Position numbers and translations under genes: made by a program. Source: Candidatus Dormiibacterota bacterium (GTDB lineage: Bacteria > Chloroflexota > Dormibacteria > CF-121). Taken from it: a stretch of 64,000 nt of DNA. The first letter of the stretch is position 1; each line of letters starts with the position of its first letter. The DNA is taken from the NCBI GenBank assembly GCA_036782775.1, contig DAIPYJ010000007.1, positions 1,082 through 65,081 of the forward strand, read 5' to 3'. Below are positions 1-64,000 of the stretch, piece after piece. The notes under the pieces were generated by a model, which was not told the origin of the DNA, did not search any database, and was given only the letters and a program-made list of their open reading frames with translations.

Positions 1-171
1 GTCCGGCAGGGTGTACTCCATTTGCTTGAACCGGACATCGTGCATCCGGGCGGCATAGACGTGGCAGCCGACCAACTGCGCGCCAGTCGCCTTGGCCAGG
101 CGGACCGCCACCTCGATCGCGGCATTGGAATGGTCAGAGTTGTCGAGGGGCACATAGATCTTGCGGTACAC
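1..171 (-). CDS. universal stress protein (UspA family), N-terminal part; gene continues beyond window start
   Basis: Reverse-complement of 1-171 reads VYRKIYVPLDNSDHSNAAIEVAVRLAKATGAQLVGCHVYAARMH..., a typical Usp N-terminus. GTG start at 169-171 with GGAGGG RBS (plus-strand ccctcc at 178-183). Confidence 0.6.
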   Translation of the reverse strand, partial: MYRKIYVPLDNSDHSNAAIEVAVRLAKATGAQLVGCHVYAARMHDVRFKQMEYTLPD

Positions 172-270
172 CGCGCTTCCCTCCTACAGTGGCGCCCGAG
201 CTTGACTTGATATTGGCAGACCACGACTATCGCCGCAACGCCTGCCGATTCCATGATAGTGAGGGTCGGT

Positions 271-1197
271 CTAAGCTACCGCAAAAATTCCCCAGGCGCT
301 GCTCACGGACTGGCCGGGCTCCAACCGAATCAGGCCCAGGCCCGATTGGAAGGCGTTCGGGGCGCAGGTCATCGGCTCGAGCCCGAGACCCTTGCGGCGA
401 CGGGAAACGTCAGGGATGGTGTCCCCGGTGAACACCATTACGTAGCCATAGGCGCGATCCATCCACAGCGTGGTTTGGCGCCTCGTGTCTTCGCTCGCCG
501 CGACCAGCCGCGTCAAACCGTCGGCGTCCGGCACCAGGCTGGTAAAGGCGGTGTCGATGCGTGTTCCCCCGATGTGCCGCGGCTCGAGAAAGTCGAACTC
601 AGAATCCTTGACCTGGCTCAGCCGGCCGGTCGGGATTTGCCGTTCGTCGACGTCGATCGACAGCAGCGCCGGCAGCCGCATCGTCAGGGTGTCGATCCGG
701 TCGGTCCCCAGCGAGAGATATGGGTGCGCGCCGGCGCCATATGGGAGCGGCCGGTCGCCGGCATTGGTCGCGGTCGTGCGCACCGTCAACCCCTGATCGG
801 CCAGCGTGTATTCAATGGCAAGGTCGAGCGTGAACGGATAGCCCTCCTGGGGGTGAAGCAGCAGGCTCATCAATACGCGGTCCTCCGGATCGATGGCGCC
901 TTCCCAGTTCATCCAGCGGATGAGCCCGTGGATGGCGTTGTGCTGGGTGGGCTCCGTGATCGCTGTTTGGTACGAGGTCCCCATGAACTCGTATTTGCCG
1001 TCCTGCAGCCGGTTGGGCCAGGGAATCAGGGGCGCGCCGCGCGCCACCGTGCACATCTCGTTCTCCGGGTAGCCGTCGAGGATGTCGACGCCATTGACGG
1101 TGTAGGCCCGCAGGCCGGCGCCCACCTCGGTGATGACGGCTTCCTGCCTTCCGTGCCTGATTACGTATTGATGGCCGGAGGGCGGAGGGGAAGCCAT
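271..1197 (-). CDS. aldose 1-epimerase (galactose mutarotase) family protein
   Basis: The 320-aa ORF shows family-wide resemblance. The most plausible start is the ATG at 1195-1197 (MASPPPSGHQYV...), preceded by GGGAG. The 1233 start would overlap the divergent neighbour. Confidence 0.6.
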   Translation of the reverse strand: MASPPPSGHQYVIRHGRQEAVITEVGAGLRAYTVNGVDILDGYPENEMCTVARGAPLIPWPNRLQDGKYEFMGTSYQTAITEPTQHNAIHGLIRWMNWEGAIDPEDRVLMSLLLHPQEGYPFTLDLAIEYTLADQGLTVRTTATNAGDRPLPYGAGAHPYLSLGTDRIDTLTMRLPALLSIDVDERQIPTGRLSQVKDSEFDFLEPRHIGGTRIDTAFTSLVPDADGLTRLVAASEDTRRQTTLWMDRAYGYVMVFTGDTIPDVSRRRKGLGLEPMTCAPNAFQSGLGLIRLEPGQSVSSAWGIFAVA

Positions 1198-1606
1198 GAC
1201 GCTCCCGATAATAAGGATGATGGCGCGCCTCAAGCTCGGGTTGTTCGGGACGCCGCGCGACGAGCTGGCGGCGACCGTCGATGGAGACGTACCCGAATGG
1301 ATCGAGCGCCTCTACGACAGCTTCGGCGTCACCAGTGAGAATGCGCCGGCAAGCGCCTCAGTCCTGGCGCTTGGCGAGTCCCTCCACCATCGGCTTCGCA
1401 AGCTGGCCGTGTTGCTGGCGAAGATGGAATCGCTCGGTTGGACCATCGAGCCGCATCGTTGGGAGCTGTTGGCGGTCAACGAGGCCATCGACGATTTGGA
1501 GGCGCAGCAGCAACTCGAGGACGCAGGCGTCTGGATCATCGCCCGCCAGCACGCCCCGACCGATAAGGCGGGCAACGTCCGCTGGTCGCACGGGTTGATC
1601 CCATAA
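1196..1606 (+). CDS. hypothetical protein (136 aa); start uncertain (alternative ATG 1217/1220)
   Basis: Intact ORF with good codon usage and no recognisable domain. It is divergent from the epimerase, with overlapping 5' regions and a local AT-rich patch gataataagg. Confidence 0.35.
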   Translation: MTLPIIRMMARLKLGLFGTPRDELAATVDGDVPEWIERLYDSFGVTSENAPASASVLALGESLHHRLRKLAVLLAKMESLGWTIEPHRWELLAVNEAIDDLEAQQQLEDAGVWIIARQHAPTDKAGNVRWSHGLIP

Positions 1607-1653
1607 GCGAGCCCACCGGCGCCTTTTCCGAAACCACCGTCGATCCCGATCCC

Positions 1654-2220
1654 ATGAAGCAGTTCGCCGTTTGGTTCAAGGACGCCCAGGCCGCGGGAGA
1701 GATTCTTCCGGAGGCGATGACGCTCGCGACCGCTACGCAATCAGGGGCGCCGTCCGCGCGCATGGTCTTGCTGCGCGGCACCGACGAGCGGGGCTTCGGC
1801 TTTTTTACCAACTACGACAGCCAGAAGGGCCGGGAGCTGGCCGACAATCCGCAGGCGGCGCTCGTCATCTATTGGGGCAAGCTCGGCCGCCAGGTACGCA
1901 TCACCGGTTCGGTGGTCAGACAATCCACCGAGGAGTCCGAGGCCTACTTCCACAACCGGCCGGTCGCGAGCCAGATCAGTGCGGCGATATCTCCGCAAAG
2001 CCAGGTCGTCGAAAGCCGTCGGGACCTCGAGCAGCGAGCGGCCAAGCTTGCCGACAGATATAAGAATGGCGTCGTGCCGCTGCCCGCGAACTGGGGCGGC
2101 TACCGCCTCATCCCCGAAGCGATCGAATTCTGGGTCCACCGCGAGAACCGTCTCCACGATCGGCTGAGGTATGCAAAGAAGCCCGGCGGCGGCTGGACGA
2201 TCGAACGTCTTGCGCCCTAG
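1654..2220 (+). CDS. pdxH: pyridoxamine 5'-phosphate oxidase
   Basis: 188 aa with a PNPOx signature: the FMN-binding split-barrel N-half and C-terminal ...IEFWVHRENRLHDRLRY... motif. Confidence 0.8.
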   Translation: MKQFAVWFKDAQAAGEILPEAMTLATATQSGAPSARMVLLRGTDERGFGFFTNYDSQKGRELADNPQAALVIYWGKLGRQVRITGSVVRQSTEESEAYFHNRPVASQISAAISPQSQVVESRRDLEQRAAKLADRYKNGVVPLPANWGGYRLIPEAIEFWVHRENRLHDRLRYAKKPGGGWTIERLAP

Positions 2221-2225
2221 CACCC

Positions 2226-3578
2226 GTGGCACATTGGATCTCGCTTGTACTCCGGTTGATCGTCGTCGCCGGGCTGCTGTATTCCGTGCTTTTCGCCATC
2301 CGATGGCCTCCCGACGTTTGGACCGGTGCGCTTACGCTGGCCCATCGCTTTCCCTGGCTATACAGGCTGTGGCTCCGGCGACTCGCGAGAGAAGCATTTA
2401 GAGCTCAAAACTTCAAGATCGCACGCGATCTGGCGCGGGATGCGGTGCGCCTCCATCTCCACCCGATCAGCCACGTGTCGGCTTATGACCTGCTGTTTCT
2501 AGCCCAGGCGCTGTATCGATCCGCTCACTACCATGCCGCCGCGGCCTGGTTGTCGGTATTGGACGCTTCGACGACCGATGACTACCGCATGAAGCCGTCG
2601 ATTCTCTTGTTGAGCGCCTACGCGAATAGCGCTCTGGAGCGGCATTCAGCGGCTGAGTCGGCCGTTCGGCGCGCTGAGACAGTCCCGTTCGGTTGGGACC
2701 AGTGGTACGACCGTCGAAAGCTACGATCGGTCGCCAGTCGATGGGATCTTGCCATGGCAAAGGGATATGTGGCCTACGCCGCCAGGCGGTTCGATGACGC
2801 CTTGGCCTGCTTCCGCACGGCAATGGATCTGGCCGGCGAGCTCCGGCAGCATAAACAGCTTGCTACCTTGAACAACCTGGCGGCAGCAGCGACCGACGCG
2901 GGTGATCTTTCGGCAGCGGAGAAATACGTCGGGCAGGCCGATCGGCTGGGTGGGCGCGGCGCCTGGTCAGGACAGCAGCAGTTTCTGCGAACCGCAGCGC
3001 AGTTGAGGATCGCTCAGGGTCGCCATGCAGACGCTCGAGCGCTCATCGACGCGATGGTGGCTTCCGGTCGGCCGACTCCAGCGGTTCGCGTACTTGCCGC
3101 CGAAGTGGCACTCGCCGATGGCTCGACGAAGGAGGCTCTCCAGCAACTCAGCGATCTCACGCCGCAGCAGCTTGATCCGTTCTCACGTGATCACGCCGCC
3201 ACCTTGCTCGAGCAGCTCGGGCGAATTGAGGCCCAAAACGAATCTCCTGAGACGGTTAAGGAGCTGTTCAACCGCGCTGCGGCCCTTCGGCTTCCGCCAC
3301 CGGCGCCAACGATAGCCCCCGAAGACCAGCTGCTGAAAGAAAGTCGCCGAGTACTCGCTGGGCGAAAATTCGCGCCCCTGGATCCGGCCAGAGCCGTCAT
3401 TCTTGCTGGTTGGCTCTATTTCACCTTTGGGCTATTCGGGTCGGTCCTATTTCCATGGGACCCACCGCTTCCCCTGGTCATTGCACAAGCCGGCCTGCTG
3501 ATTTTCTGGAAACGAGCCGCCCGCCCCGTCAATCGCATCTTGCTCGGCGCTAGACCGGTCAGACAGGAGACGCCATAA
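2226..3578 (+). CDS. membrane protein with TPR-like helical repeats (hypothetical)
   Basis: 450 aa. It has an N-terminal TM helix (LVLRLIVVAGLLYSVLFAI), C-terminal TM helices, and a central repetitive Ala/Leu-rich helical region. Confidence 0.5.
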   Translation: MAHWISLVLRLIVVAGLLYSVLFAIRWPPDVWTGALTLAHRFPWLYRLWLRRLAREAFRAQNFKIARDLARDAVRLHLHPISHVSAYDLLFLAQALYRSAHYHAAAAWLSVLDASTTDDYRMKPSILLLSAYANSALERHSAAESAVRRAETVPFGWDQWYDRRKLRSVASRWDLAMAKGYVAYAARRFDDALACFRTAMDLAGELRQHKQLATLNNLAAAATDAGDLSAAEKYVGQADRLGGRGAWSGQQQFLRTAAQLRIAQGRHADARALIDAMVASGRPTPAVRVLAAEVALADGSTKEALQQLSDLTPQQLDPFSRDHAATLLEQLGRIEAQNESPETVKELFNRAAALRLPPPAPTIAPEDQLLKESRRVLAGRKFAPLDPARAVILAGWLYFTFGLFGSVLFPWDPPLPLVIAQAGLLIFWKRAARPVNRILLGARPVRQETP

Positions 3579-3584
3579 GCAAAA

Positions 3585-3605
3585 GCCCCGGCGCGATGCC
3601 GGGGC
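3585..3605. terminator. bidirectional intrinsic terminator hairpin between convergent genes
   Basis: GCCCCGGC-gcgat-GCCGGGGC forms a perfect 8-bp GC stem, preceded by AAAA on the plus strand. Confidence 0.6.
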
Positions 3606-3619
3606 TCGAGGGGGAGTGC

Positions 3620-4237
3620 CTACTTGTTGCGGTAGGCGATGATCGCCGCGTCGAAGTTGTGCGAGGCGTCGTAGCGACCGGCTGCGGCCAGGCGCATTCC
3701 GGCGTGGATGTCGCTCAGCTGGCCCGCCTGGCGCTGCTTCTTGCCCGTGATCTCGAAGTACTTCGTGTTGCTATTGACGGTGATCAGCAGATCCTTGCCG
3801 TCCCGAGTGCGAATCATGATCGAGTTGCCGTTTACGGCCTGGACAGTGCCAGCCACGCGAACCCGGCCGATACGAACCCGATTCGCGTAGAGCTTGCCGT
3901 CCTTCTCGCTGAAGCGCACCGCGACGTGACTGTTGACTTCGATCTCCGACCAGCGTGCAATCCGGCCATCGATGACGACTACTGTCTTATCCGTCGAAAG
4001 AAATGTCTTGCTGCCGGCCTTCGCGTTCTTTACCGTCAACTGGGTGTCGTTGATCGCCGTCACAGTCCCGCCGAAGAGATCTTTCCGCGCCTTCGCCGCC
4101 GCCTTCGCCTTGGGAGCTGCCGTCGCCGATGGCGTCCCCCCCGGAGCCGCCAGCACGCCCGTCGTGAGCGCACCGGCCAGCACGCCCGCCGTCACGAGTC
4201 CTGCCACCGCCTTACCGATGAGTGCCTTGCCGAACAT
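3620..4237 (-). CDS. secreted or lipid-anchored hypothetical protein
   Basis: 205 aa. It has an N-terminal signal/TM segment and Ala/Lys-rich linker, then a beta-rich domain. Confidence 0.45.
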   Translation of the reverse strand: MFGKALIGKAVAGLVTAGVLAGALTTGVLAAPGGTPSATAAPKAKAAAKARKDLFGGTVTAINDTQLTVKNAKAGSKTFLSTDKTVVVIDGRIARWSEIEVNSHVAVRFSEKDGKLYANRVRIGRVRVAGTVQAVNGNSIMIRTRDGKDLLITVNSNTKYFEITGKKQRQAGQLSDIHAGMRLAAAGRYDASHNFDAAIIAYRNK

Positions 4238-4390
4238 GTGTCTTTCGACCTCCTGGTTAATTCGCTTCGATTTGCGCCGCTTTCGACGAGGCCATCGTCG
4301 CGCCGGCGGCTGAAGGAATTGGCAGGAACGCCTTAGAGGTCGCTGAGACCGAAGGAAAGGGAGGACCCTTTCGGATCCTCCCTCTTGCGA

Positions 4391-5416
4391 CTAGTGGAAG
4401 TACTCGCTCATCGCGGTCGCGTTGGCCGCCTCGCCGAGCGCGCTCAGGCTCCAGGCGTCCTCAATGGTGCGCAGCAGGCTGTAATGTGTTTCGTTAATGG
4501 TCGAGCGCAGCCCGACCACCACGTTCGGGGCAATCACCAGCGTTGCCACTTGACCACCCGCGGCGTTGCCGCAGCATCCGGCGCTGGTTGAGCCCTCGTC
4601 CCAGGTGATCAGCAGGACGCCGCCGTTCTGGAACGCGGATGACCCGAGGATGCTGGGCACGACGCTGGCGAGCCAGGCATCACCGGTCGCAACCGAGCAA
4701 TCGTGCATGTCGTTACACATGTTGGGAGTGATCCACGAAAAGTTCGGGACGGTGTTGGCGGCGAGGTCGGCACCGAACTGGCTGAAGGGAACGACGTGGG
4801 TGCTGCAGCGCGCCGCGTTGGTCCGGATGTCGTCGTAATAGATGAAGGGATCGTGCTTCTGCATGTACGGATAGGCATCGCCGACGAAGCAGCTGGACGG
4901 CATGCTCTCCATGTAGGCCTTCCAGGAGCGTCCGCTCGCCTCGATCTGGTCGGACAGGTTGGTCGAGTTGACAAAGCAGGTGGTGCAATCTGTCCCAATC
5001 CCAAACGTGCTACCGGCCGTCAGCGCGAGGTAGTTGGGAAGACTCGGATGACTGATGGCGAAGTAGTTGGCGGCCAGCGCCTGTCCATTCGCCAGGCTGT
5101 TGATGTACGGGGCGGCTCCGTTGCCAACGATGCTGGCTGCCTCTTCGTTCTCCATCACGATAACGAAGACGTGCGAAAAATTTGGTACCGCGCCTGACGC
5201 CGAGGGTATCGGCGTTGGTGTGGGCGTTGGTGTTGGTGTCGGCGTGGGAGTTGGCGTTGCGGTCACCGTTGGCGTCGGCGTTGGGCCAGGGCGATGGTGT
5301 TTCTGCCAGCCCGGCGAGGCATTGTGGCCTTGCGCTTCGGCGCTGAGGGTCGCCAGCGAGAGACTCGCGAGAAGGACGGCGGAAACGACGGCTGTGACGG
5401 CAAGTGTCCGCTTCAT
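4391..5416 (-). CDS. secreted phosphoesterase-family protein (PLC/acid-phosphatase AcpA-like) with Pro-Thr linker
   Basis: Signal peptide, then a (PT)n linker, then VFVIVMENEE...HPSLPNYLALTAGST... The fold resembles PF04185 phosphoesterases, but the canonical ENRSFDHYFG motif is replaced. Confidence 0.45.
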   Translation of the reverse strand: MKRTLAVTAVVSAVLLASLSLATLSAEAQGHNASPGWQKHHRPGPTPTPTVTATPTPTPTPTPTPTPTPIPSASGAVPNFSHVFVIVMENEEAASIVGNGAAPYINSLANGQALAANYFAISHPSLPNYLALTAGSTFGIGTDCTTCFVNSTNLSDQIEASGRSWKAYMESMPSSCFVGDAYPYMQKHDPFIYYDDIRTNAARCSTHVVPFSQFGADLAANTVPNFSWITPNMCNDMHDCSVATGDAWLASVVPSILGSSAFQNGGVLLITWDEGSTSAGCCGNAAGGQVATLVIAPNVVVGLRSTINETHYSLLRTIEDAWSLSALGEAANATAMSEYFH

Positions 5417-5724
5417 CCGCCCACCCTATGGGCCGGTTTCTAGTCCGACAATCGAATGCCTTTATAGCTTCGAGGAGCGGCCTGCTGACCGAAAACCGCG
5501 GCCAGCGAATGTCATGTTGCACGCTCCGCGATCCGCCGGAGCCTCTGCGTAAACGGAGACAAATCGGGCCTTAACGGCTCCTTTGCCAATCCGAAACCGC
5601 GCGACAACGAGGCGGGCGTGGCACGGGTTGCCGTTTGTGCCGACGAGATTGCCATTTTGAAGGTCCTGTTACGGCGCGGATCACGTTACGTGCTCCGTAG
5701 CTTTGCGACCCTATCGTCGGGCGC

Positions 5725-6909
5725 GTGGGGTCTCCGATCGCGCTTCATCTGGCGGACACCGAGAGCCTGCCCGAGCCGTTGGAGGCCGACGACCGAAGCT
5801 TGGCCGGTGATTACGGCCCGATCACCTCGCTCCTGAACGACGACGGCATCAGCGAGGTGATGGTCAACGGCCCCTCGCAGGTCTATGTCGAGCGGAAGGG
5901 TCAGCTGACGCTGACCGACGTCACCTTCTCCTCGAACGACGAGCTGATCCGGGTGATTCGGGAGATCGCCGCCTTCGTCGGGCGCCGGATCGACGAAGAC
6001 TCCCCGATGGTCGACTGCCGGCTGCCGGACGGATCCCGGGTCAACGCGATCATCCCGCCGCTCGCCATCGACGGGGCGTCCTTGACCATCCGCAAGTTTG
6101 CCAAGGACCCGTACACCGTCCAGGACCTGATCAGCTTTGGGACCTTGACGGCCGAGGCCGCCGGCTTCCTCGAGGCGTGCGTCAAAGCGCATTTCAACGT
6201 CCTGGTCGCCGGCGGCACCGGGTCCGGCAAAACCACCACGCTCAACGTGCTTTCGTCGTTCATCCCCGACAACGAACGCGTCGTCACCATCGAGGATGCC
6301 GCCGAACTGCAGCTGAGGCAGCCGCACAAGGTGCGCCTGGAGTCGCGTCCGGCGCGCATCGACGGCAGCGGCCGGATCTCAATCCGCGACCTGGTCGTCA
6401 ACTCGCTGCGGATGCGGCCCGACCGCATTGTCATCGGCGAGTGCCGCAGCGGCGAAGCCCTCGACATGCTGCAGGCGATGAACACCGGCCATGACGGCTC
6501 CCTGACCACCATCCACGCGAACTCGCCGCGCGACACGCTGGCGCGGCTGGAGACCCTGGTGCTGATGTCCGGCGTCGATCTGCCGCAGCGCGCCATCCGG
6601 GAGCAGATCGCCTCTGCCATCCACATGATCGTTCAGCAGTCGCGCTTGCGCGATGGCTCGCGGCGCATCACGAACATCACGGAGATCGTCGGCCGCGAAG
6701 GCGACACGATCACCCTTCAGGACGTCTTCCTCTTCGAGGAGAACGGCCTCGATGGCAACGGGCGTATCCAGGGCAAGCTGAGCCCGACCGGCATCCGACC
6801 GAACGCGATGGCGAAGATCTACTCCAAGAAGGTGGCGATCTCACCGGCGCTCGCCGCCCTCTTCCCCGACCGCAAGGCGCCGGATTTTACTTTGGGGGTG
6901 CGCCGATGA
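5725..6909 (+). CDS. cpaF: CpaF/TadA-family secretion ATPase (Flp/Tad pilus or T2/T4 secretion ATPase), orphan
   Basis: T2SSE domain with Walker A AGGTGSGKTT, plus the Asp box and His box (HANSPRDTLARL). The start may lie further upstream in frame. Confidence 0.75.
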   Translation: MGSPIALHLADTESLPEPLEADDRSLAGDYGPITSLLNDDGISEVMVNGPSQVYVERKGQLTLTDVTFSSNDELIRVIREIAAFVGRRIDEDSPMVDCRLPDGSRVNAIIPPLAIDGASLTIRKFAKDPYTVQDLISFGTLTAEAAGFLEACVKAHFNVLVAGGTGSGKTTTLNVLSSFIPDNERVVTIEDAAELQLRQPHKVRLESRPARIDGSGRISIRDLVVNSLRMRPDRIVIGECRSGEALDMLQAMNTGHDGSLTTIHANSPRDTLARLETLVLMSGVDLPQRAIREQIASAIHMIVQQSRLRDGSRRITNITEIVGREGDTITLQDVFLFEENGLDGNGRIQGKLSPTGIRPNAMAKIYSKKVAISPALAALFPDRKAPDFTLGVRR

Positions 6910-7205
6910 TCGCCGATCACAGCGAGCCGATCGACACCGAGACCGTTCGCGACATCGCTGCCGACCTGCGTGGCGAGCTCGACCGGGTCCAGGAGCAGAT
7001 GGCCGAGCTGACCAAGGAGCACAAGCGGGCGGTCGCGCTCAAGCACATCTTCGGGGTGGACCCGCTGACCCGCGACCGCTTCAACCATCTGCATACCCAC
7101 ATCGACCAGTACCCCGGCAAGATGGCGGAGCTGCGCGAGGAAGAGCGATTGCTGTCCCGCTGGCTTGACCGTTGCCGCGATCTGATTCAGCCGAAAGCCG
7201 CCTAA
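6906..7205 (+). CDS. small hypothetical protein translationally coupled to the CpaF-like ATPase
   Basis: ATGA stop/start overlap at 6906-6909. It encodes a 99-aa charged helical protein with no TM. Confidence 0.4.
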   Translation: MIADHSEPIDTETVRDIAADLRGELDRVQEQMAELTKEHKRAVALKHIFGVDPLTRDRFNHLHTHIDQYPGKMAELREEERLLSRWLDRCRDLIQPKAA

Positions 7206-7314
7206 CCGAAGCACGATCTGACAGCCACCCTGGGCTATTCCTTGACAACCGCGCGTTCAAGATGCTTTGTTTGTAGGCAGGGTCAGAGCTGGGGTTCTTG
7301 CGGAGGGCTCAATC

Positions 7315-8922
7315 GTGAAACGAACGTTCCTTGCCATTGTTTCTCTAGCCACGCTCGCCGTTGCGGCGCTTCCGGTCAGCGTGTTGGCGGACACGATCGC
7401 CACGGACATGGCGGCACCCGTTCCGGCCGGCTCGGGACAAGGCGGACCCGGCGGTGGCGGTCCCGGTCCCGGTGGCGGTCCGGGCGGTGGGGGAGGGATG
7501 TTCCCGCCGGCCCCGCCGTACGTTTCGGCATCCTGCCATGGGCCAAATAACGATGGAACGGTGTACGCCAGCCAGGAAGACACCTGCACCTTGATCGCCA
7601 GCGGCATCCTTCATTCGAGCAACCGGCTGATCGTGATCCCGAACGGCCCGATGGGTGGCGAATCGATCAGGGGTTGTGGAGCAAGCTCAGGACTGACCAT
7701 GGCAACGGAGAACTTCGAACGGCAGGGTTTTGATCCGGTTTCCTGTAGCTTCACGGTCCTGAGCGGCGTTACGGTGTTCCCAGGCGAGGTCGTCGGCAGC
7801 GAGCGCTTCACGATCGATGCCTTCACCTCGCCCGGCGCGATCGTCAGGTTGGCGGTCAACGGTTGCAGTGACGGGCCCGGGAGCGCTTGCGGCGGAACCG
7901 TTGAGGTCACCGCTGGTGGTCCAGGCGGCGTTGTCAGCAGCGATCCACCCTTCAGCGTCTCCATGATCCGGGCAACCGCCAGCGAAGGGCAGCCATTCAG
8001 CGGCGCGGTCGCGCGGATCTCCGACGCCGATCCGACCGCGTCGTCCTCTGAATACGTCGCGGATATCTCCTGGGGCGACGCGACACCGCAAGTGCAAGCC
8101 AGCCTGGACGGTTGGAATATTTCCGGCAGCCACATCTATCTCGAAGAGGGAACCTATTTCGTCACCGTGACCGTGACCGACCGGGACCTCGACCACACCA
8201 TCTCCGTTTCCGATTGGTCCGTCACGGTCGCCGATGCACCGCTCCATCCCAGTGGTACGAGCAGTGCATCGAATGGCACAAGCATTGCCAGCACCAATCC
8301 ATTAACCGCGACGCTAGCGAGCTTCTCCGATGACGATCCGAATGGCACGGTCGCGGACTACACCGCCACGGTCAACTGGGGTGACGGCATGACTTCCGCT
8401 GGCAACGTCCAACCTGGTGCGACCGGATTCGACGTCCTCGGCGGCCACAGTTACGCCGCCCTTGGGCCTTACACGGTGATGGTGCATGTCTGCGACGTCG
8501 GCGGCGCCTGCATGGACACGAGAGCGAACGTGCTCGTCTTCGCCCCCACCTCGGGTGGCAACTTCGTGATCGGCGATGGCAACACGACGGCCGGCTCGAG
8601 TGTGACCTTCTGGGACGCGCAATGGGCGACGTCTAATAGCCTCTCGGGCGGGGCAGCACCGGCTGACTTCAAGGGCTTTGCCGACAGCCCGAACGGCCTC
8701 CCTTCCTGCGGTGATACCTGGTCGACGACGCCCGGGAACAGCGCGCATCCACCCGACACGGTACCGAGCTACACCGCGATGATCATGACCAGCGCCGTGA
8801 CAAGCGATTCGGCGCGCATCTCGGGAACGGGCGGGAAAATCGTGAGCGTAAAAACCGATCCAGGATATGCCTCGGATCCCGGGCATATCGGGACGGGGAC
8901 GATCGTCGCCGTGCTCTGCTAG
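7315..8922 (+). CDS. secreted Gly/Pro-rich protein with tandem PKD-like domains
   Basis: GGAGGG RBS, then GTG at 7315. Signal peptide VKRTFLAIVSLATLAVAALPVSVLA, then a (GGP)n region. Two PKD-type repeats follow: ...ISWGDATP...GSHIYLEEGTYFVTVTVTDRD and ...VNWGDGMTS...GGHSYAALGPYTVMVHVCD. Confidence 0.65.
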   Translation: MKRTFLAIVSLATLAVAALPVSVLADTIATDMAAPVPAGSGQGGPGGGGPGPGGGPGGGGGMFPPAPPYVSASCHGPNNDGTVYASQEDTCTLIASGILHSSNRLIVIPNGPMGGESIRGCGASSGLTMATENFERQGFDPVSCSFTVLSGVTVFPGEVVGSERFTIDAFTSPGAIVRLAVNGCSDGPGSACGGTVEVTAGGPGGVVSSDPPFSVSMIRATASEGQPFSGAVARISDADPTASSSEYVADISWGDATPQVQASLDGWNISGSHIYLEEGTYFVTVTVTDRDLDHTISVSDWSVTVADAPLHPSGTSSASNGTSIASTNPLTATLASFSDDDPNGTVADYTATVNWGDGMTSAGNVQPGATGFDVLGGHSYAALGPYTVMVHVCDVGGACMDTRANVLVFAPTSGGNFVIGDGNTTAGSSVTFWDAQWATSNSLSGGAAPADFKGFADSPNGLPSCGDTWSTTPGNSAHPPDTVPSYTAMIMTSAVTSDSARISGTGGKIVSVKTDPGYASDPGHIGTGTIVAVLC

Positions 8923-9608
8923 ATCTCGACCGCGCGCACGATGAAGTCGCGGCTGCCGTCCCAGGTCCAGCAGGTTTGCAGCGTCAGGGTCGATTGGGCG
9001 GTGGAGCCCAGCGGCCAGAGCTGCGTGTTGCTGACGATGGTGGTTGACGTCACCCGATAGGTGTGCACTCGGCCCGATGGGTCGCCGTACTCGACGATGT
9101 CACCGGCGTGCAGCGCCAGGATGGGCGTGAAGATCCCCGGGTTGTGCGCCATCACATAGATGTTGTTGGCGCCGGCGCAGCTCCAGCGCCAGGTGCCCCA
9201 CCGCGGGACGGCGGCCCGTCCCAAACAGTCGCTGTACCAGCCCACTGGTTGATTGAGGCCAAGGCGAGGAATCACGATGTTGTTGGCGTGGACGGCGGCC
9301 GGAGCCGGACGAGCGGGAGCAGGGGCGGCAGGCGCAGTGGAGATCGGGGCGACACCCGGCGCCGAAACGGCTGGCGATGATGTCACCAGGGCCGCGACCA
9401 CCGTCGAGGCCGCCAGGGCGCTGGCTTGCCGCTGGACGAGCTGGCGGACGATCTGCCGCTCGCTTACTACCAGGCCGGCGTCCTTGACGCCGCGAGCGGC
9501 CTGGGGCGCGGCCGACGCTGGATGAGAGAGCAAGAGAGGGACGGTCATCAACCACAGCGCGATGCCTCCCAGCAGCGGAGCGCGCCAGCGACGCCAGACC
9601 TTGCCCAT
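8919..9608 (-). CDS. sortase-family transpeptidase (class E/F-like)
   Basis: N-terminal membrane anchor, then Ala/Pro linker and the catalytic region ...NIYVMAHNPGIF...LHAGDIVEY...HTYRV...TLTLQTC (TLxTC Cys motif). Confidence 0.7.
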   Translation of the reverse strand: MGKVWRRWRAPLLGGIALWLMTVPLLLSHPASAAPQAARGVKDAGLVVSERQIVRQLVQRQASALAASTVVAALVTSSPAVSAPGVAPISTAPAAPAPARPAPAAVHANNIVIPRLGLNQPVGWYSDCLGRAAVPRWGTWRWSCAGANNIYVMAHNPGIFTPILALHAGDIVEYGDPSGRVHTYRVTSTTIVSNTQLWPLGSTAQSTLTLQTCWTWDGSRDFIVRAVEI

Positions 9609-9712
9609 GGGTGTCGCAACGCGGTTGCGCGGGCGAGGTTTGCGGGATTTACCCGATCGTTACCGGGTGGACATGCCCCACCCTCCCAGACGAGGTGGGG
9701 GGAGGTAAATGA

Positions 9713-10099
9713 TCAGGCAGCCTGCGATTGCGCGGGGTTCACGTAGCGTCCAACCAGCGCGATCAGATCCTCGAGCTCGTAGGGCTTGGTCAAGCATTCG
9801 GCGCAGCCCGCTGCCAGCGCTGTCTCGCGATCGCCGACCATCGCATGCGCGGTGATCGCCACCACCGGGATGGCGGCGGTCATCGGATCGGCCTTGAGCG
9901 CCTTGGTCGCCTCCCATCCGTTCATCTCGGGAAGAGAGAGGTCCATCAGGACCAGGCCGGGGTGCAAGCGGCGCGCCATCTCGACCGCCTCACGCCCGTT
10001 GCGCGCCAGTTCGCAGCTAAAGCCGCGCGAGCGCAGCACCTTGAGCGCCATGCGCTGCATGGTCGCGTCGTCTTCGACGAGCAGGACCAATTGGTTCAT
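9713..10099 (-). CDS. single-domain response regulator (CheY-like receiver)
   Basis: LVLLVEDDATMQRMA...LVLMDLSLPEMNGWE...K. ATGA overlap with the upstream kinase gene. Confidence 0.8.
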   Translation of the reverse strand: MNQLVLLVEDDATMQRMALKVLRSRGFSCELARNGREAVEMARRLHPGLVLMDLSLPEMNGWEATKALKADPMTAAIPVVAITAHAMVGDRETALAAGCAECLTKPYELEDLIALVGRYVNPAQSQAA

Positions 10100-12834
10100 G
10101 CCGCTTCTCCCTGCGGTTTACTTTGCCCGATCAGCTGTCGCACGGCGTTAACAAGTCCTTCGCGATCGACCGTGCCTTTAGCGACGAATCGCTGAACGTT
10201 GTCACCGAGGGTCATCGCATCCTCAGGCGTCAGCTCCTTGGCGCTCACGATCATCACCGGAATGCCGGCTGTCTCCGGACGGGCCCGCATCCGGGCGGCA
10301 ACCTCGAAGCCACTCATGCCGGGCATCATCAGGTCGAGCAGCACCAGGTCGGGCGGCGACTCGGCAATCAGGGCCATGGCCTCGGTGCCGCTGGTGCTGA
10401 CGATCACCTCCGCCTGCTCGTCGCTCAGGATTCGGGTCAACAAGATGCGCGCCTCCGAATCGTCGTCGACGACCAGCACCCGCTTGCCGGCAAGCTCGGG
10501 CAACAGGCGCCGCACCTTGGTGATCAGCGCCTCGCGGTGATAAGGCTTGCCGAGGTAATCCGAAGCGCCGAGCGCGAACACGAGCCGCTGGTCCTCCACG
10601 ATCGTGACCACCAGCACCGGGATGCCGGCGGTGCGGGGATCCTCGTGCAGCTTCTCGAGCACCCACCACCCGGAGGCATCGGGCATCTGGATGTCGAGCG
10701 TGATCAGAATCGGCCGGCTCTCGCGTGCCAGCTGCAACGCGTCGGTGCCGTTGGAGGCCTGCACCGTCTTCCAGCCTTCCTGCTCGAGGTGTCGCGCAAT
10801 CAACTGCCGGACGCTCGGGTCGTCGTCGACCACCAGGATCGCGCCTCCCGGCAGCCCCTGGTTGGGACGGCGCGAGGAAGGACGCGGAGCGGCCAAGGGG
10901 ATCTGCTGCGCCGGAGAGGCGAAGACCGGCACTGTGAAGGTGAAGGTCGCACCCATGCCGGGCTCGCTGATGACGGTGATGGCGCCGCCATGCATCTCGA
11001 CCAGGCGCCGCACGATGCTCAATCCCAGCCCGGTTCCACCGTGCCGTCGGGTGCTGCTGCCGTCGCCCTGGACGAACTCATCGAAGATCACCTTCTGCGC
11101 CTCGGCCGAGATGCCGATGCCGGTGTCCTTGACCGCGATCCGAACCATTCGGCCGGACGGCTGCGCTATGACCTCGATATGCCCGCGGTCGGTGAATTTC
11201 ACCGCGTTGGAAAGCAGGTTGATCAGGATCTGCTTGAGGCGCACGGGGTCGGCCTCGACCGCCGGCAGGCCGCTCGGGAAGCGGGTGTCGATGCGCAGCC
11301 CTTTCTCCTGGGCCAGCGGGCTGATGCTTTCCAGCACGCCGCCAACGAGTGATGGCAGCTCGACGCGCTCGACCGTGAGCTCCATCTTGCCGGCCTCGAT
11401 CTTGCTCAGGTCGAGGATCTGATTGATCAGCGCCAGCAGGGACTGGCCGCTCTTGTTGACCTGCTGGATGTCCTCCTGCTGCTCGTCGTTGATCGGGCCG
11501 TCGACGCCGTCGAGCAGGATCTGCGAGAAGCCGATGATCGCTGAGAGCGGCGTGCGCAGCTCGTGAGAAACGTTGGCGAGGAACTCGGATTTGAGCTTGT
11601 TGGCCCGGGCCAGTTCCTGGTTGGCTGCCTGCAATTCCGAGGTGCGCTGCGTGACTTTCTCCTCCAATGTCTGGTAGGCAGCGCTCAGCTGCAGCGCCAT
11701 CTGGTTGAAGGTCTGCGCCAGCTCGCGCAGCTCTTGCGCGGCGAAGCGTTCTTTCACCGTCACCGGCGTCTTCAAATCGCCCTGCGCGATGCGGCCGGCG
11801 GCGCGGGTGAGCTCGACCACCGGCCGGCTGATCCAGGTGGCGGCGACGAAGCCGAGCAGCAGCGCGAGGATGATCGCGACCAGCAACCACTCGAGCGTGC
11901 TCAGGATCAGAGGCGTCAGCTCTGAGCGAAGGTCGGCGACCGGTTGCGAGACCCAGACTTTCCAGCCCACGACGGGGACGGTGGCAAATCCCGCGACACG
12001 AGGGATGTTGCCATCCGGGTCGGTGTACCAGACGACGCCGGTGTCGTGGCCAATCGCCTGCTGGAAGATGCCCGACGACGACAGGTCCTTGCCTTCAGCC
12101 CGCCAGTCGGCCCGCGGATGGGCGATGACGCGACCCTGCCGGTCGACCACGACCGCCTGGCCGTTGGCGCCGATCTGGCTAAAGGTGGACAGCCGCTGCA
12201 CTTCCGACAGGTCGACCGTACCGGCGAGATAGCCGACCAGGTTGCGCTGGCTGTTGAGGATCGGGACCGCGATCACGACCGCACCGACGCTGGCATCACC
12301 ACGGGTGCGGATCATGTCGGAGTACTTGGGCCCGATGCGACCTGGATTGAGAACCTGCTTGACGTAATTCCACTGGCTGTAGTCGACGCCCACGCCGGTC
12401 GGCGGCGCAGCCGCGACCGCGACTCCGGACAGATTGCCGACGTAGAGCTGCAGCAGCGACGGTTGGGCGGCGTGCGCAGCCGCCAGCTCCTGGTTGAGGT
12501 GGGCCGGATTGAAGCTGCTGTCGTTGAGGTGCGCGATGCTGCTGTCGTTGTCCGATTGGATTTGGAGCGCGGTGCTCTCGAGCGCTGATTTCTGGTCGTT
12601 GAGGTAGCCGTAGATCGCCTCCGCGAGGCTGGCCGCCATCGGCTCGTGTTTCTGCTGGATGTCCGCGTTCTGGGTCGCGAAGAGTGCGGAGATCCGCTGG
12701 GCGCCGAAGAAGATCAGCGGAACGACGCCGACCAGCAGAAAGCCGACGCTGATGTACCAGCGCAGGCTGTGAAAGGCCTGGCCACGCGGTCTCGGCGGCG
12801 CGCCCACATGCCAGTAACGGCTTGCCCGAGACAA
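10096..12834 (-). CDS. hybrid sensor histidine kinase (TM, extracellular Cache-like, HAMP, HisKA, HATPase, two receiver domains)
   Basis: H-box ELRTPLSAIIGF and G-box GTGLGLSIVRRLVEMHGG. Two receiver blocks: ILVVDDDPSV...LITLDIQMPDASGW and VLVVDDDSEA...LVLLDLMMPGMSGF. Confidence 0.8.
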   Translation of the reverse strand: MSRASRYWHVGAPPRPRGQAFHSLRWYISVGFLLVGVVPLIFFGAQRISALFATQNADIQQKHEPMAASLAEAIYGYLNDQKSALESTALQIQSDNDSSIAHLNDSSFNPAHLNQELAAAHAAQPSLLQLYVGNLSGVAVAAAPPTGVGVDYSQWNYVKQVLNPGRIGPKYSDMIRTRGDASVGAVVIAVPILNSQRNLVGYLAGTVDLSEVQRLSTFSQIGANGQAVVVDRQGRVIAHPRADWRAEGKDLSSSGIFQQAIGHDTGVVWYTDPDGNIPRVAGFATVPVVGWKVWVSQPVADLRSELTPLILSTLEWLLVAIILALLLGFVAATWISRPVVELTRAAGRIAQGDLKTPVTVKERFAAQELRELAQTFNQMALQLSAAYQTLEEKVTQRTSELQAANQELARANKLKSEFLANVSHELRTPLSAIIGFSQILLDGVDGPINDEQQEDIQQVNKSGQSLLALINQILDLSKIEAGKMELTVERVELPSLVGGVLESISPLAQEKGLRIDTRFPSGLPAVEADPVRLKQILINLLSNAVKFTDRGHIEVIAQPSGRMVRIAVKDTGIGISAEAQKVIFDEFVQGDGSSTRRHGGTGLGLSIVRRLVEMHGGAITVISEPGMGATFTFTVPVFASPAQQIPLAAPRPSSRRPNQGLPGGAILVVDDDPSVRQLIARHLEQEGWKTVQASNGTDALQLARESRPILITLDIQMPDASGWWVLEKLHEDPRTAGIPVLVVTIVEDQRLVFALGASDYLGKPYHREALITKVRRLLPELAGKRVLVVDDDSEARILLTRILSDEQAEVIVSTSGTEAMALIAESPPDLVLLDLMMPGMSGFEVAARMRARPETAGIPVMIVSAKELTPEDAMTLGDNVQRFVAKGTVDREGLVNAVRQLIGQSKPQGEAA

Positions 12835-12886
12835 CTTTGCGGTCGGTTCACCGCCGCTCCGTCACGGGATCGTTACCCTTGAGCGC

Positions 12887-13609
12887 GTGGCAGGACTTGG
12901 CGCCAGAGAGCGCGCGCGACTGGCGGTCGAGCGGTTGAAACCGGCCTACCCCGCGGTCTCCGAGCTGGACCATGAAAACCCCTTCCAGATGCTGATGGCG
13001 ACCATCCTGTCGGCGCAGACCACCGACCGTGCCGTCAACGGCGTGACGCCGGCGCTCTTCAAGCGATACCCGGATGCGGCCGCGCTGGCGCACGCCGACC
13101 CACGCAGCGTGGAGCGCATCATCAAGCCCACCGGCTTCTTCCACGTCAAGGCGAAGACGATCATCGCCTGCAGTGCCGCGCTGGTCGAGCGTTTCCAGGG
13201 CCAGGTTCCCCCGCGGATGGAGGATCTCGTCACCCTTCCGGGGGTCGGCCGGAAGACGGCCAACGTCGTGCTTGGCGTCGCCTTCGACATTCCCGGCTTT
13301 GCCGTGGACACCCACGTCACCCGCCTCACTCACCGGCTGAGGTTGACCCGCTCATCCGATCCGGTGAAGATCGAGGCGCGGGTCACCAAGTTGATTCCCC
13401 CATCCGAGTGGACCGGCTTCAGCCTGCGCTTGATCCTCCACGGGCGGCGGATTTGCATCGCGCGGGCGCCCCGCTGTCCGGAATGCGTCATGAACGACTT
13501 CTGCCCAACCTCGACGGTGCGGCCGGACAGGGCCTTGACAGCCGCAAAGCCGCGGACAAGGATGGCTCATGGAGCAACGGCCGCCAAACGTTCCGGTGTC
13601 CGCGTCTAG
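12887..13609 (+). CDS. nth: endonuclease III (DNA glycosylase/AP lyase)
   Basis: HhH-GPD motif LVTLPGVGRKTANVV and C-terminal 4Fe-4S Cys cluster (CIARAPRCPECVMNDFC). Confidence 0.85.
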   Translation: MAGLGARERARLAVERLKPAYPAVSELDHENPFQMLMATILSAQTTDRAVNGVTPALFKRYPDAAALAHADPRSVERIIKPTGFFHVKAKTIIACSAALVERFQGQVPPRMEDLVTLPGVGRKTANVVLGVAFDIPGFAVDTHVTRLTHRLRLTRSSDPVKIEARVTKLIPPSEWTGFSLRLILHGRRICIARAPRCPECVMNDFCPTSTVRPDRALTAAKPRTRMAHGATAAKRSGVRV

Positions 13610-14161
13610 CCCCCCGGGACAGCGCCGGCAACCGAGCGTGCTCGGCCTCCTTCTGGTGCTGGCCGGCGTTGCCCTGTTGCTGGCGCAAGTTGTCCACGTC
13701 GACCTCGGCCATTACGCCTGGCCGCTCTTCATCATCGTGCCCGGCGTCGCCCTGCTGATCATCGCCGTCAGCTCGCGTGGATTCGCAGGCGAGGGGTTGG
13801 CCATCCTGGGCAGCCTGCTCACCATCACCGGGCTCATCCTTCTCTTCCAGAAGGCCACCGACCATTTCGAGAGTTGGGCCTATGCCTGGGCCCTCGTCTT
13901 TCCCGGCGCGGTCGGGATCGGCATGATCATCTACGGAACTTACGCCGGCCGGTCCGGCAATGTGCGCGCCGGCGCGCGCGGCTGCTCGGCATCGGCCTGC
14001 TGCTCTTCTTGCTCGGCGCCGCCTTCTTCGAGGGCATCATCGGGATCGGCGGCTATCACCTCGGCCAGTCGGCCGGCGTCATCGCGGGCGTGGTGATCAT
14101 CGGCGTCGGGGCGCTGCTGCTCATCCTCAGCCTGATTTCGCGCCGCTCCACGCTTCGGTAG
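13569..14161 (+). pseudogene. polytopic membrane protein gene with apparent +1 frameshift near 13968-13976 (or a sequencing error)
   Basis: Frame 0 (13569-14096) reads as a hydrophobic membrane protein up to ...GRSGNVRAGA, then turns into Ser/Cys junk. Another frame reads RLLGIGLLLFLLGAAFFEGIIGIGGYHLGQSAGVIAGVVIIGVGALLLILSL to a stop at 14161. The switch sits in the gcgcgcgg tract. Confidence 0.4.
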
Positions 14162-14180
14162 CTCGCCTACACTAGGCGTC

Positions 14181-15224
14181 GTGCGTATCGGCGTCCTCAC
14201 CGGCGGCGGGGATGCCCCGGGCCTCAACGCCGCCATCCGCGCGGTGGCGCGGCGTGGCTTCCAGAAGGGCTTTCAGGTCAGCGGTATCAAGAACGGCTGG
14301 GCGGGCCTGCTGGGCGACGGCGATATGGATGAGTTCACGCCGGCATCGGTCCGTGGCATCCTGCCACTGGGCGGCACCATCCTCGGCACCTCGCGCACCA
14401 ATCCCATGAAGGAGAAGGGCGGCATCGACCAGGTGATGCGGCTGCTCAAGCGGCGCAGTATCGACGGCCTGGTCGCCATCGGTGGTGACGACACGCTCTC
14501 GGTCGCGGCCGCCATGAGCGACGCCGGCTTCCCGGTCGTCGGTGTCCCGAAGACGATCGACAACGACCTCTGCGTCACAGAGTTCTGCATCGGCTTCGAC
14601 ACCGCGGTCGGGATCGTCGTCGAGGCCCTCGACCGGCTCCATACCACCGCCTCGGCGCATCACCGCGTGATGGTGGTCGAGGTGATGGGCCGGGACACCG
14701 GCTGGGTCGGGATGGTCGGCGGCCTGGCGGGTGGCGCCGACATGATCATCATCCCGGAGTTTTCGGTTGAGCTCGATGCCGTCGTCGAGCATTTGAAGAA
14801 GCGCCGCTCCGAGGGCAAGGACTTCAGCATCATCGTCATCTGCGAAGGGGTCAAAATGCCTGCCCTCGAGCCGGCGATGGCGATGTCGGCGGCGGCGGAA
14901 AAGCGCGACGCCTTCGGGCACGTGCAGCTTGCCAAGCAAGGCATCGGTGATGCGCTCAGCACGCGGATCGAGGAAGCGACCGGCTTTGAAACCCGCATCA
15001 CCGTGCTGGGCCATCTGCAGCGTGGCGGCTCGCCGTCACCGGTCGACCGCATCTGGTCGACCAGGCTCGGCGTTGCGGCCACCGATCTGCTGGCCGAGGG
15101 TCGCGCCGGGGTGATCCCGATCCGCAAGAACGGGGACGTCGCCGTGGTGCCGCTGCGCGACGTGATTGCGCAGACGCGCCGGGTGCCGGGCGAGCTCTAC
15201 GACCTGCAGCAGGTCTTCGGCTAG
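14181..15224 (+). CDS. pfk: 6-phosphofructokinase (PFK-A family; GGDDT motif suggests a PPi-dependent type)
   Basis: RIGVLTGGGDAPGLNAAI..., IGGDDTLSVA, and PKTIDNDL. The start is GTG. Confidence 0.8.
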   Translation: MRIGVLTGGGDAPGLNAAIRAVARRGFQKGFQVSGIKNGWAGLLGDGDMDEFTPASVRGILPLGGTILGTSRTNPMKEKGGIDQVMRLLKRRSIDGLVAIGGDDTLSVAAAMSDAGFPVVGVPKTIDNDLCVTEFCIGFDTAVGIVVEALDRLHTTASAHHRVMVVEVMGRDTGWVGMVGGLAGGADMIIIPEFSVELDAVVEHLKKRRSEGKDFSIIVICEGVKMPALEPAMAMSAAAEKRDAFGHVQLAKQGIGDALSTRIEEATGFETRITVLGHLQRGGSPSPVDRIWSTRLGVAATDLLAEGRAGVIPIRKNGDVAVVPLRDVIAQTRRVPGELYDLQQVFG

Positions 15225-15230
15225 CGCATC

Positions 15231-15257
15231 TCCCTCTCCCCACTCGTGGGGAGAGGG
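15231..15257. terminator. bidirectional terminator or palindromic element between convergent pfk and the sensor gene
   Basis: CCCTCTCCCCA-ctcg-TGGGGAGAGGG forms a perfect 11-bp stem. Confidence 0.55.
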
Positions 15258-15276
15258 TCGGGGTGAGGAGTTTGGG

Positions 15277-17709
15277 TTAGCTCGCCTTCCGCTTCTGCTC
15301 GTATAGGGTGGCGTCCGCGGCGGCAAGCAGCTGCTCGACCGTCCGACCCTGGTCGGGAAAGGTCGCCACGCCGAGGCTCACCCCGGGAATCTCGAGCAGC
15401 TCGCGACCGGCCATGAAGCGATGGCGGGCGATGCCGTCGGTGATGCGCTGCGAGACGCTCGCGGCCGCGCTCGCGCCCGTCGAGGGCAGCAACAGCACGA
15501 ACTCGTCGCCGCCGTAGCGGGCAACCAGGTCCTCGCCGCGGACCGCGTCCATCAATGCATTGGCGACTTCGCGCAAGAGGGCGTCACCGGCGAGGTGGCC
15601 GTAGGTGTCGTTGATTCGCTTCAACTCGTCGACATCGAGAAAGATGATCGAGAACGGAAGGGCATTTTGCTGCGCGCGCGCAATCTCCTCCTCGAGGCGG
15701 TCGAGGAAAAGGCGTCGATTGAAGAGCCTGGTCAAGGGGTCATGACTCGCCTCGCGCTTGAGCCGATCATGCAGCTGCGCGACTTCCAGGTTGGAGGCGA
15801 GCTGGGAACCGACCGCCGTCATCAATCCCAGGTCGTTCTCGGAAAAGCCGTCCAACTGATCGCTCTCGACATTGAGCACGCCGACCACGCGGCCGTGGCT
15901 GACGAGGGGAAAGGTCAGCTCCGACCGGACCTTGGGGTCGAGCCCGACGTAGCGGGCGTCTTTCTGCACGTCGGGGATGAGCAACGGCGTCCCGTGCGTG
16001 AAGACCCATCCGGTGATTCCTTCTTTTAGCGAGATGGTCATGCCCGTGATGTCGCGCTCGTATCCGCTGTAGGCGCCCACACACAGCTCCGTCTGCTTGT
16101 CACTCGGCAGCAGGATCGAGACGAGGTAATAGCCCATCACATCGCGAATGATGTTCACGATGCGGGCGAGCAGCGTGGCGAGCTCGAGCACCGCGGTCGT
16201 CTCCTGGGCGATCCGGTAGATGATGCGGAGCTCACGGGAATCGGCGACGCTCAGGATGTCCGTGCGTGCGGCTGCGCTGGGCTGCGCGGCAAGTAACGTG
16301 GCTTCGAGCTCCTGGTACCAGGCGAGCGGGCGCGTGGCCCCTTCGCGCACCATCTCGATGAACCGCTGCATGATTGCGGGGTCGAGGTTGATTCCGGCAA
16401 AATGCCCGAGCTCCTCAAGGCCCTCCGCGATCGTTCGTTCTGTCCTGTGCGGCAGGTCGAAGGTCACGTTGAAGAAGGCGTTGACCACCGCAATCACGCG
16501 GGTCTCGATCGGGATCGATTCGCCGGCGATCCCGTCCGGATAGCCCTCGCCGTTGAACCACTCATGATGGGACCGGACCACCGGGGCAAGGTCGGCCAGC
16601 GGCTTGAAGCGGTGCAGCAGGTCCGCGCCGACCACGGGATGCGTCATCACGAGGGCGCGTTCCTCGACGTCGAGCCGCCCGCGTTTCCTGAGGATGGTGT
16701 CCGGCAGGCTGAGCTTGCCGAGATCCTGGAGCAGCGCGGCGTAACGTACGCGCCGGCAGCGGGCTGTATCAAATCCCAGATGTTGGGCGAAACGTTCGGC
16801 TAGTTCAGCGTGCTCGCGCGCCCGGCTCCGCAACGCTTCTCGCAGGTCGATGGCGCTGGCGAGCATCAGCACGGTCGCTTCTTCGACTTCGCGCGATTCG
16901 GCCAGCAAGCGGGCGGTTTCCAATGCCGCTGCCGTCTGGTTGGCGAACGCCATGACCGCCGGAAGATCGCCCACCTGAAGCGTCGAGCCGATGACCGTGA
17001 TGACGCCGATCGCCCGCTCCGCCACCACCAGTGGCGCCGAGATCGCCGCTTCGGCTCCCAGCGCCGCGGTGATCTGCCGCGCATTTGCCGCCTTGCCCGG
17101 CCTTGCCCCATAGGCGATCCGCGCCATGAGCTCGTCCCGGTCGCCGACGTAGTGAGGGCGAAGCGTGCGGCAGACCTCCTGAAGCGTGGGCACGCGTTCG
17201 AAGGGGAAAAAGTCGTCGCCTCGATCGGCACCGGTCAGTCCGGCTAATTCACCAGCCGGCGCGAACGTCCGTCGGTAGACGACCCGGACCCCGCGACCGT
17301 CCGGCGTGCATTCAAAGAGAAAGGTCGAGCCGCCGGCTTGCGCCAGGCGATTGCCGACGGCTTCGAAGATCGCCTTCCGCTCCAGGGTTCGGCTGGCCTG
17401 CACGCCTGCCTCGCTGAGGGCTGTCAGCAGGGGGCTCGTGCGCGAGGCCGGTTCTTCGTCGTGGGCCGGGTTGACGTCCGGCGGTCGCAGGAACTGGGTG
17501 TAGCCGGCCTCGACCAGCCGTTGCGGCTGAAAGAACCAGACGCGACCGATCTTTTCCCCGGGCAGGCGGCCGGCGCGCACCTGGCGTCGCACGACCTCCG
17601 GGTGGCGATCGATGATGGCCGCCACCTCCTCGACCGAGAGCAACCCCGGAAATTTTGCGGAGGCAGCTGGCGCGGGTTGTGTGACGCGACGCTTCACTGC
17701 AGTCTGCAA
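15277..17709 (-). CDS. multidomain c-di-GMP signalling protein: excisionase-type HTH, GAF, HD-GYP phosphodiesterase, GAF, GGDEF diguanylate cyclase
   Basis: N-terminal LSVEEVAAIIDRHPEVVRRQVRAGRLPGEKIGRVWFF (HTH). HD domain with HHEWFNGEGYPDG. Second GAF, and a C-terminal GGDEF domain (RYGGDEFVLLL). The start at 17707-17709 is TTG, so the true start is uncertain. Confidence 0.75.
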   Translation of the reverse strand: MQTAVKRRVTQPAPAASAKFPGLLSVEEVAAIIDRHPEVVRRQVRAGRLPGEKIGRVWFFQPQRLVEAGYTQFLRPPDVNPAHDEEPASRTSPLLTALSEAGVQASRTLERKAIFEAVGNRLAQAGGSTFLFECTPDGRGVRVVYRRTFAPAGELAGLTGADRGDDFFPFERVPTLQEVCRTLRPHYVGDRDELMARIAYGARPGKAANARQITAALGAEAAISAPLVVAERAIGVITVIGSTLQVGDLPAVMAFANQTAAALETARLLAESREVEEATVLMLASAIDLREALRSRAREHAELAERFAQHLGFDTARCRRVRYAALLQDLGKLSLPDTILRKRGRLDVEERALVMTHPVVGADLLHRFKPLADLAPVVRSHHEWFNGEGYPDGIAGESIPIETRVIAVVNAFFNVTFDLPHRTERTIAEGLEELGHFAGINLDPAIMQRFIEMVREGATRPLAWYQELEATLLAAQPSAAARTDILSVADSRELRIIYRIAQETTAVLELATLLARIVNIIRDVMGYYLVSILLPSDKQTELCVGAYSGYERDITGMTISLKEGITGWVFTHGTPLLIPDVQKDARYVGLDPKVRSELTFPLVSHGRVVGVLNVESDQLDGFSENDLGLMTAVGSQLASNLEVAQLHDRLKREASHDPLTRLFNRRLFLDRLEEEIARAQQNALPFSIIFLDVDELKRINDTYGHLAGDALLREVANALMDAVRGEDLVARYGGDEFVLLLPSTGASAAASVSQRITDGIARHRFMAGRELLEIPGVSLGVATFPDQGRTVEQLLAAADATLYEQKRKAS

Positions 17710-17744
17710 CGAAGGAAGCCACGGCTTCCTACGTCGTACCTGCC

Positions 17745-18755
17745 GTGGATCCGCTGCCTTCCGGCCCTATGCCGGAGCGCCGCACCATCCTGGTCACGGA
17801 TGACAGCGCCGCCAACCGCGATCTGATCTGTGGGCAGCTCTCCACGCTCGGCTTCTGGACCGAAGCGGCGACCAACGGCGAGGAGGCAATCAGCGCCGCC
17901 CGCCGGCTGAAACCGGACCTGATCCTGATGGACGTCGAGATGCCGGTGATGAACGGGCACCAGGCCTGCCGGCAGCTCAAGTCCGATCCCCAGACTGCGG
18001 ACATTCCGGTGCTGATGATGACGGGCTTCGATCCCCGGCCGGAGCGCGTCAAGATGGTCGAAGCCGGCGGCGACGACCTGATCGTGAAGCCGGTCCCGAT
18101 GCGCGACCTCCAGGTGCGCGTCCGGGCGCTGCTGCGGCTCAAGGAACTGCGCAAAGACCTGCGCAGCACGCAGGAAAGCCTTCGCGAGCTGGTCAAGCGC
18201 GAGAACCCCACTGAGTCGAAGGCGCCCTTCGACGACAGCGTGGCGCTGACTGCCCAGGCGCTGGCTCGGCTGATTGGTCTCGACGCCGAAGACCAGGAGG
18301 TCGCATTCCACGCCGGGTTGCTTCATGACATCGGGCAGATCGGCGTGCCGGAGGAACTGTTGAACAAGCAAGGCAGCTACACGCCCGAAGAGTTCGCCCA
18401 GATCCAGAAGCACACGGTGCTCGGCGCCGAGATCGCCGGACCGTTCCGTCCCGCCTCGGTGCTGGCGCCCGCCATCAGGCACCACCACGAGCGCTGGGAC
18501 GGTTCGGGCTACCCTGACAAGCTGCAGGGCCCGGCCATCCCGATGATGGCCCGCATTGTCGCCGTCGCCGACGCGTTCCACGCGATGATCATCGACCGCC
18601 CTTACCGGCCTCGGCATACCGTGGGCAAGGCGCTCGAGATCCTCGCGGCCGGCGCCGGCACGCAGTGGGACCCGCGGCTGGTCTCGGCCTTCGCGACCTC
18701 ATCGCTGCCCCAGCGCATCGCCGGTACGCCAAACGAAGAAGCAAAGATCGCGTAG
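17745..18755 (+). CDS. response regulator with HD-GYP output domain (RpfG-like c-di-GMP phosphodiesterase)
   Basis: Receiver ILVTDDSAANRDL...LILMDVEMPVMNGH...K. HD-GYP domain with HAGLLHDIGQIGVP and HHERWDGSGYPD. Confidence 0.8.
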   Translation: MDPLPSGPMPERRTILVTDDSAANRDLICGQLSTLGFWTEAATNGEEAISAARRLKPDLILMDVEMPVMNGHQACRQLKSDPQTADIPVLMMTGFDPRPERVKMVEAGGDDLIVKPVPMRDLQVRVRALLRLKELRKDLRSTQESLRELVKRENPTESKAPFDDSVALTAQALARLIGLDAEDQEVAFHAGLLHDIGQIGVPEELLNKQGSYTPEEFAQIQKHTVLGAEIAGPFRPASVLAPAIRHHHERWDGSGYPDKLQGPAIPMMARIVAVADAFHAMIIDRPYRPRHTVGKALEILAAGAGTQWDPRLVSAFATSSLPQRIAGTPNEEAKIA

Positions 18756-18831
18756 GCCGCTTCAGCGGCCCGCCCGTTTGAGTCTCTGAAGTAACTGCGC
18801 CCCGAAGGACGAGCGCATGCCCGTGGAAACA

Positions 18832-18859
18832 GTTCGGCCGGCCCGAAGGCCGGCCGAAC
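18832..18859 (-). terminator. strong intrinsic terminator downstream of pilA
   Basis: GTTCGGCCGGCC-cgaa-GGCCGGCCGAAC forms a perfect 12-bp stem. A second hairpin, GGCCGC-ttca-GCGGCC at 18763-18778, follows the convergent plus-strand gene. Confidence 0.6.
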
Positions 18860-18880
18860 CAGGGTCACAATGTCAGTCGA

Positions 18881-19294
18881 TCAGTTGAAGGTGCAGGTCG
18901 CGTTCAGGACGCCGTGGACGGTGCCCTTCGGCGGAGACGCCTTGTAGGTGAAGGTCTCGGTCGCCGGCGGAGCCTGGTGCAGCAGGTTGGCGTTGACGAG
19001 CTCGGTCGTGTTCACCGCGTCACCGGCGGCCGGGGTCGCCGTGTCGCCGCCAGCGGCGCCATCGGGATAGACGTTGTTGGTGTAGTAGTACAGGTCGACC
19101 GCGCCCTGGATGGTCGAACCGTCGGTCTTCATGGCGTTGCACGCCGCAGTCGCGTTGACGCCGGCGATGTTGAAGAGCACGATGGCGGCCAGTGCGCCCA
19201 GGATCGCGATCACGACGAGCAGTTCGACGAGGGTGAAGCCGCCCTGGCCGCGCCGGGATGCGCCACGGCCCTGCTTGAGGATTGAAAGAACCAT
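18881..19294 (-). CDS. pilA: type IV major pilin (prepilin with class III signal)
   Basis: Leader ending ...RRGQGG followed by FTLVELLVVIAILGALAAIVLF (the prepilin cleavage/methylation motif). 137 aa with two Cys in the C-terminal half. It is the last gene of the operon and is followed by a strong terminator. Confidence 0.8.
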   Translation of the reverse strand: MVLSILKQGRGASRRGQGGFTLVELLVVIAILGALAAIVLFNIAGVNATAACNAMKTDGSTIQGAVDLYYYTNNVYPDGAAGGDTATPAAGDAVNTTELVNANLLHQAPPATETFTYKASPPKGTVHGVLNATCTFN

Positions 19295-19327
19295 TGTTGT
19301 CGTATTACCTCCTTACTCACAGTCGAG

Positions 19328-19358
19328 ATTAGAGTCACTTTCTTGCGAGATCTGTAAA
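19328..19358 (-). promoter_or_regulatory. candidate internal sigma70-like promoter for pilA (weak call)
   Basis: The minus strand reads TTTACA-19 nt-TCTAAT in a locally AT-rich 70-nt gap upstream of the pilA RBS AAGGAGG. The 19-nt spacing is non-ideal. Confidence 0.2.
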
Positions 19359-19365
19359 ACGCCGG

Positions 19366-19517
19366 TCAGCGCAGTAGCAGTTGGGTCACGGCGATCGCCG
19401 CCAGCGCGACGGCCACCAGGGCGGCGGCGACCAGCAGCAGCGGTCGAGCGCGCCGGCCGAGACGGGGCGGCGCAAAGTCGACGGCGACCTGGGGCTTGCG
19501 ATCAGGCCGCGACACCG
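19366..19517 (-). CDS. tiny single-TM ORF (about 49 aa) overlapping the pilM stop; possible PilN remnant or micro-protein
   Basis: GTG start 8 nt after AAGGAGG, which lies inside the 3' end of pilM. It encodes VSRPDRKPQVAVDFAPPRLGRRARPLLLVAAALVAVALAAIAVTQLLLR, a positive N-terminus followed by one TM. Confidence 0.3.
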
Positions 19518-20413
19518 GTGTCACCTCCTTGTGACGGGCTGAGGCGAGGCTGCCAGCGCTCCTGCTGAAGGAGGCCGATTTCGGCGAAATGCGCCTGCCA
19601 GGGAAAGTCCGCGGATGCCTGCAGCCGAGTTTGCGGCGAACGAGCCTGGAAGCCGAAGCTTTGCCCGGCGCGTTCCGGTCCGCCATCGAGAAAAGCGAAG
19701 CGGCCACTCACCACAAGTGGTGTCCAGGGTCCGATGCTGATATCCGGCGCGGCGCCGCGCATGAACTTGACCAGCGCGGCCACCGAGAGGGATAGCTCCT
19801 CGAACTGCGCCTCGGCGTCGTCGGGGGGAGCGTCCAGTTGAAAGGTTCGCAAGAACCTGGGCCGGCCGCCGGCCATCAGGACCAGGGTCGCCTCGACGGC
19901 GCCCCACTCGAGCAGCAAGCCGTCGGCGACCCCCATGCCACGTGCCAGGGCCAGCGGCTTCAGGTCCATCCGTTCGACCGTGAGCCCTGCCGCGCCCAGT
20001 GCCGAGATGACGCCGTCGATCATGGCCCGCCGGGCAGCCACCAGGTAGACGGCGTATCCGCTGGCAATCCGCTGCGCCTGCCAGGCGAAATAGACATCCT
20101 CGGGATCCAGCGGAATCAACCTCCGCCCTTCAAACAGCACGGCACTGCTCAGCTCGCTGGCAGGAAGGCGGGGCAAACGAAAGTCGCGAAAGGCTGTTCC
20201 GGTCTCGGCAATGGCCACTCGCACCGTTCCGGGAGAAAATCGCTGCTCCTGGATGACGCCGCGAACCACGGCGGTCAGCAAGGGCGTCGGGATGCCATCG
20301 ACGACCGCCCCATCTGGCAAGAGCATCTCGGCATGGCGCGTGAGCTGTCGGCCGTCCGCCTCCAACAGTCGCAACTCGCGATTGCCAAGGTCGAGACCAA
20401 GCCGCCGGCTCAC
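19502..20413 (-). CDS. pilM: type IV pilus assembly protein PilM (actin-like ATPase fold)
   Basis: GTG start at 20411-20413 overlaps the upstream stop (GTGA), with GGAGG 6 nt upstream. The N-terminus VSRRLGLDLGNRELRLLEA matches the PilM signature. The longer 449-aa ORF in the track is an out-of-frame artefact upstream of this start. Confidence 0.7.
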   Translation of the reverse strand: MSRRLGLDLGNRELRLLEADGRQLTRHAEMLLPDGAVVDGIPTPLLTAVVRGVIQEQRFSPGTVRVAIAETGTAFRDFRLPRLPASELSSAVLFEGRRLIPLDPEDVYFAWQAQRIASGYAVYLVAARRAMIDGVISALGAAGLTVERMDLKPLALARGMGVADGLLLEWGAVEATLVLMAGGRPRFLRTFQLDAPPDDAEAQFEELSLSVAALVKFMRGAAPDISIGPWTPLVVSGRFAFLDGGPERAGQSFGFQARSPQTRLQASADFPWQAHFAEIGLLQQERWQPRLSPSQGGDTGVAA

Positions 20414-20847
20414 TGGTAGGCCTCCCAGGTCACGGCAGAGGTTCCGTTTCCGAGCTCCGTCACGAGGGCCGTCAAGCTCCGCGCGGTGCCGCTGGCGGTA
20501 ATCGTGAGGTTCCAGGTGGCGCCGTTGCCATGACAGGGGTTTCCTTTTCGGATGCGGGTGGTGACCGTAATTGGCGAACCGGCGTAGTTCAGGGTCACCG
20601 CACTCGTTCCAGGCGCATTGCAGCCATTGCCGTTCTTGTCGTCGATCGCTTGCATGCCATAGGCGAGCCCGGCGTCGAGCGCGTAGGTTGTGCGCGTGTC
20701 CGCCTTCACACCGGAGAGGCTGAGGAAAGCGCTGCTGGCCAGCGTCAGCGCCGCCGCAACAACGAGCAAGAAGGCGGCGACAAAGGTCATCACGATGAGC
20801 AATGCCTGGCCGGCTTCGGCGTGACGCTGAGGACGCATCAGAAGCAT
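20410..20847 (-). CDS. PilX-like / pseudopilin-like pilus assembly protein
   Basis: N-terminus MRPQRHAEAGQALLIVMTFVAAFLLVVAAALTLAS resembles the PilX_N hydrophobic segment. 145 aa. Coupled to its neighbours. Confidence 0.5.
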   Translation of the reverse strand: MLLMRPQRHAEAGQALLIVMTFVAAFLLVVAAALTLASSAFLSLSGVKADTRTTYALDAGLAYGMQAIDDKNGNGCNAPGTSAVTLNYAGSPITVTTRIRKGNPCHGNGATWNLTITASGTARSLTALVTELGNGTSAVTWEAYQ

Positions 20848-21308
20848 CCACCAGGCCGGTTACCGACGTTCAAGGTCGACGCGCTGGCGCCGGTCGTCGA
20901 CGGCTGAATGGTGACTGTGGCGTAGCAACCGATCGTCATCAGGGTGATGCTGGTGATCTCCCGGGCGGCCGTCTGGGCGCTCCCGTTGACGGTCCTGATC
21001 AGGTTGTTGCTGCCGTCCACGCTGTAGATCACGGTCGTCAGCGTCGCCGGAGCTCCATAGGTCAGGGTGATGGTGCTGACGCCGCCGGCGGTTCCGGGCA
21101 CGAGTGCATTGGCGCTGTTGAGATCCTTGACCAGGACCAGGCTGGCTTCGTTGACCGCCGTGTCGGCCGCGATCGCGCGCGCTTCCGTTGTCAGCGTCTG
21201 GTAGCCGACCAGGAAGGTGCCGGCGAGGGCGATGCTGACCACCACCATGATCGCGACGCCGACCGCCATTTCCACCAGGGTGAAGCCATGCTGCTGGCTA
21301 CGCCTCAT
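20838..21308 (-). CDS. minor pilin (prepilin-type N-terminal cleavage/methylation domain)
   Basis: MRRSQQHG then FTLVEMAVGVAIMVVVSIALAG. Confidence 0.7.
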   Translation of the reverse strand: MRRSQQHGFTLVEMAVGVAIMVVVSIALAGTFLVGYQTLTTEARAIAADTAVNEASLVLVKDLNSANALVPGTAGGVSTITLTYGAPATLTTVIYSVDGSNNLIRTVNGSAQTAAREITSITLMTIGCYATVTIQPSTTGASASTLNVGNRPGGCF

Positions 21309-21685
21309 GGTTGCTCCTTCAGAAAGAGAAGCTGCTCCCTACTACTGTTGGGACCGCTGACCGTAAGGCTGATCTCTTGCAGCCCGGCATCCGGGTTGGT
21401 GGTCTTGAAGCTGACCGGTGGTCCGGCAGCGTAGTTGAGGACTTGATAGCTGAACGAATAGCCAGCGCTGGTGAGGTTGGTATAGGTACCCGTCGTCGAG
21501 TACGCCTGACTCTTGATGTATTCGGCGTTGGAGCGGGTCAGGGTGTCAAGCTTGGTCAGTTGCTGATGGCGCGTCGCCGCGATGGTTGCCGCAGAAAACG
21601 CGCTCAGGATCGAGACGACGATGACGGCAAGCAGCGCGACCGCCACGGTGGTCTCGATCAGCGTGAAGCCGCGCTTGCGGTTCAT
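21305..21685 (-). CDS. minor pilin (prepilin-type N-terminal cleavage/methylation domain)
   Basis: MNRKRG then FTLIETTVAVALLAVIVVSILS. Its stop overlaps the downstream start. Confidence 0.7.
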   Translation of the reverse strand: MNRKRGFTLIETTVAVALLAVIVVSILSAFSAATIAATRHQQLTKLDTLTRSNAEYIKSQAYSTTGTYTNLTSAGYSFSYQVLNYAAGPPVSFKTTNPDAGLQEISLTVSGPNSSREQLLFLKEQP

Positions 21686-22908
21686 TTGATCGCCCCCACC
21701 AGCCCGTACATTGCCGAGATCAGCGAGATGGCGATAAAGCCGACGACCGCGCCGACCGCGATCGTCATCGCCGGCTCGATCATGGCCGTCATCGAGCGAA
21801 TCCGATGGTCGAGCTCTTCTTCGTAGAACTCGGCGGCCTGCTCCAGGTAGGTGTCGAGCGTTCCTGTCTCTTCACCAACGCGAACCATCTGCGTCAGCAT
21901 TGGCGGAAAGAGATGGGTGCGGAGCAGCGGGCCGGCGAAGCCTTCGCCTCCCGTCATCTGTTCCTTGACCCCGCGTAGGCCCTCCTGAAAGACGCGGTTT
22001 CCCGTGCTGGCGATCACGGCGTCGAAGGTCTGACCGAGCGGCACGCCTGCTTTCAAGACCATGGCAAGGGTTCGGGCAAAGCGGTTCAGGATCGCCGAGA
22101 GCACGATCGGGCCGAAAACGGGGATCCTGATCGCGATCACGTCCTTTCGATATCGGCCCCAATCGGTGCGGAGCGCCGCGACGGTGCCGGTGACCAGGGC
22201 GGCCAGGCCAACGCCGACTTCGAGCGCCCAGGTTTCCAGGAAGGTGACGATCCCGAGCAGAATGCGGGTCGGCAACGGTAGCTCGACCTTGAACTCGGCA
22301 AAGATGCGCACAAATGCCGGCAGCGCGAAAACCACGAGGATGATGACGACCCCGACGGCCAGCAGCAGGATGACGGTCGGATAGATCAGCGCCGATCGCA
22401 ACCGTCGCAGGGTGTTCAGGTCACGCCGGAGATAGACCGCGAGCTGTTGCAGCGTCGCCTCGAGATTTCCGGTCAGCTCGGCGACGCGGATCAGGTCGAT
22501 ATAGAGCTGAGAGAAGACGTTCGAGTGCTTGGCGAGGGCATCAGAAAGGTTGAGCCCACGTTCAAGGTCGTCGAGGATGGCAAGAATGACGCGCTTGAAG
22601 AGGGGTGAGGCCGCTTCTTCCGCCATGGTGCCAAGCGCGCGGCTCATCGGAACGCCGGCGCCGACGAAGGTTGCCAGCTGTCGAGTGAAGAGGATGATGT
22701 CGGCTTGTGAAATGCGAAACAAGGTGGGGAAGTAATCCGCCATCGTCTTGGCTGGTGGCGCCGGGTAGAGGCGGACGATCTTGAGCCCCTGCAGCCAGAG
22801 GCTCTGTTCGGCAGCGGAGCTGCCTTCGGCCTCGACCCGACCCTCGCGGCGCTCACCGTTCTCGGTGTACGCGCGATAGGCGTAGCTAGGCACCGCTGCC
22901 CTCGACAT
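21682..22908 (-). CDS. pilC: type IV pilus platform protein PilC (T2SS-F family)
   Basis: 408 aa with two T2SSF repeats and polytopic membrane topology. Confidence 0.85.
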   Translation of the reverse strand: MSRAAVPSYAYRAYTENGERREGRVEAEGSSAAEQSLWLQGLKIVRLYPAPPAKTMADYFPTLFRISQADIILFTRQLATFVGAGVPMSRALGTMAEEAASPLFKRVILAILDDLERGLNLSDALAKHSNVFSQLYIDLIRVAELTGNLEATLQQLAVYLRRDLNTLRRLRSALIYPTVILLLAVGVVIILVVFALPAFVRIFAEFKVELPLPTRILLGIVTFLETWALEVGVGLAALVTGTVAALRTDWGRYRKDVIAIRIPVFGPIVLSAILNRFARTLAMVLKAGVPLGQTFDAVIASTGNRVFQEGLRGVKEQMTGGEGFAGPLLRTHLFPPMLTQMVRVGEETGTLDTYLEQAAEFYEEELDHRIRSMTAMIEPAMTIAVGAVVGFIAISLISAMYGLVGAIK

Positions 22909-24610
22909 GGACCGACCGGATTACTTCGCTAATCGTCGTCAGGCCCTCGTCGACCTTGGCGATGCCCGCGCTTCGCAGCGTCATCATGCCTTCGCCGATG
23001 GCGCGTTCCCGTAGCGCTTCCGGCGGAGCATCACGAACCAGCAGGCGCTTGATCGCCTCGCTCATCCGCAGCACCTCGTAAACCCCGATCCGGCCGAGGT
23101 AGCCGGTGTGCGCGCACGAGGCGCACCCCGTGCCACGCCGAAACTCGGTCGCGACCCCGCCGGCGGCGCGGTAAAAACCGAGCTCATCCGCAGGCGGCTC
23201 GTAGCCTACGGCGCATTGCAGGCAGATCCGGCGCACCAGGCGCTGCGCCAGGACCCCGATCACGGCGGACGTCACCATGAACGATTCGATGCCCATTTCG
23301 ATAAATCGATAGATGGCGCCGATGGCGTCGGTGGCATGGAGGGACGAGAGAACCAGGTGGCCGGTGAGCGCCGACTGCACCGAGATCTCGGCCGTCTCCT
23401 TGTCGCGGATCTCGCCGACCAGGATGGCGTCCGGGTCCTGCCGGAGGATGGCGCGCAAGCCATTGGCGAAGCTGATCCCAGCCAGACGGTTGATCTGGAT
23501 CTGGTTGACGCCTTCGAAGGTGTATTCGACCGGATCCTCGATCGTCATGATGTTGCGCTCGACATGGTCGAGCTCGTTGAGCGAGGAATAGAGCGTGGTC
23601 GTCTTGCCACTTCCGGTCGGCCCGCTGACGAGCACCATGCCGTAAGGCGATCGGATCAACGAACGGTAGCCGTCAAGGGCCGAGGGCGCGAAGCCGAGGC
23701 TATCGAGGCCGAGGATCGATCGCGACCGTTCGAGCAGCCGGAGCACGACCTTCTCGCCCCAGATGGTCTCGATCGTTCCGACCCGGATGTCGAGGGGCCG
23801 TCCTTCGACGGTTGTCTGGATCTGGCCGTCCTGGCTGTGCCGGCGGTCGACGATATCGAGGTTGGCGAGCAGCTTGACGCGGGAGGCGATCGGCGCCGCC
23901 AGCGTCGCGGGCAGCCGGGTCGCCTCATGCAGGACGCCGTCGATGCGAAAGCGAACCCGCAGATGATCTTGCTGCGGCTCGATGTGGATGTCGGAAGCGC
24001 GCTCCTCGGCGCCTTCGGCAATGATCAGGTCGACGATCTGCACCACCGGCGCATCCTTGTTGACTTCGGCCAGACGGCGGCTCGGCCCCGCAGGCCGAAG
24101 CGTTTCCTCGAAGGAGCGGACGTGACGGTCGACGCCGGTTCGCAGCTTGTAGAACTGTCCGATCGCCTGCTCGATCTCCGAGCGCACGCCCAGCAGCGGC
24201 TTGATCCGTTTCCGCGTCAGCACCTTCAGCTCGGCGAACAGGGCCAGGTCGCCGGGGTCGACGGTGGCAACCTCCAGCTCGTCCTTGTCGAGACGGACCG
24301 GCAGGATGGCATGCTCGCGGGCGTAGGCCTCGGGGATGAGCGCCAGCGCATCTTTCTCGACTCGGGTACGCGTGAAATCGATCAGCGGCACCTTGAAGTG
24401 CTGGCTGAGCACGCGCGCCAGCGCCTTTTCCTCAACCAGCCCCTGGGCCAGCAGGACCTGCCCAAGCGGCTGTCGGCGCCGCCGCTGCTCGCCCAAGGCG
24501 GCGTCGAGCTGTTCGAGGGTCAGCAACCCGTTCTCGAGCAGCAGCTCTCCCAGTCGTTTATCCTGCCGAAGCCCGAGGCCGCTGGTTGGTTGACGTTCGA
24601 CCGCGCTCAC
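22886..24610 (-). CDS. pilB: type IV pilus assembly (extension) ATPase PilB/GspE
   Basis: N-terminal GSPII_E_N domain (LLENGLLTLEQLDAALGEQ), Walker A GPTGSGKTTTLYS, and a CxxC...CxxC tetracysteine motif. GTG start overlaps the upstream stop (GTGA). Confidence 0.85.
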   Translation of the reverse strand: MSAVERQPTSGLGLRQDKRLGELLLENGLLTLEQLDAALGEQRRRRQPLGQVLLAQGLVEEKALARVLSQHFKVPLIDFTRTRVEKDALALIPEAYAREHAILPVRLDKDELEVATVDPGDLALFAELKVLTRKRIKPLLGVRSEIEQAIGQFYKLRTGVDRHVRSFEETLRPAGPSRRLAEVNKDAPVVQIVDLIIAEGAEERASDIHIEPQQDHLRVRFRIDGVLHEATRLPATLAAPIASRVKLLANLDIVDRRHSQDGQIQTTVEGRPLDIRVGTIETIWGEKVVLRLLERSRSILGLDSLGFAPSALDGYRSLIRSPYGMVLVSGPTGSGKTTTLYSSLNELDHVERNIMTIEDPVEYTFEGVNQIQINRLAGISFANGLRAILRQDPDAILVGEIRDKETAEISVQSALTGHLVLSSLHATDAIGAIYRFIEMGIESFMVTSAVIGVLAQRLVRRICLQCAVGYEPPADELGFYRAAGGVATEFRRGTGCASCAHTGYLGRIGVYEVLRMSEAIKRLLVRDAPPEALRERAIGEGMMTLRSAGIAKVDEGLTTISEVIRSVHVEGSGA

Positions 24611-24798
24611 GCCGCGGCTCGGATCGGCCCTCGGAGCTGCTTGCGGATCTCTTCGAGCATCTCCGGCGTAAAGCGAAGATGCCGGCCTGGAGTACGAAAC
24701 GCCGCCTGGATGTCGCCACGGTTCACCGCTCGGATCAAGGTCGACTTGCTGATGCCCAGCACGCGGGCGGCTTCGGACGTCGACAGGGCCGGCTTCAT
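24607..24798 (-). CDS. excisionase/MerR-like HTH DNA-binding protein (63 aa) embedded in the pilus operon
   Basis: LSTSEAARVLGISKSTLIRAVNRGDIQAAFRTPGRHLRF is an HTH_17/excisionase-family fold. Its stop overlaps the pilB GTG start. Confidence 0.6.
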   Translation of the reverse strand: MKPALSTSEAARVLGISKSTLIRAVNRGDIQAAFRTPGRHLRFTPEMLEEIRKQLRGPIRAAA

Positions 24799-24842
24799 CA
24801 GCTCTCCAAGCGGAGCAAACGCGTCAACTGCCGCAAACTTGC

Positions 24843-25928
24843 TTAGGCGGCCAGGCGGCGCAGTTCCTCAGGGTGCTGGCTCCGGGTGGCCGCGAGGTTG
24901 TAATCGATCAGACCGGCGCGGATGAGGTCGCTGAGACTTCGCTCCATGGTGTTCATGCCCTCCTTGGCGCTCGTCTCCAGCACGTTGCGCAACTGGCGGG
25001 TTTTCCCCTCCTTGATCAGGTTCTGGACCGCGATCGTGTTGAGCAGAACCTCGAAGGCGGCGACTCGGCCCGGCCCGTCGCGCCGAGGCAGCAGCTGCTG
25101 ATAGATCACCGCCGCCAGCGTGCTCGACAATTGAATGCGGACCTGCTGTTGCTGCTCCGCCGGGAAGACGTCGACGATGCGGTCGACGGCCTGGGTGGTG
25201 TCGTTGGTATGCAAGGTCGCCAGCACCAGGTGGCCGGTTTCGGCGATCGTGATCGCCGCCGCGATCGTCTCGAGGTCGCGCATCTCACCCACCAGGAGCA
25301 CGTCGGGAGTCTGGCGCAGGGCGGCGCGCAGGGCGTCCGAAAAGGAGGCGACGTCCGCGCCCACCTCCCGTTGCTCGACAATACTGCGCTGATGCCGGTA
25401 GACATACTCGATCGGATCCTCGATCGTGATCACGTGGCAGGGCCGGTTGGCGACGATGTCGCTCACCATGGCGGCCAGCGTCGAGGACTTGCCCGACCCG
25501 GTTGGACCGGTGACCAGGATCAGTCCCTGGTTGAGCTTGGTGAGCCCGCGGACCACCACCGGCACGCCCAGCTGGTCGAAATTCGGAATCTGGTAGGGGA
25601 TGAGCCGCAGGGCCAGCCCGACCGAGCCCCGCTGCATGAAGGCGTTGATCCGGAAGCGCGCCTCGCCGCGCCAGTTGAAGGAGAAATCGAGATCGCGGCG
25701 CTCCTGGAACTGCTTCCAGCGCTCCCCCGACAGCACTTCGCGCGCCATCTGCTCGATCTGCTCGGGGCGCAGCGGCTGCGGCGCGATCGGGACGAGCGCG
25801 CCGTCCTTGCGCATGGTGGGCGGCGCCCCGGCGGAGAGGACGAGGTCGGACGCCGCCTGCTCCAGGAGGACCTGCAGATAGGCGTCAATCGTCAGGGCTG
25901 GCTGGGCTGGCTGGCCGGAGGGCGCCAT
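24843..25928 (-). CDS. pilT: twitching-motility retraction ATPase PilT
   Basis: Walker A GPTGSGKSST, plus the AIRNLIRE-like motif (IAVQNLIKEGK) and His box. 361 aa. Confidence 0.85.
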   Translation of the reverse strand: MAPSGQPAQPALTIDAYLQVLLEQAASDLVLSAGAPPTMRKDGALVPIAPQPLRPEQIEQMAREVLSGERWKQFQERRDLDFSFNWRGEARFRINAFMQRGSVGLALRLIPYQIPNFDQLGVPVVVRGLTKLNQGLILVTGPTGSGKSSTLAAMVSDIVANRPCHVITIEDPIEYVYRHQRSIVEQREVGADVASFSDALRAALRQTPDVLLVGEMRDLETIAAAITIAETGHLVLATLHTNDTTQAVDRIVDVFPAEQQQQVRIQLSSTLAAVIYQQLLPRRDGPGRVAAFEVLLNTIAVQNLIKEGKTRQLRNVLETSAKEGMNTMERSLSDLIRAGLIDYNLAATRSQHPEELRRLAA

Positions 25929-26347
25929 TGATCGACATCCTGTGCAACCTCCTCGGCGCAGCCTTCTTGCTTCCGCTGGGGAGTGCCCTTGGCAGCTTCT
26001 TTGAGGTGGTTCTCGATCGCGTGCCGCGCGGCGAATCGCTGCTCTGGCCCCCCTCCCATTGCCGCATCTGCAACCGGCGGCTGACGCCCGACGAGCTGGT
26101 GCCCGTGATCAGCTACCTGGCGCAGCATGGGCGCTGCCGAGGCTGCGACACGAGGATCGGCCGCGGCGTCCCGATTCGCGAGGGGCTGAGCGGGCTGGCG
26201 CTGGGTCTTCCCTGGCTGCTGGCCGGCTGCCAGTATCCGTCGATCGCGCTTGGTGTTGGCATCGTCGCGCTCCTCGTGATCTGGATCGCTCGCGGGCTCA
26301 CCCAGGGTCCCTTGCCGCGGACGCCGGACAGAACCAAAAGCAATTAA
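25928..26347 (+). CDS. pilD: prepilin peptidase N-terminal (Zn-ribbon, DiS-P-DiS) domain only; the A24 catalytic domain is absent or truncated
   Basis: LGSALGSFFEVVLDRVP...SHCRICNRRL...VPVISYLAQHGRCRGCDTRI...IRE matches the PilD N-domain, including both CxxC pairs. The ORF stops at TAA 26345-26347 after 139 aa. The TTG start shares a base with the pilT start codon. Confidence 0.6.
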   Translation: MIDILCNLLGAAFLLPLGSALGSFFEVVLDRVPRGESLLWPPSHCRICNRRLTPDELVPVISYLAQHGRCRGCDTRIGRGVPIREGLSGLALGLPWLLAGCQYPSIALGVGIVALLVIWIARGLTQGPLPRTPDRTKSN

Positions 26348-26377
26348 GGCTGCCGACCGACGTTACCTGTAACGGTT

Positions 26378-27232
26378 GTGAAACTGACGGGCCCGCTGCT
26401 GCGCGAAGTCGTCGGCATCCGGCGAATCGTCGCGCTGGCGATTCTGCTCGCGGCGGTAGCCGCCGTCGCTTACCTGGAGCGGTCGGTCGCCGGTGACATC
26501 GATCTCCGTCTGGTCTATTTCTTGATCGTCCTCTCGGGCGCGATGCTGCTGCCGCGGATGGTCGCGTTGAGCGTGGCGGCGGCGGTCGCGGTCGTCAGCG
26601 TCGGGGTTAGTGGCGCCCAGGGCATGAGCCTGGCTATCAACGGCGTCACCCATCTGCTGATGTACGGCTACGCGGCGCTGCTCACCAACAACTGGGAGCA
26701 GGAACGCCGGCGCCTGATGCGGATGAGCCGGGTCGACGACCTCACCGGGCTCTACAACCTGCGCGCTCTCAAGGAGCAACTGCCGATCTGGCTGGGACCG
26801 GCGGCGCGGACCGGCCGGCGCATGACGGTGATGATGATGGACATCGACGGCTTCAAAGAGGTCAACGACCGGCTCGGCCATGGTACCGGCAACGAGCTGC
26901 TCAAAGAAGTCGCCAACCTGCTTCGCTTCGCCGTGCGCATCGGCGACGAACCCTTCCGCTTCGGGGGCGACGAGTTCGTCTTGCTGCTGGCCGACGCCGA
27001 CGCCGACGGAGCCATGGTGGTCGGGACCCGCATCCAGGACATCTACCGCTCCATGGGACAGACGCTCCGCGGCACCAATATCGACGTCTCGTTCAGCGTC
27101 GGTCTCGCGATTTTTCCCGATGATGGCGCCACCCCTGAGCTGCTGCTGGCGCGCGCCGATCAAGCGCTCTATCAGGCGAAGCGGAGCGGCGCCGGCAAGA
27201 TCGCCCGTTACCGCGAATCTGCCGCCGCCTGA
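26378..27232 (+). CDS. membrane-anchored GGDEF diguanylate cyclase (possibly the downstream part of a disrupted fusion with the preceding ORF)
   Basis: About 110 aa of TM helices, then a GGDEF domain (RFGGDEFVLLL, with an intact RxxD-like I-site region). The GTG start has no SD and is in frame with the upstream ORF, 10 codons past its TAA. Confidence 0.65.
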   Translation: MKLTGPLLREVVGIRRIVALAILLAAVAAVAYLERSVAGDIDLRLVYFLIVLSGAMLLPRMVALSVAAAVAVVSVGVSGAQGMSLAINGVTHLLMYGYAALLTNNWEQERRRLMRMSRVDDLTGLYNLRALKEQLPIWLGPAARTGRRMTVMMMDIDGFKEVNDRLGHGTGNELLKEVANLLRFAVRIGDEPFRFGGDEFVLLLADADADGAMVVGTRIQDIYRSMGQTLRGTNIDVSFSVGLAIFPDDGATPELLLARADQALYQAKRSGAGKIARYRESAAA

Positions 27233-27238
27233 ACCTCT

Positions 27239-28258
27239 CTAGCGGCAAGTCCAGGACTGCGTGAGCGCAGGCGCAGAGTAGAACGGGCTGATGAAAATCA
27301 ACTGGACGGTGCCCGACGAGTTGGGGTGCACATAGCTGTCGGTGATCACGTGCGCGTTCGTGTCGCCGGCCGCGACCACCAGCGAACCCGAGTGGACGGT
27401 GACCACGCTGTTGCCGCTACTGTTCGTGTCTTTGTAGATCCAGGTATATCTCACGGTGCCCCCCGGGCCGCCGGCCTGCATCCGGAAGGTGCCGGTGGTG
27501 TTAACGGTGGTCATGGTGCATTTGTCCGAGCCGTTCTGTGAGAGGCTCGCACTGTCCGACGCGCTGGCGATCGCGAACGGCCCTGAGGGTGTGGGTGTTG
27601 GAGTCGGTGTGGGTGTGGGTGTTGGTGTTGGGGTCGGAGTGGGTGTGGGCGTGGGCGTCGGCGTTGGTGTGGGCGTCGGCGTCGGCGTGGGGGTGGGCGT
27701 TGGAGTTGGCGTGGGCGTGGGCGTCGGCGTGGGCGTCGGCGCTGCGCTCGGCGTCGGAGAAGCGCCGGGCGTCGGCGAGGCGCTCGGGCTGGGCGATGGG
27801 GAGGCGCTCGGGCTGGCGGACGCGCTCGGCGACGGCGACGCACCGGCCGATGGCGAGGCGGTTGGGCTCGACGACGCCGATGGTCTCGGACTGCTGCTGC
27901 CGGAGGTCGAGGCTGCCGGCGTCGTGCTCGGCCGCAACGCGATCAGCGGACGCGAGGTCGTGTTAGGCCGCGCGGCGAAAAATCGCGGTGGCAGGTTGAA
28001 GGTCGGGACCAACAACCAGAAGGGAGCGTGGGGGTCGTCGGCAAAGTAGAGGCTCGCGTCCGGCTCAGCGGCGCTGCCGCTGGCGTCGATCCGGAAAGGA
28101 CCGACTTCCCAATCGGGTGGGATGGCGCGCACCAGGAAGAAGAGGACGATCAGGCCGAAGAAGAACAAGAGGAAGCCGAACTTCCGGCGCCGCTTGCGCT
28201 CGTCCGCCTGCTCTTCTTCCGTCTGCGGTTGGATGGCGCGCCTGAATGGGAGTCGCAT
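27239..28258 (-). CDS. membrane-anchored protein with long Ser/Pro/Thr linker and small C-terminal beta domain (hypothetical)
   Basis: N-terminal basic stretch plus one TM (FGFLLFFFGLIVLFFLV), about 110 aa of (SP)/(PT) repeats, and a Cys-containing C-terminal domain. Confidence 0.5.
   Translation of the reverse strand: MRLPFRRAIQPQTEEEQADERKRRRKFGFLLFFFGLIVLFFLVRAIPPDWEVGPFRIDASGSAAEPDASLYFADDPHAPFWLLVPTFNLPPRFFAARPNTTSRPLIALRPSTTPAASTSGSSSPRPSASSSPTASPSAGASPSPSASASPSASPSPSPSASPTPGASPTPSAAPTPTPTPTPTPTPTPTPTPTPTPTPTPTPTPTPTPTPTPTPTPTPTPTPTPSGPFAIASASDSASLSQNGSDKCTMTTVNTTGTFRMQAGGPGGTVRYTWIYKDTNSSGNSVVTVHSGSLVVAAGDTNAHVITDSYVHPNSSGTVQLIFISPFYSAPALTQSWTCR
27589..27740. repeat. hexanucleotide tandem repeat (GGNGTNGG)n encoding a (PT)n linker
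   Basis: The repeat ggtgtgggtgttgg... is visible directly. A shorter copy of the same repeat type lies at about 5211-5290 inside the phosphoesterase gene. Confidence 0.8.
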
Positions 28259-28375
28259 CCTGCGCCCACGCTACTGCGAGGCGATTACGGCACTTGTTTC
28301 GCGCGTGGCCGCGCAGCCATGGCGCGGTGACAGCCTTGTCGCAGGAGATTTACAAGCTTGCTGCTGCGAGCGGGA

Positions 28376-28723
28376 TCAGCCCGGCGGCCAGGCCATGCCC
28401 CGTCCGCCGAGCAGGTGCAGATGCAAGTGGTAGACGCTCTGTCCCGCTTGCGGCCCTTTGTTCAGCACCAGGCGATATCCCTCGCGGTCGACCTTACGCT
28501 CGTCGGCGATCTGGTTCGCCACCGCGAACATCCGAGACAGCATGGCGGAATGGTCGCCGCTCAACTCGTGGACCGACGGGATGTGCTCCTTCGGAATGAT
28601 CAAGACGTGCGTCGGCGCCACCGGCCGGATATCCTCGAACGCAACCACCCCTTCGTCGCGGAACACTTCCTTTGCCGGGATCTCCTTGTTGAAGATCTTG
28701 CAGAACAAGCAGTCTTCGGGCAT
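28376..28723 (-). CDS. HIT-family (histidine triad) nucleotide hydrolase
   Basis: CLFCKI... and HLHLHLLGG (the HxHxHxx motif). Confidence 0.85.
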   Translation of the reverse strand: MPEDCLFCKIFNKEIPAKEVFRDEGVVAFEDIRPVAPTHVLIIPKEHIPSVHELSGDHSAMLSRMFAVANQIADERKVDREGYRLVLNKGPQAGQSVYHLHLHLLGGRGMAWPPG

Positions 28724-28732
28724 GCGGCCAGC

Positions 28733-29962
28733 TTACGCGCAGAGCAGCCCGTCGGCCACGCTCGCGACCGGCTCGACGCGAGCCAGCGCCCCCAGCGTCT
28801 GCGCCCGTTCGGGCGCGTAAACCGTGATGTAGTTATCGCTCAGCCCGCGAACGCGATGGGGCAGGCGTCGGTCCCAGACGACGTCGAGGGGCCGCCCGAC
28901 AAAGCGCGCCTCATAAGCGCGGCGCTGCTCCTCCGCCTGGGACTGCAGCCGATGACTGCGCTCCCGACTCACCGGGTCGTCGACTGGCAGCCCGAGTCGT
29001 GGAGCAGCGGTTCCCGCGCGCGGCGAGTAGCGGAAGACGTGCATGCCGCTCAAGCCGGCTTCCTCCGCAATCGACCGCGTTTGCGCAAAGTCCTCGTCGG
29101 TCTCACCGGGAAAGCCGACGATAACATCGGCGGTGATCGCCAGCTCGGGTGATTGCCGACGAAGCGCCGTCGCCAGCCGAAGATAGTCGGCCCGGCGATA
29201 GAGCCGGCCCATTCGTTTCAGAACGCGATCGCTTCCCGACTGCAGCGGGATATGCAGATGGCGGCAAAAGCGAGGTTCCCCAGCGAGTTCGATCAGGTCG
29301 GGGGTGAAGTCGTTCGCATTGACCGAGCTCAGCCGCAGACGCGCGGGAGCGATGGCGTCGAGCAGGCGCCGAACCAGGCCGGCCAGCGTTTCGCCTCGCT
29401 CCCGACCGAAGGAGCCGAGGTCGACGCCCGTGAGCACGACCTCGCCGTATCCGTCGGCGACTGCCTGGCGCGCGCGTTCGACCAGGTGGTTCGAATCGTC
29501 GCTGACCGACTGGCCGCGGGTTCGCCAGACGATGCAGTAGGTGCAGCGGTGGTTACAGCCGTCCTGCACTTTGAGAAAGAACCGCGACCGGCTGAACGCG
29601 CTCGACCCGGCCGCTTCGCCAGGCGAGAAGTTGGCGCTGATGTAGTCGAAAATCTCGCGTTTTCGAGCATTCGAAAAACTGATGTCGGCCGACGGCACTG
29701 CCGATAGGCGCGGAGTCGGATTGTCGACGTGACAGCCGGTCAGCACGATGTGGGTGGAAGGCTGTCGTCGTCGAAGGCCGTGGACCATCGTGCGCAGCTT
29801 GCGGTCCGCCTGCGCCGTCACCGTACAGCTGTTGATGACGCAGATCTCGGCGCCCTCCTGGTCCTCTGAGACGGTAAAACCGGCACGGGCGAGGCGATCA
29901 CCGAGCTCGACCATCTCCGCGAAATTGACCTTGCAGCCGAGCGTTTGCAGCGCGACCTTCAT
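28733..29962 (-). CDS. MiaB/RimO-family radical-SAM methylthiotransferase (MtaB-like)
   Basis: MKVALQTLGCKVNFAEME (MTTase N-domain), a CxxxCxxC radical SAM cluster, and a TRAM-like C-terminus. ATG at 29960-29962 overlaps the rsmE stop (ATGA). Confidence 0.75.
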   Translation of the reverse strand: MKVALQTLGCKVNFAEMVELGDRLARAGFTVSEDQEGAEICVINSCTVTAQADRKLRTMVHGLRRRQPSTHIVLTGCHVDNPTPRLSAVPSADISFSNARKREIFDYISANFSPGEAAGSSAFSRSRFFLKVQDGCNHRCTYCIVWRTRGQSVSDDSNHLVERARQAVADGYGEVVLTGVDLGSFGRERGETLAGLVRRLLDAIAPARLRLSSVNANDFTPDLIELAGEPRFCRHLHIPLQSGSDRVLKRMGRLYRRADYLRLATALRRQSPELAITADVIVGFPGETDEDFAQTRSIAEEAGLSGMHVFRYSPRAGTAAPRLGLPVDDPVSRERSHRLQSQAEEQRRAYEARFVGRPLDVVWDRRLPHRVRGLSDNYITVYAPERAQTLGALARVEPVASVADGLLCA

Positions 29963-30669
29963 GATCGTTGGACGAGGATAGCAGCGGCCACGATCGGCGC
30001 CAGCCGCGCCCGCAAGATCCGCGGGCCAAGGTGCACTTCGATGCCGCCGCGCTCGCGCATCAGCGATCGCTCCTCGTCGCTCCAACCACCTTCCGGACCG
30101 ATCGCCAGCGCGTAGGCGGGAACCCTGTCAACCGCAACCAGTGCCCTGGTTGCTCGCGGGTCCAGCACGAGCAACTGATTCATTCCCGCGACCGCGTCGA
30201 CGGCGGCCTCGAGCGAGATCGGCCCGCGCAGCTCCGGCGCCCGGCCGCGATGGCTCTGTTCGGCGGCCGAGACCGCAATCGTTTGCCAGCGGCTGAGGCG
30301 GCTGGCAGCCGGACGGGCAATCGAGCGCGCCGCCTGCACGGCGATCACCTGGCTGACGCCGACCGCGGTCGCGGACTCGATCACTGCGTCGAAGTCCGGA
30401 TTCGGCAGCACCGCCTGGAGCAAGGTCACGCTCACCGACGGCTCACCGCCGATCGGCCGCCGTTCCAGCACCTGGGCTTTGACCGTCCCGTCGGCGACCT
30501 CGGACACCGCGACGTGATGCTCGATGCCCTCGGCCACCACCACGCCCTGCTCGCCAACTCGAACCCGAAGCACCCGCGCCAGGTGATGGCCCTTGCCGCC
30601 CGAGATCACGAGCTGATCGGTTTGTGGGCGGGTCTGGTCGAGCAGCAGCCAGAACAATGCCGTGCCCAT
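29959..30669 (-). CDS. rsmE: 16S rRNA (uracil1498-N3)-methyltransferase RsmE
   Basis: Shows the RsmE family pattern, including the C-terminal ...LAIGPEGGWSDEE motif. The ATG at 30667-30669 is preferred over the TTG at 30687. Confidence 0.7.
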   Translation of the reverse strand: MGTALFWLLLDQTRPQTDQLVISGGKGHHLARVLRVRVGEQGVVVAEGIEHHVAVSEVADGTVKAQVLERRPIGGEPSVSVTLLQAVLPNPDFDAVIESATAVGVSQVIAVQAARSIARPAASRLSRWQTIAVSAAEQSHRGRAPELRGPISLEAAVDAVAGMNQLLVLDPRATRALVAVDRVPAYALAIGPEGGWSDEERSLMRERGGIEVHLGPRILRARLAPIVAAAILVQRS

Positions 30670-30686
30670 GCTATCCGTCCACGCCA

Positions 30687-32864
30687 ATGGAAGGCTCTGC
30701 TATTGGCGTTGTATCCCGCAGCATGGCGCAGCCCGAGCTGCCTCGCGACCTCCACCGCGCGACCTTCAAGATCGCCGCCGTCTCTTTCTGGGCGGTCTCG
30801 GCGCTCGTCATGGCGAGCAGCTACGTCGCCAGCAGCGTGCCGGTCAACTACGCAGTCGAGTGGGCGATCACCGCCCTCGCCGTCGTCGCCGGCCTGGTGT
30901 GCTGGTTTCTTCCCTGGCAGCAGATCCCGCTGACGTGGTTTGTTCCCATCGTGTTTGGTGGGCTCGGGATGGAGACCATCGGCGTCTTCGCCACCGGCGG
31001 AACCCACTCTCACTTAACCGTCCTCTATCTGGTCGTGCTCGTCTTCACCGCCTCGATGCTGGCCTTCAGGGTGGCGCTCGCGGTGCTCGCCTACTCGATC
31101 CTCGCGGGCGTGCTGCCGCTCGTCGTCGACGGATGGGATGGCACCTACGTCCGCGCCTACATCATGCTGATCGCCTCGATGGTGATTTGCGCCTTCATTC
31201 CGGCACTGGTGCGGCGCGCGCTTCGGGAGGAGAACCAGCTGGCTGAGCGTCGCCGCGAGGAGCTCGAAGCCAGCTATCTCGCGACCATCGAGGCGCTGGC
31301 CACCGCGCTGGATGCGAAGGACCGGCATACCGAAGCGCACTCCCGCGAGACAGCTGCCCTTTCTCGAGCCGTCGGCCGCCGGTTGGGGCTCGAGGAAGAA
31401 CGATTGCGGTTTCTCGAGTACGCCGCGCTGCTCCACGACATCGGCAAGATCGGGATTCCCGGCTATGTGCTCAACAAGCCGGGGGCGCTCGATGCGGAGG
31501 AGATGGCGATCATGCGCGAGCATCCGGTGATCGGTGAGCGGATCGTCGCCTCGGTCCCATTTCTGAAGCGCATCCGGCCCATCGTCCGGGCCGAGCACGA
31601 GCGCTGGGACGGCGGCGGCTATCCGGATCGGCTGAACGGCGAGGCAATCCCGGTCGAAGCTCGCATCATCCACGCCTGCGATGCCTTTCAGGCGATGTCG
31701 AGCAACCGGCCGTATCGCCGGGCACAGCCGCTCGACTGGATCCTCAAAGAGATTCGCGGCCAGGCCGGCAAGCAGTTCGATCCCGCCGTCGCCGAGGCGT
31801 TACTGGCGGTGATCGAGGAGCGCGAGGTCGTCATCCAGGGCACCGCCGAATCCAACGATCACGAAGACCGGCCGCTCCCCGAGGCGCATTCGTGGACGCA
31901 GCACCTCGATGCGATCCAGCAGCTGGGAGCGCGGCTCTCGAGCGTGGTGGACGTGCCCGAGGTTTGCCAGACGATCGGGCAGGCCATCACCGAGCTGCTC
32001 CCCTACGACCAGTGCCGCGTCTACCTCCTGGAAGACGACCGCCGAACCCTTCGGGCTGCCTACTTCAGCGACAGCAATCGCGACGAGTACGAAGGGGTCA
32101 CCGAAGAAACGCTGGCGGCCCAAATCGGTGAAGGCATCACCGGTTGGGTGGCGGAGACCAAGCAGGGCGCGCTGGTCGGCGACACCGAGCGCCATCCCAG
32201 GGCGGTGCACATCCCGGGAACAACCGAGACCGAGGAATCGATGCTGGCGGTGCCCGTGATCTTCGAGGAGCGCCTGATCGGCGTCATCGTCATCGTCAAG
32301 GTGGGCCTGCACCAGTACAACGGCGACCATCTCCGCCTGTTGACGATCCTCGCCAATCAGGCGGCCGTTTCCATTCAGAACGCGCGCTTGATCGAGCGGC
32401 TGGAAACCACCGCGCGGACCGACCCGCTGACCGGGCTGGCCAACCGGCGGGCGTTCGAGCAGGAGCTCGAAGAGCATCTGGGAGCTGTGCCTAGCCAGCC
32501 GTTCGCCGTGATCATGCTCGACCTGGACGACCTCAAACAGGTGAACGACGAGGATGGCCACGCGGCCGGCGATGCCGTCTTGAAGCGGGTGGCCTCAGTG
32601 CTCGGCGATGGGCTGCGTGAGGGAGACATCGTGACCCGCTGGGGTGGCGACGAATTCGTCTTGCTGCTCCCGGGAATGGATCAGGTCGGTGCCTTGTCGA
32701 TGGCCCGGCGAGTCAGTGGGACGCTATTGGGATCCGAGCACGGCGGCCGATCCGTCTCCGTGTCGATCGGGATCGCGGTCTTCCCCTCGGACGGCACGAC
32801 GGCGGACGCGCTGCTTGCCGCCGCCGACCGCTCGATGTACGCCGAGAAGCGGCAGGTCGCCTAA
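30687..32864 (+). CDS. membrane sensor with HD-GYP, GAF and GGDEF domains
   Basis: Seven or so N-terminal TM helices. HD-GYP domain (LLHDIGKIGIP, EHERWDGGGYPDRL), then GAF and GGDEF (RWGGDEFVLLLPG). Start is ambiguous (30687 or 30723). Confidence 0.75.
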   Translation: MEGSAIGVVSRSMAQPELPRDLHRATFKIAAVSFWAVSALVMASSYVASSVPVNYAVEWAITALAVVAGLVCWFLPWQQIPLTWFVPIVFGGLGMETIGVFATGGTHSHLTVLYLVVLVFTASMLAFRVALAVLAYSILAGVLPLVVDGWDGTYVRAYIMLIASMVICAFIPALVRRALREENQLAERRREELEASYLATIEALATALDAKDRHTEAHSRETAALSRAVGRRLGLEEERLRFLEYAALLHDIGKIGIPGYVLNKPGALDAEEMAIMREHPVIGERIVASVPFLKRIRPIVRAEHERWDGGGYPDRLNGEAIPVEARIIHACDAFQAMSSNRPYRRAQPLDWILKEIRGQAGKQFDPAVAEALLAVIEEREVVIQGTAESNDHEDRPLPEAHSWTQHLDAIQQLGARLSSVVDVPEVCQTIGQAITELLPYDQCRVYLLEDDRRTLRAAYFSDSNRDEYEGVTEETLAAQIGEGITGWVAETKQGALVGDTERHPRAVHIPGTTETEESMLAVPVIFEERLIGVIVIVKVGLHQYNGDHLRLLTILANQAAVSIQNARLIERLETTARTDPLTGLANRRAFEQELEEHLGAVPSQPFAVIMLDLDDLKQVNDEDGHAAGDAVLKRVASVLGDGLREGDIVTRWGGDEFVLLLPGMDQVGALSMARRVSGTLLGSEHGGRSVSVSIGIAVFPSDGTTADALLAAADRSMYAEKRQVA

Positions 32865-33328
32865 GCCGAAAGGCCGGCACGCTCGCCGATCGACCAGGCG
32901 GCGAGATCCCGGCTCAGCGTGTTGAGCGTCAGGTCGGCATGGACGACGTAATCGTTCGGCTCGGTGCAAAAACCCGCGGCCGCGAACGCACGGGCGTTCT
33001 GGGTCGAGAGGATGATCACCGGCAGCATCTTTGTCGATGGGTCGCTTCGCAGTGCGCGGAGCGTCGCCATCGCTGTCTCTTCGTGACGCTGCGTATCGAG
33101 AAAGACGAGCTCAGGTCGAATGGTTGTCGCCATTTGCATCGCGTCTTCACCCGGCGTCACGATCGTCACGGCGTAGCCGTCGAGTTCAAGTTTGAGCTTG
33201 TACATCTCGGCGACATCGGGATCGTCCTCGATGAAGAGCACGCGGATCGTGTCGTCGGCGACGTGGGATGTTGTAGCCAAGGGTGCCTCCTGCCTCAGCG
33301 CGTACCGCGACTGCCGTCCTTGCTCCAA
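32861..33328 (-). CDS. single-domain response regulator receiver protein
   Basis: IRVLFIEDDPDVAEMY...LVFLD...K is receiver-like. The start is uncertain. Confidence 0.5.
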   Translation of the reverse strand: MEQGRQSRYALRQEAPLATTSHVADDTIRVLFIEDDPDVAEMYKLKLELDGYAVTIVTPGEDAMQMATTIRPELVFLDTQRHEETAMATLRALRSDPSTKMLPVIILSTQNARAFAAAGFCTEPNDYVVHADLTLNTLSRDLAAWSIGERAGLSA

Positions 33329-33371
33329 CTATCCGGCCGAAAGGCTCGGCGTGTCAATGGTGCAGTCGCTG

Positions 33372-34109
33372 CTACTCCGCCTGGTAGGGTTGCCGCACTT
33401 CCTCGGGGAGCTCGTACCAGCTGATGCGATCGCCGACGCGCGCACGCAGCTTCCATTTCACCGACTTCGGCTGCGCCTCGATCTGCTCCCAGATCGCATC
33501 CAGCCGTTGATTGATCAGGGCGCCGTCGACGGCAAGCTCGGCCGCCGCGGTGCGCACTTTTTGCGTGTTCAGTTGCAGTGTTCGATACAATCCCCAATCC
33601 TCCGCGGTGAGCCGCGCAAGGTATTTCGCATTGATCGCATCGTCGTCATGCTCGGCCACGGCGTGATCGAGGAGAAGGGCGATCGAATCCACGAGGTCCT
33701 TCATGTTGACCTCGTAGACCTGCAGCTTGCTGATCAAGAGGTCGACCGGCGTCAGGGTCGGGCCATCGTGCCCGAGGCGGCCACCGAGCTCAACGACGTG
33801 GCACATCTTCATCCGGTCGATGAAGACGTCGACCTGGCGCCCATTTGCGGCGTCGAGATAGAGCAGGCGTTGATGCCCGTTCAGCAGGTTGAAGCGCGCC
33901 TCGCCTTCGTAACCCAGCGAGTCAAAGAGCTTTTGGACGGCCGGTCGCTGCTTGGCCGGCGCGACGAAATCGAGGTCGCCATACTTGCGCTTCAGCGGCG
34001 GTCGCCGGGCGCTCGGTGAATGCAGGTTGATGGCGGCCCCGCCGACCAGTTTCAAGTGCAGGCCCGCCGCTTTCGCCGCGGCGGCGACACGTTCGCCCTC
34101 GGCGACCAC
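33372..34109 (-). CDS. nucleotidyltransferase-fold protein (hypothetical)
   Basis: LVGGAAINLH...KYGDLDFV matches the minimal hGG...DxD NTase motif. No further assignment is possible. Confidence 0.35.
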   Translation of the reverse strand: MVAEGERVAAAAKAAGLHLKLVGGAAINLHSPSARRPPLKRKYGDLDFVAPAKQRPAVQKLFDSLGYEGEARFNLLNGHQRLLYLDAANGRQVDVFIDRMKMCHVVELGGRLGHDGPTLTPVDLLISKLQVYEVNMKDLVDSIALLLDHAVAEHDDDAINAKYLARLTAEDWGLYRTLQLNTQKVRTAAAELAVDGALINQRLDAIWEQIEAQPKSVKWKLRARVGDRISWYELPEEVRQPYQAE

Positions 34110-34144
34110 GTCGGCGAGAGGGACGCTGATTTCGGTCGCCAGCT

Positions 34145-35614
34145 TCAGCGCTCCTCGACGTCGATGATGATCGTCTTCAGGTCGGTCATCTGCTCGATCG
34201 CGCGGTGGCCGCCGACCCGGCCAATCCCGCTTTCCTTACCGGCGCGGCCACCGAAGGGGATGTGTGCCTCCCAGTAGTTGGATGATTCGTTGACGTTGAC
34301 CCAGCCCGTCTCGAGCCGCTTGGCGAAGCGCAAGGCGCGATCGATATCGCGCGTGTAGACCGACCCAAGCAGGCCGTAGGGTGAGTCGTTCGCAATCTGC
34401 AGCGCATCGGACTCATCAGCAAAAGGAATGATCGGCGCGATCGGCCCGAAGGTCTCTTCCCGGCTGACCCGCATCGCGGGCGACACGTCGCGCAGCACCG
34501 TCGCTTCGTAAAAGAGCCGGGTCGGAAAGCCTTCCGCGCGATGACCGCCGACCACGACCTTCGCGCCGCGTTCAACCGCATCGGCGACGTGCTCGTCCAT
34601 CTTGGTGGCGACGCCCTCGTTGTTGAGCGGGCCCATGGTGGTCTGGTCATCGAAGGGATCGCCAAGCCTGGTTCCGCCGGACAGCGCCTGCTCTAGCTTG
34701 TCGATGAACTCGTCCTGCGCGGCCCGCTGGACCAGGATCCGCTCTCCGGCGGTGCAGCTCTGGCCGGCGCAGAGGAAGCAGCCCGTGATCGTTCCCGCGA
34801 CGGCGCGATCAAGGCTGGCGTCGTCGAAGACGACGATCGGGCCATTGCCTCCGAGCTCGAGCATGACGTGCTTGCCGGCGGCGCGGCTGGCCACCGACCG
34901 GCCGGTCCTAGTCGAGCCGACGAATCCGACGCCGGCAACCAGCGGATGCCCGGCGATTTCGTCGCCGACGACCGGGCCGGGACCGGTGACGAGGTTGATC
35001 GCTCCGGCGGGCAGATCGGCCTCCGCGAAGCATTCCATCAGCTTCACCGAGATGGCAGCGGTCGAGGGCGCCGGCGTCCAGACGACGGTGTTGCCGCCGG
35101 CGAGCGCCGGCGCGATCACCTCGGTCGCCATCGTCAGCGGCCAGTTCCAGGGGGTGATCACGGAGTAGACGCCGCGAGGCACGCGCAGCGTGAAAACCAG
35201 CTTGTTGCGCGCCGCCGAGGGGATGACGTTCGTCTCCAGGCGCCTGATGTCCTCGGCGGCGATCTTGAAGTACTCGATCGCCTCTCCCACCTCGCCCACC
35301 GCCTCTGCCTTGTACGGCTTGCCCTGATCGAGCGTCAGCCAGTGGGCCAGGTCGTCCCGGTGGCGCTCCATGATGTCGGCGATGCGGTGCAGCAACGCGG
35401 CCCGCTCGAAGGCACCGAGCTCAGCCATGGCCGGCCGGGCGCGGTAGGCTTCCTTGACCGCGCGCTCCGCGTCCTCGCGGTTGCCCGTCGGAATGGTGGC
35501 GATCACGTCGCCGCTCGCCGGGCTGGTCGCCTCGAAGGTCTCGCCACTCCGGGAGTCGACCCACTGTCCGCCGATAAACATCTTCATGGTTTGGGTCTTT
35601 TCGACGAGCTTCAT
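34145..35614 (-). CDS. NAD(P)-dependent aldehyde dehydrogenase (betaine-aldehyde dehydrogenase candidate, GbsA-like)
   Basis: ALDH superfamily with catalytic Cys in FLCAGQSCTAG and the Glu motif ELGGNGP. Confidence 0.75.
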   Translation of the reverse strand: MKLVEKTQTMKMFIGGQWVDSRSGETFEATSPASGDVIATIPTGNREDAERAVKEAYRARPAMAELGAFERAALLHRIADIMERHRDDLAHWLTLDQGKPYKAEAVGEVGEAIEYFKIAAEDIRRLETNVIPSAARNKLVFTLRVPRGVYSVITPWNWPLTMATEVIAPALAGGNTVVWTPAPSTAAISVKLMECFAEADLPAGAINLVTGPGPVVGDEIAGHPLVAGVGFVGSTRTGRSVASRAAGKHVMLELGGNGPIVVFDDASLDRAVAGTITGCFLCAGQSCTAGERILVQRAAQDEFIDKLEQALSGGTRLGDPFDDQTTMGPLNNEGVATKMDEHVADAVERGAKVVVGGHRAEGFPTRLFYEATVLRDVSPAMRVSREETFGPIAPIIPFADESDALQIANDSPYGLLGSVYTRDIDRALRFAKRLETGWVNVNESSNYWEAHIPFGGRAGKESGIGRVGGHRAIEQMTDLKTIIIDVEER

Positions 35615-35633
35615 GCCCTGTTACTCAGCCTCC

Positions 35634-37088
35634 TCAGACTCTCGCATGCAGGATCGCATCCTTCCGCACTTCCATAAACGCCTGGAGCTGCTCATCGATT
35701 CCCGAGTCGAGACCGGGATCCGCGTAGTCCTTGAGCAGCTGCTTCCACTTCTCGTTGGCGACCCGGTCCGCGGTGCGGGCGCCCATCCGCTGCCAGCGAT
35801 CATAGTTCTCGGTCGAGGAGATCATGGGCCGGTAGAAGCCGCTTCGGTAATGGCGCATCGTGTGCTCCGAGCCGAGGTGATGACCGCCAGGGCCGACCTC
35901 GCGGATTCCGTCCATGGCGAAGCCTTCCTCGTCGAACGGCATGCCTTTCTCGAGCATCCACTCGAACATGCGCAAGGCCTCGACGTCGATGATGAACTTT
36001 TCGTAGGAGGCCAGCAACGCGCTCTCCAGCCAGCCCGCCGCGTGCAGCACAAAGTGCACGCCGCCGAGCACCGTCGGCCACATGCACATCAGCGACTCGT
36101 AGGCGGCCTGCGCGTCCGGCGCTTTGGAGGAAGTCAGCGCTCCGCCGCCGCGAAATGGAATCTTGTAGTGGCGCGCCATCTGGGCGCTGGCCAGGATGCC
36201 CATCGCCGACTCCGGCGTCCCGAACGCCGGGCTGCCCGACTGCATGTCGACATTGGTGAGAAAGGAGCCGTAGATGCAGGGCGCGCCCGGCCGGATCAGC
36301 TGGATCAGGGCGATCCCGGCCAGCGCTTCGGCGGTCTGCTGCGCCAGCGTGCCGGCGAGGCCCATCGGCGACATCGCGCCCGCCATCAAGAAGGGCGTGA
36401 CGATCGCCGGCTGGCCCGCCGCCGCATATTCCATCAGCGCTCCAAGCATTCGATCGTCGTAGCGCAGCGGGCTGTTGACGTTGATCAGCGCCAGCAGGGC
36501 CGGCGTCTTCTCGATGTTGGCGCGGCCCTTGAAGAGGATGGATGCCATCTCGATCGAATCGCGCGCGTTCTCCTCCGAGATGACGCTCCCCATGAACGGT
36601 TTGTCGGTCCACCGGATGTGCGAGTAGACCATGTCGAGGTGCCGCGTTTCGAGCGGCAGGTCCTCGGGCTCGACGATCGTGCCACCGGCGCAATGCAGCT
36701 GCGGCGTTGCCTGCGCCATCTTGTCGAAGTTGGTGAAGTCGGTGATCGACGGATTGCGCCTCCCACGGTCGAGGTCGGTGATGAACGGCGGTCCGTAGAC
36801 CGGCGCGTTGACCATGTGGTTGCCACCGATCGTGATCGTGTTTTTCGGATTGCGCGCCTGCACCTCGAAGCTCGGCGGCAGCGTTTTGATGGCTTCCTCG
36901 ATGAAGGCCCGGTCGAAACGAACGCGCTGGTCCTCCACCTTCAGGCCGGCGCGGCGATAGATGTCGAGCGCGCGGGGATGGAGGAAGTCGATGCCGATCT
37001 CCTCGAGGATCCCCATCGCGTGGTCGTGAATCTGCTGCACCTGCTCCCGGGAGAGCAGGTCATAGCGGGTCAGCGTATTAGTCCACAT
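35634..37088 (-). CDS. MttB-superfamily methyltransferase without pyrrolysine (quaternary-amine:corrinoid methyltransferase, MtgB-like)
   Basis: 484 aa from the ATG at 37086-37088 (5 nt after the upstream stop). The N-terminus LSREQVQQIHDHAMGILEEIGIDF is typical of the MttB family. The ORF is uninterrupted, with no in-frame amber codon. Confidence 0.7.
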   Translation of the reverse strand: MWTNTLTRYDLLSREQVQQIHDHAMGILEEIGIDFLHPRALDIYRRAGLKVEDQRVRFDRAFIEEAIKTLPPSFEVQARNPKNTITIGGNHMVNAPVYGPPFITDLDRGRRNPSITDFTNFDKMAQATPQLHCAGGTIVEPEDLPLETRHLDMVYSHIRWTDKPFMGSVISEENARDSIEMASILFKGRANIEKTPALLALINVNSPLRYDDRMLGALMEYAAAGQPAIVTPFLMAGAMSPMGLAGTLAQQTAEALAGIALIQLIRPGAPCIYGSFLTNVDMQSGSPAFGTPESAMGILASAQMARHYKIPFRGGGALTSSKAPDAQAAYESLMCMWPTVLGGVHFVLHAAGWLESALLASYEKFIIDVEALRMFEWMLEKGMPFDEEGFAMDGIREVGPGGHHLGSEHTMRHYRSGFYRPMISSTENYDRWQRMGARTADRVANEKWKQLLKDYADPGLDSGIDEQLQAFMEVRKDAILHARV

Positions 37089-37093
37089 GCCGA

Positions 37094-38311
37094 TCAGGAG
37101 CCGGCGTGCGCCAGCTGCCGCGCGACCTTGCGGTGGCGGCCGGCCTCGAAGGCGCGCGCGTAGATCCTTTCGTAGTTCTTGGCATCGACGTCCCGCGGGT
37201 TGCCGATCGTCTGTGAATCTTCCTCGGCTTTCTTGGCGAGCAGTGGAATTTCCTCTTCGGCAAACCCGAGCTCGTTGAGCGACGGGATGTCGAGGTCCTC
37301 GGTGAGCCGGTAGACGTACTCGACGGCGGCCTCGGCCGCCTGCCACATCGTCTTGTTCGTCAGGTCGAGGTTCAGCGCCTGCGCGATGCGGGCGAAGCGC
37401 TCCGGTTCGCCCGAATAGTTGTATTCCATGACCGGTGCCAGCAGCCGCCCGGTGAGCGCCCCATGCGGCGCGTCGTGCACGCCTCCGGCGCTCTGGCTCA
37501 TGGCGTGGGCGGCGCCGGCGGAGTCAGTGCCGTAGGCGAGGCCGGCGAGCATCGCCGCCATGCTCATGTGGTAGCGAGCCTCGAGGTTGTGCCCCTGCGA
37601 GTAGGCAACCCGCAGCCAGCGCGCGCAGTATTCCATCGCGTGCAGCGCGACGGCGTCGGTGAACGGCTGATGGTAGGCCATCGTGTAGCACTCGATGGCG
37701 TGCGTCAACGCGTCCATCCCGGTTCCGGCGGTGACGCCCGACGGCAGATTGACGCTCAGTTGCGGGTCGATCAGCGCCACCCAGGCGGCGATGTTCGGCA
37801 TGCCACCGACGTTGAACTTGATCTTCCGGTCGGGGTCGGTGATGACCGCCCATAGGGTCACCTCACTTCCCGTTCCGGCGGTGGTGGGGACGGCGACCAG
37901 CGGTGGAATGCGCGAATGGATGGGCTGTTTGCCCCACTCGTAGTCGACGATGCTGCCGCCGTGCACGGCGACCACCCCGATCCCCTTGGCGCAGTCGATC
38001 GAGCTCCCGCCGCCGATGGCGACCATCCCGTCGCAGCGCTCGCTCTTGTAATAGGCGGCGCCCGCATCGACCAGCCGGATGGCAGGGTTGGCGCGCACCT
38101 GGTCGTAGGTGACAGGGTCGAGACCGGCGGCGCGAAGCGGCTGGAGTGCTTCCTCGAGCAATCCCGCTTTGACGATGCCCTGGTCGGTGACGACCAGCGG
38201 GCGTTTGACGTTGAGCGCGGCCGTCTCCGAGCCGAGCTGGCCGATCGCGCCGATGGCGTGCGCCATCCGGGTTGGCGATTGGTAGGCCTTCAGGACATTG
38301 TCAAGCACCAA
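37094..38311 (-). CDS. iron-containing (type III) alcohol dehydrogenase (choline dehydrogenase candidate, GbsB-like)
   Basis: Fe-ADH motifs GGGSSIDCAKG and the His cluster HAIECYTMAYHQP...HAM. Confidence 0.75.
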   Translation of the reverse strand: MVLDNVLKAYQSPTRMAHAIGAIGQLGSETAALNVKRPLVVTDQGIVKAGLLEEALQPLRAAGLDPVTYDQVRANPAIRLVDAGAAYYKSERCDGMVAIGGGSSIDCAKGIGVVAVHGGSIVDYEWGKQPIHSRIPPLVAVPTTAGTGSEVTLWAVITDPDRKIKFNVGGMPNIAAWVALIDPQLSVNLPSGVTAGTGMDALTHAIECYTMAYHQPFTDAVALHAMEYCARWLRVAYSQGHNLEARYHMSMAAMLAGLAYGTDSAGAAHAMSQSAGGVHDAPHGALTGRLLAPVMEYNYSGEPERFARIAQALNLDLTNKTMWQAAEAAVEYVYRLTEDLDIPSLNELGFAEEEIPLLAKKAEEDSQTIGNPRDVDAKNYERIYARAFEAGRHRKVARQLAHAGS

Positions 38312-38377
38312 CGAAATTCATCCTCCTTCGATTTGACGCACGGGCGGAGCACTTGCGCTCCGCCCTTTTCTCGACGA

Positions 38378-40009
38378 TTACTCGACTGGAATCTCGCGAT
38401 GGATCGCACGCAGGTCGATGCCTTGCGAGCGACGGTAGAAGAAGGCGCCAACGTAGACGATGAGCGCGAGCGCGTACATCGCTCCGAGGTAGATAAACGA
38501 CTTCGAGTTGTTCAAGCCGTAGGTGGAGTTCGTCAACCAGGCCCACAGGTTGAAGACGAGGAAGATCCCCATGACCGCCGCCGACAGCGTGATCACCGGC
38601 ACGCCGGCGATGCGAAGGTCCCTGATCGGCGAGTTGTTGAAGATATGCGGCCGTCTCCAGGGCAGGATCGCGGAGGCGACGATCGTCCCCAGGTAGGTGA
38701 CGGCGATGACGAGGGTGGCGTCGAGGACCAGGGTGCTGAATCCGTTCAGGTAGGCGTACAGCGCGCTGACCACCAGCGCCGGGACCACCATCAAGAGCAG
38801 CGCGCCGTAGGGGACGCGTCGCTTGGCCGAGATGTTTGCGGCCCACTCCGGGAGCACGCGGTCGAAGGCCGCGGCAAAGATGACGCGAGTCGAGGAGAGG
38901 AAGAGTGTGCCGGACCAGCCCCAGAACCAGACGCTCATGACCGCGAGGAGGACGAACTGGAAAGCGCGGTTGTCGACCAGCCAGCCGGTCAGCATCACCG
39001 GATGCGGCCAGATTGGAATCGGCGCGTTCGGGACCCCGTTGATGTTGTTGTAGAGAGCGGCCTGAAAGAATTCCCAGCCGATCGTCTTGGCGAAGAGCAG
39101 TAGGACCACCGCGGACAGAATGACGGTCGCCCAGAGGCCCCAAAACATGCTGCTGAAGATGCGCCGGTAATCGCGCGTCCCCCGAACTTCGCCATAGAGC
39201 GTGGCCCCCCAGTTGGGCCAGAGCAGATAGAAGAGGAGGAAGGGGACGATGGTCGCGGTTGGGAGCAGGTCAAAGGCATTGAAGCCGGTCTTGCCGTAGC
39301 CCGCCTTGACCGCGACGTCGATCGTCTTCTGATAGACGTCGCCGCTGGTGCCGAAAATGGCGGCCGATTGCTTATTGATGGCTGCCTGCATCGCGTGCTG
39401 GTCGTTGAAGAGCAGCAGCAGCGCCATAACAGCCAGTCCCGCCAGCCCGACGTAGAAACAGAACTTCTGGATGCGGGCGTAGCCTTCCATGCCCATGGTG
39501 ACGTAGACGCTCACGAACGCCAGCACGATCAGGCAGGCGACGAAAAGGCCCGTCCCGGTGCTGGGGCTGAAGAAGGTAGCCCAGTCAGTGCGGCCGATGG
39601 TCGCCGTCAACGGAGCCAGCACCTGCTGGTTGAGGATGCCGGCATAAATCGGCGTCCAGTGCCAGAGGATGAACCACCAGCCCGTCATCGAGAGGACGAA
39701 GGCCGGGCCACCTCCGAGCACGCGGCTCTGCCAGGTGTAATCTCCGCCGGCCCGCGGCATCGCCGCCACCAGGGCCGCATAGGTGATGACCAGGAATGAG
39801 ACGAAGACACCCGTACCAGCCAGGGCAACCAGAACATTGCCGCCGCTGACGGCGCTGATAAACCCGAACGCGCCAAATCCAAGCGCGACGAGGTTGACCG
39901 ACATGAATGAATAGACGAAGGCGTCGAAGCCGGACCACGCCTTGACGAGGCCGGTGGCGTTGCGTAAGAACAGCGTCTGCCGCGGCGGAGCTGCTGTCGT
40001 TGTCGCCAT
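38378..40009 (-). CDS. APC-superfamily permease (candidate choline/quaternary-amine importer)
   Basis: 543 aa with 12-14 TM helices and the amino-acid-permease fold (FDAFVYSFMSVNLVALGFGAF...). Confidence 0.65.
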   Translation of the reverse strand: MATTTAAPPRQTLFLRNATGLVKAWSGFDAFVYSFMSVNLVALGFGAFGFISAVSGGNVLVALAGTGVFVSFLVITYAALVAAMPRAGGDYTWQSRVLGGGPAFVLSMTGWWFILWHWTPIYAGILNQQVLAPLTATIGRTDWATFFSPSTGTGLFVACLIVLAFVSVYVTMGMEGYARIQKFCFYVGLAGLAVMALLLLFNDQHAMQAAINKQSAAIFGTSGDVYQKTIDVAVKAGYGKTGFNAFDLLPTATIVPFLLFYLLWPNWGATLYGEVRGTRDYRRIFSSMFWGLWATVILSAVVLLLFAKTIGWEFFQAALYNNINGVPNAPIPIWPHPVMLTGWLVDNRAFQFVLLAVMSVWFWGWSGTLFLSSTRVIFAAAFDRVLPEWAANISAKRRVPYGALLLMVVPALVVSALYAYLNGFSTLVLDATLVIAVTYLGTIVASAILPWRRPHIFNNSPIRDLRIAGVPVITLSAAVMGIFLVFNLWAWLTNSTYGLNNSKSFIYLGAMYALALIVYVGAFFYRRSQGIDLRAIHREIPVE

Positions 40010-40083
40010 GTTTACCTCCGTTTGGATTGATTCCCGCAGTACGCTCTGATCAACGCTGCGTTTTTGCTTTAGATCTTCACCTC

Positions 40084-41016
40084 CTAGCCGTTGACCAGCT
40101 GGTAGTTCTTGATGCCTTTTTTCTGGTCGAGCTCGATGACTGACGCCAGCAAGAGGCCTTCTTCGTAAGCGCTGCCGGGATTGATGGCCAGGGTTTTTCC
40201 GATACGCGTGATCCCCTTGCCTTCGTGGATGTGGCCGTGGAGCGAAAGCAGCGGCTGGTATTTATCGATCGCCTCGCGAACCGCCATCGAGCCCACATGC
40301 CGGAGCGCCCGGCCGCCGTGCATCGGACGCAGATTCTCATCCAAAGCCGGCGCCTCGTCGAGATTGGTTCCGTAGGGGGGCGGATGAAAGTTGAAGATCG
40401 CGCGGCTCATGTCCTTGATCTCCCGGATCATCGGCTCCATCCGTTTCGTCAGCTCTTCCTCGGGCGCCTCGCGATAGGTGTGCCAGGGTGTTGGATTGGC
40501 CCACCCCGACGCGATCATCTCGTAGCCGCCGATATCGATACACCGTCCCTCCGCCAGCTCAACCCGCTTCGCATTTGCGATGACCTCATCGATCTCGATC
40601 TCGTCATCGTTGCCGGGAGCCACGAAGACACGGATCTTGCTGTCTTTGAGCTTCTCCTCGGCGAGTTGCATCCAGCGCTCGACCGTCTTGCACATCTCTT
40701 CGGTGAAGAGGGTCTGAACCTTCTGCGGATCCTGCTCGAGCTCGGCGACCTGCGCCGACGTCATTCGAACCGGGTAGTAGCCCTTGCGCTGGACCTGAGT
40801 CTCCACATCGGCAACCTCATCGCGATGCACCCGCTGTGAGACGCCGGACAGGGTCAGCTCATAGCTGTCGCCATCCTCGACCAGCGGGATCATGGCTTTG
40901 CCTGTCATGTCGCCGCCGCAGATCAGGACGTCGGCGTTGAAGAACTTTGCGGCATTGAGGAATTTGCGCCAGCAGACCTCCGATCCGTGCAGGTCGGTCG
41001 CGTAGAAAACTCTCAC
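40084..41016 (-). CDS. metallophosphoesterase (calcineurin-like)
   Basis: Shows the pattern MRVFYATDLHGS...GGDMTGK...GNDD...HGHIHEG. Confidence 0.7.
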   Translation of the reverse strand: MRVFYATDLHGSEVCWRKFLNAAKFFNADVLICGGDMTGKAMIPLVEDGDSYELTLSGVSQRVHRDEVADVETQVQRKGYYPVRMTSAQVAELEQDPQKVQTLFTEEMCKTVERWMQLAEEKLKDSKIRVFVAPGNDDEIEIDEVIANAKRVELAEGRCIDIGGYEMIASGWANPTPWHTYREAPEEELTKRMEPMIREIKDMSRAIFNFHPPPYGTNLDEAPALDENLRPMHGGRALRHVGSMAVREAIDKYQPLLSLHGHIHEGKGITRIGKTLAINPGSAYEEGLLLASVIELDQKKGIKNYQLVNG

Positions 41017-41025
41017 CTCTTCCTC

Positions 41026-41673
41026 CTACAGCACTTTCCGAATCGCTTGCTCGAAGCCGCTGACGTGCTGGCGCATCAGCACGGCCGCCCGATCGCCGTC
41101 ACGGGCCACGATCGCCGCCAGCAGCTGGCGATGCTCTTCCACCGCCGCCTTGAGGCGCACCCCCCGGTCGAGCGCGAGGAACCAGATGCGCAGGCTCAGG
41201 TTGAAGTTCTCTTCCAGCATCGTCGTGAGAAAGCTGTTGCGGGTTGCCTGGTAAACCTGCCCGTGGATCTGCTGGTCGAGGCGCATCAGCGTGTGCACGT
41301 CCGAGTCATCGATCGTGTCGAGCTCGGCCATCAGGCTTTCCATCCGAGCCCGCTCGCGGGCGGTGGCGCGCTCGGCGGCCAGGCGCGCGGCACACCCTTC
41401 CAGCTCGATCCGGACTTCGGTCAGCCGGTGCAGGTCGGTGAGGTTGATGTCGCAGACGAAGGTGCCGCGGTGAGGAACGAAGCTGACCAGGTTCTCGTGC
41501 GCGAGACGCTGCAAGGCCTCGCGAATGGGCGTCCGTCCCAATCCGAGCTGCTCGCGCAGGCGGCCCTCCTCGATCACCGAGCCCGGGGCCAGTTGCAAGG
41601 TCACGATCTGATCCCGGATCAACAGGTAGGCTCGCTCGCTCTGCGAGCGTGCGGATGCCGATTGCAGCACGAC
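41026..41673 (-). CDS. GntR-family transcriptional regulator (FadR/FCD subfamily)
   Basis: Winged HTH ...AYLLIRDQIVTLQLAPGSVIEEGRLREQLGLGRTPIREALQRL..., then an FCD domain. A GTG start near 41671 is preferred over the long ORF. Confidence 0.7.
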   Translation of the reverse strand, partial: VVLQSASARSQSERAYLLIRDQIVTLQLAPGSVIEEGRLREQLGLGRTPIREALQRLAHENLVSFVPHRGTFVCDINLTDLHRLTEVRIELEGCAARLAAERATARERARMESLMAELDTIDDSDVHTLMRLDQQIHGQVYQATRNSFLTTMLEENFNLSLRIWFLALDRGVRLKAAVEEHRQLLAAIVARDGDRAAVLMRQHVSGFEQAIRKVL

Positions 41674-41753
41674 CGTGTGCAACGGCGCGCTGGTCGAGCG
41701 CGGCCGCAGCGGACGAGCGGTTCTTAGTTCGCTCGCCAAGGCTTCCCCTCCCT

Positions 41754-41789
41754 TGTATATCGGCCGTACATCACGGATATATCGGCCGT
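41754..41789. promoter_or_regulatory. candidate GntR operator / divergent promoter region
   Basis: Direct repeats ATATCGGCCGT at 41757-41767 and 41779-41789, 22 nt apart. The first is embedded in TGTA-N9-TACA. The region has AT-rich TATAT boxes. Confidence 0.35.
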
Positions 41790-41866
41790 TCCGAACGCTA
41801 GCACGAGGTCGAAGAGTGGTCAAGGACTTTTGTGCGAAAACCGAGGCAGCGTGCTATGAAAGACGA

Positions 41867-42301
41867 ATGCCGACGGTGCATTTCCAGGTTGAGACCGATC
41901 AGCCACCCGAACGGGTCCTGGCGCTGCTAACGGACTTCAGTGATCGCCGGCCGGAGCTGTATGGAAACATCGATCGGGGCCATTTCAAGGTGCATGGCCA
42001 GGGCCCGGGTTGGGCGGACGTCACTGAGGGGAACGTTTTGGCCTGGGAGCGCAGCCATTACGACTGGGATGCCTCGAGTGGGCAGGTCACCGTCCAAACC
42101 GTCGAGTCGGACAGCTGGCGTCCGGGGAGCCGCTGGGAATATCGCCTGCAGCCTCGGGCGAACGGTGGCACGCAGGTCGACGTCACGGTCGTTCGGCTGC
42201 CGCGCACCCTGCGCGGTCGGCTGATCGCGATCGGCCTCCCCTTCCTGGGGCGCCGGGTCCTCCGGCGCGATCTGGAGCGCGTCCTTCGCACGAGCCAGTA
42301 G
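41867..42301 (+). CDS. SRPBCC (START/Bet v1-like polyketide-cyclase fold) family protein
   Basis: About 144 aa. It has the typical pattern: a hydrophobic N-terminus, then a Trp-rich beta-grip region. Confidence 0.5.
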   Translation: MPTVHFQVETDQPPERVLALLTDFSDRRPELYGNIDRGHFKVHGQGPGWADVTEGNVLAWERSHYDWDASSGQVTVQTVESDSWRPGSRWEYRLQPRANGGTQVDVTVVRLPRTLRGRLIAIGLPFLGRRVLRRDLERVLRTSQ

Positions 42302-42345
42302 TTCGATACCCTCCGCCCCCCTGGGGCGTTGCATGGAGGAAGCGG

Positions 42346-43302
42346 ATGGCAAGCGTTGAGCGGCTCCGAACGGCGGGCGCTCGACCGTTCCCAGGGAGGC
42401 GGCTTGCCATCCGTCTCGCGCTTGCGATCATCCTCCTTGTGGTGCTGATTTATGCGGCGGTCTCGCTGGGCATGGCCTATCAGCTCACGCTGGGCAACCA
42501 CAAGCCGCTCGGCGCCGACGGCAGCATCGTCGAGACGCCGTTCGAGAACGTCAGCTTCCCAAGCCGAGTCGATGCCATCACCTTGCGTGGCTGGCTCTTC
42601 AGGGCGCCGTCGCTGACCGGGCGAAGCGCGGTCATCGTGCACGGCTTCCGGCAGAACCGGGTGAATGCCGACCTCGATGCCGTCGATCTGAGCAAAAGCC
42701 TGCTGGCGCATGGCTATGACGTCCTGCTCTTCGACCTGCGGTCCTGCGGGACCAGCAGTGGGGACCGGTTCACGCTCGGCACCCTCGAACCGCGGGACCT
42801 GCTTGGCGCCTATGACTTCTTGCTGAGACGGCACTACAGCCCCGGAAAGATGGCGATCATCGGCGACAGCGAGGGAGCCGCGACCGTGATCGGCGCCGCC
42901 AAGGACCTCGGCGCGGTGGGCGCGCTGGTGGCGGATAGCAGCTTTGCCGAGCTCAAGCCGATCATCGACATGCACCTGCCGCAGAACACCAGCCTTCCGC
43001 CGATCTTCTTTCCAGGCGGCGAGATTGCCAGCGAGCTGTTTGGCCTCGATCCGTTCCTGCGGCCGGTGGACGAGATTCGGGCGCTACCCTCGCGAGCCTT
43101 CCTCTTTTTCCATGGAAGCGCCGACGGCTACGTTCCGCTCTCCCATGCCAGAGAACTGAAAGATGCGTCGGCGAATCCAGAGTCAGAGCTGGTGATCGTC
43201 ACCGGAGCTGACCACGTGAAGAGCTACCGGACGAATCCGACTCTCTATCTTGCGAGGCTCTACCAATTCCTCGACCAGCAGATCGCCGAGCGCGGCGGCT
43301 GA
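42346..43302 (+). CDS. membrane-anchored alpha/beta hydrolase
   Basis: N-terminal TM. Nucleophile elbow GDSEG, plus HG (oxyanion) and a C-terminal His. Confidence 0.7.
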   Translation: MASVERLRTAGARPFPGRRLAIRLALAIILLVVLIYAAVSLGMAYQLTLGNHKPLGADGSIVETPFENVSFPSRVDAITLRGWLFRAPSLTGRSAVIVHGFRQNRVNADLDAVDLSKSLLAHGYDVLLFDLRSCGTSSGDRFTLGTLEPRDLLGAYDFLLRRHYSPGKMAIIGDSEGAATVIGAAKDLGAVGALVADSSFAELKPIIDMHLPQNTSLPPIFFPGGEIASELFGLDPFLRPVDEIRALPSRAFLFFHGSADGYVPLSHARELKDASANPESELVIVTGADHVKSYRTNPTLYLARLYQFLDQQIAERGG

Positions 43303-43307
43303 CAGGC

Positions 43308-43952
43308 TTAGTCTGCGAGGTTGGCCCAGGAGGGGGTCGCAACGGTAAGGAACTCGCCAGCGCCGGGAGCCATGACGAGCGCGACGAGCGCCGTCGAGAT
43401 CCGGTCTGCCCCGAGGACGAAATCCACGCAGCCGCTCGCGATCGCGCTGGCGGGCATCTGGTGACTGTCAGCCGTGGATGGGTCCTGGGCAAGGGTGCGG
43501 CCGCCGGCTCGCTTGACTGCGCGCACTCCCCGGGTGCCGTCCCGACCGGTGCCGCTCAAAATCACGGCGATGGTGGCCGAGCCGTGCTTCGCCGATGCAC
43601 TGCAGAGGAGTTCGTCGCCGTCATGGGCAGTGCCGTCCGTGTGGCACAAGAGGAGGCAATCGGAGCTATCGAGCCGAGCCGTCTCGCCGGGGGGGATGAC
43701 GGTCACCCCGGCCTGCGCTAACCGGCCGTTGCCGCCGGTTCGAACCGGCAGCCGGGTGCGGGAGGCGAGCAGCCGCGTGAGCCGATCCAGATCATCGGTG
43801 GCGCGCGCGTGGCGGACGACGAGCACCGGCAGCGGAAAATTGGCTGGGAGTCCTCCGAGCACGGCGGCCATCGGCTCCAGGCCGCCGAGCGAACTGACCA
43901 TCACCACCACGCCCGTTCCCGAAGTTCGTGGCTTATGTACGGCGGCTGACAT
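43308..43952 (-). CDS. stand-alone CheB-type protein-glutamate methylesterase catalytic domain
   Basis: VVMVSSLGG (Ser), LVVRHA (His) and ILSGTGRDG...TLAQDPSTADSHQMP (Asp) match the CheB_methylest triad blocks. There is no receiver domain. Confidence 0.65.
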   Translation of the reverse strand: MSAAVHKPRTSGTGVVVMVSSLGGLEPMAAVLGGLPANFPLPVLVVRHARATDDLDRLTRLLASRTRLPVRTGGNGRLAQAGVTVIPPGETARLDSSDCLLLCHTDGTAHDGDELLCSASAKHGSATIAVILSGTGRDGTRGVRAVKRAGGRTLAQDPSTADSHQMPASAIASGCVDFVLGADRISTALVALVMAPGAGEFLTVATPSWANLAD

Positions 43953-44001
43953 TGTTTGCTGAATCTTATCATCCTGCGTCAGCGACCGTACAGATGCGGG
44001 T

Positions 44002-44751
44002 ATGGTGATTTGCATGGTGCGTGCCGCCGCTCGCTCCGACGAAGCGACGGATCTCGAGCTTCGCGAAAACGCCATCTTGGCCGAATTGCCGGTGGGTGAG
44101 CTGGATGCACTGCGTCCCCGACTGCAGCTGATGGATGTCGAGCCCCGCAAGTCGGTATACGACCCGGGAAAACGCATTTCGCACGTCTACTTCCCAACCA
44201 GCGCCGTCTTTTCGCTGGTGGCGATGGCCGGGAGCGGGGCAAGCGTGGAGGTCGCCACCACCGGTCGGGAAGGGATGGTGGGCTTGCCGATCTTCCTGGG
44301 AGCAATGACCAGCCCGCACTCCGCCTTCTGTCAGGTTTCCGGACGCGCGGCTCGCTTGCCCGCGAACGATTTGCTCGCGGTTCTCGGCCGGAACCCGTCG
44401 CTGCACCAGGTCTTGAATCGATTCACGCAAGCAATGATGGTGCAGATCGCCCAGAACGTCCTCTGCAACAACACGCATACGACCGAGCAGCGTTTATGCC
44501 GCTGGTTGCTTACGACCGAGGATCGTGTCGCCAGGCCGACCTTCCAGATAACGCAGGAGTTCATGGCCCAGATGCTCGGTGTTCGACGTCCAACCGTTTC
44601 GGACACCGCCGGCCGCCTGCAGGACCGGGGCCTCATCCGCTACAGCCGCGGCGTCATGACCATCGTTGACCGCGCGAAGATGGAGAAGGCAACCTGTGAC
44701 TGCTATCGCATCGTTAAGGGGGAGTTCGACCAGATCATGCGGCGGAAGTAA
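44002..44751 (+). CDS. Crp/Fnr-family transcriptional regulator
   Basis: cNMP-binding-like beta-roll, then a C-terminal HTH (FQITQEFMAQMLGVRRPTVSDTAGRLQDRGLI). Confidence 0.75.
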   Translation: MVICMVRAAARSDEATDLELRENAILAELPVGELDALRPRLQLMDVEPRKSVYDPGKRISHVYFPTSAVFSLVAMAGSGASVEVATTGREGMVGLPIFLGAMTSPHSAFCQVSGRAARLPANDLLAVLGRNPSLHQVLNRFTQAMMVQIAQNVLCNNTHTTEQRLCRWLLTTEDRVARPTFQITQEFMAQMLGVRRPTVSDTAGRLQDRGLIRYSRGVMTIVDRAKMEKATCDCYRIVKGEFDQIMRRK

Positions 44752-44777
44752 GCGAATCCTCGGCTGACCCCTGGCTG

Positions 44778-44792
44778 TTGCGCCTGACGCAA
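44778..44792. promoter_or_regulatory. inverted repeat TTGCG-N5-CGCAA upstream of the DMGDH gene (candidate Crp/Fnr-family site)
   Basis: Perfect 5-bp arms. It is centred about 46 nt upstream of a putative TSS (TATGCT -10 at 44819-44824, RBS AGGAGGGG at 44845-44852). Confidence 0.3.
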
Positions 44793-44858
44793 TCCTCGAC
44801 GGCGTCATATTTCCTCGCTATGCTTTCCCTCTAACGCGTCCTTAGGAGGGGATCGTCT

Positions 44859-47375
44859 ATGGCCAGCCTGCCCTCGCAGGCGCGAGTCGTCGTCATCGGC
44901 GCCGGGATCGTCGGCAACAGCATGGCCTATCACCTGGCGCGCCTCGGCTGGAAGGACCTCGTGCTGATCGACAAGGGCCGCATGCCGAACCCGGGCGGAT
45001 CCACCGGCCATGCCTCGAACTTCATCTTCCTGACCGACCACTCAAAGGAGATGACGCTGTTCACGCTCGACAGCGTCAACCAGTACAAGGAGCTCGGGGT
45101 CTTTACCAGGAGCGGCGGCATCGAGGTCGCCCGCACCGCCGAGCGCGTGGACGAGCTGAAGCGCCGGATGGCGTCCAGCAAGGCCTGGGGGATCGACGCC
45201 TCGCTGGTGACGCCCGCCGAAGTCAAAGAATTGGTTCCCTACATCAACGAGGACATCATCCTTGGCGGCTTCTATACCGAAGGCATCGGCACCGTCGACT
45301 CCTTGCGCGGCGGCACCATCATGCGCGAGCGCGCCGAGCAGATGGGGGCGCTGACCGTGATGCCGCAGACCGAAGTCACCGGCATCACGGTGCAGAACGG
45401 TCGCGTGACAGGCGTGCAGACGGACAAGGGCGAAATTTCGGCCGAGTATGTCGTCATCTCCTGCGGCATCTGGAGTCCGCGGTTGGCGCGGATGGCGGGG
45501 GCATCGATCCCGCTCAGCCCGGCGGTTCATCAGATGATCAGCGTCGGCCCGGTGCCTCTCTTCGCCGATACCGTCGGCGAGATCAAATACCCCATCGTCC
45601 GCGACATGGACACCAACGGCTACGAGCGCCAGCATGGCAGCGACATGGAAGTCGGCTCCTATGACCACCGACCGATCCTCTGGGATCCGGACGACATCCC
45701 GTCGATCGAGCAGTCGAAGCTGTCGCCCACCGAACTGCCCTTCACCAAGGAAGACTTTGACGAATCGCTCGAGCACGCGCTCGAGCTGATGCCCGACATC
45801 CTGGGCGATCCGAATGTTGGCATCCGTCACTCGATCAACGGTCTCCTGTCGCTTACGCCTGACGGCTTTCCCCTGCTGGGCGAAACCGCGGAGGTCAAGG
45901 GCCTCTGGTCGGTAGCGGCGATCTGGATCAAGGAAGCGCCTGGGATCGCGCGCTGCGTCGCCGAATGGATGACGAGCGGCGTGTCCGAGATCGACCCATC
46001 AGGGTCCGATGTTGCGCGCTTTTACGAGCACCAGAAGACGAAGGTCCATGTCAACGGCCGCACCGCCGAAGGCTTCAACAAGACCTACGGCATCGTCCAT
46101 CCACGCGAGCAGTGGGAATCGAATCGTCGGGTTCGGCTCAGCCCCTTCTACGAACGGGAGAAAGCCCTCGGAGCGTTCTTCTTCGAGACCGCCGGCTGGG
46201 AACGGCCGCACTGGTACGAATCGAACAAGAAGCTCCTCGACGAGTACGGCGATCGTGTCATGCCCCGCCGTTACGAGTGGGACGCGCGCTGGTGGTCCCC
46301 GATCATCAACGCCGAGCATCTCGCGATGCGAGACCGGGTCGCGATGGTCGACCTGTCCGCCTTCGCCGTCTTCGACGTCGCCGGCACCTGCGCGCTGGAG
46401 ACGATGCAAAATCTGTGCGTCGTCCAGATGAATGTCCCGGTTGGACGGGTCGTCTATACGTCGCTGCTCAATCCCGCGGCCGGCATCAAGGCCGACCTGA
46501 CCGTGATGCGGCTTGGGATCAATCACTTCCGGGTTGTGACCGGCGGCGCCGACGGCCCGCGGGACAAGAAGTGGTTTCAGGACCACCTGCCGGACGATGG
46601 CGCCGTGCAGCTGACCGACCTGACCAACAGCTGGGCGACGATCGGCGTCTGGGGCCCGCGTGCGCGTGACGTGATCTCGTCGATTACCGACGCCGACGTC
46701 TCGAACGACGGGTTTCCTTTCGGCACCTGTCGCACCATCGACCTTGGCCCGGTGCGGGTGCTCGCCTCGCGTATCTCGTATGTCGGAGAGCTCGGCTGGG
46801 AGATCTACGTGCCCTTCGAACAGGGCGCCCGCGTGTGGGATTCGATCTGGGAGACCGGCCAGCCGCACGGGATCGTTCCCGCCGGCATCGGCGTCTATGG
46901 AACGACCGGGCGAATCGAAAAGTGCTATCGCGCCTACGGATTCGAGCTGGAGCAGGAATTCAACCTGGTCGAGACCGGTCTGGCTCGGCCGCTGGTGAAG
47001 CCGCAGGACTTCATCGGGAAAGATGCCTATCTCAAGCAGCGCGCCGAACCGGCAGCCGCGATTCTGTCTACGCTGACGGTCGACGACAACATCTCGCGCT
47101 CCGGATTCAAGCGCTACATGCAGGGACGGGAACCAGTCCTGGGCCGCGATGGCCAGCGGCTGGTCGACAGGCACGGCCGCGGCTCCTATGTGACGAGCGC
47201 GGGCTCGGGACCGTCGGTCGGAAAGACCATCCTCATGAGCTTCTTGCCCCCGGAGCAGGCGAAAGTCGGCAACAAACTCTGTGTCGAGTATTTCGGCGAC
47301 CAGTATCCGGTGACCGTTGCCGTCGCCGGCCCGACGCCCCTATTCGATCCCCAGAACACCCGCGTCCGAAGTTGA
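44859..47375 (+). CDS. dimethylglycine/sarcosine dehydrogenase-family enzyme (FAD DAO domain plus folate-binding GcvT domain)
   Basis: 838 aa. N-terminal VVVIGAGIVGNSMAYHLA, then a C-terminal aminomethyltransferase folate-binding domain. Confidence 0.8.
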   Translation: MASLPSQARVVVIGAGIVGNSMAYHLARLGWKDLVLIDKGRMPNPGGSTGHASNFIFLTDHSKEMTLFTLDSVNQYKELGVFTRSGGIEVARTAERVDELKRRMASSKAWGIDASLVTPAEVKELVPYINEDIILGGFYTEGIGTVDSLRGGTIMRERAEQMGALTVMPQTEVTGITVQNGRVTGVQTDKGEISAEYVVISCGIWSPRLARMAGASIPLSPAVHQMISVGPVPLFADTVGEIKYPIVRDMDTNGYERQHGSDMEVGSYDHRPILWDPDDIPSIEQSKLSPTELPFTKEDFDESLEHALELMPDILGDPNVGIRHSINGLLSLTPDGFPLLGETAEVKGLWSVAAIWIKEAPGIARCVAEWMTSGVSEIDPSGSDVARFYEHQKTKVHVNGRTAEGFNKTYGIVHPREQWESNRRVRLSPFYEREKALGAFFFETAGWERPHWYESNKKLLDEYGDRVMPRRYEWDARWWSPIINAEHLAMRDRVAMVDLSAFAVFDVAGTCALETMQNLCVVQMNVPVGRVVYTSLLNPAAGIKADLTVMRLGINHFRVVTGGADGPRDKKWFQDHLPDDGAVQLTDLTNSWATIGVWGPRARDVISSITDADVSNDGFPFGTCRTIDLGPVRVLASRISYVGELGWEIYVPFEQGARVWDSIWETGQPHGIVPAGIGVYGTTGRIEKCYRAYGFELEQEFNLVETGLARPLVKPQDFIGKDAYLKQRAEPAAAILSTLTVDDNISRSGFKRYMQGREPVLGRDGQRLVDRHGRGSYVTSAGSGPSVGKTILMSFLPPEQAKVGNKLCVEYFGDQYPVTVAVAGPTPLFDPQNTRVRS

Positions 47376-47388
47376 GCCAACTCACTTT

Positions 47389-47414
47389 TCCCTCCCCCCG
47401 CATGCGGGGGGAGG
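47389..47414. repeat. perfect 26-nt palindrome CCCTCCCCCCGCATGCGGGGGGAGGG between the DMGDH and etfB genes
   Basis: Visible directly in the sequence. It belongs to the same family as the element at 15231-15257. Confidence 0.8.
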
Positions 47415-47430
47415 GTCAGGGTGGGGGGCT

Positions 47431-48204
47431 ATGAATATCCTCGTCTGCGTCAAGCGGGTTCCCGCCACCGCCGGCCACATTGCCCTCACGGCAGATGCGC
47501 AGGACATCGACACGCGCTACCTGGGCTTCACGATCTCCCCGCATGAGGAATGCGCGGTTGAAGAAGCGGTTCGGCTGATCGAGAAACACGGCGGCAGCAG
47601 CACGGTGTTGACGCTGGGCCCCGAAGTTGCGATCGATCAGCTACGCGACGCGATGGCGTTGGGCATCGACCGAGCGATCCTGCTGCAAACCGATGGGCGC
47701 GAATGGGATCCGATCGCAACCGCCGACGCGATCATGGAGTCGATTCGGACGGATCAGGCCGCCGGCATGAGCTACGACTTGATCATGTTCGGCAATGAGT
47801 CGGCGGACAGCGCCGGCTACCAGATCGGCGTGCGCGTTGCCGAGGCCCTTGATCTTCCCTGTGTGACGGGCATCAAGGCGCTTCAGGTCAACGACTCAAC
47901 CCTCGAGGTGCGCAGGCAGACGGAATCGGGCTGGGAGCGAGCTGGACTTTCGTTGCCAGCTGTCCTCACGGTAAAGGAGGGGCTGAATCTGCCGCGTTAT
48001 CCCTCGTTGCCGGGACGCCTGAAGGCGAAAAAGAAAGACATCGAACGCCGGACTCCGCAGTGGAAGGACGGTGGCCTGGAAAAAGTGCGGCTCAAGCTGC
48101 CTGTTCAGGCCAGCCACACAGTCGAAATGCTCGGCAAGACAGGCGAGGTTGGGGTTGAACTGATTGAACTGTTCCAGCGGCTCCAGCTGTTGGAGCGGCG
48201 ATGA
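47431..48204 (+). CDS. etfB: electron transfer flavoprotein beta subunit
   Basis: MNILVCVKRVP... is the EtfB N-terminus. Its stop overlaps the etfA start. Confidence 0.85.
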   Translation: MNILVCVKRVPATAGHIALTADAQDIDTRYLGFTISPHEECAVEEAVRLIEKHGGSSTVLTLGPEVAIDQLRDAMALGIDRAILLQTDGREWDPIATADAIMESIRTDQAAGMSYDLIMFGNESADSAGYQIGVRVAEALDLPCVTGIKALQVNDSTLEVRRQTESGWERAGLSLPAVLTVKEGLNLPRYPSLPGRLKAKKKDIERRTPQWKDGGLEKVRLKLPVQASHTVEMLGKTGEVGVELIELFQRLQLLERR

Positions 48205-49184
48205 TCCTCGCCTTCCTGGAGCACGTCAGCGGTGCGCCAACCGCCCTCTCTTTAGAGGTGCTGACGATGGGCCGACGACTCGCAGAGAGTATGGAGACCG
48301 GGCTCGAGGCGGTCGTGATCGGCGCCGGCGGGAGGTCGGCGGCCGGACTCCTCAGCTCCTACGGAGTGAGCTCCCTGCATGTGGCGGAAAATGCTGAGCT
48401 CGCTGACTACGCTCCCACCGCCTGGGCTCAGGCACTCGTGGAATTAGTTGAGGAAACCGCACCCCGGATCGTCATCGGGACGGCCAGCGACCGGGGCAGC
48501 GAGGTCATGGCCCACCTCGGAGCGCGCCTTCAGCTGGCGCTCGCGGCCAATTGCACCGAGATCACGCCCGGAGATCCAATGCTGGTAACCCGGCAGCGCT
48601 GGGGTGGGAGTCTGCTGGAAGAGGCGCGATTGACCGGCGAAGTCAAGCTCGTGACGCTCGCCCCTCACGCGCTGGTGGCCGAGGCATCGGCCAAACGAAC
48701 GGAGGTGGTTGCGCGTCCGTGGACCGCGGTCATCCAGGAGAAAGACTTGCGGGTGCGGCTCGTGCCAGAGGTCGAGATCGATACCGGAAAGGTTTCCCTG
48801 GCGCAGGCGCGCGTCGTGGTCGGCGGTGGCCGCGGCGTTGGCAGTGCGGAAGGATTTGCCGCGCTCGAAGAGCTCGCCGGCTATCTCGGCGGCGCGGTCG
48901 GGTGCTCGCGTGCCGTCACGAGCCTCGGATGGCGACCGCATAGCGACCAGGTGGGACAGACCGGCACACGCATCGCGCCGGATCTCTACATCGCGGCCGG
49001 CATCAGCGGCGCCATTCAGCATATGGTGGGCTGCCGCGCGGCCAAGCACATCCTCGCCATCAATACTGACGCGAACGCGCCGATCGTGGCACAGGCGGAC
49101 TACGCCGTGATCGGCGACGTGCACAAGGTGCTCGCCTCGGTCAACGAGGAGATCCGCAAGCTGAAAGCGACTCCAGTCGGCTAG
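48201..49184 (+). CDS. etfA: electron transfer flavoprotein alpha subunit
   Basis: EtfA FAD-binding C-terminal domain (...PDLYIAAGISGAIQH...). Confidence 0.85.
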   Translation: MILAFLEHVSGAPTALSLEVLTMGRRLAESMETGLEAVVIGAGGRSAAGLLSSYGVSSLHVAENAELADYAPTAWAQALVELVEETAPRIVIGTASDRGSEVMAHLGARLQLALAANCTEITPGDPMLVTRQRWGGSLLEEARLTGEVKLVTLAPHALVAEASAKRTEVVARPWTAVIQEKDLRVRLVPEVEIDTGKVSLAQARVVVGGGRGVGSAEGFAALEELAGYLGGAVGCSRAVTSLGWRPHSDQVGQTGTRIAPDLYIAAGISGAIQHMVGCRAAKHILAINTDANAPIVAQADYAVIGDVHKVLASVNEEIRKLKATPVG

Positions 49185-49193
49185 GAGCAGCTG

Positions 49194-49706
49194 ATGACCG
49201 CGGTCCGCGTCGAGCAGGTGACGCGCGAATGGGCGGAGGCTCTGGCGGAAGGCGACGCCGTCTTCACTGAGCGGTTTGGGATCCCGGTCGAACCCGGATG
49301 GTTCGGCTTCCGAGAGGCGATCGACTTCATCCTCAAGACCGGCCGGGGCGAAGTGCCGGCGGCCTGGGGCCCGCATCTCTACTTCGATGCGGATGGCGCG
49401 CTGGTCGGCAACGGTGGTTGGAAAGGGCCGCCGGTAAATGGAAGCGCCGAGATCGGCTACGCGGTCGCGCCCAGCCGTCAGGGCCGCGGGATCGCAACCG
49501 CGGCGGTCCGAACCTTCATCGACCAGGCGAAGAGTGCGGGCCTTCAGGTCGTGGTCGCCCACACCTTGCCGCGCGAATCGCCATCGACAAGCGTGCTCAA
49601 GCATTGCGGCTTCAGACAGGTCGGAGAGTCGATCGACCCGGACGAGGGCGAGGTCTGGCGCTGGGAGCTGCCGCTCAGGCCCGTCCAGCCATCAACTGTT
49701 CGATAG
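49194..49706 (+). CDS. GNAT-family N-acetyltransferase
   Basis: Acetyl-CoA-binding motif RQGRGIATAAV. Confidence 0.6.
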   Translation: MTAVRVEQVTREWAEALAEGDAVFTERFGIPVEPGWFGFREAIDFILKTGRGEVPAAWGPHLYFDADGALVGNGGWKGPPVNGSAEIGYAVAPSRQGRGIATAAVRTFIDQAKSAGLQVVVAHTLPRESPSTSVLKHCGFRQVGESIDPDEGEVWRWELPLRPVQPSTVR

Positions 49707-50202
49707 CACTGGGCAGCGTCGTTTCGAAGTCGATGAGCTTCGCCCACTCAGGGATGATGCTGATACGCGCCATCTGTTTGTAGAGTGCGCGCACCTGGGT
49801 CTCGAATTCGCTCCATTGCTCGCGTGGCACGTACCTGAACGACGCCTCCAGATATTCAGGTGGCACTCCATCAACCACTTCGATTCGCGCCGTGCCTCGG
49901 ACCAGCAAGATTCGCGGCGGCTGGGTTTCGGTATCAACGGTGAACGCAACTCGCGGATTGGAGGTCAGCGCCTTGACTTTAGGCGCGTTCGCGGATGTGC
50001 AGACGATGAACTGCTCGCCTTTCAAGATGTAGCCGATGGGCACGACTCGCGGGTAACCGTCGGGTCCCATGTAGCCGAGGCGGCATACGAAATGCGATGC
50101 CATCAGCTCTTGTGCAATCGGTGTTTCGAGGACTTTTGCTACGGCCTTTCTGTCCACGAGATCTACGCTAGCAATCCCACGGCTCCGACTGCCGTCCACC
50201 AC
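49675..50202 (-). CDS. pyridoxamine 5'-phosphate oxidase-like (FMN/F420-binding split-barrel) family protein
   Basis: PPOX-class fold pattern (FVCRLGYMGPDGYPRVVPIGY...). Confidence 0.55.
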   Translation of the reverse strand: MVDGSRSRGIASVDLVDRKAVAKVLETPIAQELMASHFVCRLGYMGPDGYPRVVPIGYILKGEQFIVCTSANAPKVKALTSNPRVAFTVDTETQPPRILLVRGTARIEVVDGVPPEYLEASFRYVPREQWSEFETQVRALYKQMARISIIPEWAKLIDFETTLPSAIEQLMAGRA

Positions 50203-50216
50203 GCTAGCCTGCTGAT

Positions 50217-50978
50217 ATGACCGTCAAGCTCGATCGTCACGGCAGCATCCTCCTGGTTACCATCGACCGTCCCGATCGACGTAACGCCGTTGATCGAGCC
50301 ACCGCGAACCAGCTGTCGAAGGCGTTTCGGGCGTTTGACGCCGACCATTCCTTGCGGATTGCCGTCCTTACCGGAGCGGGAGGCCATTTCTGTGCGGGCT
50401 TCGACCTGAAGGCGCTCGCCGGAGGTGGCGGTCCAGTTGTGGGCGAGGGCGATGGACCGATGGGACCAACCTACCTGCAACTTTCGAAGCCGGTGATCGC
50501 GGCGATCGAAGGTTATTGCGTCGCCGGCGGAATGGAGCTTGCGCTGTGGTGCGATCTACGTGTCGCGGCCGAGGACGCGACCTTTGGGATCTTCAATCGC
50601 CGCTTTGACGTCCCACTCGTCGATGGCGGCACCGTCCGTCTGGCTCGGATTGCAGGCCAGGGTCTGGCGATGGATCTCATCCTGACGGGCCGCACTCTCC
50701 GCGCTCAAGAAGCGTTCGAGCACGGCCTCGTCAATCGGTTGGCGAAGCCTGGCGATGCGCTGAGTCAGGCGCTCGAACTTGCGACGCGCATCTCGAAGTT
50801 CCCGCAGTCAGGCCTCCGCAATGACCGGCAATCGCTGCTCGAACAATGGGGCTTACCTCTCGATCAGGCGCTCCGCAATGAGTTGCGCTGGGGCCGTCGC
50901 ACCATGGACAGTGGAGAGGCAATCGAAGGCGCGAAGCGCTTCTCGCAGGGAGAAGGCCGGGGCGGCGCCGACACATAG
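50217..50978 (+). CDS. enoyl-CoA hydratase/isomerase (crotonase) family protein
   Basis: ILLVTIDRPDRRNAVD...AGFDL... is the crotonase fold. Confidence 0.75.
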   Translation: MTVKLDRHGSILLVTIDRPDRRNAVDRATANQLSKAFRAFDADHSLRIAVLTGAGGHFCAGFDLKALAGGGGPVVGEGDGPMGPTYLQLSKPVIAAIEGYCVAGGMELALWCDLRVAAEDATFGIFNRRFDVPLVDGGTVRLARIAGQGLAMDLILTGRTLRAQEAFEHGLVNRLAKPGDALSQALELATRISKFPQSGLRNDRQSLLEQWGLPLDQALRNELRWGRRTMDSGEAIEGAKRFSQGEGRGGADT

Positions 50979-51108
50979 CGCCTGATCTCCGCTGCCGAAG
51001 GAACATCCGCCGTGCCTGACTTCCCCGAGAACCAGCTCTCCTAACGCCTCCCCCGACGAGCTGACCGGTCTTGCGGGCTGAGAAATCGTGCGCTAGACTT
51101 GTTGTGCC

Positions 51109-51912
51109 ATGAGCACCAGTTTTGCTATGCGCAACAAGGTGCAATCACTGGACCGGGCCCTGGAGATCTTGAAGCTGCTCGGCAGCGAGCCCGAAATGCG
51201 GGTGACCGATCTCGCGCGGCGTCTGGAGGTCCACAAATCGACCGTTTTCCGGCTGCTGGCCACCCTTCAGGAGCATGGGTTGGTCGAGCAGAACCCTTCA
51301 ACCGAGCGCTATCGGCTTGGCTACGGACTGGTCCGGCTCGCCGGGTCTGTGGTTGCGGAACTGGATCTGGCGCGCGCCTCTCGCCCGGTGCTCGAAGAGC
51401 TCGCCGCCCGCACCGGGGAAACGGTGAACCTTGCGATTTTGCAGGGCGATCAGGTCATCAACATCGAACAGATCGCCGCGCCGAACCTGGTGGTCAACGT
51501 CAACTGGGTCGGGAAACAGACGCCGCTGCATGCCACCTCGAACGGGAAAGTTCTGCTCGCGCACCTCGGCGCGGAGGAGCGCCGCCGTTTATTGGGCCGG
51601 TCGCTGCCTCGCCTCACGCCGCGGACGATCACCGATCCCAGGGTGCTCGAGAAGCAGCTGGCGCGCGTGCTCGATGACGGCTATGCCTTCACCCTCGAAG
51701 AGCTCGAACTGGGCTTGAATGCGGTCGCCGCTCCGGTGTTTGCGCCCGACGGCCGGGTGCTGGCGGCGGTGAGCGTCGCGGGCCCCTCCTACCGGGTCAC
51801 GCCACACCGGCTCACCGAGCTGGGAGAAACGACGAAAGAGGCAGGCGAGGCGATCTCGCGTCGACTCGGGTACATCCCACGCGGGGAATCCCCGCGAACC
51901 CTGACAGTCTGA
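51109..51912 (+). CDS. IclR-family transcriptional regulator
   Basis: N-terminal HTH (LDRALEILKLLGSEPEMRVTDLARRLEVHKSTVFRLLATL) with a C-terminal IclR effector domain. Confidence 0.8.
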   Translation: MSTSFAMRNKVQSLDRALEILKLLGSEPEMRVTDLARRLEVHKSTVFRLLATLQEHGLVEQNPSTERYRLGYGLVRLAGSVVAELDLARASRPVLEELAARTGETVNLAILQGDQVINIEQIAAPNLVVNVNWVGKQTPLHATSNGKVLLAHLGAEERRRLLGRSLPRLTPRTITDPRVLEKQLARVLDDGYAFTLEELELGLNAVAAPVFAPDGRVLAAVSVAGPSYRVTPHRLTELGETTKEAGEAISRRLGYIPRGESPRTLTV

Positions 51913-51928
51913 AAGCAGGAGGAGGAGC

Positions 51929-52645
51929 ATGAGTCGCGAGGAGGAGATTCGGCAGGAGCTGTTCGATCACACGCTGAACGGTCATGCGCCCGAGGTCAAG
52001 GCGCTGACGCAGGAAGCCTTGCAGCTGGGGATGGATCCGATGGACATCCTCTTCAAGGCGCTGATCCCATCGTTGGAAGAGGTCGGACGCCGTTTCGAGA
52101 AGGGCGACTTCTTCGTTCCCGAGATGCTGATCGCCGCGCGGGCGATGCAGGGCGCGCTGGTCATCCTGCGACCCCTGATCGCGGAAACCGGTGCCAAGCC
52201 GATCGGAAAGATCGTGATCGGGACGGTCAAGGGTGACATCCACGACATCGGCAAGAACCTGGTGATCATCATGCTCGAGGGCGCCGGTTTCGAAGTCGTC
52301 GACCTCGGCGTCAACTGCCCGCCCGAGAAATTCGTCGAGGCCGTGCGCGCCAACGAGCCCCACATCGTTGGCTTCTCCGCCTTCCTCACCACGACCATGC
52401 CGATGTTCAAGGTCAACATCCAGGCGCTCGAGAAAGCCGGACTCAGGGACAAAGTTGTCGTCATGGTCGGCGGCGCCCCGGTCACCGAGGAATACGCCAA
52501 GCTGGCGGGGGCGGATCACTATTCGCCGGATGCTTCGATCGCCACCCGGACCGCGAAACAGATCGTGGGCGCGGCGCAGGCCGCCGAAAATGCGGCCTTG
52601 ACCCAGGCGGTCGAGCTCATCGATAAGACGCTGCGGAAGGGCTAA
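51929..52645 (+). CDS. cobalamin-binding corrinoid protein of a methyltransferase system (MtgC/MtbC-like)
   Basis: B12-binding cap helix domain, then a Rossmann domain with the DxHxxG motif (GDIHDIGKNLV). Confidence 0.75.
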   Translation: MSREEEIRQELFDHTLNGHAPEVKALTQEALQLGMDPMDILFKALIPSLEEVGRRFEKGDFFVPEMLIAARAMQGALVILRPLIAETGAKPIGKIVIGTVKGDIHDIGKNLVIIMLEGAGFEVVDLGVNCPPEKFVEAVRANEPHIVGFSAFLTTTMPMFKVNIQALEKAGLRDKVVVMVGGAPVTEEYAKLAGADHYSPDASIATRTAKQIVGAAQAAENAALTQAVELIDKTLRKG

Positions 52646-52648
52646 GCC

Positions 52649-53023
52649 GTGAAGCTGGCCGAGCGCCTCGTGCTCGCCGTCGAGAAGCCGCTCAAGGAGG
52701 CGGTCTGGGACTGCCGCATGTGCGGCCAATGCATTCTGCATTCCACCGGGCTCAGCTGTCCGATGCGCTGTCCCAAGAACCTGCGCAACGGTCCGTGCGG
52801 CGGCGTCCGAGCAGACGGGAACTGCGAAGTTTTTCCTGACAAGCGTTGCGTCTGGGTCGAGGCCTGGGAGGGCTCTCGAAAGATGCCGCTCTGGCGCGAC
52901 CACATCCAGCATCTGCAGAAGCCCGTCGACTGGCAGCTGCAGGGAACGTCGTCCTGGATCAACCTGGTCAGCGGGCGCGACGCCGGGGCGCCGATGGGAT
53001 GGGACCCTCATGCGGGCCACTAG
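52649..53023 (+). CDS. metV: MetV-like small zinc-ribbon protein (MTHFR C-terminal-like domain)
   Basis: CRMCGQCIL...CPMRCPKNLRNGPCGG is a Cys-rich motif characteristic of MetV/PF12225. It overlaps the metF start. Confidence 0.55.
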   Translation: MKLAERLVLAVEKPLKEAVWDCRMCGQCILHSTGLSCPMRCPKNLRNGPCGGVRADGNCEVFPDKRCVWVEAWEGSRKMPLWRDHIQHLQKPVDWQLQGTSSWINLVSGRDAGAPMGWDPHAGH

Positions 53024-53984
53024 CCGCCTCGCCGATTTGCTGCATGACGGTCAGTTCGTCGTCACGGCCGAACTCACCTCCAGCGACAGTGCCGATCCCG
53101 AGGTGGTTGCCCGCAACGGCGAGATGCTGCGCGGCGTCGTCGACGCCATCAACTGCACCGACAACACTGGCGCCCATGTCCACCTCTCGGCGATCGCCGC
53201 CGCTCACCTGCTGGTGGAGCGCGGCATCGAACCGATCATGCAGGTGACAGTCCGCGATCGGAATCGCCTCGCGCTGCAGGCAGACCTGTTGGGTGCGGCC
53301 GCCCTCGGTGTTCGCAACATCGTCGTGATGAGCGGGGACGATGTGACCGCCGGCGACCATCCCGATGCCCGGCGGATCTACGACATCGACTCAATGCAGT
53401 TGATCGAGGTCGCAGCCGGCATGCGCGACCGCGCCGTCTATCTGAGCGGTCGCAAGCTTGGCCAGCCGCCGGCATTCTTCATCGGCGCCGTCGAGAACCC
53501 ATTTGCGCCGCCGCTCGAATTCCGTCCGTTGCGGTTGCAGAAAAAGGTCCGGGCTGGAGCGCAGTTCATCCAGACGCAGCTGGTCTTTGACGTGCCCATC
53601 TTCACCCGCTTCATGCGGATGGTCGACGACCTCGGCCTGCTCGACCAGGTCTTCATCATCCCGTCGATTGGGATCCCGCGTTCCGCTCGTGGGGCGCGCT
53701 TCATGAAGGAGAAGGTCCCGGGGTTACATGTGCCTGATGCCGTAATTGACCGGATGGAGAGGACGCCGCCAGCGCGGCAGGCGGAGGAAGGGATCGCGAT
53801 TGCCGTCGAGCTGGTCAGCGAGATTCGGCAGATCCGCGGCATCGCGGGGGTGCATCTGATCGGCATCAAATGGGAGGAAGGCGTCGCTCGGGTCGCCGAG
53901 GCCGCCGGCCTCCTGCCACGTCCAACCCATGAACCGCTTCCTTTTCCCTCCCCCGCTCGCGGCGGCGGACAGGGAAGGGGCTAA
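53010..53984 (+). CDS. metF: 5,10-methylenetetrahydrofolate reductase
   Basis: Shows the MTHFR TIM-barrel pattern (...NCTDNTGAHVH..., FIQTQLVFD). The 3' end runs through a CCCTCCCC/GGGAAGGGG-like low-complexity element. Confidence 0.75.
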   Translation: MRATSRLADLLHDGQFVVTAELTSSDSADPEVVARNGEMLRGVVDAINCTDNTGAHVHLSAIAAAHLLVERGIEPIMQVTVRDRNRLALQADLLGAAALGVRNIVVMSGDDVTAGDHPDARRIYDIDSMQLIEVAAGMRDRAVYLSGRKLGQPPAFFIGAVENPFAPPLEFRPLRLQKKVRAGAQFIQTQLVFDVPIFTRFMRMVDDLGLLDQVFIIPSIGIPRSARGARFMKEKVPGLHVPDAVIDRMERTPPARQAEEGIAIAVELVSEIRQIRGIAGVHLIGIKWEEGVARVAEAAGLLPRPTHEPLPFPSPARGGGQGRG

Positions 53985-54907
53985 TGGAAACGACGCTCCG
54001 CTCCCGCTCGAAGGAGGTTGTGATCTCGATCGATCGGCCCTTCGTGATGATCGGTGAGCGAATCAACCCAACCGGCCGCAAGGTGCTCGCCGCCGAAATG
54101 AAGCTGGGCCGGATGGATCGGGTCAAGGCTGATGCGATTGCGCAGGTCGAAGCCGGCGCGCAGATGCTGGATGTCAACGCGGGTGTGCCCGGCATCGACG
54201 AGCCGGCGCTGCTGGTCGCGGCGATTCGCGCCGTGGGTGAGGTGACCGATGTGCCGCTCTGCATCGACTCATCCGTGATCGAGGCGCTGGAGGCTGCCCT
54301 CGCCGTCTACGAGGGCAAGGCGCTGGTGAACTCGGTGACGGCCGAAGGCGAGCGAATGGACCGCATCCTGCCCCTGGTGAAGAAATACGGCGCGGCGGTC
54401 ATCGGCATGAGCAACGACGAGACAGGCATCACCATGGTTCCGCAGGAGCGGGTCGAGATCGCGCGTCGCATCATCGAGCGCGCCAAGTATTACGGCATTC
54501 CCCAGGAAGACGTCGTCATCGATCCGATCGCGATGACCGTCGCCGCGGATCCGCAGGCCGGTCTGATCACGCTGGAGACCATGCGCCTCATCAAGGAACA
54601 GCTCGGGAACAACATGACCTGCGGTGCCTCGAACGTCTCGTTCGGGCTGCCGGAGCGGCATCTGCTGAACGCCGCCTTCTTCCCGGTGGCGATGCACGCC
54701 GGCTTGAGCTGCGCCATCACCAATCCGTTAGTGCCCGAGGTGCGAAAGGCGGTGCTGGCTTCCGACCTCCTGCTGGGCCACGACGAGTACGCCATGCGGT
54801 GGATTTCCGATTTCCGCACCGAGCAGAAGAAAAGAGCCTCCCTCCCTGACCCTCCTCCCGCTACGCAGGGAGAGGGAATTGGAAGGCTGGCGGTCAAGCC
54901 GGGATGA
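53984..54907 (+). CDS. pterin-binding methyltransferase (methylcorrinoid:tetrahydrofolate methyltransferase, MtgA/AcsE-like)
   Basis: DHPS-like pterin-binding barrel (INPTGRK..., NSVTAEGERM, CGASNVSFGLPER). Confidence 0.7.
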   Translation: METTLRSRSKEVVISIDRPFVMIGERINPTGRKVLAAEMKLGRMDRVKADAIAQVEAGAQMLDVNAGVPGIDEPALLVAAIRAVGEVTDVPLCIDSSVIEALEAALAVYEGKALVNSVTAEGERMDRILPLVKKYGAAVIGMSNDETGITMVPQERVEIARRIIERAKYYGIPQEDVVIDPIAMTVAADPQAGLITLETMRLIKEQLGNNMTCGASNVSFGLPERHLLNAAFFPVAMHAGLSCAITNPLVPEVRKAVLASDLLLGHDEYAMRWISDFRTEQKKRASLPDPPPATQGEGIGRLAVKPG

Positions 54908-56730
54908 TCCAGAAGAAGCTGGAGGTCGTCTACCAGCCCTTTGATAAATCGACGCGAGTCCCACCCGGGACGACGCTGTTCTCGGCGGCGCATTGGATCG
55001 GGCTGCCGATCGATTCGACCTGCGGCGGCCGCGGCACCTGCGGCAAGTGCAAGGTGCAGATCGTCGACGGAACGGCCGAGATCACAGCCGCCGATCGCAA
55101 ACAGCTGCGACAGAGCGAGCTGGACGGAAGCTGGCGGCTCTCCTGCCAGGCGAAGGTTTACCAGGACACGACGGTCAAGGTTCCCGAGCTGCTGCGGGTG
55201 CCCAAAGCCGCGACCATGGGCGTCAACCGGCTCGTTCTGCTCGACCCGAATGTCCGCAAGGTGTATCTCGAGCTGAGCGAGCCGACGCTCGAGGACCAGC
55301 GCAGCGACGTCGAGCGGCTGCAGGACGCATTGACGGCAGAAGGCTTCGACATGAAGGCGGACCTTGATGTGCTCCGCACGCTGCCCGCTCTGTTGCGCGC
55401 CGCAGACTTTCGGGTCACGGCCGTTCTTGGCGGCGATCAGCTGATCGCGGTCGAAGCGGGCGATACCCGCGACGAGAGCTACGGCGTCGCCTTTGACCTG
55501 GGCACCACGACCGTCGTTGGGACGCTGATGAACCTCCGAACCGGGATGGCCGAGGCCGTGGCCTCGACCTTGAATGGGCAGGCGGCCTTCGGGGCGGACG
55601 TGATCTCGCGGATCAGCCACGGGATGCAGGGCGAGGAGGCACGGGTCGAACTACGGGCGGCCGTCCTGCGCACGATCAATGACCTGCTGGCCGATCTCTA
55701 CGAGCGTGCCGGCGTCGATCGCGAGCGCGTCTACGAGACGGTCGTGGTCGGGAACGCGACGATGCTGCACCTCCTGCTCGGCATCGACGCCACGCCCATC
55801 TCGATGATGCCGTTCGCGCCGACCTTTCGCGAGCCGCTTTATCTGCCCGCTCGCGAAGTCGGACTCGACATCCACGCCAATGGTTATGTGCAGACGTTGC
55901 CCATCATCGGTGCCTACGTGGGCGCCGACATCGTCGCCGGCGTGGTCGCGACTGGACTCGCGCGCGAGGACAAACTGCGGGTCTTCGTCGATGTCGGAAC
56001 GAATGGCGAGATCGTCCTCGGCTCGAACAAGCGCGTCCTCTGCACCGCGGCCCCCGCCGGACCCGCCTTCGAGGGCAGCCAGATCAAATGTGGCATGCGA
56101 GCCACCGACGGCGCGATCGAGGGCGTTACCCTGACCGATCGTGTCGAGCTGCAGGTGATCGGCGGCGATGTCACGCCCCGAGGCATCTGTGGGTCCGGCT
56201 TGGTCGATGCCGTCGCCCAACTCCTGGTTGCTGGTCTGCTCGATGCCAGCGGCAAGCTCAAGAGCAGGGAAGAGGTGCCCGAGCATCCCCTGTCGGACCG
56301 ACTCATCAGCGTCGAGGGCGTTCGCGCGTTTCTCCTTGCCGAGAACGTCTACCTCAGCCAGCGCGACGTCCGCGAGCTGCAGTTCGCGAAAGGATCGATC
56401 GCAACCGGCATCAAAGTATTGATGGACGTCCTGGGCGTCGCCGCCGCCGACCTCGACGAGGTTCTGCTCGGTGGGTCGTTCGGCTCGTACCTCAACCCGG
56501 AGAGCGCCAAGATCATCGGCCTCGTGCCGCCGGTCCATGTCGACAAGATCCTGTCCGTCGGGAATACGGCCGGCGAGGGAGCCAAGATGTCGTTGCTTTC
56601 ATTCCGCGAGCGACAGGTTGCCTTTGAGCTGCCGCAGAAGATCGAGTACGTCGAGCTCTCCGGCCGCTCCGATTTCAACGACTCCTTCGTCTCGGTCCTT
56701 CGCTTTCCAGATCTGGAGGATGTCGCATGA
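54904..56730 (+). CDS. RamA/RACo-type ATP-dependent reductive activase of corrinoid proteins (2Fe-2S ferredoxin plus ASKHA domain)
   Basis: N-terminal plant-type ferredoxin motif CGGRGTCGKCKV...C. A long DUF4445/ASKHA ATPase domain follows (FDLGTTTVVG..., VDVGTNGEIVLG). Confidence 0.75.
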   Translation: MIQKKLEVVYQPFDKSTRVPPGTTLFSAAHWIGLPIDSTCGGRGTCGKCKVQIVDGTAEITAADRKQLRQSELDGSWRLSCQAKVYQDTTVKVPELLRVPKAATMGVNRLVLLDPNVRKVYLELSEPTLEDQRSDVERLQDALTAEGFDMKADLDVLRTLPALLRAADFRVTAVLGGDQLIAVEAGDTRDESYGVAFDLGTTTVVGTLMNLRTGMAEAVASTLNGQAAFGADVISRISHGMQGEEARVELRAAVLRTINDLLADLYERAGVDRERVYETVVVGNATMLHLLLGIDATPISMMPFAPTFREPLYLPAREVGLDIHANGYVQTLPIIGAYVGADIVAGVVATGLAREDKLRVFVDVGTNGEIVLGSNKRVLCTAAPAGPAFEGSQIKCGMRATDGAIEGVTLTDRVELQVIGGDVTPRGICGSGLVDAVAQLLVAGLLDASGKLKSREEVPEHPLSDRLISVEGVRAFLLAENVYLSQRDVRELQFAKGSIATGIKVLMDVLGVAAADLDEVLLGGSFGSYLNPESAKIIGLVPPVHVDKILSVGNTAGEGAKMSLLSFRERQVAFELPQKIEYVELSGRSDFNDSFVSVLRFPDLEDVA

Positions 56731-57320
56731 AAAAAGACGTCGCCCTCCTGATTTGCGGCGCGCTGGGCAAGGAGGTGAAGACGATCGTCGACCAGCACGG
56801 CTGGGACGTCGATATCTATGGCGTACCGGCGATGCACCACTTCTATCCGAAGAAGATCGTCGAGGCTGTCGACCGGCGGCTGAGCGACTTGTCCAGGCGC
56901 TATGAGCGCGTGGTCGTCGTCTACGGCGACTGCGGCACGGCCGGTAGTCTCGAGCCGGTTCTCGACCGGCATCGAGCCGTCCGCTTACCGGGCCCCCACT
57001 GCTACGAGATGTTCGCCGGCGCGGCCGAATTCGAGCGGCTCTCGGAGGAACAGCCCGCGACTTTCTTTCTCACCGACTGGCTGGTCCGAAACTTCGAGCG
57101 CGCGATCGTACGCGGGCTCGGGCTCGATCGCTATCCAGAGCTCAAGTCCGCCTACTTCCAGAACTACACCGACTGCGTCTACCTGGCCCAGTTCCCCATG
57201 GATACCCTTCGGGAAAAGGCTGTCGAGATCGCGCAATATCTCGAGCTGCCGCTGGAAATCAGGAGCGTCGGCTTTGGCGAACTCGAAACGCGGCTGGCGG
57301 CCCTGGTGGAGGCGGCGTGA
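56727..57320 (+). CDS. DUF1638-family protein (commonly linked to corrinoid methyltransferase clusters)
   Basis: 197 aa. Family assignment is from overall resemblance. It is coupled at both ends. Confidence 0.45.
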   Translation: MKKDVALLICGALGKEVKTIVDQHGWDVDIYGVPAMHHFYPKKIVEAVDRRLSDLSRRYERVVVVYGDCGTAGSLEPVLDRHRAVRLPGPHCYEMFAGAAEFERLSEEQPATFFLTDWLVRNFERAIVRGLGLDRYPELKSAYFQNYTDCVYLAQFPMDTLREKAVEIAQYLELPLEIRSVGFGELETRLAALVEAA

Positions 57321-57613
57321 TGGCGACCTATCAGGTCATGTTCTGGAAGCACATCCCCGCGCAGATCAAAGCCTGGGACGAGCAGGGAGAGGTCAAGCGC
57401 ATGCTGCCTGATCGATTTCAGGCCGCCATCGATGCCTACGCCATGAAGGATGGCTCGACGGATATGGACAGCTACCTCGAGGCGTGGCGATGGAGCGAGC
57501 CGCAGCAGCGAGCTGGATCGGCAGAGGAGGTGGCCGGCGTGCTGGTCAACGAGCTCGATCGCGACAACCCACGGTCGAAGCTGATGAATCCATCGGCGGA
57601 GGAGGGACGATGA
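57317..57613 (+). CDS. small hypothetical protein (98 aa) coupled between the DUF1638 gene and fhs
   Basis: ORF with overlapping stop/start at both ends and no recognised domain. Confidence 0.35.
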   Translation: MMATYQVMFWKHIPAQIKAWDEQGEVKRMLPDRFQAAIDAYAMKDGSTDMDSYLEAWRWSEPQQRAGSAEEVAGVLVNELDRDNPRSKLMNPSAEEGR

Positions 57614-59286
57614 GCCAGGCAGCGCAAAAGTTCGACCTCGTGCGACCCCAGCGCCTGAGGCCGGTGATGGAGGTCGGCAAGGAATTCGGCTTGCTCGAGT
57701 CTGAGCTCATTTCCTACGGCCCCTACAAGGCGAAGATCAGCCTCGACGTCCTGAAGCGGCTGGAAAACCGACCCGATGGGCGACTCGTCGTCGTCACGGC
57801 GATCACACCGACGCGTGCTGGCGAAGGCAAGACGACGAGCGCCATCGGCCTGACCGAGGGCCTTGGCCGGATCGGGGCCAATGTCGCGCTCTGCCTGAGG
57901 CAGCCGTCGACCGGACCGCTGTTCGGGATCAAGGGCGGTGGTACCGGCGGCGGGATGGCCCAGATCGTGCCGATGGAAGAGATCAACCTGCACTTCACCG
58001 GCGACATTCACGCCGTCGAGGCGGCGCACAACCTCTTGGCCGCCGTTATCGATTCGGCAATTTTCCATGGGCAGCTCGAGATCGGACCGAGCTTTATCAC
58101 GTGGCCGCGCACGCTTGATGTCAACGATCGCGCGCTGCGCCATATCGTCACCGGCCTCGGCGGCGATGAGCATGGCGTGCCCCGCGAATCGAGCTTCATC
58201 ATCGCGGCCGCCTCGGAGATCATGGCGATCCTCGCGCTGGCCAGCGATCTGGAAGACTTGCGCCGGCGCGTCGGCCGGATCATCGTTGGCCAACGGAAGG
58301 ACGGAAGCTTCGTGACAGCGGAGGACCTGCGGGTTGCCGGAGCGATGACGGTGCTGCTGAGAGATGCGCTGCTGCCGAACATCGTGCAGACGATGGAGGG
58401 TCAGCCCACCCTGGTTCACGCCGGTCCATTCGGCAACATCGCCCACGGCAACAACTCGCTGCTGGCCGACCAGATCGCCCTCAAGCTGGCCGACATTGTC
58501 GTCACCGAGGCCGGGTTCGGCGCGGATCTCGGACTGGAGAAGTTCGCGCACATTGTTGCCCGTTATGGCCACCTCAAGCCAGCCGCAGCGTTAGTGGTCG
58601 CGACCGTTCGGGCGCTGAAATCCCACGGCGGAGTGCCGCTCGCGAAACTTGGCAGCGAAGACGTCGACGCCCTGCGGCGCGGCGCCGAAAACCTTGCTGC
58701 GCACATCGACATCGTGAAGGCCTTCGGAATGCGTAGCGTCGTCGCCATCAATCGCTTTCCCAGTGATACGGATCGCGAGCTGGATGAGCTGGTCCAACTC
58801 GCACTGCAGTTCGGCGCCGACGCAGCCGTCGTCAACGATGGTTTTGGCCGAGGTGGCGATGGTGCGGTCGAGTTGGCGCATGCGGTCGAGCAGGTCACCA
58901 GCAAGGGCAGCAACTTCGCGCCGCTCTATCCGGAAGGCACGCCGATCCGCGAGCAGATCCTTACCCTGGCCCAGCGGGTCTATGGCGCGGCGGACGTCGA
59001 GTTCCTGCCCGAATGTCAGAAGCGCATCGACTGGCTAACGCAGCAGGGGATGGGCGCGCTGCCGGTCTGCATGTCGAAGACGCACCTCTCGCTTTCCCAC
59101 GATCCCTCCTTGAAGGGGCGGCCGCGTGGCTTCACGATGCCGATCCGGAATGTCTACCCTTCAGCTGGCGCGGGCTTCATCGTGGCGCTCGCGGGCGACA
59201 TCCAGCTGATGCCTGGACTGGGCAAGGAACCTGCCTATACGCGAATCGACATCGACGCCGATGGCACGATACGCGGGCTGACCTAA
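57610..59286 (+). CDS. fhs: formate--tetrahydrofolate ligase
   Basis: ITPTRAGEGKTTSAIGL P-loop with FTHFS family-wide conservation. The ATG at 57610 overlaps the upstream stop (ATGA); the longer track ORF is rejected. Confidence 0.85.
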   Translation: MSQAAQKFDLVRPQRLRPVMEVGKEFGLLESELISYGPYKAKISLDVLKRLENRPDGRLVVVTAITPTRAGEGKTTSAIGLTEGLGRIGANVALCLRQPSTGPLFGIKGGGTGGGMAQIVPMEEINLHFTGDIHAVEAAHNLLAAVIDSAIFHGQLEIGPSFITWPRTLDVNDRALRHIVTGLGGDEHGVPRESSFIIAAASEIMAILALASDLEDLRRRVGRIIVGQRKDGSFVTAEDLRVAGAMTVLLRDALLPNIVQTMEGQPTLVHAGPFGNIAHGNNSLLADQIALKLADIVVTEAGFGADLGLEKFAHIVARYGHLKPAAALVVATVRALKSHGGVPLAKLGSEDVDALRRGAENLAAHIDIVKAFGMRSVVAINRFPSDTDRELDELVQLALQFGADAAVVNDGFGRGGDGAVELAHAVEQVTSKGSNFAPLYPEGTPIREQILTLAQRVYGAADVEFLPECQKRIDWLTQQGMGALPVCMSKTHLSLSHDPSLKGRPRGFTMPIRNVYPSAGAGFIVALAGDIQLMPGLGKEPAYTRIDIDADGTIRGLT

Positions 59287-59293
59287 CTGGCCG

Positions 59294-59752
59294 GTGCCGC
59301 AGCAAAGCGCCGGCCTGATCCTGCATCGCGTTCGAGACGGACGGCAGGAGGTGTTGCTCGTGCACCCGGGCGGGCCGTTCTGGCAGAAGCGGGACGACGG
59401 CGCGTGGTCGATTCCAAAAGGTGAGCTCGGCGAAAATGAGGGCGGCATCGATGTGGCAAAACGAGAATTCGAGGAAGAGCTCGGGGTCAAGCCGCCGGAG
59501 GGCGAATTTACGACCCTGGGTTCGGTGCGGCAGGCGGGCGGAAAAGTGGTAAATGCGTGGGCACTCCAGGGAGATCTCGACGTGACGCGAATTCATAGCA
59601 ACGTCTTTGAGATCGAATGGCCGCCTCGGTCGCGGAGAATGCGACAGTTTCCGGAAGTGGACCGCGCCGGATGGTTCGCGCTCGACGCGGCACGCCGCAA
59701 GCTCGTTGCTGCGCAGGCCGAGTTCATCGATCGCCTCGAGGCCTTGGCGTGA
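59294..59752 (+). CDS. NUDIX hydrolase
   Basis: Nudix box GELGENEGGIDVAKREFEEELGV. Confidence 0.8.
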   Translation: MPQQSAGLILHRVRDGRQEVLLVHPGGPFWQKRDDGAWSIPKGELGENEGGIDVAKREFEEELGVKPPEGEFTTLGSVRQAGGKVVNAWALQGDLDVTRIHSNVFEIEWPPRSRRMRQFPEVDRAGWFALDAARRKLVAAQAEFIDRLEALA

Positions 59753-61482
59753 CGTTCGCGGAGCTCAGCACCTACCTCGATCGGCTCGAGGCGACGTCGA
59801 AGCGCAATGAGCTCGTGAAAATCTTGTCCGAGCTGTACACAAAGAGCTCGGCCGAGGAAATCCAGCCGCTGAGCTATCTGATCCAGGGCCGTCTCGTTCC
59901 CTTCTTCGAGCCGCTCGAAATCGGCCTCGGCGAGAAGCTGGTCGAGGCGGCGATCGCCGAGGCATACGGCCGGCCGAGGGAAGAAGTGGCCAAGCAGTTC
60001 GGTCGCATCGGCGACCTCGGCTTGGTGGCCGCCGAGCTTGCCGGGTCCGGATCGGGATCCGAGGTGTCGCTGCTGGAGGTCCATGCGCGGCTCACTGAGA
60101 TCGCCGAAGCGGCTGGGGCGGGATCGGTCGAGAAGAAGCGTGGCGGCTTCGCTGCGCTGCTCAAACACGTCGACGCCGTGTCTGCCAAGCACCTGGTCCG
60201 AATGGCGCTCGGCAAGTTGCGGCTCGGGATCGGCGAGCCGACCGTGCTCGATGCGCTCTCCTTCGCGAAGAAAGGCGATCGGAGCTTGAGGCCCATCCTC
60301 GAATCGGCCTACAACCGCACCTCCGACCTTGGCATGATCGCGCGCACTTTCTGGGAAAGCGGCGAGGAGGCAGTCACCGCGCTCAAGGTGACCGTCGGCC
60401 GCCCGATTCGGAGCCAGCTTGCCGAACGGCTGCCCAATCCCGAAGCCGTGATCAAGCGGCTGGGGCTGGTCGCCGTGCAGCCGAAGTACGACGGCATCCG
60501 GGTCCAGATCCACAAGCAGGGCGACGAGGTCCGCATCTTCTCCCGAAACCTCGAGGACTTCACCTTGATGTTTGCGGAGCTGACGGCCGCCGCCCGCACC
60601 TTGAAGGAGGAGACGCTCATCCTGGACGGAGAAGCGATCGCCTACAGCAAAGAAGCCGAAGAATACATGCCGTTCCAGCAGACCGCCAGCCGCCGTCGCG
60701 TGCATGGCATCGAAGAGGCGACAAAAGAATTGCCGCTGGTCGCCTTTATCTTCGACATTCTCTATCGCGATGGAAAGGATCTCACCGAGCTGCCCTACGA
60801 GCGGCGCCTCGCCCTTGTCGACGAAGTCATCAAGGGATCGACCGTTTTCCTACCGGCACCGATCATCAAGACCGATTCGGTCGAGGTCCTGACCAAAACG
60901 CTGCTCGACAATATCAGCCAGGGCCTCGAGGGTGTGGTCGTCAAGCGGCCGGATTCGCCCTACCAGGCCGGCGCTCGCAACTTCAACTGGGTCAAGCTGA
61001 AGCGTCACACCAGTGGCGAGCTCAACGATACCGTCGACCTCGTCCTGCTGGGCTACTACTTCGGGAAAGGCAAACGAGCGGCCTTCGGCGCCGGCGCGCT
61101 ACTGGCCGGTGTCTACGACGCGGAGAAAGATCGGTTCGAGACCATCACCAAGCTCGGCACCGGTTTATCGGATGCCGAGTGGCGAGAAGTCCATCAGCGG
61201 GCCGACAAGTTGCAGGTCGATCACAAGCCGGCGCGAGTGGAAGCGATCCTTCAGCCTGATGTCTGGCTTCAGCCCGAGGTTGTGGTCGAAGTCCTCGCGG
61301 ATGAGATCACGCCGAGCCCGCGTCACACCGCAGGCATGGAAGGTGATCAGCCGGGCTTTGCCCTTCGCTTCCCCCGGATCGTGTCGTTTCGAAACGCCGA
61401 CAAGCGGCCCGAAGATGCGACCACCGTCAAAGAAATCGCCGAACTATTTCGCCAGCAGCGAGAGAAAAAAGTCCCCGCCTAA
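59749..61482 (+). CDS. lig: ATP-dependent DNA ligase
   Basis: GTG start overlapping the NUDIX stop (GTGA). Motif I KYDGIR, plus an OB-fold C-terminus. Confidence 0.8.
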   Translation: MTFAELSTYLDRLEATSKRNELVKILSELYTKSSAEEIQPLSYLIQGRLVPFFEPLEIGLGEKLVEAAIAEAYGRPREEVAKQFGRIGDLGLVAAELAGSGSGSEVSLLEVHARLTEIAEAAGAGSVEKKRGGFAALLKHVDAVSAKHLVRMALGKLRLGIGEPTVLDALSFAKKGDRSLRPILESAYNRTSDLGMIARTFWESGEEAVTALKVTVGRPIRSQLAERLPNPEAVIKRLGLVAVQPKYDGIRVQIHKQGDEVRIFSRNLEDFTLMFAELTAAARTLKEETLILDGEAIAYSKEAEEYMPFQQTASRRRVHGIEEATKELPLVAFIFDILYRDGKDLTELPYERRLALVDEVIKGSTVFLPAPIIKTDSVEVLTKTLLDNISQGLEGVVVKRPDSPYQAGARNFNWVKLKRHTSGELNDTVDLVLLGYYFGKGKRAAFGAGALLAGVYDAEKDRFETITKLGTGLSDAEWREVHQRADKLQVDHKPARVEAILQPDVWLQPEVVVEVLADEITPSPRHTAGMEGDQPGFALRFPRIVSFRNADKRPEDATTVKEIAELFRQQREKKVPA

Positions 61483-61516
61483 TACAGCCGCTAGCGATGA
61501 AGCGCCTGTCCAGGCG

Positions 61517-61759
61517 CTAGCGTCGATGTGATGAGGAACGATCGCCGATTTTGAACCATCGCTTTCCTCCGCTAATTCCGAGAACGATCAACCCCAGAAT
61601 TGCGAATGCGGCCAAGAATATGCCTGCCAGTTGGGCGCCTACGCGGACAGCTCCATTAGGCGTAATTCCGAGCATGACGACCAGCAAGGTAGCGATTAAG
61701 GCGCCAAGCAGGAAACAACCACCAATGGCAGCGACCGTCCAGGCTAACCACTCTTTCAA
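61517..61759 (-). CDS. small membrane protein (hypothetical)
   Basis: Two TM helices in 80 aa. Confidence 0.3.
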   Translation of the reverse strand: MKEWLAWTVAAIGGCFLLGALIATLLVVMLGITPNGAVRVGAQLAGIFLAAFAILGLIVLGISGGKRWFKIGDRSSSHRR

Positions 61760-61765
61760 TGTCTC

Positions 61766-62905
61766 TCAGCCGATGATCCGCGCGGAGCCGAAGCCGGCGG
61801 AGAGCAGGTGATCCGCCTCGAAGCGGCGGGGGTCGAATTGGCGTAATCCTGGATCGATGTCTTTACCCAGGACGAGGGAGGCGGTGTGCCGACCAAGCGC
61901 GGGGCCGAGCTTGAACCCGTGACCGCTGGTGCCCGCGTCGACGATCACGCCAGGTGCGATCTCGCCGATCACCGGCTGCCAGTCGGGGCTGACGTCGTAG
62001 ACACTCGCCCAACCGCCTCGGGCATCGGCCTGTGCCAGGGAGGGAAAGCGTTTGGTGATGCCCGATGCCATCCGACCGATCTCTTCGGGTGTGACCGATG
62101 CGCTAAAGGCATCCGGATCCGCTTGCGGCTCGCTGGTGAGGGGGCCCGCGAGAAACAGATCGCTGCCTTCGGGTTTCATGTAGTACCCCTCTGGGATGTC
62201 GGCAAGCGCGCAGGGAAGCGGCTTCGCTCTGTTCCAGCCGAAGGTCGCCACCCAGTGCCGCTCCACCGTGAGCGGCAGATCGACATTCAGCTGGCGCGCC
62301 AGGCTGCGCGTCCACGGGCCGGCGGCGATCAGGAGTCGTTCGCATTCGGTGCGGTCGCCGTCGCTCGTGACGATGATGGCACCGCCCCCGCCCCTTCGTT
62401 CAATCGCCGCCACGTTGGTGTGAAGCCGCGAACGTAGGCCCAGTTCCACCGCCCGCTGAAACAGGCCCTGCGTGGTGGCAACCGGGTCGGCATACCCGGC
62501 GTTGACTTCGAGGGCGGCGATCGAGATGCCTTCGGGATCCATTTCGCGATATGCCCGGCCGAGCGCAGACGGCTCGAACAGTTGGACCTCGGTGCCAACC
62601 TCGGCCAGCATGGCGGCCGTCTCGTGAACATGGCCCAGTTCCTCGGGTCCCATCAGGTAGAGGTCGCCGGTCTGGCGGAAGCCGGCGTCGCGTCCACCCG
62701 AGACCTCGGCGAAATTCGCGAACATCTGCAGGCTGTCGTGCGCGACTTCGGCGATGAAGCGATTGGTGTAAAACGCTCGGCAGATGGCGCTCGACCGCCC
62801 GGTCGGGCCGCTCGCCGGCCCACCGCGTTCGAAGAGCGTGGCGCTGACGCCCATCCCGGCCAGGTGGTAGCCGGCACTCACGCCGTGGATGCCGCCACCG
62901 ATGAT
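61766..62905 (-). CDS. FAD-dependent oxidoreductase, DAO family (sarcosine oxidase/glycine oxidase-like)
   Basis: N-terminal VGIIGGGIHGVSAGYHLA dinucleotide fold and C-terminal GTSGHGFK. The only in-frame start with an RBS is CTG at 62903-62905 (AAGGAGG then 6 nt); an in-frame TAA lies just upstream. Confidence 0.55.
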   Translation of the reverse strand: MIGGGIHGVSAGYHLAGMGVSATLFERGGPASGPTGRSSAICRAFYTNRFIAEVAHDSLQMFANFAEVSGGRDAGFRQTGDLYLMGPEELGHVHETAAMLAEVGTEVQLFEPSALGRAYREMDPEGISIAALEVNAGYADPVATTQGLFQRAVELGLRSRLHTNVAAIERRGGGGAIIVTSDGDRTECERLLIAAGPWTRSLARQLNVDLPLTVERHWVATFGWNRAKPLPCALADIPEGYYMKPEGSDLFLAGPLTSEPQADPDAFSASVTPEEIGRMASGITKRFPSLAQADARGGWASVYDVSPDWQPVIGEIAPGVIVDAGTSGHGFKLGPALGRHTASLVLGKDIDPGLRQFDPRRFEADHLLSAGFGSARIIG

Positions 62906-62975
62906 GCCTACCTCCGCAGTTTGCAGCTGACGCCTCCTTTAACTACGGCCATTCGCTGGCCATATATATAAAGGT

Positions 62976-63725
62976 ATGGTCGAAGTCGACCCCGACTGGT
63001 GGCGGACATGGTTTGGCCCCAGCTACCTGGCGCTCTATGACGAGTACTTGCAAGAGCGCACGCCCGGCGAGGTGGACCAGCTCGAGGCGCTGCTGCATCT
63101 CGAGCCGCCGCTCCGGATCCTCGACCTGCCCTGCGGCCATGGGCGTCATGCGATCGAACTCGCCCGCCGTGGCTATGACGTCACGGGCATCGATCTTTCG
63201 CCATCGATGCTGGAGGTCGCCCGCAAGCGCGCGCTCACCGCGGGCGTCTCGGTGCGTTTCCTGGAAGGCGACATGCGTGAGCCCATCGGCGAACCGGCGT
63301 TCGACCTGGTCCTGAACCTGTTCACCAGCCTGGGTTATTTCTCCGATCCCGCGGACGACCGCAGGGTTGCGGAGAGCGCCGCGGCGGCGCTCAAGCCAAA
63401 GGGCCGTTTGCTGGTCGAGGTGATCAACGGCGAACGGGTCATGATGAATTTTCAGGAACGCGAGTGGTTTCCGGTCGGCGACGCGACCGTGCTCGAACGC
63501 CGAAGCCTCGACCGGGCAAGCCGGCGGATGACCGTCCAGCGGACCGTTCACCGTAAGGGGCACGACGAAGTCAACCACCACGTCGTTCGGTTGTATGGCG
63601 CCACCGAGTTGGTTTCCCTCCTCAAGGCCGCCAGCTTCATGCGAATCGAGCTCTATGGAGACTGGGACGGATCTACCGCGACACCCGAGAGTCTGCGCGT
63701 GCTCGCGGTCGCGAGTCGCGCTTAG
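62976..63725 (+). CDS. class I SAM-dependent methyltransferase
   Basis: Motif I ILDLPCGHGRH and motif post-I DVTGIDLS. Confidence 0.75.
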   Translation: MVEVDPDWWRTWFGPSYLALYDEYLQERTPGEVDQLEALLHLEPPLRILDLPCGHGRHAIELARRGYDVTGIDLSPSMLEVARKRALTAGVSVRFLEGDMREPIGEPAFDLVLNLFTSLGYFSDPADDRRVAESAAAALKPKGRLLVEVINGERVMMNFQEREWFPVGDATVLERRSLDRASRRMTVQRTVHRKGHDEVNHHVVRLYGATELVSLLKAASFMRIELYGDWDGSTATPESLRVLAVASRA

Positions 63726-64000
63726 TCTCCTTCGTCCTTTTCCTTGCAGGCGGCGGGCGGAGGCGTCTCCTGGATCACCGTGATCTGGATTGTCTCTGTG
63801 ATCGTGATCGTCACCGTCTGGCAGGTGATGGTCACCGTGCCGGCGGTCTGGCCGTTGCCGAGAGCCAGGATCTCGATCAGCTGCAGGTCTGACAGCTCGT
63901 TGTCTTCGTCCTGCTGGCTGACGTAGGTCAGATGCGCGAAGCGGTCCTCATCACTCTTAACGGCCGCAACCAGCGGTGCCACGCTCGAGTGCAGTTGCGT
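63722..64000 (-). CDS. hypothetical protein, C-terminal part (gene continues beyond window end)
   Basis: ORF open to the window edge. Its C-terminus is encoded by imperfect gtgatcgtgatc/gtcaccgtc repeats. Confidence 0.25.
   Translation of the reverse strand, partial: TQLHSSVAPLVAAVKSDEDRFAHLTYVSQQDEDNELSDLQLIEILALGNGQTAGTVTITCQTVTITITETIQITVIQETPPPAACKEKDEGD

Follow-up and report, generated by a model that had tools for sequence, protein, structure and literature searches.

The 64-kb window analysed here (the whole stretch of DNA) belongs to the MAG of a Candidatus Dormibacterota soil bacterium, a member of an uncultured phylum, and contains a compact operon that we hold, with moderate confidence, to specify a retractile type IV pilus in which a conserved 49-residue membrane protein takes the place of PilN and PilO. 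ORF listing and HMM scans placed this type IV pilus operon on the minus strand (18881-25928) and bore out the gene order and identities given by an earlier sequence-only reading, namely pilT, a gene for a 63-aa HTH protein, pilB, pilC, two minor pilin genes, gene X, pilM, a 49-codon membrane ORF and pilA. The entire arrangement, small ORF and divergent A24_N gene included, is kept in synteny by 29-31 other Dormibacterota genomes, and its recurrence in 31 independent Dormibacterota contigs shows that it did not arise by chance. The host is uncultured, and we infer that the operon would direct pilus production. The locus offers a natural test case for which functions require PilN and PilO. Its features are:

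25928..26347, plus strand: divergent gene, 139 aa, prepilin-peptidase N-terminal (four-Cys) domain only (PF06750 A24_N_bact)
24843..25928, minus strand: pilT, retraction ATPase, 361 aa, first gene of the cluster (TIGR01420 PilT/PilU, PF00437)
24607..24798, minus strand: excisionase/MerR-type HTH protein, 63 aa (PF12728 HTH_17, TIGR01764)
22886..24610, minus strand: pilB, extension ATPase, 574 aa, with N-terminal MshEN-type c-di-GMP-binding domain (PF00437, PF05157)
21682..22908, minus strand: pilC, platform protein, 408 aa (PF00482 T2SSF, two stretches)
21305..21685, minus strand: minor pilin 1, 126 aa, GspI/ComGE-like (PF07963, 30.3 bits)
20838..21308, minus strand: minor pilin 2, 156 aa (PF07963, 27.7 bits; TIGR02532)
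20410..20838, minus strand: gene X, PilX/GspK-like pilin fold without Glu5, 142 aa (AF2 model, structural neighbours)
19502..20413, minus strand: pilM, divergent actin-like PilM, 303 aa (PF11104, TIGR01175, AF2/Foldseek)
19366..19515, minus strand: membrane protein, 49 aa, MSRPDRKPQVAVDFAPPRLGRRARPLLLVAAALVAVALAAIAVTQLLLR, proposed mini-PilN anchoring PilM (conserved start, Shine-Dalgarno, motifs)
19295..19365, minus strand: conserved non-coding block, candidate internal pilA promoter/operator with the pilA Shine-Dalgarno (alignment)
18881..19294, minus strand: pilA, major pilin, 137 aa, 19-residue basic leader, cleavage site G/FTLVELLVVIA (PF07963, 35 bits; TIGR02532)
18825..18859, minus strand: intrinsic-terminator-like hairpin with short U-rich tail (folding energy, conservation)

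The motor and platform genes were assigned by profile matches. PilT, which is 78-90% identical across the related loci, scored 462.4 bits with TIGR01420 (cut-off 319.1), and PilB scored 419 bits with PF00437 and 70 bits with PF05157 (MshEN), matched the c-di-GMP motif model NF053729 (E 4e-15) and aligned over its full length to TIGR02538, where its 560 bits fall short of the equivalog cut-off (676). Similarly, the GspF and PilC NCBIfam models cover the full length of PilC with scores below their cut-offs. The HTH protein (PF12728 HTH_17, 47 bits; TIGR01764, 36.7 bits versus a cut-off of 28.8) also has a weak BldC-family match, and its gene sits between pilT and pilB in all related loci that span this interval. 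Minor pilin 1 weakly matched XpsI, GspI and ComGE. The product of gene X, whose start is taken as the ATG at 20838 (142 aa) with an alternative ATG at 20847, was assigned to no family by the Pfam scan, and its conserved features are an N-terminal QRGQALLxVLxFVAAFLL segment and two Cys. Its AF2 model (pLDDT 85) comprises a 60-residue helix and a 5-stranded sheet, and the top PDB neighbours are minor pilins and pseudopilins, all weak matches with E of at least 0.09. Gene X was also considered as a replacement of PilN/PilO and rejected, because the model has a pilin fold and no PilN/PilO-like fold.

The genes are tightly packed, with four 4-nt stop/start overlaps read from the sequence: GTGA at HTH/pilB and X/pilM, and ATGA at pilC/minor pilin 1 and minor pilin 1/minor pilin 2, in line with the overlaps previously claimed for the HTH/pilB, PilX-like/pilM and minor-pilin junctions. 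Moreover, pilC starts inside the end of pilB (23-nt overlap), minor pilin 2 overlaps X by 1 or 10 nt according to the start chosen for X, and pilM overlaps the small ORF by 14 nt.

PilM is divergent at the sequence level. PF11104 covers its N-terminal half only (26.5 bits, cut-off 27) and TIGR01175 gave 40 bits (cut-off 133); these scores below the cut-offs of curated PilM HMMs were counted against our best explanation. The AF2 model (pLDDT 88.7) nonetheless has a true PilM fold: the top Foldseek matches are the PilM proteins of P. aeruginosa and T. thermophilus (E 6e-19, TM 0.66-0.73), and the GspL cytoplasmic domains (1yf5, 4pht) are further structural neighbours. The protein is 100% identical to one from a Ca. 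Dormibacteraeota MAG and has more than 200 homologues of equal length. These same-length homologues, the pLDDT and the matches to solved PilM structures indicate that the frame holds along the entire 303-residue protein, which disposes of the concern that a wrong pilM start or frame hides a normal PilN; none of the off-frame ORFs over pilM encodes one. Since only 208 nt separate the pilM stop from the pilA start, a normal PilN cannot fit there either.

Consistent with the absence of a secretin, PilP and normal-size PilN/PilO claimed at the outset, no PilN, PilO, PilP or secretin domain was detected in the operon or within 10 kb on either side, nor was a PilN ectodomain, PilO, PilP or secretin found in the other main ORFs of the window; canonical pilN/pilO/pilQ genes just outside the operon were looked for in the flanks, and HMM searches for PilN/PilO returned none in operon, flanks or off-frame ORFs. 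We also found no PilN/PilO in ~450 kb of annotated flanks of the related Dormibacterota loci. From the window and these flanks, PilN and PilO would appear to be missing genome-wide. It is nevertheless conceivable, if quite unlikely, that full-length PilN and PilO from a different locus complete the machine, with the small protein as an additional accessory: what was inspected amounts to the 64-kb window and ~20 kb per related locus, and PilN/PilO are kept in the sister lineages Saccharibacteria and some Chloroflexota. The locus is, in addition, not self-sufficient. The divergent A24_N gene (stop-to-stop frame of 129-150 aa in all but one of 19 related loci, the exception being L026 with 220 aa) is not accompanied by an A24 catalytic domain at the locus, and the GxGD[VI]K motif occurs in no frame of the window, so that prepilin cleavage must come from a peptidase encoded elsewhere, a gap that the sequence-only reading had overlooked. 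Against a second locus for PilN/PilO, however, speak the contiguity of pilMNO in monoderm and most diderm T4aP systems, the lack of PilN/PilO in the ~450 kb of flanks and in the window, and the fact that the slot after pilM is occupied by the small ORF in all 29 loci that reach this point. The monoderm-type label agrees with the sortase gene in the window, the lack of a secretin and a published study that places Dormibacteraeota together with Chloroflexi and CPR in a monoderm clade (10.1101/2021.05.31.446380), and on these genes and this placement we read the envelope of the host as monoderm.

We then considered the small ORF itself, whose previously assigned coordinates (19366-19517) span 152 nt and are out of register; the correct interval, 19366-19515, holds a GTG start, 49 codons and a stop. 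The GTG, 14 nt within pilM, and its Shine-Dalgarno AAGGAGGTGA, which falls within the invariant SQGGD codons of PilM, are conserved in 28/28 loci, as is the stop, with lengths of 48-52 aa. Spurious ORFs are abundant in high-GC genomes, and the protein is short with a low-complexity hydrophobic part, yet a chance open frame between pilM and pilA is highly improbable, because start, Shine-Dalgarno, stop and length are kept across 28 species-level genomes at dS ~0.74 (dN/dS ~0.49). Variability is concentrated at the third codon position (0.48 versus 0.30/0.28), with third-position wobble at the invariant residues A17, P19, T48 and Q49. A profile search recovered 24 clusters at 50% identity, all of 38-55 aa and with the motifs conserved. 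At 90% identity the databases hold over 200 clusters of the protein, and gene callers in several sources call the ORF. Judged by its conserved start, Shine-Dalgarno, length and motifs, its wobble and a dN/dS of about 0.5, the small ORF is a real gene.

The small protein has a [VI]-x-[VI]-D-F-A-P-P-R motif, basic residues, then one helix and an invariant VTQLLLR end, the cytoplasmic motif being the best-conserved segment; one family member carries VAVNFAPP. This layout is that of the PilM-binding N-terminus of PilN, except that the protein ends where the membrane helix ends. In known systems PilM binds the N-terminus of PilN (PMC6916266; PMC4471445), which in E. coli HofN reads MNPPINFLPWRQQRR and then a helix (motif INFLPWR), and in M. 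xanthus PilN MIRINLLPVRAVKKR and then a helix (motif INLLPVR). The sole hhalign alignment with HofN pairs VDFAPPRLGRRA with INFLPWRQQRRT, a short motif similarity at 3% probability and a pairwise E of 0.014. The small protein has no significant match to any family or solved structure, and because a profile search returned no full-length PilN related to it among 1.84 billion representative proteins, descent from PilN is not established. The low hhalign probability and the lack of matches are what one would expect if PilM were orphaned, acting through PilB and PilC, with which it is reported to interact in other systems (work cited in PMC10191384), next to an unrelated 49-aa neighbour that might, for example, stabilise PilC, chaperone pilins or regulate their processing. 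We regard this as doubtful on the grounds that tight translational coupling of the small ORF to pilM is conserved in all loci, that the motif agrees in position and chemistry with the PilM-binding one in HofN and M. xanthus PilN, and that a soluble PilM needs a membrane tether, which in all known relatives comes from a bitopic partner or from fusion, as in GspL and C. difficile PilMN. Thus, of the two options initially proposed, PilM orphaned or partnered with the tiny membrane ORF, conservation, coupling to pilM and the PilN-like layout favour the latter, and the small protein is probably a PilN reduced to a predicted PilM anchor, which PilM would bind.

The distal end of the operon is conserved as well. 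The N-terminus of PilA is GspG-like, and the leader indeed has 19 residues (only one in-frame start), although it is not unusually long as had been supposed: leaders have 16-19 aa in all related loci across the phylum, and the pilins of monoderm T4aP are reported typically to have long leaders (PMC6916266). The 71-nt spacer at 19295..19365 contains invariant TT.AC, CGCAAG, TA, TCGAC and AGGAGGT blocks in an alignment of 28 loci, which yielded no consensus RNA structure; there was no Rfam family and no match in a sigma-70 consensus scan. This conserved spacer probably gives pilA its own promoter. The 12-bp-stem hairpin noted after pilA is present (18832-18859; 12 G/C-rich pairs, UUCG loop, then UGUUUCC; -33.3 kcal/mol, z = -3.6) and did not pass a strict T-tract scan, and the same hairpin, GATCGGCCGGCC...GGCCGGCCGATC, with a clearer T tract lies 3' of pilA in almost all related loci.

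We propose a type IVa-like pilus of a monoderm bacterium in which PilB would serve as extension motor with a c-di-GMP-sensing MshEN domain, PilC as platform and PilT as retraction motor, with PilA as major pilin and three priming minor pilins of the GspI, GspJ and PilX/GspK types. PilM would be cytoplasmic and actin-like, its bitopic partners PilN and PilO being absent. The small protein may keep only the cytoplasmic side of PilN, a short basic N-tail with the motif, plus a single membrane helix, and end at the outer face of the membrane. Its motif would dock into PilM like the INLLP motif of PilN in diderm systems, tethering PilM to the membrane as a ring that surrounds PilC and PilB, and its helix with the invariant VTQLLLR end may touch PilC or pilin alpha-1 helices in the bilayer. 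The PilN, PilO and PilP ectodomains may have been lost for want of an outer membrane and secretin to align with. Transcription would stop at the hairpin after pilA.

Among known systems, the T4aP of Streptococcus sanguinis (pil), Clostridium perfringens and C. difficile are likewise encoded in a single gene cluster with PilB, PilC, PilT, PilM, several minor pilins and a long-leader major pilin, and without a secretin or PilP (PMC6916266). Unlike the Dormibacterota operon, these Firmicutes loci contain a full PilN (~22 kDa), a large PilO and pilD, and PilN and PilO are both essential in S. sanguinis; the Dormibacterota counterpart would be a 49-residue PilN without ectodomain, with no PilO and only the N-terminal domain of the peptidase. 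The Com (ComG) pilus of Firmicutes is also a monoderm type IV filament machine whose membrane complex is very small, but it lacks PilM and PilT, both of which are present here. The T4P loci of Saccharibacteria/CPR, a sister lineage to Chloroflexota-Dormibacterota, are monoderm too and cluster PilB, PilC, PilT and PilM with pilins, whereas those of TM7x encode PilM, PilN, PilO and PilD (PMC11623550) and the Dormibacterota loci are without PilO and the PilN ectodomain. GspL of type II secretion and C. difficile PilMN similarly place a PilM-like cytoplasmic domain on a single membrane helix, except that a single polypeptide holds both parts, which here are split over two overlapping genes, and GspL keeps a periplasmic domain with its partner GspM while the Dormibacterota protein has no outside domain. 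In diderm PilM-PilN systems (T. thermophilus 2YCH, P. aeruginosa 5EOU, M. xanthus 3JC8, E. coli HofMN), PilN alone extends beyond the helix, with a coiled coil and then a periplasmic domain of ferredoxin-like fold as the partner of PilO and PilP (the PF05137 domain of HofN spans residues 99-166). By contrast, the pilM-then-partner gene order and the PilM fold of the Dormibacterota model are shared, and so is the layout from the short cytoplasmic N-tail onwards: in both diderm PilN and the small protein, a hydrophobic-[N/D]-[L/F]-x-P-x-R motif is followed by basic residues and a single membrane helix.

The gene order that a sequence-only reading had proposed for the type IV pilus operon on the minus strand was borne out by ORF listing and HMM scans, and the operon (~7 kb, 10 genes) is set out here together with the gene divergent from pilT.

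Genes of the pilus operon and the divergent A24_N gene
25928-26347, plus strand: A24_N gene, matching PF06750 (A24_N_bact) only; 139 aa, four-Cys prepilin peptidase N-terminal domain
24843-25928, minus strand: pilT, TIGR01420 match above cut-off
24607-24798, minus strand: HTH gene, 63 aa, excisionase/MerR type
22886-24610, minus strand: pilB, T2SSE and MshEN
21682-22908, minus strand: pilC, two T2SSF domains
21305-21685, minus strand: minor pilin 1, N_methyl
20838-21308, minus strand: minor pilin 2, N_methyl
20410-20838, minus strand: gene X, without family match
19502-20413, minus strand: pilM, weak PilM HMM match, PilM fold
19366-19515, minus strand: small ORF, without family match
18881-19294, minus strand: pilA, N_methyl

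Inspection of the sequence also confirmed the serial 4-nt overlaps claimed for these genes (GTGA at HTH/pilB and X/pilM, ATGA at pilC/minor pilin 1 and minor pilin 1/minor pilin 2) and revealed further overlaps of 23 nt between pilB and pilC and of 14 nt between pilM and the small ORF, whose end had been placed 2 bases too far at 19517 (the GTG start is 19515-19513). The G+C content is ~65% throughout the window, and the window PilM shares 100% identity with a protein of contig DATCUH010000281.1 (GCA_036567485.1) that is annotated as 'pilus assembly protein PilM [Candidatus Dormibacteraeota bacterium]'. A scan of one genome per species recovered 31 loci, all from Dormibacterota (some carry a Chloroflexi label under older taxonomy), and tblastn with every window protein revealed the same order in all 31, starting at the divergent A24_N gene and running via pilT to pilA, with the small ORF seen in 29/29 loci that reach past pilM.

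The predicted products include the motor of a type IVa pilus (T4aP). By sequence, PilB (PF00437 at 419 bits, plus MshEN) and PilC (two PF00482 domains) are the putative extension ATPase and platform protein, the NCBIfam PilB, GspE, GspF and PilC models all giving full-length matches below their equivalog cut-offs, and PilT is the predicted retraction ATPase, matching TIGR01420 at 462.4 bits versus a cut-off of 319.1. Class III signal peptides were found in PilA and the two minor pilins, in which PF07963 exceeds its gathering score, and the G/FTLVE motif of PilA is kept across the related loci. Minor pilin 1 is GspI-like on weak matches. Gene X, located between minor pilin 2 and pilM, encodes an N-terminus of the PilX/GspK type (QRGQALLxVLxFVAAFLL, without Glu5), and its AF2 model (pLDDT 85) has the 'lollipop' shape of pilins, a 60-residue helix leading into a five-stranded sheet. 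The solved structures closest to the model, all at weak E-values (>= 0.09), are the S. sanguinis minor pilin PilA, the Xcp pseudopilus, GspK and EpsI. While the PF14341 HMM did not match gene X, the modelled pilin fold and the RG-x-A-L type N-terminus without Glu5 point to a PilX/GspK-type minor pilin, and together with minor pilin 1 and the unassigned minor pilin 2 it resembles the customary priming set of minor pilins. Gene X was also considered as a hidden bitopic protein of PilO/PilN type, a reading discarded on the basis of the pilin-fold model and the lack of PilN or PilO structures among its neighbours.

PilM, PilN and PilO together constitute the T4aP signature (PMC6916266, PMC10191384). 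The window PilM scores just below the PF11104 cut-off (26.5 versus 27) and well below that of TIGR01175 (40 versus 133), but its AF2 model (mean pLDDT 88.7) best fits the solved PilM structures of P. aeruginosa and T. thermophilus (E ~6e-19, TM 0.66-0.73), with FtsA and GspL ranking behind these; the protein is a divergent PilM. A wrong pilM start call, which the sequence-only reading had entertained as a way in which a normal PilN might have been missed, can be set aside: the frame is secured by a 303-aa length shared with >200 homologues, by the AF2 model and by its structural neighbours. A normal PilN cannot hide after pilM because the pilM stop and the pilA start lie no more than 208 nt apart, and PilN in another frame was rejected on the same spacing and because the off-frame ORFs gave no match.

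The absence of a secretin, PilP, normal-size PilN/PilO and FimV/PilZ that had been noted by eye held for the window. None of the PilN, PilO, PilP, secretin, FimV or PilZ domains was found in the Pfam annotation of the contig within ±10 kb of pilM, in HMM scans of the window's remaining main ORFs, or in the off-frame ORFs over pilM. Similarly, PF05137 and PF04350 had zero matches in the operon, its ±10 kb flanks and the remaining main ORFs of the window, and canonical pilN, pilO or pilQ genes, whose presence next to the operon would have spoken for a conventional apparatus, were not found in these flanks or main ORFs. At the sequence level, PilN and PilO appear to be missing from the window. 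PilQ and PilP, which are confined to diderm T4aP, are likewise absent from the window, as expected because the organism is placed among monoderms: Dormibacteraeota group with Chloroflexi and CPR in a clade of monoderms (10.1101/2021.05.31.446380). The window also encodes a sortase. Even Streptococcus sanguinis, the monoderm model, cannot do without PilM, PilN and PilO (PMC6916266, PMC10191384). The searches covered the window and the flanks of the related loci, and PilN and PilO could be encoded elsewhere in the genome; with the small ORF occupying the slot after pilM in every locus that reaches past pilM, we regard this explanation as improbable.

By several sequence criteria the small ORF is a gene. 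First, its start codon, GTG in all loci but one with ATG, lies exactly 14 nt ahead of the pilM stop in 28/28 loci examined, and in each of them the start is preceded by GGGAGGTGA, encoded by the invariant S-Q-G-G-D codons of PilM, with the Shine-Dalgarno sequence of the small ORF lying inside pilM. Second, outside the pilM overlap its variability at codon positions 1/2/3 is 0.31/0.28/0.48, the codons of invariant residues (e.g. A17, P19, T48 and Q49) change at the third position only, and the median dN/dS is ~0.49 at a dS of ~0.74. Third, the products are 48-52 aa long in the related loci, and the protein database holds >200 clusters at 90% identity, those listed being 'hypothetical proteins' of 48-51 aa. 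When 1.84 billion representatives were searched exhaustively with a profile, 24 clusters were retrieved, all of 38-55 aa, and no longer relative, a result that neither supports nor excludes descent of the small protein from PilN. The stretch 19502-19530 (minus strand) is dual-coding, with the PilM C-terminal SQGGD-x-RVAA codons doubling as the Shine-Dalgarno sequence of the small ORF and as its five opening codons (MSRPD). The PilM C-terminal tail is disordered in the model (pLDDT 56-64), yet highly conserved, because the same stretch encodes these small-ORF elements.

The consensus of the small protein reads MSRPDxxPxV-[AG]-V-D-F-A-P-P-R-x-p-x-R-x-x-R-P, followed by ~22 hydrophobic residues and a C-terminal V-T-Q-L-L-L-R. 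Positive charges precede the helix, therefore an N-in topology is predicted with essentially nothing outside the membrane, the protein stopping at residue 49 directly after the helix. This is, as far as sequence can tell, how the PilM-binding N-terminus of PilN is laid out (PMC6916266; PMC4471445). E. coli HofN begins with MNPPINFLPWRQQRR and M. xanthus PilN (3JC8) with MIRINLLPVRAVKKR, each then entering a helix, and their motifs INFLPWR and INLLPVR compare with [VI]x[VI]DFAPPR in the small protein, one family member of which carries VAVNFAPP. When the small-protein profile was aligned to HofN with hhalign, a single alignment (VDFAPPRLGRRA/INFLPWRQQRRT) was returned, which covers precisely the motif segment but has a probability of only 3%. 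As is characteristic of PilN genes, the small ORF directly follows pilM and would be co-expressed with it, given the 14-nt overlap and the Shine-Dalgarno sequence in pilM (28/28 loci). The periplasmic coiled coil and ferredoxin-like domain (PF05137) typical of PilN was found in 0/23 small-protein family members tested; as PF05137 covers only HofN residues 99-166, that is the PilN ectodomain, its silence confirms that the ectodomain is missing and is no test of the N-terminus. A phmmer search of PDB sequences with HofN did not retrieve PilN, and searches of Pfam, NCBIfam and PDB sequences with the small protein, singly and as a 23-member alignment, recognised no family. Matches to DctQ, an anti-sigma factor and signal peptides were dismissed as chance similarity of hydrophobic segments. 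While these data do not establish membership in the PilN family, we conclude from sequence that the small protein probably works like the PilM-anchoring end of PilN, and infer that it binds PilM.

The 71-nt spacer between the small ORF and pilA (19295-19365, minus strand) contains invariant TT.AC ... CGCAAG ... TA ... TCGAC ... AGGAGGT across 28 loci, a conservation far beyond what a Shine-Dalgarno sequence by itself would need. As the 28-locus alignment revealed no conserved RNA structure and Rfam no match, a riboswitch, e.g. for c-di-GMP, was rejected. A scan for sigma-70 promoters gave none within the operon; the conservation of the spacer fits a candidate internal promoter/operator and, speculatively, the spacer may be an operator for the BldC/excisionase-like HTH protein encoded between pilT and pilB. 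The terminator described after pilA corresponds to a 12-bp hairpin with a UUCG loop (18832-18859; -33 kcal/mol, z = -3.6) whose U tract is weak and fails the strict T-tract rule in the window. Because the same hairpin with a clear T tract recurs 3' of pilA in nearly all orthologous loci, an intrinsic terminator is a fair reading of the sequence. At the other end of the operon, the start codons of the A24_N gene and pilT share one base. The A24_N gene occurs in 19 related loci with a stop-to-stop frame of 129-150 aa in 18/19 and of 220 aa in the remaining locus (L026). No GxGD[VI]K motif of an A24 catalytic domain was found in the six frames of the window; the catalytic prepilin peptidase is presumably encoded elsewhere, and the A24_N protein may be a stand-alone methyltransferase-like protein or a partner subunit.

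Genes for c-di-GMP signalling surround the operon at 15277-17709 (minus strand), 17745-18755, 26378-27232 and 30624-32864 (all plus strand), encoding a TM-GGDEF protein, a response-regulator HD-GYP protein with 84-93% identity among most loci, and two HD-GYP-GAF-GGDEF proteins, of which one has HTH_17 at its N-terminus; in the related loci, too, the operon is flanked by the first three of these genes. PilB residues 15-157 form an MshEN-type c-di-GMP-binding N-domain, and pilus extension is probably under c-di-GMP control, judging from these domains. The gene at 27239-28258 (minus strand), syntenic beside the GGDEF gene in many loci, encodes a membrane-anchored protein that combines a conserved C-terminal domain without family match with a (PT)n / Ser-Pro-Ala linker long enough to cross a cell wall. 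A lone TadA/CpaF-type ATPase gene (TIGR03819, 317 bits; 5725-6909, plus strand) without adjoining TadB/C is followed by a 99-aa ORF (6906-7205, plus strand) and a gene for a 551-aa secreted Gly/Pro-rich protein weakly matching the CPR pilus protein PamR (7267-8922, plus strand), and the sortase gene lies on the opposite strand (8919-9608, minus strand). Finally, 34145-38311 and 44859-59286 hold a one-carbon/methylamine-type metabolism cluster with an MttB-family methyltransferase, aldehyde and alcohol dehydrogenases, a DAO-GcvT fusion (dimethylglycine/sarcosine oxidase-like), ETF, MTHFR, a pterin-binding protein, the corrinoid activator RACo and formate-THF ligase.

We tentatively propose, with confidence somewhat short of even, that the operon specifies a retractile T4a-like pilus without an extracytoplasmic assembly/alignment subcomplex, in which a 49-residue last remnant or functional replacement of PilN keeps a PilM ring at the membrane and, with the outer membrane lost, PilO and the PilN ectodomain are dispensable. 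Most likely, PilB, PilC and PilT form motor and platform, the small protein tethers PilM to the membrane, and the minor pilins prime the PilA filament; with no outer membrane, no secretin needs aligning and the ectodomains of PilN, PilO and PilP have gone. PilN and PilO are kept in the sister lineage Saccharibacteria (PMC11623550) and in some Chloroflexota, and because sister lineages keep them the reduction appears derived. On sequence evidence, the whole phylum appears to keep PilM and PilT, to reduce PilN to its PilM-binding tail and one helix, and to drop PilO.

The exact role of PilMNO in filament assembly is an open question of the field (PMC6916266, PMC10191384), and the searchable literature yielded no description of Dormibacterota pili. 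If our proposal is correct, the operon would encode the smallest natural pilus machine with both PilM and PilT and offer a natural experiment separating the cytoplasmic PilMN role from the periplasmic PilNO role: the ectodomains would not be intrinsically required for assembly or retraction, and membrane tethering of PilM would be the conserved job. The small operon could serve to rebuild a minimal retractile pilus in a heterologous host, and it illustrates how machinery is pruned in the Chloroflexota/CPR/Dormibacterota clade once the outer membrane is lost. This computational finding concerns uncultured organisms, its weight hinging on the genome-wide absence of PilN/PilO and on the interaction of PilM with the micro-protein. 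Among known systems the closest is the monoderm T4aP of S. sanguinis and Clostridia, from whose defining PilMNO trio the operon departs. It is not of the Com pilus type, as it has PilM and PilT. In GspL and C. difficile PilMN a PilM domain is likewise tethered by one helix, whereas here tether and PilM are encoded by two genes and the ectodomain is missing.

Follow-up and report, generated by a model that had tools for sequence, protein, structure and literature searches.

The window (the whole stretch of 64,000 nucleotides analyzed here) carries a type IV pilus cluster in which a 63-aa ORF lies between pilT and pilB, and close to this cluster is the gene of a c-di-GMP enzyme, an 810-aa GAF/HD-GYP/GGDEF sensor with a helix-turn-helix (HTH) at its N terminus (Table 1). 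The end of pilT, at position 24843, is 44 nt upstream of the ORF. An earlier note on this DNA had described the ORF as encoding an excisionase/MerR-type HTH and as sharing a GTGA with pilB; the ORF, its translation and the overlap were all confirmed, and the product, referred to below as the micro-protein, is a member of both Pfam PF12728 (HTH_17; 47.2 bits, cut-off 27) and TIGR01764 ("excise"; 36.7 bits, cut-off 28.8). The co-location of this HTH gene with an HTH_17-bearing c-di-GMP enzyme beside the pilus cluster is conserved across the phylum.

Table 1 Features of the pilus cluster and its neighborhood, in coordinates of the window
Feature	Position	Strand	Details
810-aa GAF/HD-GYP/GGDEF sensor	15277-17709	minus	HD-GYP, GAF and GGDEF downstream of N-terminal HTH_17
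Sensor HTH_17 segment (residues 23-63)	17521-17643	minus	PF12728, 28.2 bits, marginal (cut-off 27)
10-bp inverted-repeat core	17711-17732	.	ACGTAGGAAG-N6-CTTCCTTCG in the window
Response-regulator HD-GYP gene	17745-18755	plus	Divergent from the HTH-sensor gene
pilA, major pilin	18881-19294	minus	N_methyl match
PilM-like region	19502-20851	minus	PilM_2 match
Minor pilins	21305-21685, 20838-21308	minus	N_methyl matches
pilC, T2SSF platform protein	21682-22908	minus	PF00482, 206 bits; downstream, same operon; synteny kept in all loci
pilB, type IV pilus assembly ATPase	22886-24610	minus	PF00437, 419 bits; 574 aa, GTG start
PilB MshEN 24-residue motifs	pilB N terminus		RLGELLLENGLLTLEQLDAALGEQ and PLGQVLLAQGLVEEKALARVLSQH; in the second, H takes the place of the final Q
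GTGA stop/start overlap, micro-protein/pilB	24607-24610	minus	TGA 24609-24607, GTG 24610-24608
Micro-protein ORF	24607-24798	minus	63 aa, ATG start, HTH_17 winged helix
Four tandem 9-bp direct repeats (candidate operator)	24807-24842	minus	GCAAGTTTG CGGCAGTTG ACGCGTTTG CTCCGCTTG, non-coding
36-bp block, full sequence	24807-24842		GCAAGTTTGCGGCAGTTGACGCGTTTGCTCCGCTTG
pilT, retraction ATPase	24843-25928	minus	TIGR01420, 462 bits

Is such a small ORF a real gene? The micro-protein has 144 homologues with 70 to 94% identity, and pairs drawn from 41 distinct sequences differ at about 20 third codon positions but at only 2.4 first and 1.5 second positions, with means of 18.7 synonymous and 2.7 non-synonymous differences per pair. 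Since synonymous changes outnumber non-synonymous ones by about 7 to 1, the substitution pattern indicates that the gene is real, more than a chance ORF, and under strong purifying selection. Conservation is extreme over residues 3 to 44, and both the micro-protein and the 36-nt motif upstream of its gene are nearly invariant among relatives.

The stop codon of the micro-protein gene overlaps the start codon of pilB, meaning that PilB synthesis is translationally tied to that of the micro-protein. An RTGA overlap of this kind is kept in 39 of the 40 distinct HTH-pilB junctions, and 31 of the 40 have a Shine-Dalgarno-like GGAG or GAGG within the last HTH codons, so that, judged from the junction sequences, the two genes are a translationally coupled pair, as the earlier note had supposed. 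The same note had called the position of an HTH gene in this operon unusual, whereas within Dormibacterota it is the rule: the order HTH-pilB-pilC is found in about 36 of 38 species-level loci and recurs, together with the RTGA overlap, in about 40 loci of the phylum. In some relatives pilT is missing upstream of the HTH gene: in loci L049 and L138 unrelated genes take its place, with pilB, the overlap, the HTH gene and the 36-nt block still linked; one decayed locus (L034) has kept the HTH gene and lost pilB. By this gene order, the ORF has the behavior of a leader gene that heads the pilB operon, not of one inserted between pilT and pilB. A genome scan for the HTH locus returned Dormibacterota-type loci only, plus three weak unrelated matches, and in an exhaustive HMMER search about 14 representatives scoring more than 100 bits form a tight clade, below which come generic HTH_17 proteins; of the proteins nearest to the clade, two do not adjoin pilB. 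Similar HTH-pilB arrangements may occur in other phyla. In the literature search, no paper connected pilB or pilT with a gene of the HTH_17 or excisionase type, and no description of Dormibacterota pili was found.

The 36-nt block before the micro-protein gene is a new observation, and it begins directly after the pilT stop codon. It consists of four tandem direct repeats of 9 bp with the unit consensus nCnCGkTTG and includes a near-invariant TTGAC hexamer. Its mean pairwise identity is 0.80, whereas the 30 nt upstream reach 0.31 and third codon positions 0.55, indicating that in these alignments the block is conserved well above neutral expectation and far above synonymous sites. The autocorrelation of the block, 0.47 at lag 9 and 0.53 at lag 18, was reached in 10 of 5,000 column permutations. 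Pattern and PWM-array searches for direct and inverted repeats covered the window plus about 130 related loci, roughly 1 Mb in all. In the 64-kb window the block scores 33.9 bits with the array PWM and the next independent site 9.0 bits, making it the sole array; among about 45 loci the array is single copy and always at the same position before the HTH gene, and it is absent from 440 kb of sensor-anchored loci with the exception of one HTH-bearing contig. The 36-bp array thus travels with the micro-protein gene across Dormibacterota, and its conservation and position mark it as a candidate operator.

Other identities of the block were considered. An RNA element was rejected, as RNAalifold predicted 0 pairs for 20 diverse copies of the block and an Rfam E-value scan of positions 17000 to 27000 gave no match. 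A canonical promoter was rejected as well: a sigma-70 scan placed no site near the micro-protein gene, inspection by eye found no -10 element at 16 to 19 nt from TTGAC and no fit of the block to the sigma-54 -24/-12 pattern, and the spacing between block and ATG differs by about 13 nt among loci.

AlphaFold2 models the micro-protein (pLDDT 78.9) with a beta-alpha-alpha-beta-beta-alpha topology, the elements being helices 7-14 and 18-27, strands 34-36 and 40-43, and helix 45-56, and the chain ends at residue 63 with one 12-residue helix past the wing. Foldseek matched RacA, HiNmlR, BldC and RdfS at TM scores of 0.63 to 0.79, with 0.63 to 0.68 for the BldC chains 6AMA and 6AMK, and these close structural relatives are all DNA-bound domains. 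The micro-protein is accordingly a winged HTH of the DNA-binding type, for which we infer DNA binding itself, and the model places it in the BldC-like structural class of stand-alone MerR-type winged HTHs with neither coiled-coil nor effector domain. Assignment to the BldC family proper was rejected, the score against NCBIfam NF033787 being 18.5 bits with a cut-off of 77.

What does a winged HTH do at the head of a pilus ATPase operon? With moderate confidence, and by analogy with better-known relatives as well as from the conserved block, we propose that the micro-protein binds the four-repeat array and feeds back on its own pilB operon; in other words, that it probably regulates this operon through the four 9-bp repeats before its own gene. 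It is a stand-alone MerR/excisionase-type winged-helix protein encoded by the leader cistron of the pilB-pilC-(minor pilins) operon, and it would bind the array with one subunit on each repeat, in a head-to-tail multimer such as has been solved for BldC and proposed for Xis and RdfS. Binding would then feed back on transcription of the operon, most likely as negative autoregulation, since the array takes up the whole interval from the pilT stop codon or terminator-like hairpins to the ribosome-binding site; whether the effect is negative is nevertheless a guess, because no -10 element or transcription start could be placed. Such feedback would keep the amount of assembly ATPase steady with respect to pilT and pilA, whose upstream elements are separate. 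Two observations run against this proposal: the TTGAC in the block could serve RNA polymerase or another factor as a promoter element, and the micro-protein falls outside the BldC family model, with BldC repeats being AT-rich, unlike nCnCGkTTG. The micro-protein may also have targets beyond the roughly 1 Mb covered by the searches.

The first of these observations leads to the alternative that survives best, which we consider unlikely. The block might be mainly a promoter or housekeeping cis-element recognized by RNA polymerase, a sigma factor or another regulator, and the micro-protein a BldC-like pleiotropic or nucleoid-shaping protein with its main targets elsewhere. Besides the near-invariance of TTGAC, it is consistent with this alternative that loci with terminator-like hairpins after pilT leave no room for a promoter between hairpin and block, and that BldC and RdfS bind many sites with a weak consensus. 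However, no -10 element stands at a fixed distance and the spacing from block to ATG is variable, promoters are not marked by a fourfold 9-bp periodicity, and the linkage of block and gene is strict even where the upstream gene changes.

Conserved coupling also ensures that the micro-protein and PilB are made at the same place and time, and the extreme conservation of residues 3 to 44 could reflect a protein partner. These points would suit a micro-protein that acts by contact with PilB, as chaperone, inhibitor or tether, with an HTH that does not serve sequence-specific DNA binding, a reading that we regard as improbable. A read-derived protein (P0182) that fuses HTH residues 1 to 50 to the PilB MshEN domain points in the same direction, but it is a singleton from a short-read catalogue that may be chimeric and was set aside as evidence of interaction. 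Against PilB contact stand the DNA-bound nature of the close structural relatives, the conserved repeat array adjoining the gene, and the retention of the HTH gene in L034 although pilB is gone.

Slightly less probable again is an elaboration of the autoregulatory proposal in which the four repeats carry a BldC-like filament of the micro-protein with an occupancy set by PilB or c-di-GMP, for example if PilB made in cis through coupled translation, or PilB loaded with c-di-GMP, stripped or stabilized the repressor, or in which the micro-protein co-oligomerizes with the HTH_17 of the sensor. If true, the assembly state or second-messenger load of the motor would directly set the transcription of its own operon.

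The sensor raises a further question, since the HTH of the micro-protein was said in the earlier note to recur in it as the same DNA-binding module, which suggested a shared operator set and, as one possibility, c-di-GMP-responsive control of pilus genes. The N-terminal HTH of the sensor is conserved in its homologues, and AlphaFold2 models residues 24 to 67 as a winged HTH with pLDDT 84 to 90, so that both the HTH_17 family and the fold are recognizable; farther along the protein the HD-GYP domain is degenerate (QD instead of HD) and the GGDEF domain intact. N-terminal HTH_17 domains fused to GGDEF, EAL or PAS proteins are a recurrent architecture. The sensor gene has a conserved element of its own, an inverted repeat of 10 bp in the divergent region between it and the response-regulator HD-GYP gene, which is conserved in 6 loci and occurs once in the window; the pattern search for it in related loci used spacer N5, and of 80 sensor-anchored metagenome loci 73 carry exactly one copy. 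From its sequence and position, this repeat is a candidate for either an operator of the sensor or a 5'-UTR hairpin.

That the micro-protein and the sensor HTH recognize common operators, linking c-di-GMP sensing to pilus transcription, is nonetheless very unlikely. Membership of both HTHs in PF12728, their common winged-HTH fold, the recurrence of the fused architecture and the fact that both genes are syntenic with the pilus cluster in each of the long loci examined all speak for it. The alignment of the two HTHs and the search for shared motifs at pilA, pilT and 17710-17744, both proposed along with the idea, speak against it. BLASTP of one HTH against the other gave E = 0.27 over the wrong segment, hhalign a probability of 0.2, and reciprocal HMMs nothing at E <= 10, and the recognition helices differ (SKSTLIRAVNRG in the micro-protein, HPEVVRRQVRAG in the sensor). 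The conserved elements differ in kind, four 9-bp direct repeats versus a 10-bp inverted repeat, and each is single copy at its own gene, neither being found upstream of pilA or pilT or at the other of the two HTH genes in the window and related loci. Thus, the recurrence of the HTH stands at the level of family and fold, and the same module with a shared operator set is not supported: a common Pfam family does not imply a common operator, and a tempting but unsupported inference is removed. In 35 distinct sequences, the region upstream of pilA (19295-19365) has conserved elements of its own, with the consensus TTtACr..CGCAAGA..TAnnCTCGAC..AAGGAGGTA, and lacks the 9-bp array. The upstream regions of pilA and pilT have a GCAAGA(A) core in common, which was judged too short to interpret.

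Control of the pilus by c-di-GMP, the other half of that claim, is likely by a different route. A MshEN domain is defined by two tandem RLGxx(L/V/I)(L/V/I)xxG(L/V/I)(L/V/I)xxxxLxxxLxxQ motifs and a profile score above cut-off, and at the N terminus of PilB both motifs are readable and both profiles are passed (PF05157, 70.1 bits, cut-off 23.1; NF053729, 55.3 bits, cut-off 38). The route supported by sequence would therefore be direct binding of c-di-GMP to the PilB MshEN domain, a likelier input than the micro-protein or a shared operator. MshEN is known as a c-di-GMP receptor domain from Vibrio cholerae MshE and Thermus thermophilus PilF (PMC5013675, PMC11731258); the PilB described here resembles these ATPases in having both motifs, a likeness that concerns PilB and not the micro-protein. 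Judging from the family, c-di-GMP from the four neighboring GGDEF/HD-GYP genes would most likely reach the pilus post-translationally by this route.

A last alternative, that the micro-protein is the excisionase (recombination directionality factor) of an integrated mobile element, is suggested by its match to the "excisionase family" TIGR01764, by JGI naming and by RdfS among its sequence and fold matches, but it is extremely improbable given that no integrase or recombinase is among the called genes within 6 to 10 kb (L001-L007, L049-L052), that synteny inside the pilus operon is fixed across the phylum and that composition is uniform and host-like.

Dormibacterota are uncultured bacteria that abound in soil, and we know of no work on how they control their surface structures. 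The 63-aa protein and its 36-bp array of four 9-bp repeats form a concrete, testable pair, and the sensor HTH with its inverted repeat is a second testable protein/DNA pair. If the micro-protein does bind the array, the head-to-tail mode of BldC and Xis would also hold for a GC-rich motif, in a new phylum and with the type IV pilus assembly operon as a new target, and the protein would be a compact autoregulator translationally locked to the ATPase it controls.

How does the micro-protein compare with known regulators? Classical MerR regulators have a C-terminal coiled-coil dimerization helix and an effector domain, and their palindromic operator lies in a promoter spacer of 19 to 20 bp. The RacA DNA-binding domain and classical MerR proteins (HiNmlR, BmrR, CueR, BrlR) are the best structural matches to the winged-HTH core. 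As symmetric dimers held by a long coiled-coil or by C-terminal domains, they bind to palindromes; the micro-protein, in contrast, has one short helix after the wing and a direct-repeat array as candidate site. Classification as a classical MerR regulator was rejected for want of a dimerization helix, an effector domain, a palindrome in the block and a sigma-70-type promoter. For the sensor, with its palindrome in its own promoter region, the comparison is with Escherichia coli PdeL, reportedly an HTH-bearing c-di-GMP enzyme that acts as a transcription factor. PdeL is a precedent for fusing a DNA-binding domain to a c-di-GMP turnover domain, but it combines a LuxR-type HTH with EAL, whereas the sensor combines HTH_17 with a degenerate HD-GYP and a GGDEF domain.

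The nearest system to the micro-protein is BldC of Streptomyces (PDB 6AMA/6AMK), with which the class of small MerR-like winged-HTH regulators began. BldC is a pleiotropic regulator of development that stands alone and binds head to tail with one subunit per 9-bp direct repeat. Both proteins are stand-alone domains of about 60 to 68 aa with the same fold, and the geometry of the candidate site, four 9-bp units in direct repeat over 36 bp, is that of a BldC site. Unlike BldC, whose repeats are AT-rich (AATTxxxxC), the micro-protein has candidate repeats that are GC-rich with a TTG/CG core, and its gene, coupled in translation to pilB, stands first in a type IV pilus operon. With the HTH_17 excisionases and recombination directionality factors (RdfS, 8DGL; lambda and Pukovnik Xis), which are small winged HTHs that oligomerize head to tail on DNA, it shares the HTH_17 and TIGR01764 sequence families, and RdfS binds its own promoter in negative autoregulation (PMC11963761). 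Unlike this group, the micro-protein is chromosomal and sits in a pilus operon with no integrase, att site or mobile element. The micro-protein is a further putative small BldC/Xis-like regulator, in a new context.

The 63-residue open reading frame (ORF) between pilT and pilB, whose translation is MKPALSTSEAARVLGISKSTLIRAVNRGDIQAAFRTPGRHLRFTPEMLEEIRKQLRGPIRAAA, is a gene. Its TGA stop codon overlaps the GTG start of pilB as GTGA, and its product matches PF12728 (HTH_17) at 47.2 bits (cut-off, 27) and TIGR01764 at 36.7 bits (cut-off, 28.8), confirming what the earlier note had described at this position. The 144 homologues of this micro-protein share 70 to 94% identity; nearly all are 62 to 64 residues long, and residues 3 to 44 are near-invariant. 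Over 44 codons of 41 distinct DNA sequences, a pair differs at ~20 third codon positions, compared with 2.4 first and 1.5 second positions; mean differences per pair are 18.7 synonymous and 2.7 nonsynonymous. All close relatives come from soil metagenome-assembled genomes of Candidatus Dormibacterota or "Chloroflexi," and an identical sequence is present in NCBI assembly GCA_036567485.1 (contig DATCUH010000281.1). The GC content of the window is 65%.

An AlphaFold2 model (pLDDT, 78.9) has the topology of a winged HTH plus a single C-terminal helix. The top Foldseek matches (TM, 0.63 to 0.79) are DNA-bound MerR-type RacA, HiNmlR, BldC, RdfS, CarH, and BrlR. Among solved structures, the micro-protein sequence is nearest to the HTH of a cobalamin-binding protein (8JBS) and to RdfS, an excisionase. 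Membership in the BldC family was rejected (18.5 bits on the BldC sequence model, 77 required), as was a function as an excisionase, since there is no integrase and no mobile element. We place the micro-protein among the small BldC/Xis-like winged-HTH regulators, as a new member with a new genomic role. When 1.84 billion representatives were searched exhaustively with HMMER, ~14 formed a tight clade scoring above 100 bits. Generic HTH_17 proteins came next, among them tandem HTH_17 arrays and many GGDEF/EAL/PAS/histidine-kinase proteins with the domain fused at the N terminus. Of the proteins closest to this clade but outside it, two are encoded at sites that do not adjoin pilB. A literature search found no paper connecting this kind of gene to pilB or pilT.

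Features of the pilus cluster and its surroundings
Feature	Coordinates	Strand	Context
HD-GYP/GAF/GGDEF paralogue, 746 aa, without HTH_17	30624-32864		upstream of pilT, conserved synteny
GGDEF gene, 284 aa	26378-27232		upstream of pilT, conserved synteny
pilT	24843-25928	-	type IV pilus cluster
Repeat block	24807-24842		precedes micro-protein ATG
Micro-protein ORF, 63 aa	24607-24798	-	type IV pilus cluster
pilB	22886-24610	-	type IV pilus cluster
pilC	21682-22908	-	type IV pilus cluster
Two minor pilins and PilM-like region		-	type IV pilus cluster, before pilA
pilA	18881-19294	-	type IV pilus cluster
Response-regulator HD-GYP gene	17745-18755	+	divergent, beyond pilA
Inverted repeat	17711-17732		in the 35-nt divergent region 17710-17744
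Sensor, 810 aa	15277-17709	-	HTH_17, then HD-GYP, GAF, and GGDEF domains

The order pilT-HTH-pilB-pilC is kept in ~36 of the 38 genome loci at species level and in every metagenome locus retrieved. The overlap reads RTGA in 39 of 40 distinct junctions, and a Shine-Dalgarno (SD)-like GGAG/GAGG lies inside the last HTH codons in 31 of them. The distance from pilT to the HTH gene varies from 44 to 472 nt, with GC-rich hairpins after pilT in the longer gaps. In two lineages (L049 and L138), pilT is replaced by other genes (an epimerase and a short-chain dehydrogenase), and the HTH gene, overlap, and pilB stay joined, indicating that HTH-pilB is the conserved unit. Judged by gene order, the micro-protein ORF behaves as the leader of the pilB operon rather than as a gene inserted between those for two ATPases.

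The ~40 nt preceding the micro-protein ATG are near-invariant in every locus (consensus GCAgGtTTGC.cCGcTTGACgCGTTTGCtCCggTTgGA), with a mean pairwise identity of 0.80, compared with 0.31 for the 30 nt upstream and 0.55 for third codon positions of the adjacent gene. This block consists of four tandem 9-bp units with the consensus nCnCG(T/G)TTG, present in the window as GCAAGTTTG, CGGCAGTTG, ACGCGTTTG, and CTCCGCTTG. Its autocorrelation peaks at lags 9 (0.47) and 18 (0.53), and the lag-9 value was matched by only 10 of 5,000 column permutations. The array is tied to the gene: a core regular expression matches once per locus, always 18 to 31 nt upstream of the HTH start. A PWM scan found no second independent phased array in the 64-kb window (33.9 bits versus 9.0 for the next match) and none in 440 kb of loci gathered through sensor homologues except on contig L081, which apparently carries the HTH gene itself. 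The block gave no Rfam match and an RNA consensus structure with 0 pairs, and a promoter could not be placed there: TTGAC lies inside the block, with no -10 element at a fixed distance.

Five loci with a long pilT-HTH gap (L015, L026, L033, L038, and L040) have a GC-rich hairpin (e.g., CCCTCCCCCGCGTGCGGGGGAGGG) directly 5' of the repeat block, terminator-like in look and without a T-run. Locus L034 (4500-6900), without pilT and without pilB through pilM, has the order A24_N, repeat block, intact HTH gene, pilin remnant, response-regulator HD-GYP, and sensor, and L081 (~420) has a repeat block just ~1.3 kb ahead of the sensor; these decayed or rearranged loci are either true deletions or assembly chimeras. 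In the read-derived protein P0182 (SRR5713101; 162 aa), HTH residues 1 to 50 run in frame into PilB at about residue 45, and the first MshEN motif is thereby lost; this singleton may be a chimera.

The earlier note also proposed that the micro-protein and the sensor carry HTHs of one type and act on a shared operator set. The likeness holds for broad family and fold: residues 23 to 63 of the sensor pass HTH_17 marginally (28.2 bits; cut-off, 27), form a winged-HTH fold, and are kept in homologues as LLSVEEVAAAIxRHPEVVRRQARDGRLPGEKIGRVWFF. Close kinship does not hold. BLASTP between the two HTHs aligned the wrong segments (E = 0.27), hhalign gave a probability of 0.2, and the HMM of each family against the six-frame-translated window left the other HTH undetected even at E <= 10 with filters off.

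Nor is the proposed sharing of operators supported. The sensor gene and the response-regulator HD-GYP gene flank an inverted repeat, ACGTAGGAAG-N6-CTTCCTTCGT, with invariant arms and a free spacer; it is single in the window and present in exactly one copy in 73 of 80 sensor-anchored loci. This element is either a hairpin in the 5' UTR or a candidate operator for the HTH-sensor, which is presumably dimeric. In some relatives, a lack of upstream stop codons leads gene callers to translate it as "RRRK..LPSLQ." A third, distinct set of conserved elements and a strong SD precede pilA; the region 19295-19365 reads TTtACr..CGCAAGA..TAnnCTCGAC..AAGGAGGTA in 35 distinct sequences, with spacing unlike that of a standard 17-bp sigma-70 promoter. 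The pilT upstream region runs into the 5' end of the A24_N (prepilin-peptidase N-terminal domain) gene, which is divergent; the longest ORFs of both start back-to-back at base 25928, with nothing between them. At the A24_N 5' end, ~45 nt (AGCGGAAGCAAGAAGGC ... CAGGTTGCACAGGATGTC on the pilT strand; 25880-26000) lack third-position wobble in 18 loci, and pilT promoter or operator signals may be embedded in the A24_N coding sequence. The micro-protein and sensor genes carry different elements, neither of which lies upstream of pilA or pilT. No direct-repeat array or inverted repeat is common to the regions upstream of the HTH gene, sensor, pilA, and pilT; taken together with the failed alignments, the evidence points to separate targets for the two HTHs.

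Four c-di-GMP genes surround the pilus cluster in conserved synteny: the GGDEF gene, the paralogue without HTH_17, the response-regulator HD-GYP gene, and the HTH-sensor. The HD dyad in the HD-GYP domain of the sensor reads QD (AALLQDLGK, about residue 327) in the window, as it does in 52 of 53 orthologues, with the HHExxxGxGYP motif, GGDEF motif, and RxxD I-site intact; this HD-GYP domain may be degenerate as an enzyme and serve for sensing. The neighboring response-regulator HD-GYP protein retains HD and GYP. PilB itself matches NF053729 at 55.3 bits (cut-off, 38) and has two canonical 24-residue MshEN motifs, RLGELLLENGLLTLEQLDAALGEQ and PLGQVLLAQGLVEEKALARVLSQH (PilB residues 17 to 70; 24400-24560), which predict direct c-di-GMP control of pilus assembly. 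MshEN domains are established receptors that bind c-di-GMP with high affinity (PMC5013675, PMC11731258). Because PilB has both motifs of this known receptor, the link from c-di-GMP to the pilus with the best support is a direct, post-translational one.

Relatives of the micro-protein HTH (P0179, P0183, P0184, P0212, and others) also occur as tandem arrays of 2 to 9 HTH_17 domains per polypeptide, some fused to a family-2 glycosyltransferase, and as a single N-terminal domain on GGDEF-EAL-PAS or histidine-kinase proteins; covalent tandem copies would fit head-to-tail binding of direct repeats.

In the favored model, the micro-protein would bind the leader region of its own gene as a head-to-tail tetramer and autoregulate the pilB operon, with the regulated output handed on to PilB via translational coupling. 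The gene, its coupling to pilB, the array, and the tie between array and gene are shown; we infer both the binding and the sign of regulation. The micro-protein and its candidate operator, from an uncultured phylum, make a clean pair for testing and do not amount to a system of a new kind. In BldC, which founded the stand-alone MerR-like regulators, one subunit binds per 9-bp site, the sites being direct repeats, and four subunits bind cooperatively and head-to-tail on a 36-mer with four repeats (PMC5859096). Binding by Xis and RdfS resembles that by BldC, with RdfS also acting as a repressor at its own promoter (PMC11963761). The repeat block here has the BldC-site geometry, 4 x 9 bp = 36 bp, and adjoins a gene for a protein of that fold class, which suggests the model of head-to-tail autoregulation.

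Follow-up and report, generated by a model that had tools for sequence, protein, structure and literature searches.

A stand-alone PilD N-terminal module gene beside a membrane diguanylate cyclase gene, bordering a type IV pilus cluster in Dormibacterota

Known systems and the present locus

Prepilin peptidases of the PilD / XcpA / PulO type (MEROPS A24A) combine an N-terminal domain (PF06750) with an aspartyl-peptidase domain (PF01478). In PilD of P. aeruginosa Zn-dependent N-methylation has been connected with a four-cysteine site, CxxC-x21-CxxC, and with a Gly and a basic residue (PMC3584216), and these determinants are likewise linked with Zn-dependent methylation in another account (PMC10191384); a formal demonstration that methylation belongs to the N-terminal domain is still awaited (PMC4471445). 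That the two modules can be separated in nature is known from peptidases that lack the methylase (PMC10191384). TadV/CpaA of Tad pili and the archaeal FlaK/PibD are of this kind, and the locus described here holds the reciprocal case. ORF1 (25928-26347, plus strand, 139 aa, TTG start) encodes a stand-alone PilD N-terminal membrane protein of the methylase type (A24_N) that has the same layout of TM1, cytoplasmic loop and TM2-TM3 as PilD, XcpA and PulO and shares a pilus cluster with pilB, pilC and pilT, but unlike them it is without the entire peptidase half. A methylase module without a peptidase is an arrangement that is not described in the reviews on these enzymes (PMC10191384, PMC4471445). 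The gene that follows, ORF2 (26378-27232, plus strand, 284 aa, GTG start), encodes a membrane diguanylate cyclase.

A divided PilD can also be seen in the complete genome of Koleobacter methoxysyntrophicus, where one pilus cluster has a gene of 120 aa with A24_N alone and two genes with PF01478 alone. The split cluster occurs twice in that genome, with the PF01478-only genes 3-4 kb from the A24_N-only gene, and we found no description of it in the literature. The A24_N-only gene of Koleobacter has no cyclase neighbour, whereas in the Dormibacterota loci a GGDEF gene comes directly after, and within 10 kb of the pair the pilus clusters of these loci have no PF01478-only gene. Other A24_N-only genes in pilus clusters were found at the loci L025/L026 and L029/L030, and among the stand-alone A24_N genes of three other lineages none has a GGDEF neighbour.

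The other half of the pair has its parallels among extension ATPases of the MshE/PilB type, such as that of the V. cholerae MSHA pilus, whose MshEN domain puts them under the control of c-di-GMP. This domain is made of two tandem 24-residue motifs, RLGxx(L/V/I)(L/V/I)xxG(L/V/I)(L/V/I)xxxxLxxxLxxQ, with a 5-residue spacer (PMC5013675). The neighbouring PilB of our locus has a predicted domain whose first 24-residue motif matches, and its surroundings encode a cyclase and HD-GYP proteins; in the known MshE/PilB systems, in contrast, the cyclases do not adjoin a PilD-like gene. In P. aeruginosa the cyclase SadC is inhibited by a pilus protein, PilO, which binds to its transmembrane domain (bioRxiv 10.1101/2020.10.17.343988), and there too a small membrane protein associated with the pilus is the companion of a membrane cyclase without an obvious sensor. 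PilO and SadC differ from ORF1 and ORF2 as proteins, and we take the likeness as no more than a lead for a model in which the cyclase would receive its input from ORF1.

The two proteins and their neighbours

ORF1 matches the Pfam family A24_N_bact (PF06750) at E=4e-24 over residues 17-93 (25976-26206, plus strand), a part that includes the predicted cytoplasmic Zn-ribbon loop, and it gives no match to PF01478 even at E<=1. The four-Cys site, C45xxC48-x21-C70xxC73 with G68-R69 ahead of the third Cys (26060-26146, plus strand), is flanked by hydrophobic helices. Across 50 members of the family the four Cys and G68-R69 are invariant, and the number of invariant columns is 56. An AF2 model of moderate confidence (pLDDT 76) places helices at residues 2-34, 83-99 and 104-125. 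When aligned to a profile of full-length PilD with 263 positions, ORF1 covers positions 8-130 (E=5.8e-46) and ends at the place of the first catalytic Asp (position 123), before the GxGD motif (about 181-184); in none of the 24 orthologues does position 123 hold an Asp, the place being taken by G, A, Q or R or left as a gap. The initial annotation had described ORF1 as a PilD N-domain that ends where the A24 domain should begin, and these alignments agree with it. Of the 27 N-domain columns with at least 75% conservation among 82 full-length PilDs the protein retains 25, and of the 10 conserved columns of the peptidase half it has none. Members of the family are named prepilin peptidase in the databases; ORF1 can however not be a prepilin peptidase, because PF01478, both catalytic Asp and the 10 C-terminal columns are all absent.

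ORF1 is under purifying selection, with a dN/dS of 0.195 overall, which is distributed unevenly: 0.09 in TM1, 0.075 in the Zn loop, 0.51 in TM3 and 0.51-0.59 in TM3 and the tail. The TTG start and a GGAGG upstream of it are conserved in the orthologous loci. Two changes at sites that PilDs otherwise conserve (N to E, L to Q) are fixed in the family and could be the mark of an altered function. Nearly all conserved residues of the module to which Zn- and SAM-dependent pilin N-methylation is ascribed in PilD are kept, and ORF1 has most likely retained both the binding and the methylation of pilin N-termini, for which the N-domain alone would have to be catalytically sufficient.

A peptidase that could accompany ORF1 was searched for in the window, by which we mean the whole 64 kb stretch of DNA that was analysed. 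A six-frame profile search found the A24 catalytic domain in none of its frames, and a profile of only the C-terminal part of A24 gave nothing at E<0.1 in the window, in 23 loci (within 10 kb of the pair) or in L025-L027; as a positive control the same profile picked up the two PF01478-only genes of Koleobacter, at E=7.6e-23 and E=9.9e-14. The earlier remark that no A24 peptidase motif is visible in the window thus holds. The window has four polytopic membrane ORFs, three of which are without A24 in Pfam; the fourth (38378-40009, 12 helices) has weak matches to amino-acid transporters in NCBIfam. We assume that an A24 peptidase acts in trans and is encoded outside the 64 kb.

ORF2 has a GGDEF domain (PF00990, E=1.8e-40, residues 119-272; 26732-27193, plus strand) and scores 140.4 bits against TIGR00254, where the cut-off is 37.4 bits. 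The RxxD inhibition site lies 5 residues upstream of the GGDEF active site, and the window protein reads RIGD-EPFRF-GGDEF; RxxD-x5-GGDEF and R(V/I)GD are both present in 24 of 24 orthologues. The dN/dS of the gene is 0.14. In front of the catalytic domain is an N-terminal membrane domain (residues 1-104; 26378-26689, plus strand) with four helices in the AF2 model (5-36, 44-57, 60-78 and 83-123; pLDDT 70, moderate confidence) and very short loops. No Pfam family for a sensor domain exceeds the threshold in this membrane part, which has a dN/dS of 0.20 and invariant residues D42, R44, P59, R60, N88, Y96 and Y98. With its GGDEF site intact, ORF2 looks like an ordinary, active membrane-anchored cyclase.

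In a soil clade of Dormibacterota the pair marks the border of a type IV pilus cluster. The retraction ATPase gene pilT (24843-25928, minus strand; T2SSE, TIGR01420 at 462 bits with a cut-off of 319) is divergent from ORF1, with start codons that overlap by 1 base, and the two are adjacent in 23 of 23 loci. Beyond it on the minus strand follow a small DNA-binding protein of the HTH_17 type (24607-24798; PF12728, E=2.7e-12), which lies between pilT and pilB and is kept in the loci, the extension ATPase pilB with its MshE-type N-terminal region (22886-24610; T2SSE E=1.6e-125, MshEN PF05157), which matches TIGR02538 at E=7.6e-168 and yet stays under that model's own cut-off, and the platform protein pilC (21682-22908; T2SSF E=1.6e-61). 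Then come two pilin-like proteins with N_methyl (PF07963) and the signal peptides G|FTLIE (21305-21685) and G|FTLVE (20838-21308), a PilM-like gene (19502-20851; PilM_2 E=3.9e-06 over residues 152-309, where the 26.5 bits are slightly below the 27-bit cut-off) and a pilin with G|FTLVE that is a candidate major pilin (18881-19294; PF07963, E=8.2e-09). The true start of the PilM-like gene is probably internal, since its 5' part overlaps the ORF at 20410-20847. Four class III prepilins had been claimed for this region; we count three canonical signal peptides in the window, G|FTLVE twice and G|FTLIE once, all on the minus strand.

The N-terminus of PilB is a predicted c-di-GMP-binding domain (residues 19-70; 24401-24556, minus strand), which scores 55.3 bits against the curated, MshE-related c-di-GMP-binding model NF053729 (cut-off 38 bits). 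Residues 19-42, RLGELLLENGLLTLEQLDAALGEQ, are a perfect match to the strict 24-residue MshEN motif, and of the 21 PilB N-termini that were recovered, 20 (19 of 20 loci and the window) have the strict first motif. The second repeat, after a 5-residue spacer, is off the consensus at both ends, with P in place of R and H in place of Q. Several further proteins of c-di-GMP metabolism are predicted nearby. A response regulator with an HD-GYP-type domain (17745-18755, plus strand; Response_reg and HD_5), whose translation contains HHERWDGSGYP, is a candidate c-di-GMP phosphodiesterase. The domain search also gave an HTH_17-HD_5-GAF-GGDEF protein (15277-17709, minus strand) and a membrane protein with HD_5(HD-GYP)-GAF-GGDEF (30624-32864, plus strand), the latter syntenic in the loci. 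Counting ORF2, the window encodes four GGDEF proteins, three of them also with an HD-GYP-type HD_5, and in addition one REC-HD_5 protein.

Arrangement of the pair and competing explanations

ORF1 ends with a TAA at 26345-26347, and after a spacer of 30 nt (26348-26377, plus strand), equal to 10 in-frame sense codons, ORF2 begins with its GTG. This can be read directly from the DNA, as it was for the initial annotation, which also stated correctly that the GTG lacks a Shine-Dalgarno sequence (we found no SD-like motif of at least 4 nt before it). By the same test 24 of the 45 genes in the window are without such a motif, so that its absence from ORF2 is nothing unusual here. Neither a terminator-like nor a promoter-like site was found in the spacer. 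For comparison we used 23 other species-level Dormibacterota loci (24 with the window). The order ORF1 to ORF2 is kept in 23 of 23, and the spacer varies from -4 to 66 nt; at L003 the two ORFs overlap by 4 nt, and at L009 4 nt separate them. The start of ORF2 is at one aligned residue in 20 of 23 loci, and is ATG in 15.

It had been proposed that a nonsense mutation or a sequencing error split an ancestral fusion, or that the stop codon is read through by a programmed mechanism. A single polypeptide of PilD-N, membrane and GGDEF domains, whether by ancient fission, mutation, error or read-through of the TAA, could be favoured by the common frame and the 10 sense codons of the window, by the missing SD-like motif and by weak matches of ORF2 orthologues at about positions 138-226 of PilD, collinear with ORF1 at 8-130. 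The common frame is however a coincidence: it is found in just 6 of 24 loci, where 8 are expected (P(X>=6)=0.86), and the remaining 18 of 24 are out of frame. The stop codon of ORF1 can be TAA, TGA or TAG at differing positions, and together with the variable spacer this speaks against read-through. About half of the window genes lack an SD-like motif as well, and the weak PilD matches are noise, since residues 1-115 of ORF2 have no detectable likeness to A24 (3.8 bits in hmmsearch; hhalign probability 0.1%, E=0.55) and PF01478 has no match in ORF2 at E<=1. At the level of sequence and profile its TM region thus shows no A24 similarity. ORF1 (~136 aa) and ORF2 (~284 aa) are kept as separate proteins in hundreds of Dormibacterota contigs. 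Among the matches listed, all of the at least 120 ORF1 homologues are separate proteins of 121-143 aa with PF06750 alone, and all of the at least 120 ORF2 homologues are separate proteins of 277-298 aa with PF00990 alone. No A24_N and GGDEF fusion appeared in an exhaustive search, where the best 150 representatives of at least 300 aa all have A24_N plus Peptidase_A24. The evidence from frame, spacer and homologues thus already contradicts a single polypeptide, which we regard as highly improbable, and the two ORFs are distinct genes, each translated on its own. That ORF1 should be a decaying pseudogene fragment of the former pilD of the cluster is hardly credible at all, although it stands where pilD often adjoins pilB, pilC and pilT and its truncation coincides with the domain boundary. 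The selection analysis already contradicts it, with a dN/dS of 0.075-0.09 in TM1 and the Zn loop at a dS of about 0.4-0.96, and so do the 56 invariant columns, the conserved TTG and GGAGG and the absence of any trace of the peptidase half from every downstream frame.

Two further explanations accept both genes as functional. ORF1 could be the input subunit of ORF2 rather than mainly an enzyme, so that recognition of pilin N-termini in the membrane would switch the cyclase on or off through helix-helix contacts and couple the pilin pool to c-di-GMP and by that route to PilB. ORF2 has no Pfam sensor and only short loops, yet its membrane domain is constrained (0.20); all 24 loci have the genes side by side, and in some the stop and start overlap or abut; ORF1 has its fixed family-specific substitutions, and PilO-SadC is a precedent. 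In a related form that we find doubtful, ORF1 would be a peptidase-dead PilD that acts as a pilin sensor and gates ORF2, so that the pilin pool sets the local c-di-GMP and feeds back on extension via PilB; if true, this would be a self-contained loop of pilin, c-di-GMP and PilB from one locus. Against an input subunit, no cyclase adjoins the stand-alone A24_N genes of three other lineages, so the module needs no cyclase partner, and TM3, the likeliest membrane contact of ORF1, is its least constrained part (0.51). Synteny is also conserved generally in the clade: gene order is kept over about 20 kb, including the unrelated housekeeping genes HIT, MiaB-like and RsmE, and the adjacency of ORF1 and ORF2 is for that reason weak and non-independent evidence of a functional link. 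We therefore consider the input subunit a possibility, but not a probable one. The same synteny, with its non-pilus genes, would suit two functionally unrelated neighbours in a shallow and unshuffled clade, ORF1 for pilin maturation and ORF2 as one of many c-di-GMP enzymes. With four GGDEF proteins and the REC-HD_5 protein in the window a cyclase beside any given gene is not rare here, and the other A24_N-only genes do without one. On the other side, the spacer is always short, the genes are on one strand with no terminator-like site between them, and a cyclase at the position of ORF2 has an obvious local target, because the adjacent PilB carries the predicted receptor domain; unrelated neighbours are in our opinion rather unlikely.

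A probable stand-alone pilin-methylase module

The explanation that we favour, and believe to be probably correct, is that ORF1 is a separate, stand-alone pilin-methylase module which is co-expressed with a cyclase acting via PilB, and that the peptidase is encoded elsewhere. The two genes form a conserved and probably bicistronic unit divergent from pilT. ORF1 consists of TM1, a cytoplasmic four-Cys Zn ribbon and TM2 and TM3, having lost the aspartyl-peptidase half, and would most likely bind the pilin N-terminus and methylate it in a Zn- and SAM-dependent manner, while an A24 peptidase from outside the 64 kb would cut the leader peptide. ORF2 is predicted to make c-di-GMP, which would most plausibly act on the MshE-type domain at the N-terminus of PilB, and the HD-GYP proteins of the region may counteract it. 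The locus would thus be a fresh arrangement of parts that are already known.

The observation from which this work started is confirmed, and its interpretation partly supported. Of the three alternatives then offered, a genuine truncated PilD paralogue, with the peptidase presumably encoded elsewhere, is the sole one to survive, and the physical link proposed between pilin processing and c-di-GMP stands as a conserved gene pair that is probably co-transcribed, and as nothing beyond the gene pair. The spacer contains one more feature, an inverted repeat (GTTACctGTAAC, 26362-26373, plus strand) 4 nt upstream of the start of ORF2, which is the sole match to GTTAC-N0-9-GTAAC in the 64 kb, where 0.03 are expected. 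It has an exact equivalent in L003 and L008 and variants at other loci, and could possibly serve as an operator or a small hairpin.

ORF1, a PilD N-terminal module

ORF1 (25928-26347 (+), 139 aa, with a TTG start preceded by GGAGGG) encodes the N-terminal domain of a prepilin peptidase and stops there. Pfam places A24_N_bact at residues 17-93 (E=4e-24), and no match to Peptidase_A24 was obtained at E<=1 in ORF1 or in the membrane GGDEF gene that follows, ORF2 (26378-27232 (+), 284 aa, GTG start). On a PilD profile of 263 positions, built from 82 full-length prepilin peptidases, ORF1 covers positions 8-130 (E=5.8e-46); its alignment ends in the region of the first catalytic Asp (position 123), far short of the GxGD motif at about positions 181-184. 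Of 27 N-domain columns with at least 75% conservation among full-length PilDs, 25 are retained in the ORF1 family, and the two departures, N to E and L to Q, are fixed in all 24 sequences. None of the ten conserved peptidase-half columns is present, and in no orthologue is there an Asp at the first catalytic position.

The pattern C45xxC48-x21-C70xxC73, with G68-R69 before the third Cys, is invariant in 50 members of the family. In Pseudomonas aeruginosa PilD zinc is bound by an identical CxxC-x21-CxxC arrangement and is required for the SAM-dependent N-methylation of pilin, not for cleavage, and a Gly and a basic residue beside the third Cys, which ORF1 also has, contribute to methylation as well (PMC3584216). 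Methylation has been assigned to the IPR010627 domain and proteolysis to the C-terminal domain (PMC10191384), although a formal demonstration for the N-domain is still missing (PMC4471445). In the AF2 model of ORF1 (pLDDT 76) a long TM1 is followed by a loop of poor order that has short strands, and then by two more helices, a predicted layout as expected for the PilD N-module. We found no solved structure with an A24_N domain, and no NCBIfam model matched ORF1.

The gene is under purifying constraint, with a median dN/dS across the 24 loci (the window and the orthologous loci of 23 species-level genomes) of 0.195 at a dS of 0.82, compared with 0.14 for ORF2. The values are lowest in the Zn loop (0.075) and TM1 (0.09) and rise through TM2 (0.18) and TM3 (0.51) to the C-terminal tail (0.59). 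ORF1 is a working gene that has retained the methylase module alone, and the proteins of this family cannot be peptidases despite the name they carry in databases. Public records call them "prepilin peptidase" or "leader peptidase/N-methyltransferase" (P0005, P0010, P0045, P0070, P0077), and the public version of ORF1 itself (P0010, 99% identity) begins at Val32 and is 108 aa long, which removes TM1; both the naming and the short start look like annotation errors. As A24_N-only proteins are annotated "prepilin peptidase", calls of pilD presence or absence in MAGs of this phylum are unreliable.

An A24 peptidase is absent from the window, since three approaches agree. A six-frame search with the full-length PilD profile did not find one, and a C-terminal-only A24 profile, which included short Koleobacter peptidases and detected two short peptidase-only proteins as a positive control (E=7.6e-23 and 9.9e-14), found nothing in the window. 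The 64 kb contain four polytopic membrane ORFs, of which the LiaF-like ORF, PilC and the membrane HD-GYP/GGDEF protein gave no Pfam match to A24, and the 12-helix ORF (38378-40009), scanned against NCBIfam only, gave weak matches to amino-acid transporters and no others. Neither profile detected a peptidase within 10 kb of the gene pair in the 23 other loci. The closest full-length PilDs among the matches listed share no more than 52% N-domain identity with ORF1, and the few with named sources come from Chloroflexota-labelled MAGs and Alkalihalophilus. No link to Dormibacterota was seen in the source names of these proteins (P0244, P0245, P0247-P0269, P0407) or in the contig contexts, which were examined for P0244 and P0407. 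A literature search for pili or PilD in Dormibacterota also found nothing.

The junction with the membrane cyclase gene

The structure described in the initial annotation holds in both coordinates and Pfam domains: a PilD N-domain only, a TAA at 26345-26347, exactly ten in-frame sense codons, and then the GTG of the GGDEF gene. The proposals built on it, that an ancestral fusion had been broken by a nonsense mutation or sequencing error, or that the stop is read through in a programmed manner, do not survive comparison with the other loci. The order ORF1-ORF2 is kept in all 23, each from a different species-level genome, but the two genes have a common frame in only five of them, and the resulting six of 24 with the window compare with eight expected by chance (P of six or more = 0.86). 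The spacer ranges from a 4-nt overlap up to 66 nt, the ORF1 stop codon is TAA, TGA or TAG at a position that differs between loci, and ORF2 starts at an identical aligned residue in 20 of the 23 (ATG in 15). A search of 5.8 billion proteins gave 345 relatives of ORF1. The best 120 of these are all 121-143 aa long with PF06750 only and 68-90% identity, except for a near-identical 108-aa call (99% identity), and their named sources are Candidatus Dormibacteraeota or soil MAGs labelled "Chloroflexi"; the best 120 relatives of ORF2 are likewise all 277-298 aa with GGDEF only. When 1.84 billion representatives were searched exhaustively with HMMER, 11,785 hits were obtained, and among the best 150 there was no fusion of A24_N and GGDEF, every protein of at least 300 aa being A24_N plus Peptidase_A24; nine long A24_N representatives (at least 300 aa) were all of this type, with GGDEF in none. 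The two ORFs joined as one read-through protein gave no Peptidase_A24 match at E<=1 either. The separate proteins, the frame shared in so few loci, the variable spacer and stop and the lack of any listed fusion exclude sequencing error, recent nonsense mutation and programmed read-through for this gene family, and the shared frame is a coincidence. Nor is the missing Shine-Dalgarno sequence of ORF2 out of the ordinary for this genome, since by the same test about half of the window genes (24 of 45) have no such motif.

We found no promoter-like or terminator-like site between ORF1 and ORF2. An inverted repeat, GTTACctGTAAC, lies at 26362-26373, 4 nt upstream of the ORF2 start, and is the single occurrence of GTTAC-N0-9-GTAAC in the 64 kb, where the expected number is 0.03. 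Other loci have exact or variant copies, e.g. cGTTAaggcTAACg and cGTTACCgCCTAGGc, in the same place (equivalents at 4659-4675 in locus L003 and 10427-10443 in L008). The repeat could be an operator, as there is an HTH_17 gene in the vicinity; it could also form a small hairpin or belong to a promoter from which a leaderless ORF2 mRNA is made. Several genes that lack a Shine-Dalgarno sequence (e.g. at 2226, 14181, 50217 and 51109) are preceded, 5-15 nt before the start, by a stretch with CTAG in it. Many ORF2 orthologues share this feature, which may hint at leaderless transcripts or a common promoter element.

ORF2 itself looks like an ordinary membrane cyclase. Residues 119-272 form the GGDEF domain (E=1.8e-40, Pfam), the RxxD inhibition site and the GGDEF active site are kept in 24 of 24 orthologues, and the AF2 model (pLDDT 70) has four membrane helices, the last of which is prolonged into a long stalk that leads to the GGDEF domain. 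Seven orthologues gave weak matches to PilD profile positions ~138-226, which were examined further because they are collinear with the profile coverage of ORF1. The match of ORF2 is 3.8 bits, and a profile-profile comparison of its membrane region with full-length PilD (hhalign) gave a probability of 0.1% and E=0.55, so that a remnant of A24 in ORF2 was rejected as membrane-helix noise.

It is conceivable, if rather unlikely in our judgement, that ORF1 binds pilin and acts as an input subunit of ORF2. Pfam detects no sensor domain in ORF2, whose inter-helix loops are very short, but its membrane domain is nonetheless constrained (dN/dS 0.20), with invariant polar residues. There is a possible parallel in P. 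aeruginosa, where PilO, a pilus protein, binds to the SadC cyclase in its membrane domain and inhibits it (bioRxiv 10.1101/2020.10.17.343988); the part of ORF1 could be comparable. The constant pairing of the two genes is not in itself proof of a functional link, because gene order is conserved over about 20 kb in all these genomes, including the HIT, MiaB-like and RsmE genes. With the broken fusion and the read-through refuted, what remains is a clade-wide, selectively maintained PilD module without a peptidase, standing beside an ordinary membrane cyclase.

The pilus and c-di-GMP neighbourhood

The setting of the gene pair is a pilus and c-di-GMP neighbourhood. To the left of ORF1 there is a monoderm-type pilus cluster on the minus strand, with pilT, a 63-aa HTH_17 gene, pilB, pilC, two pilin-like genes, an ORF without Pfam match (20410-20847), a PilM-like gene and a pilin, in that order leftward. 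Four class III prepilins had been claimed; the window has three canonical class III signal peptides. At 25928 the start codons of pilT (ATG, minus strand) and ORF1 (TTG, plus strand) overlap by one base, and the promoter of each must therefore lie inside the coding region of the other. The first 30 codons of ORF1 have a dS of 0.41, about half of the ~0.9 in the rest of the gene, which fits an overlapping constraint at the DNA level.

PilB matches NF053729, a curated model of MshE-related c-di-GMP-binding proteins, with 55.3 bits against a cut-off of 38, and its residues 19-42 agree with the published 24-residue motif (PMC5013675) throughout. The strict motif is present in 20 of 21 recovered PilB N-termini (19 of 20 loci and the window). 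A second repeat in PilB has the expected five-residue spacing but is off consensus at both ends. Nearby are a REC/HD-GYP (REC-HD_5) protein (17745-18755 (+)), an HTH_17-HD_5-GAF-GGDEF protein (15277-17709 (-)), a membrane HD_5-GAF-GGDEF protein (30624-32864 (+)) and a hybrid histidine kinase (10096-12834). In the simplest model ORF2 would supply c-di-GMP to PilB, and the HD-GYP proteins would remove it. The HTH_17-HD_5-GAF-GGDEF protein reads LLQDLGK where the other two HD_5 proteins read HDIG, and its HD motif may be degenerate; it has the HTH_17 fold in common with the small gene that separates pilB from pilT.

Further off, a third T2SSE-family ATPase (394 aa, 5725-6909 (+)) has no platform, pilin or peptidase genes adjoining, and Pfam of the region showed no peptidase near it; its neighbours are a Gly-rich PKD-domain protein (7267-8922 (+)) and a sortase (8919-9608 (-)). 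Convergent with ORF2, and ending 7 nt beyond it, is a gene for a 339-aa protein (27239-28258 (-)) without Pfam match, patchily conserved across the loci and with a long (PT)n / (SP)n low-complexity tract similar to the TP-repeat linker of a phosphoesterase (4391-5416 (-)). The LiaF/LiaI-like membrane ORF (13569-14096 (+)) has an unnatural-looking C-terminal tail rich in Ser, Ala and Cys, and its overlap with an ORF in a different frame (13539-14158 region) points to a frameshift or to a gene wrongly called.

Stand-alone A24_N genes in other genomes

Genes for the N-terminal module alone are also found elsewhere. The complete genome of Koleobacter methoxysyntrophicus (CP059066) has a 120-aa A24_N-only gene in a pilus cluster and, 3-4 kb from it, two PF01478-only genes (145/182 aa and 137 aa). 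This cluster is present twice (loci L024, 2138-3015 and 6001-6363, and L031, 1964-2953 and 6001-6363). PilD of Koleobacter is split into separate methylase and peptidase genes, an arrangement apparently undescribed before, as far as we could find, and no paper on a separately encoded methylase module was found. In one metagenome lineage a 137-aa A24_N-only gene follows a pilin gene and is convergent with pilT (L025/L026, 6001-6414), and in a second one a 147-aa gene lies just upstream of pilM (L029, 5720-6163; L030, 6001-6444); the flanking gene calls of both, up to 6 kb on each side, include no Peptidase_A24. The Dormibacterota gene differs from all of these in its adjoining GGDEF gene, as no cyclase was found beside the A24_N-only genes of Koleobacter or the two metagenome lineages. 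Most of 57 short A24_N representatives break off at varying points of the profile and seem to be fragments from contig ends, and we counted as genuine solely those stand-alone genes that were checked on their contigs.

What role the N-methylation of pilins plays has been asked without an answer for more than 40 years (PMC10191384), and methylation by the PilD N-domain has been hard to demonstrate partly because methylase and peptidase normally are in a single polypeptide. We see the main value of the finding in that genes for the methylase module only, under selection in a whole clade of Dormibacterota and standing beside peptidase-only genes in Koleobacter methoxysyntrophicus, are a natural separation of the two functions of PilD. 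With such genes it can be tested if the N-domain is sufficient for methylation, how methylation affects the pilus, and also if the module has a second, regulatory use beside a cyclase. Some contigs with the Dormibacterota-type locus are labelled Candidatus Binatus, Candidatus Acidoferrum or Candidatus Angelobacter (loci L002 and L013, proteins P0147 and P0189), which is likely due to mis-binning or mislabelling in the source MAG sets.
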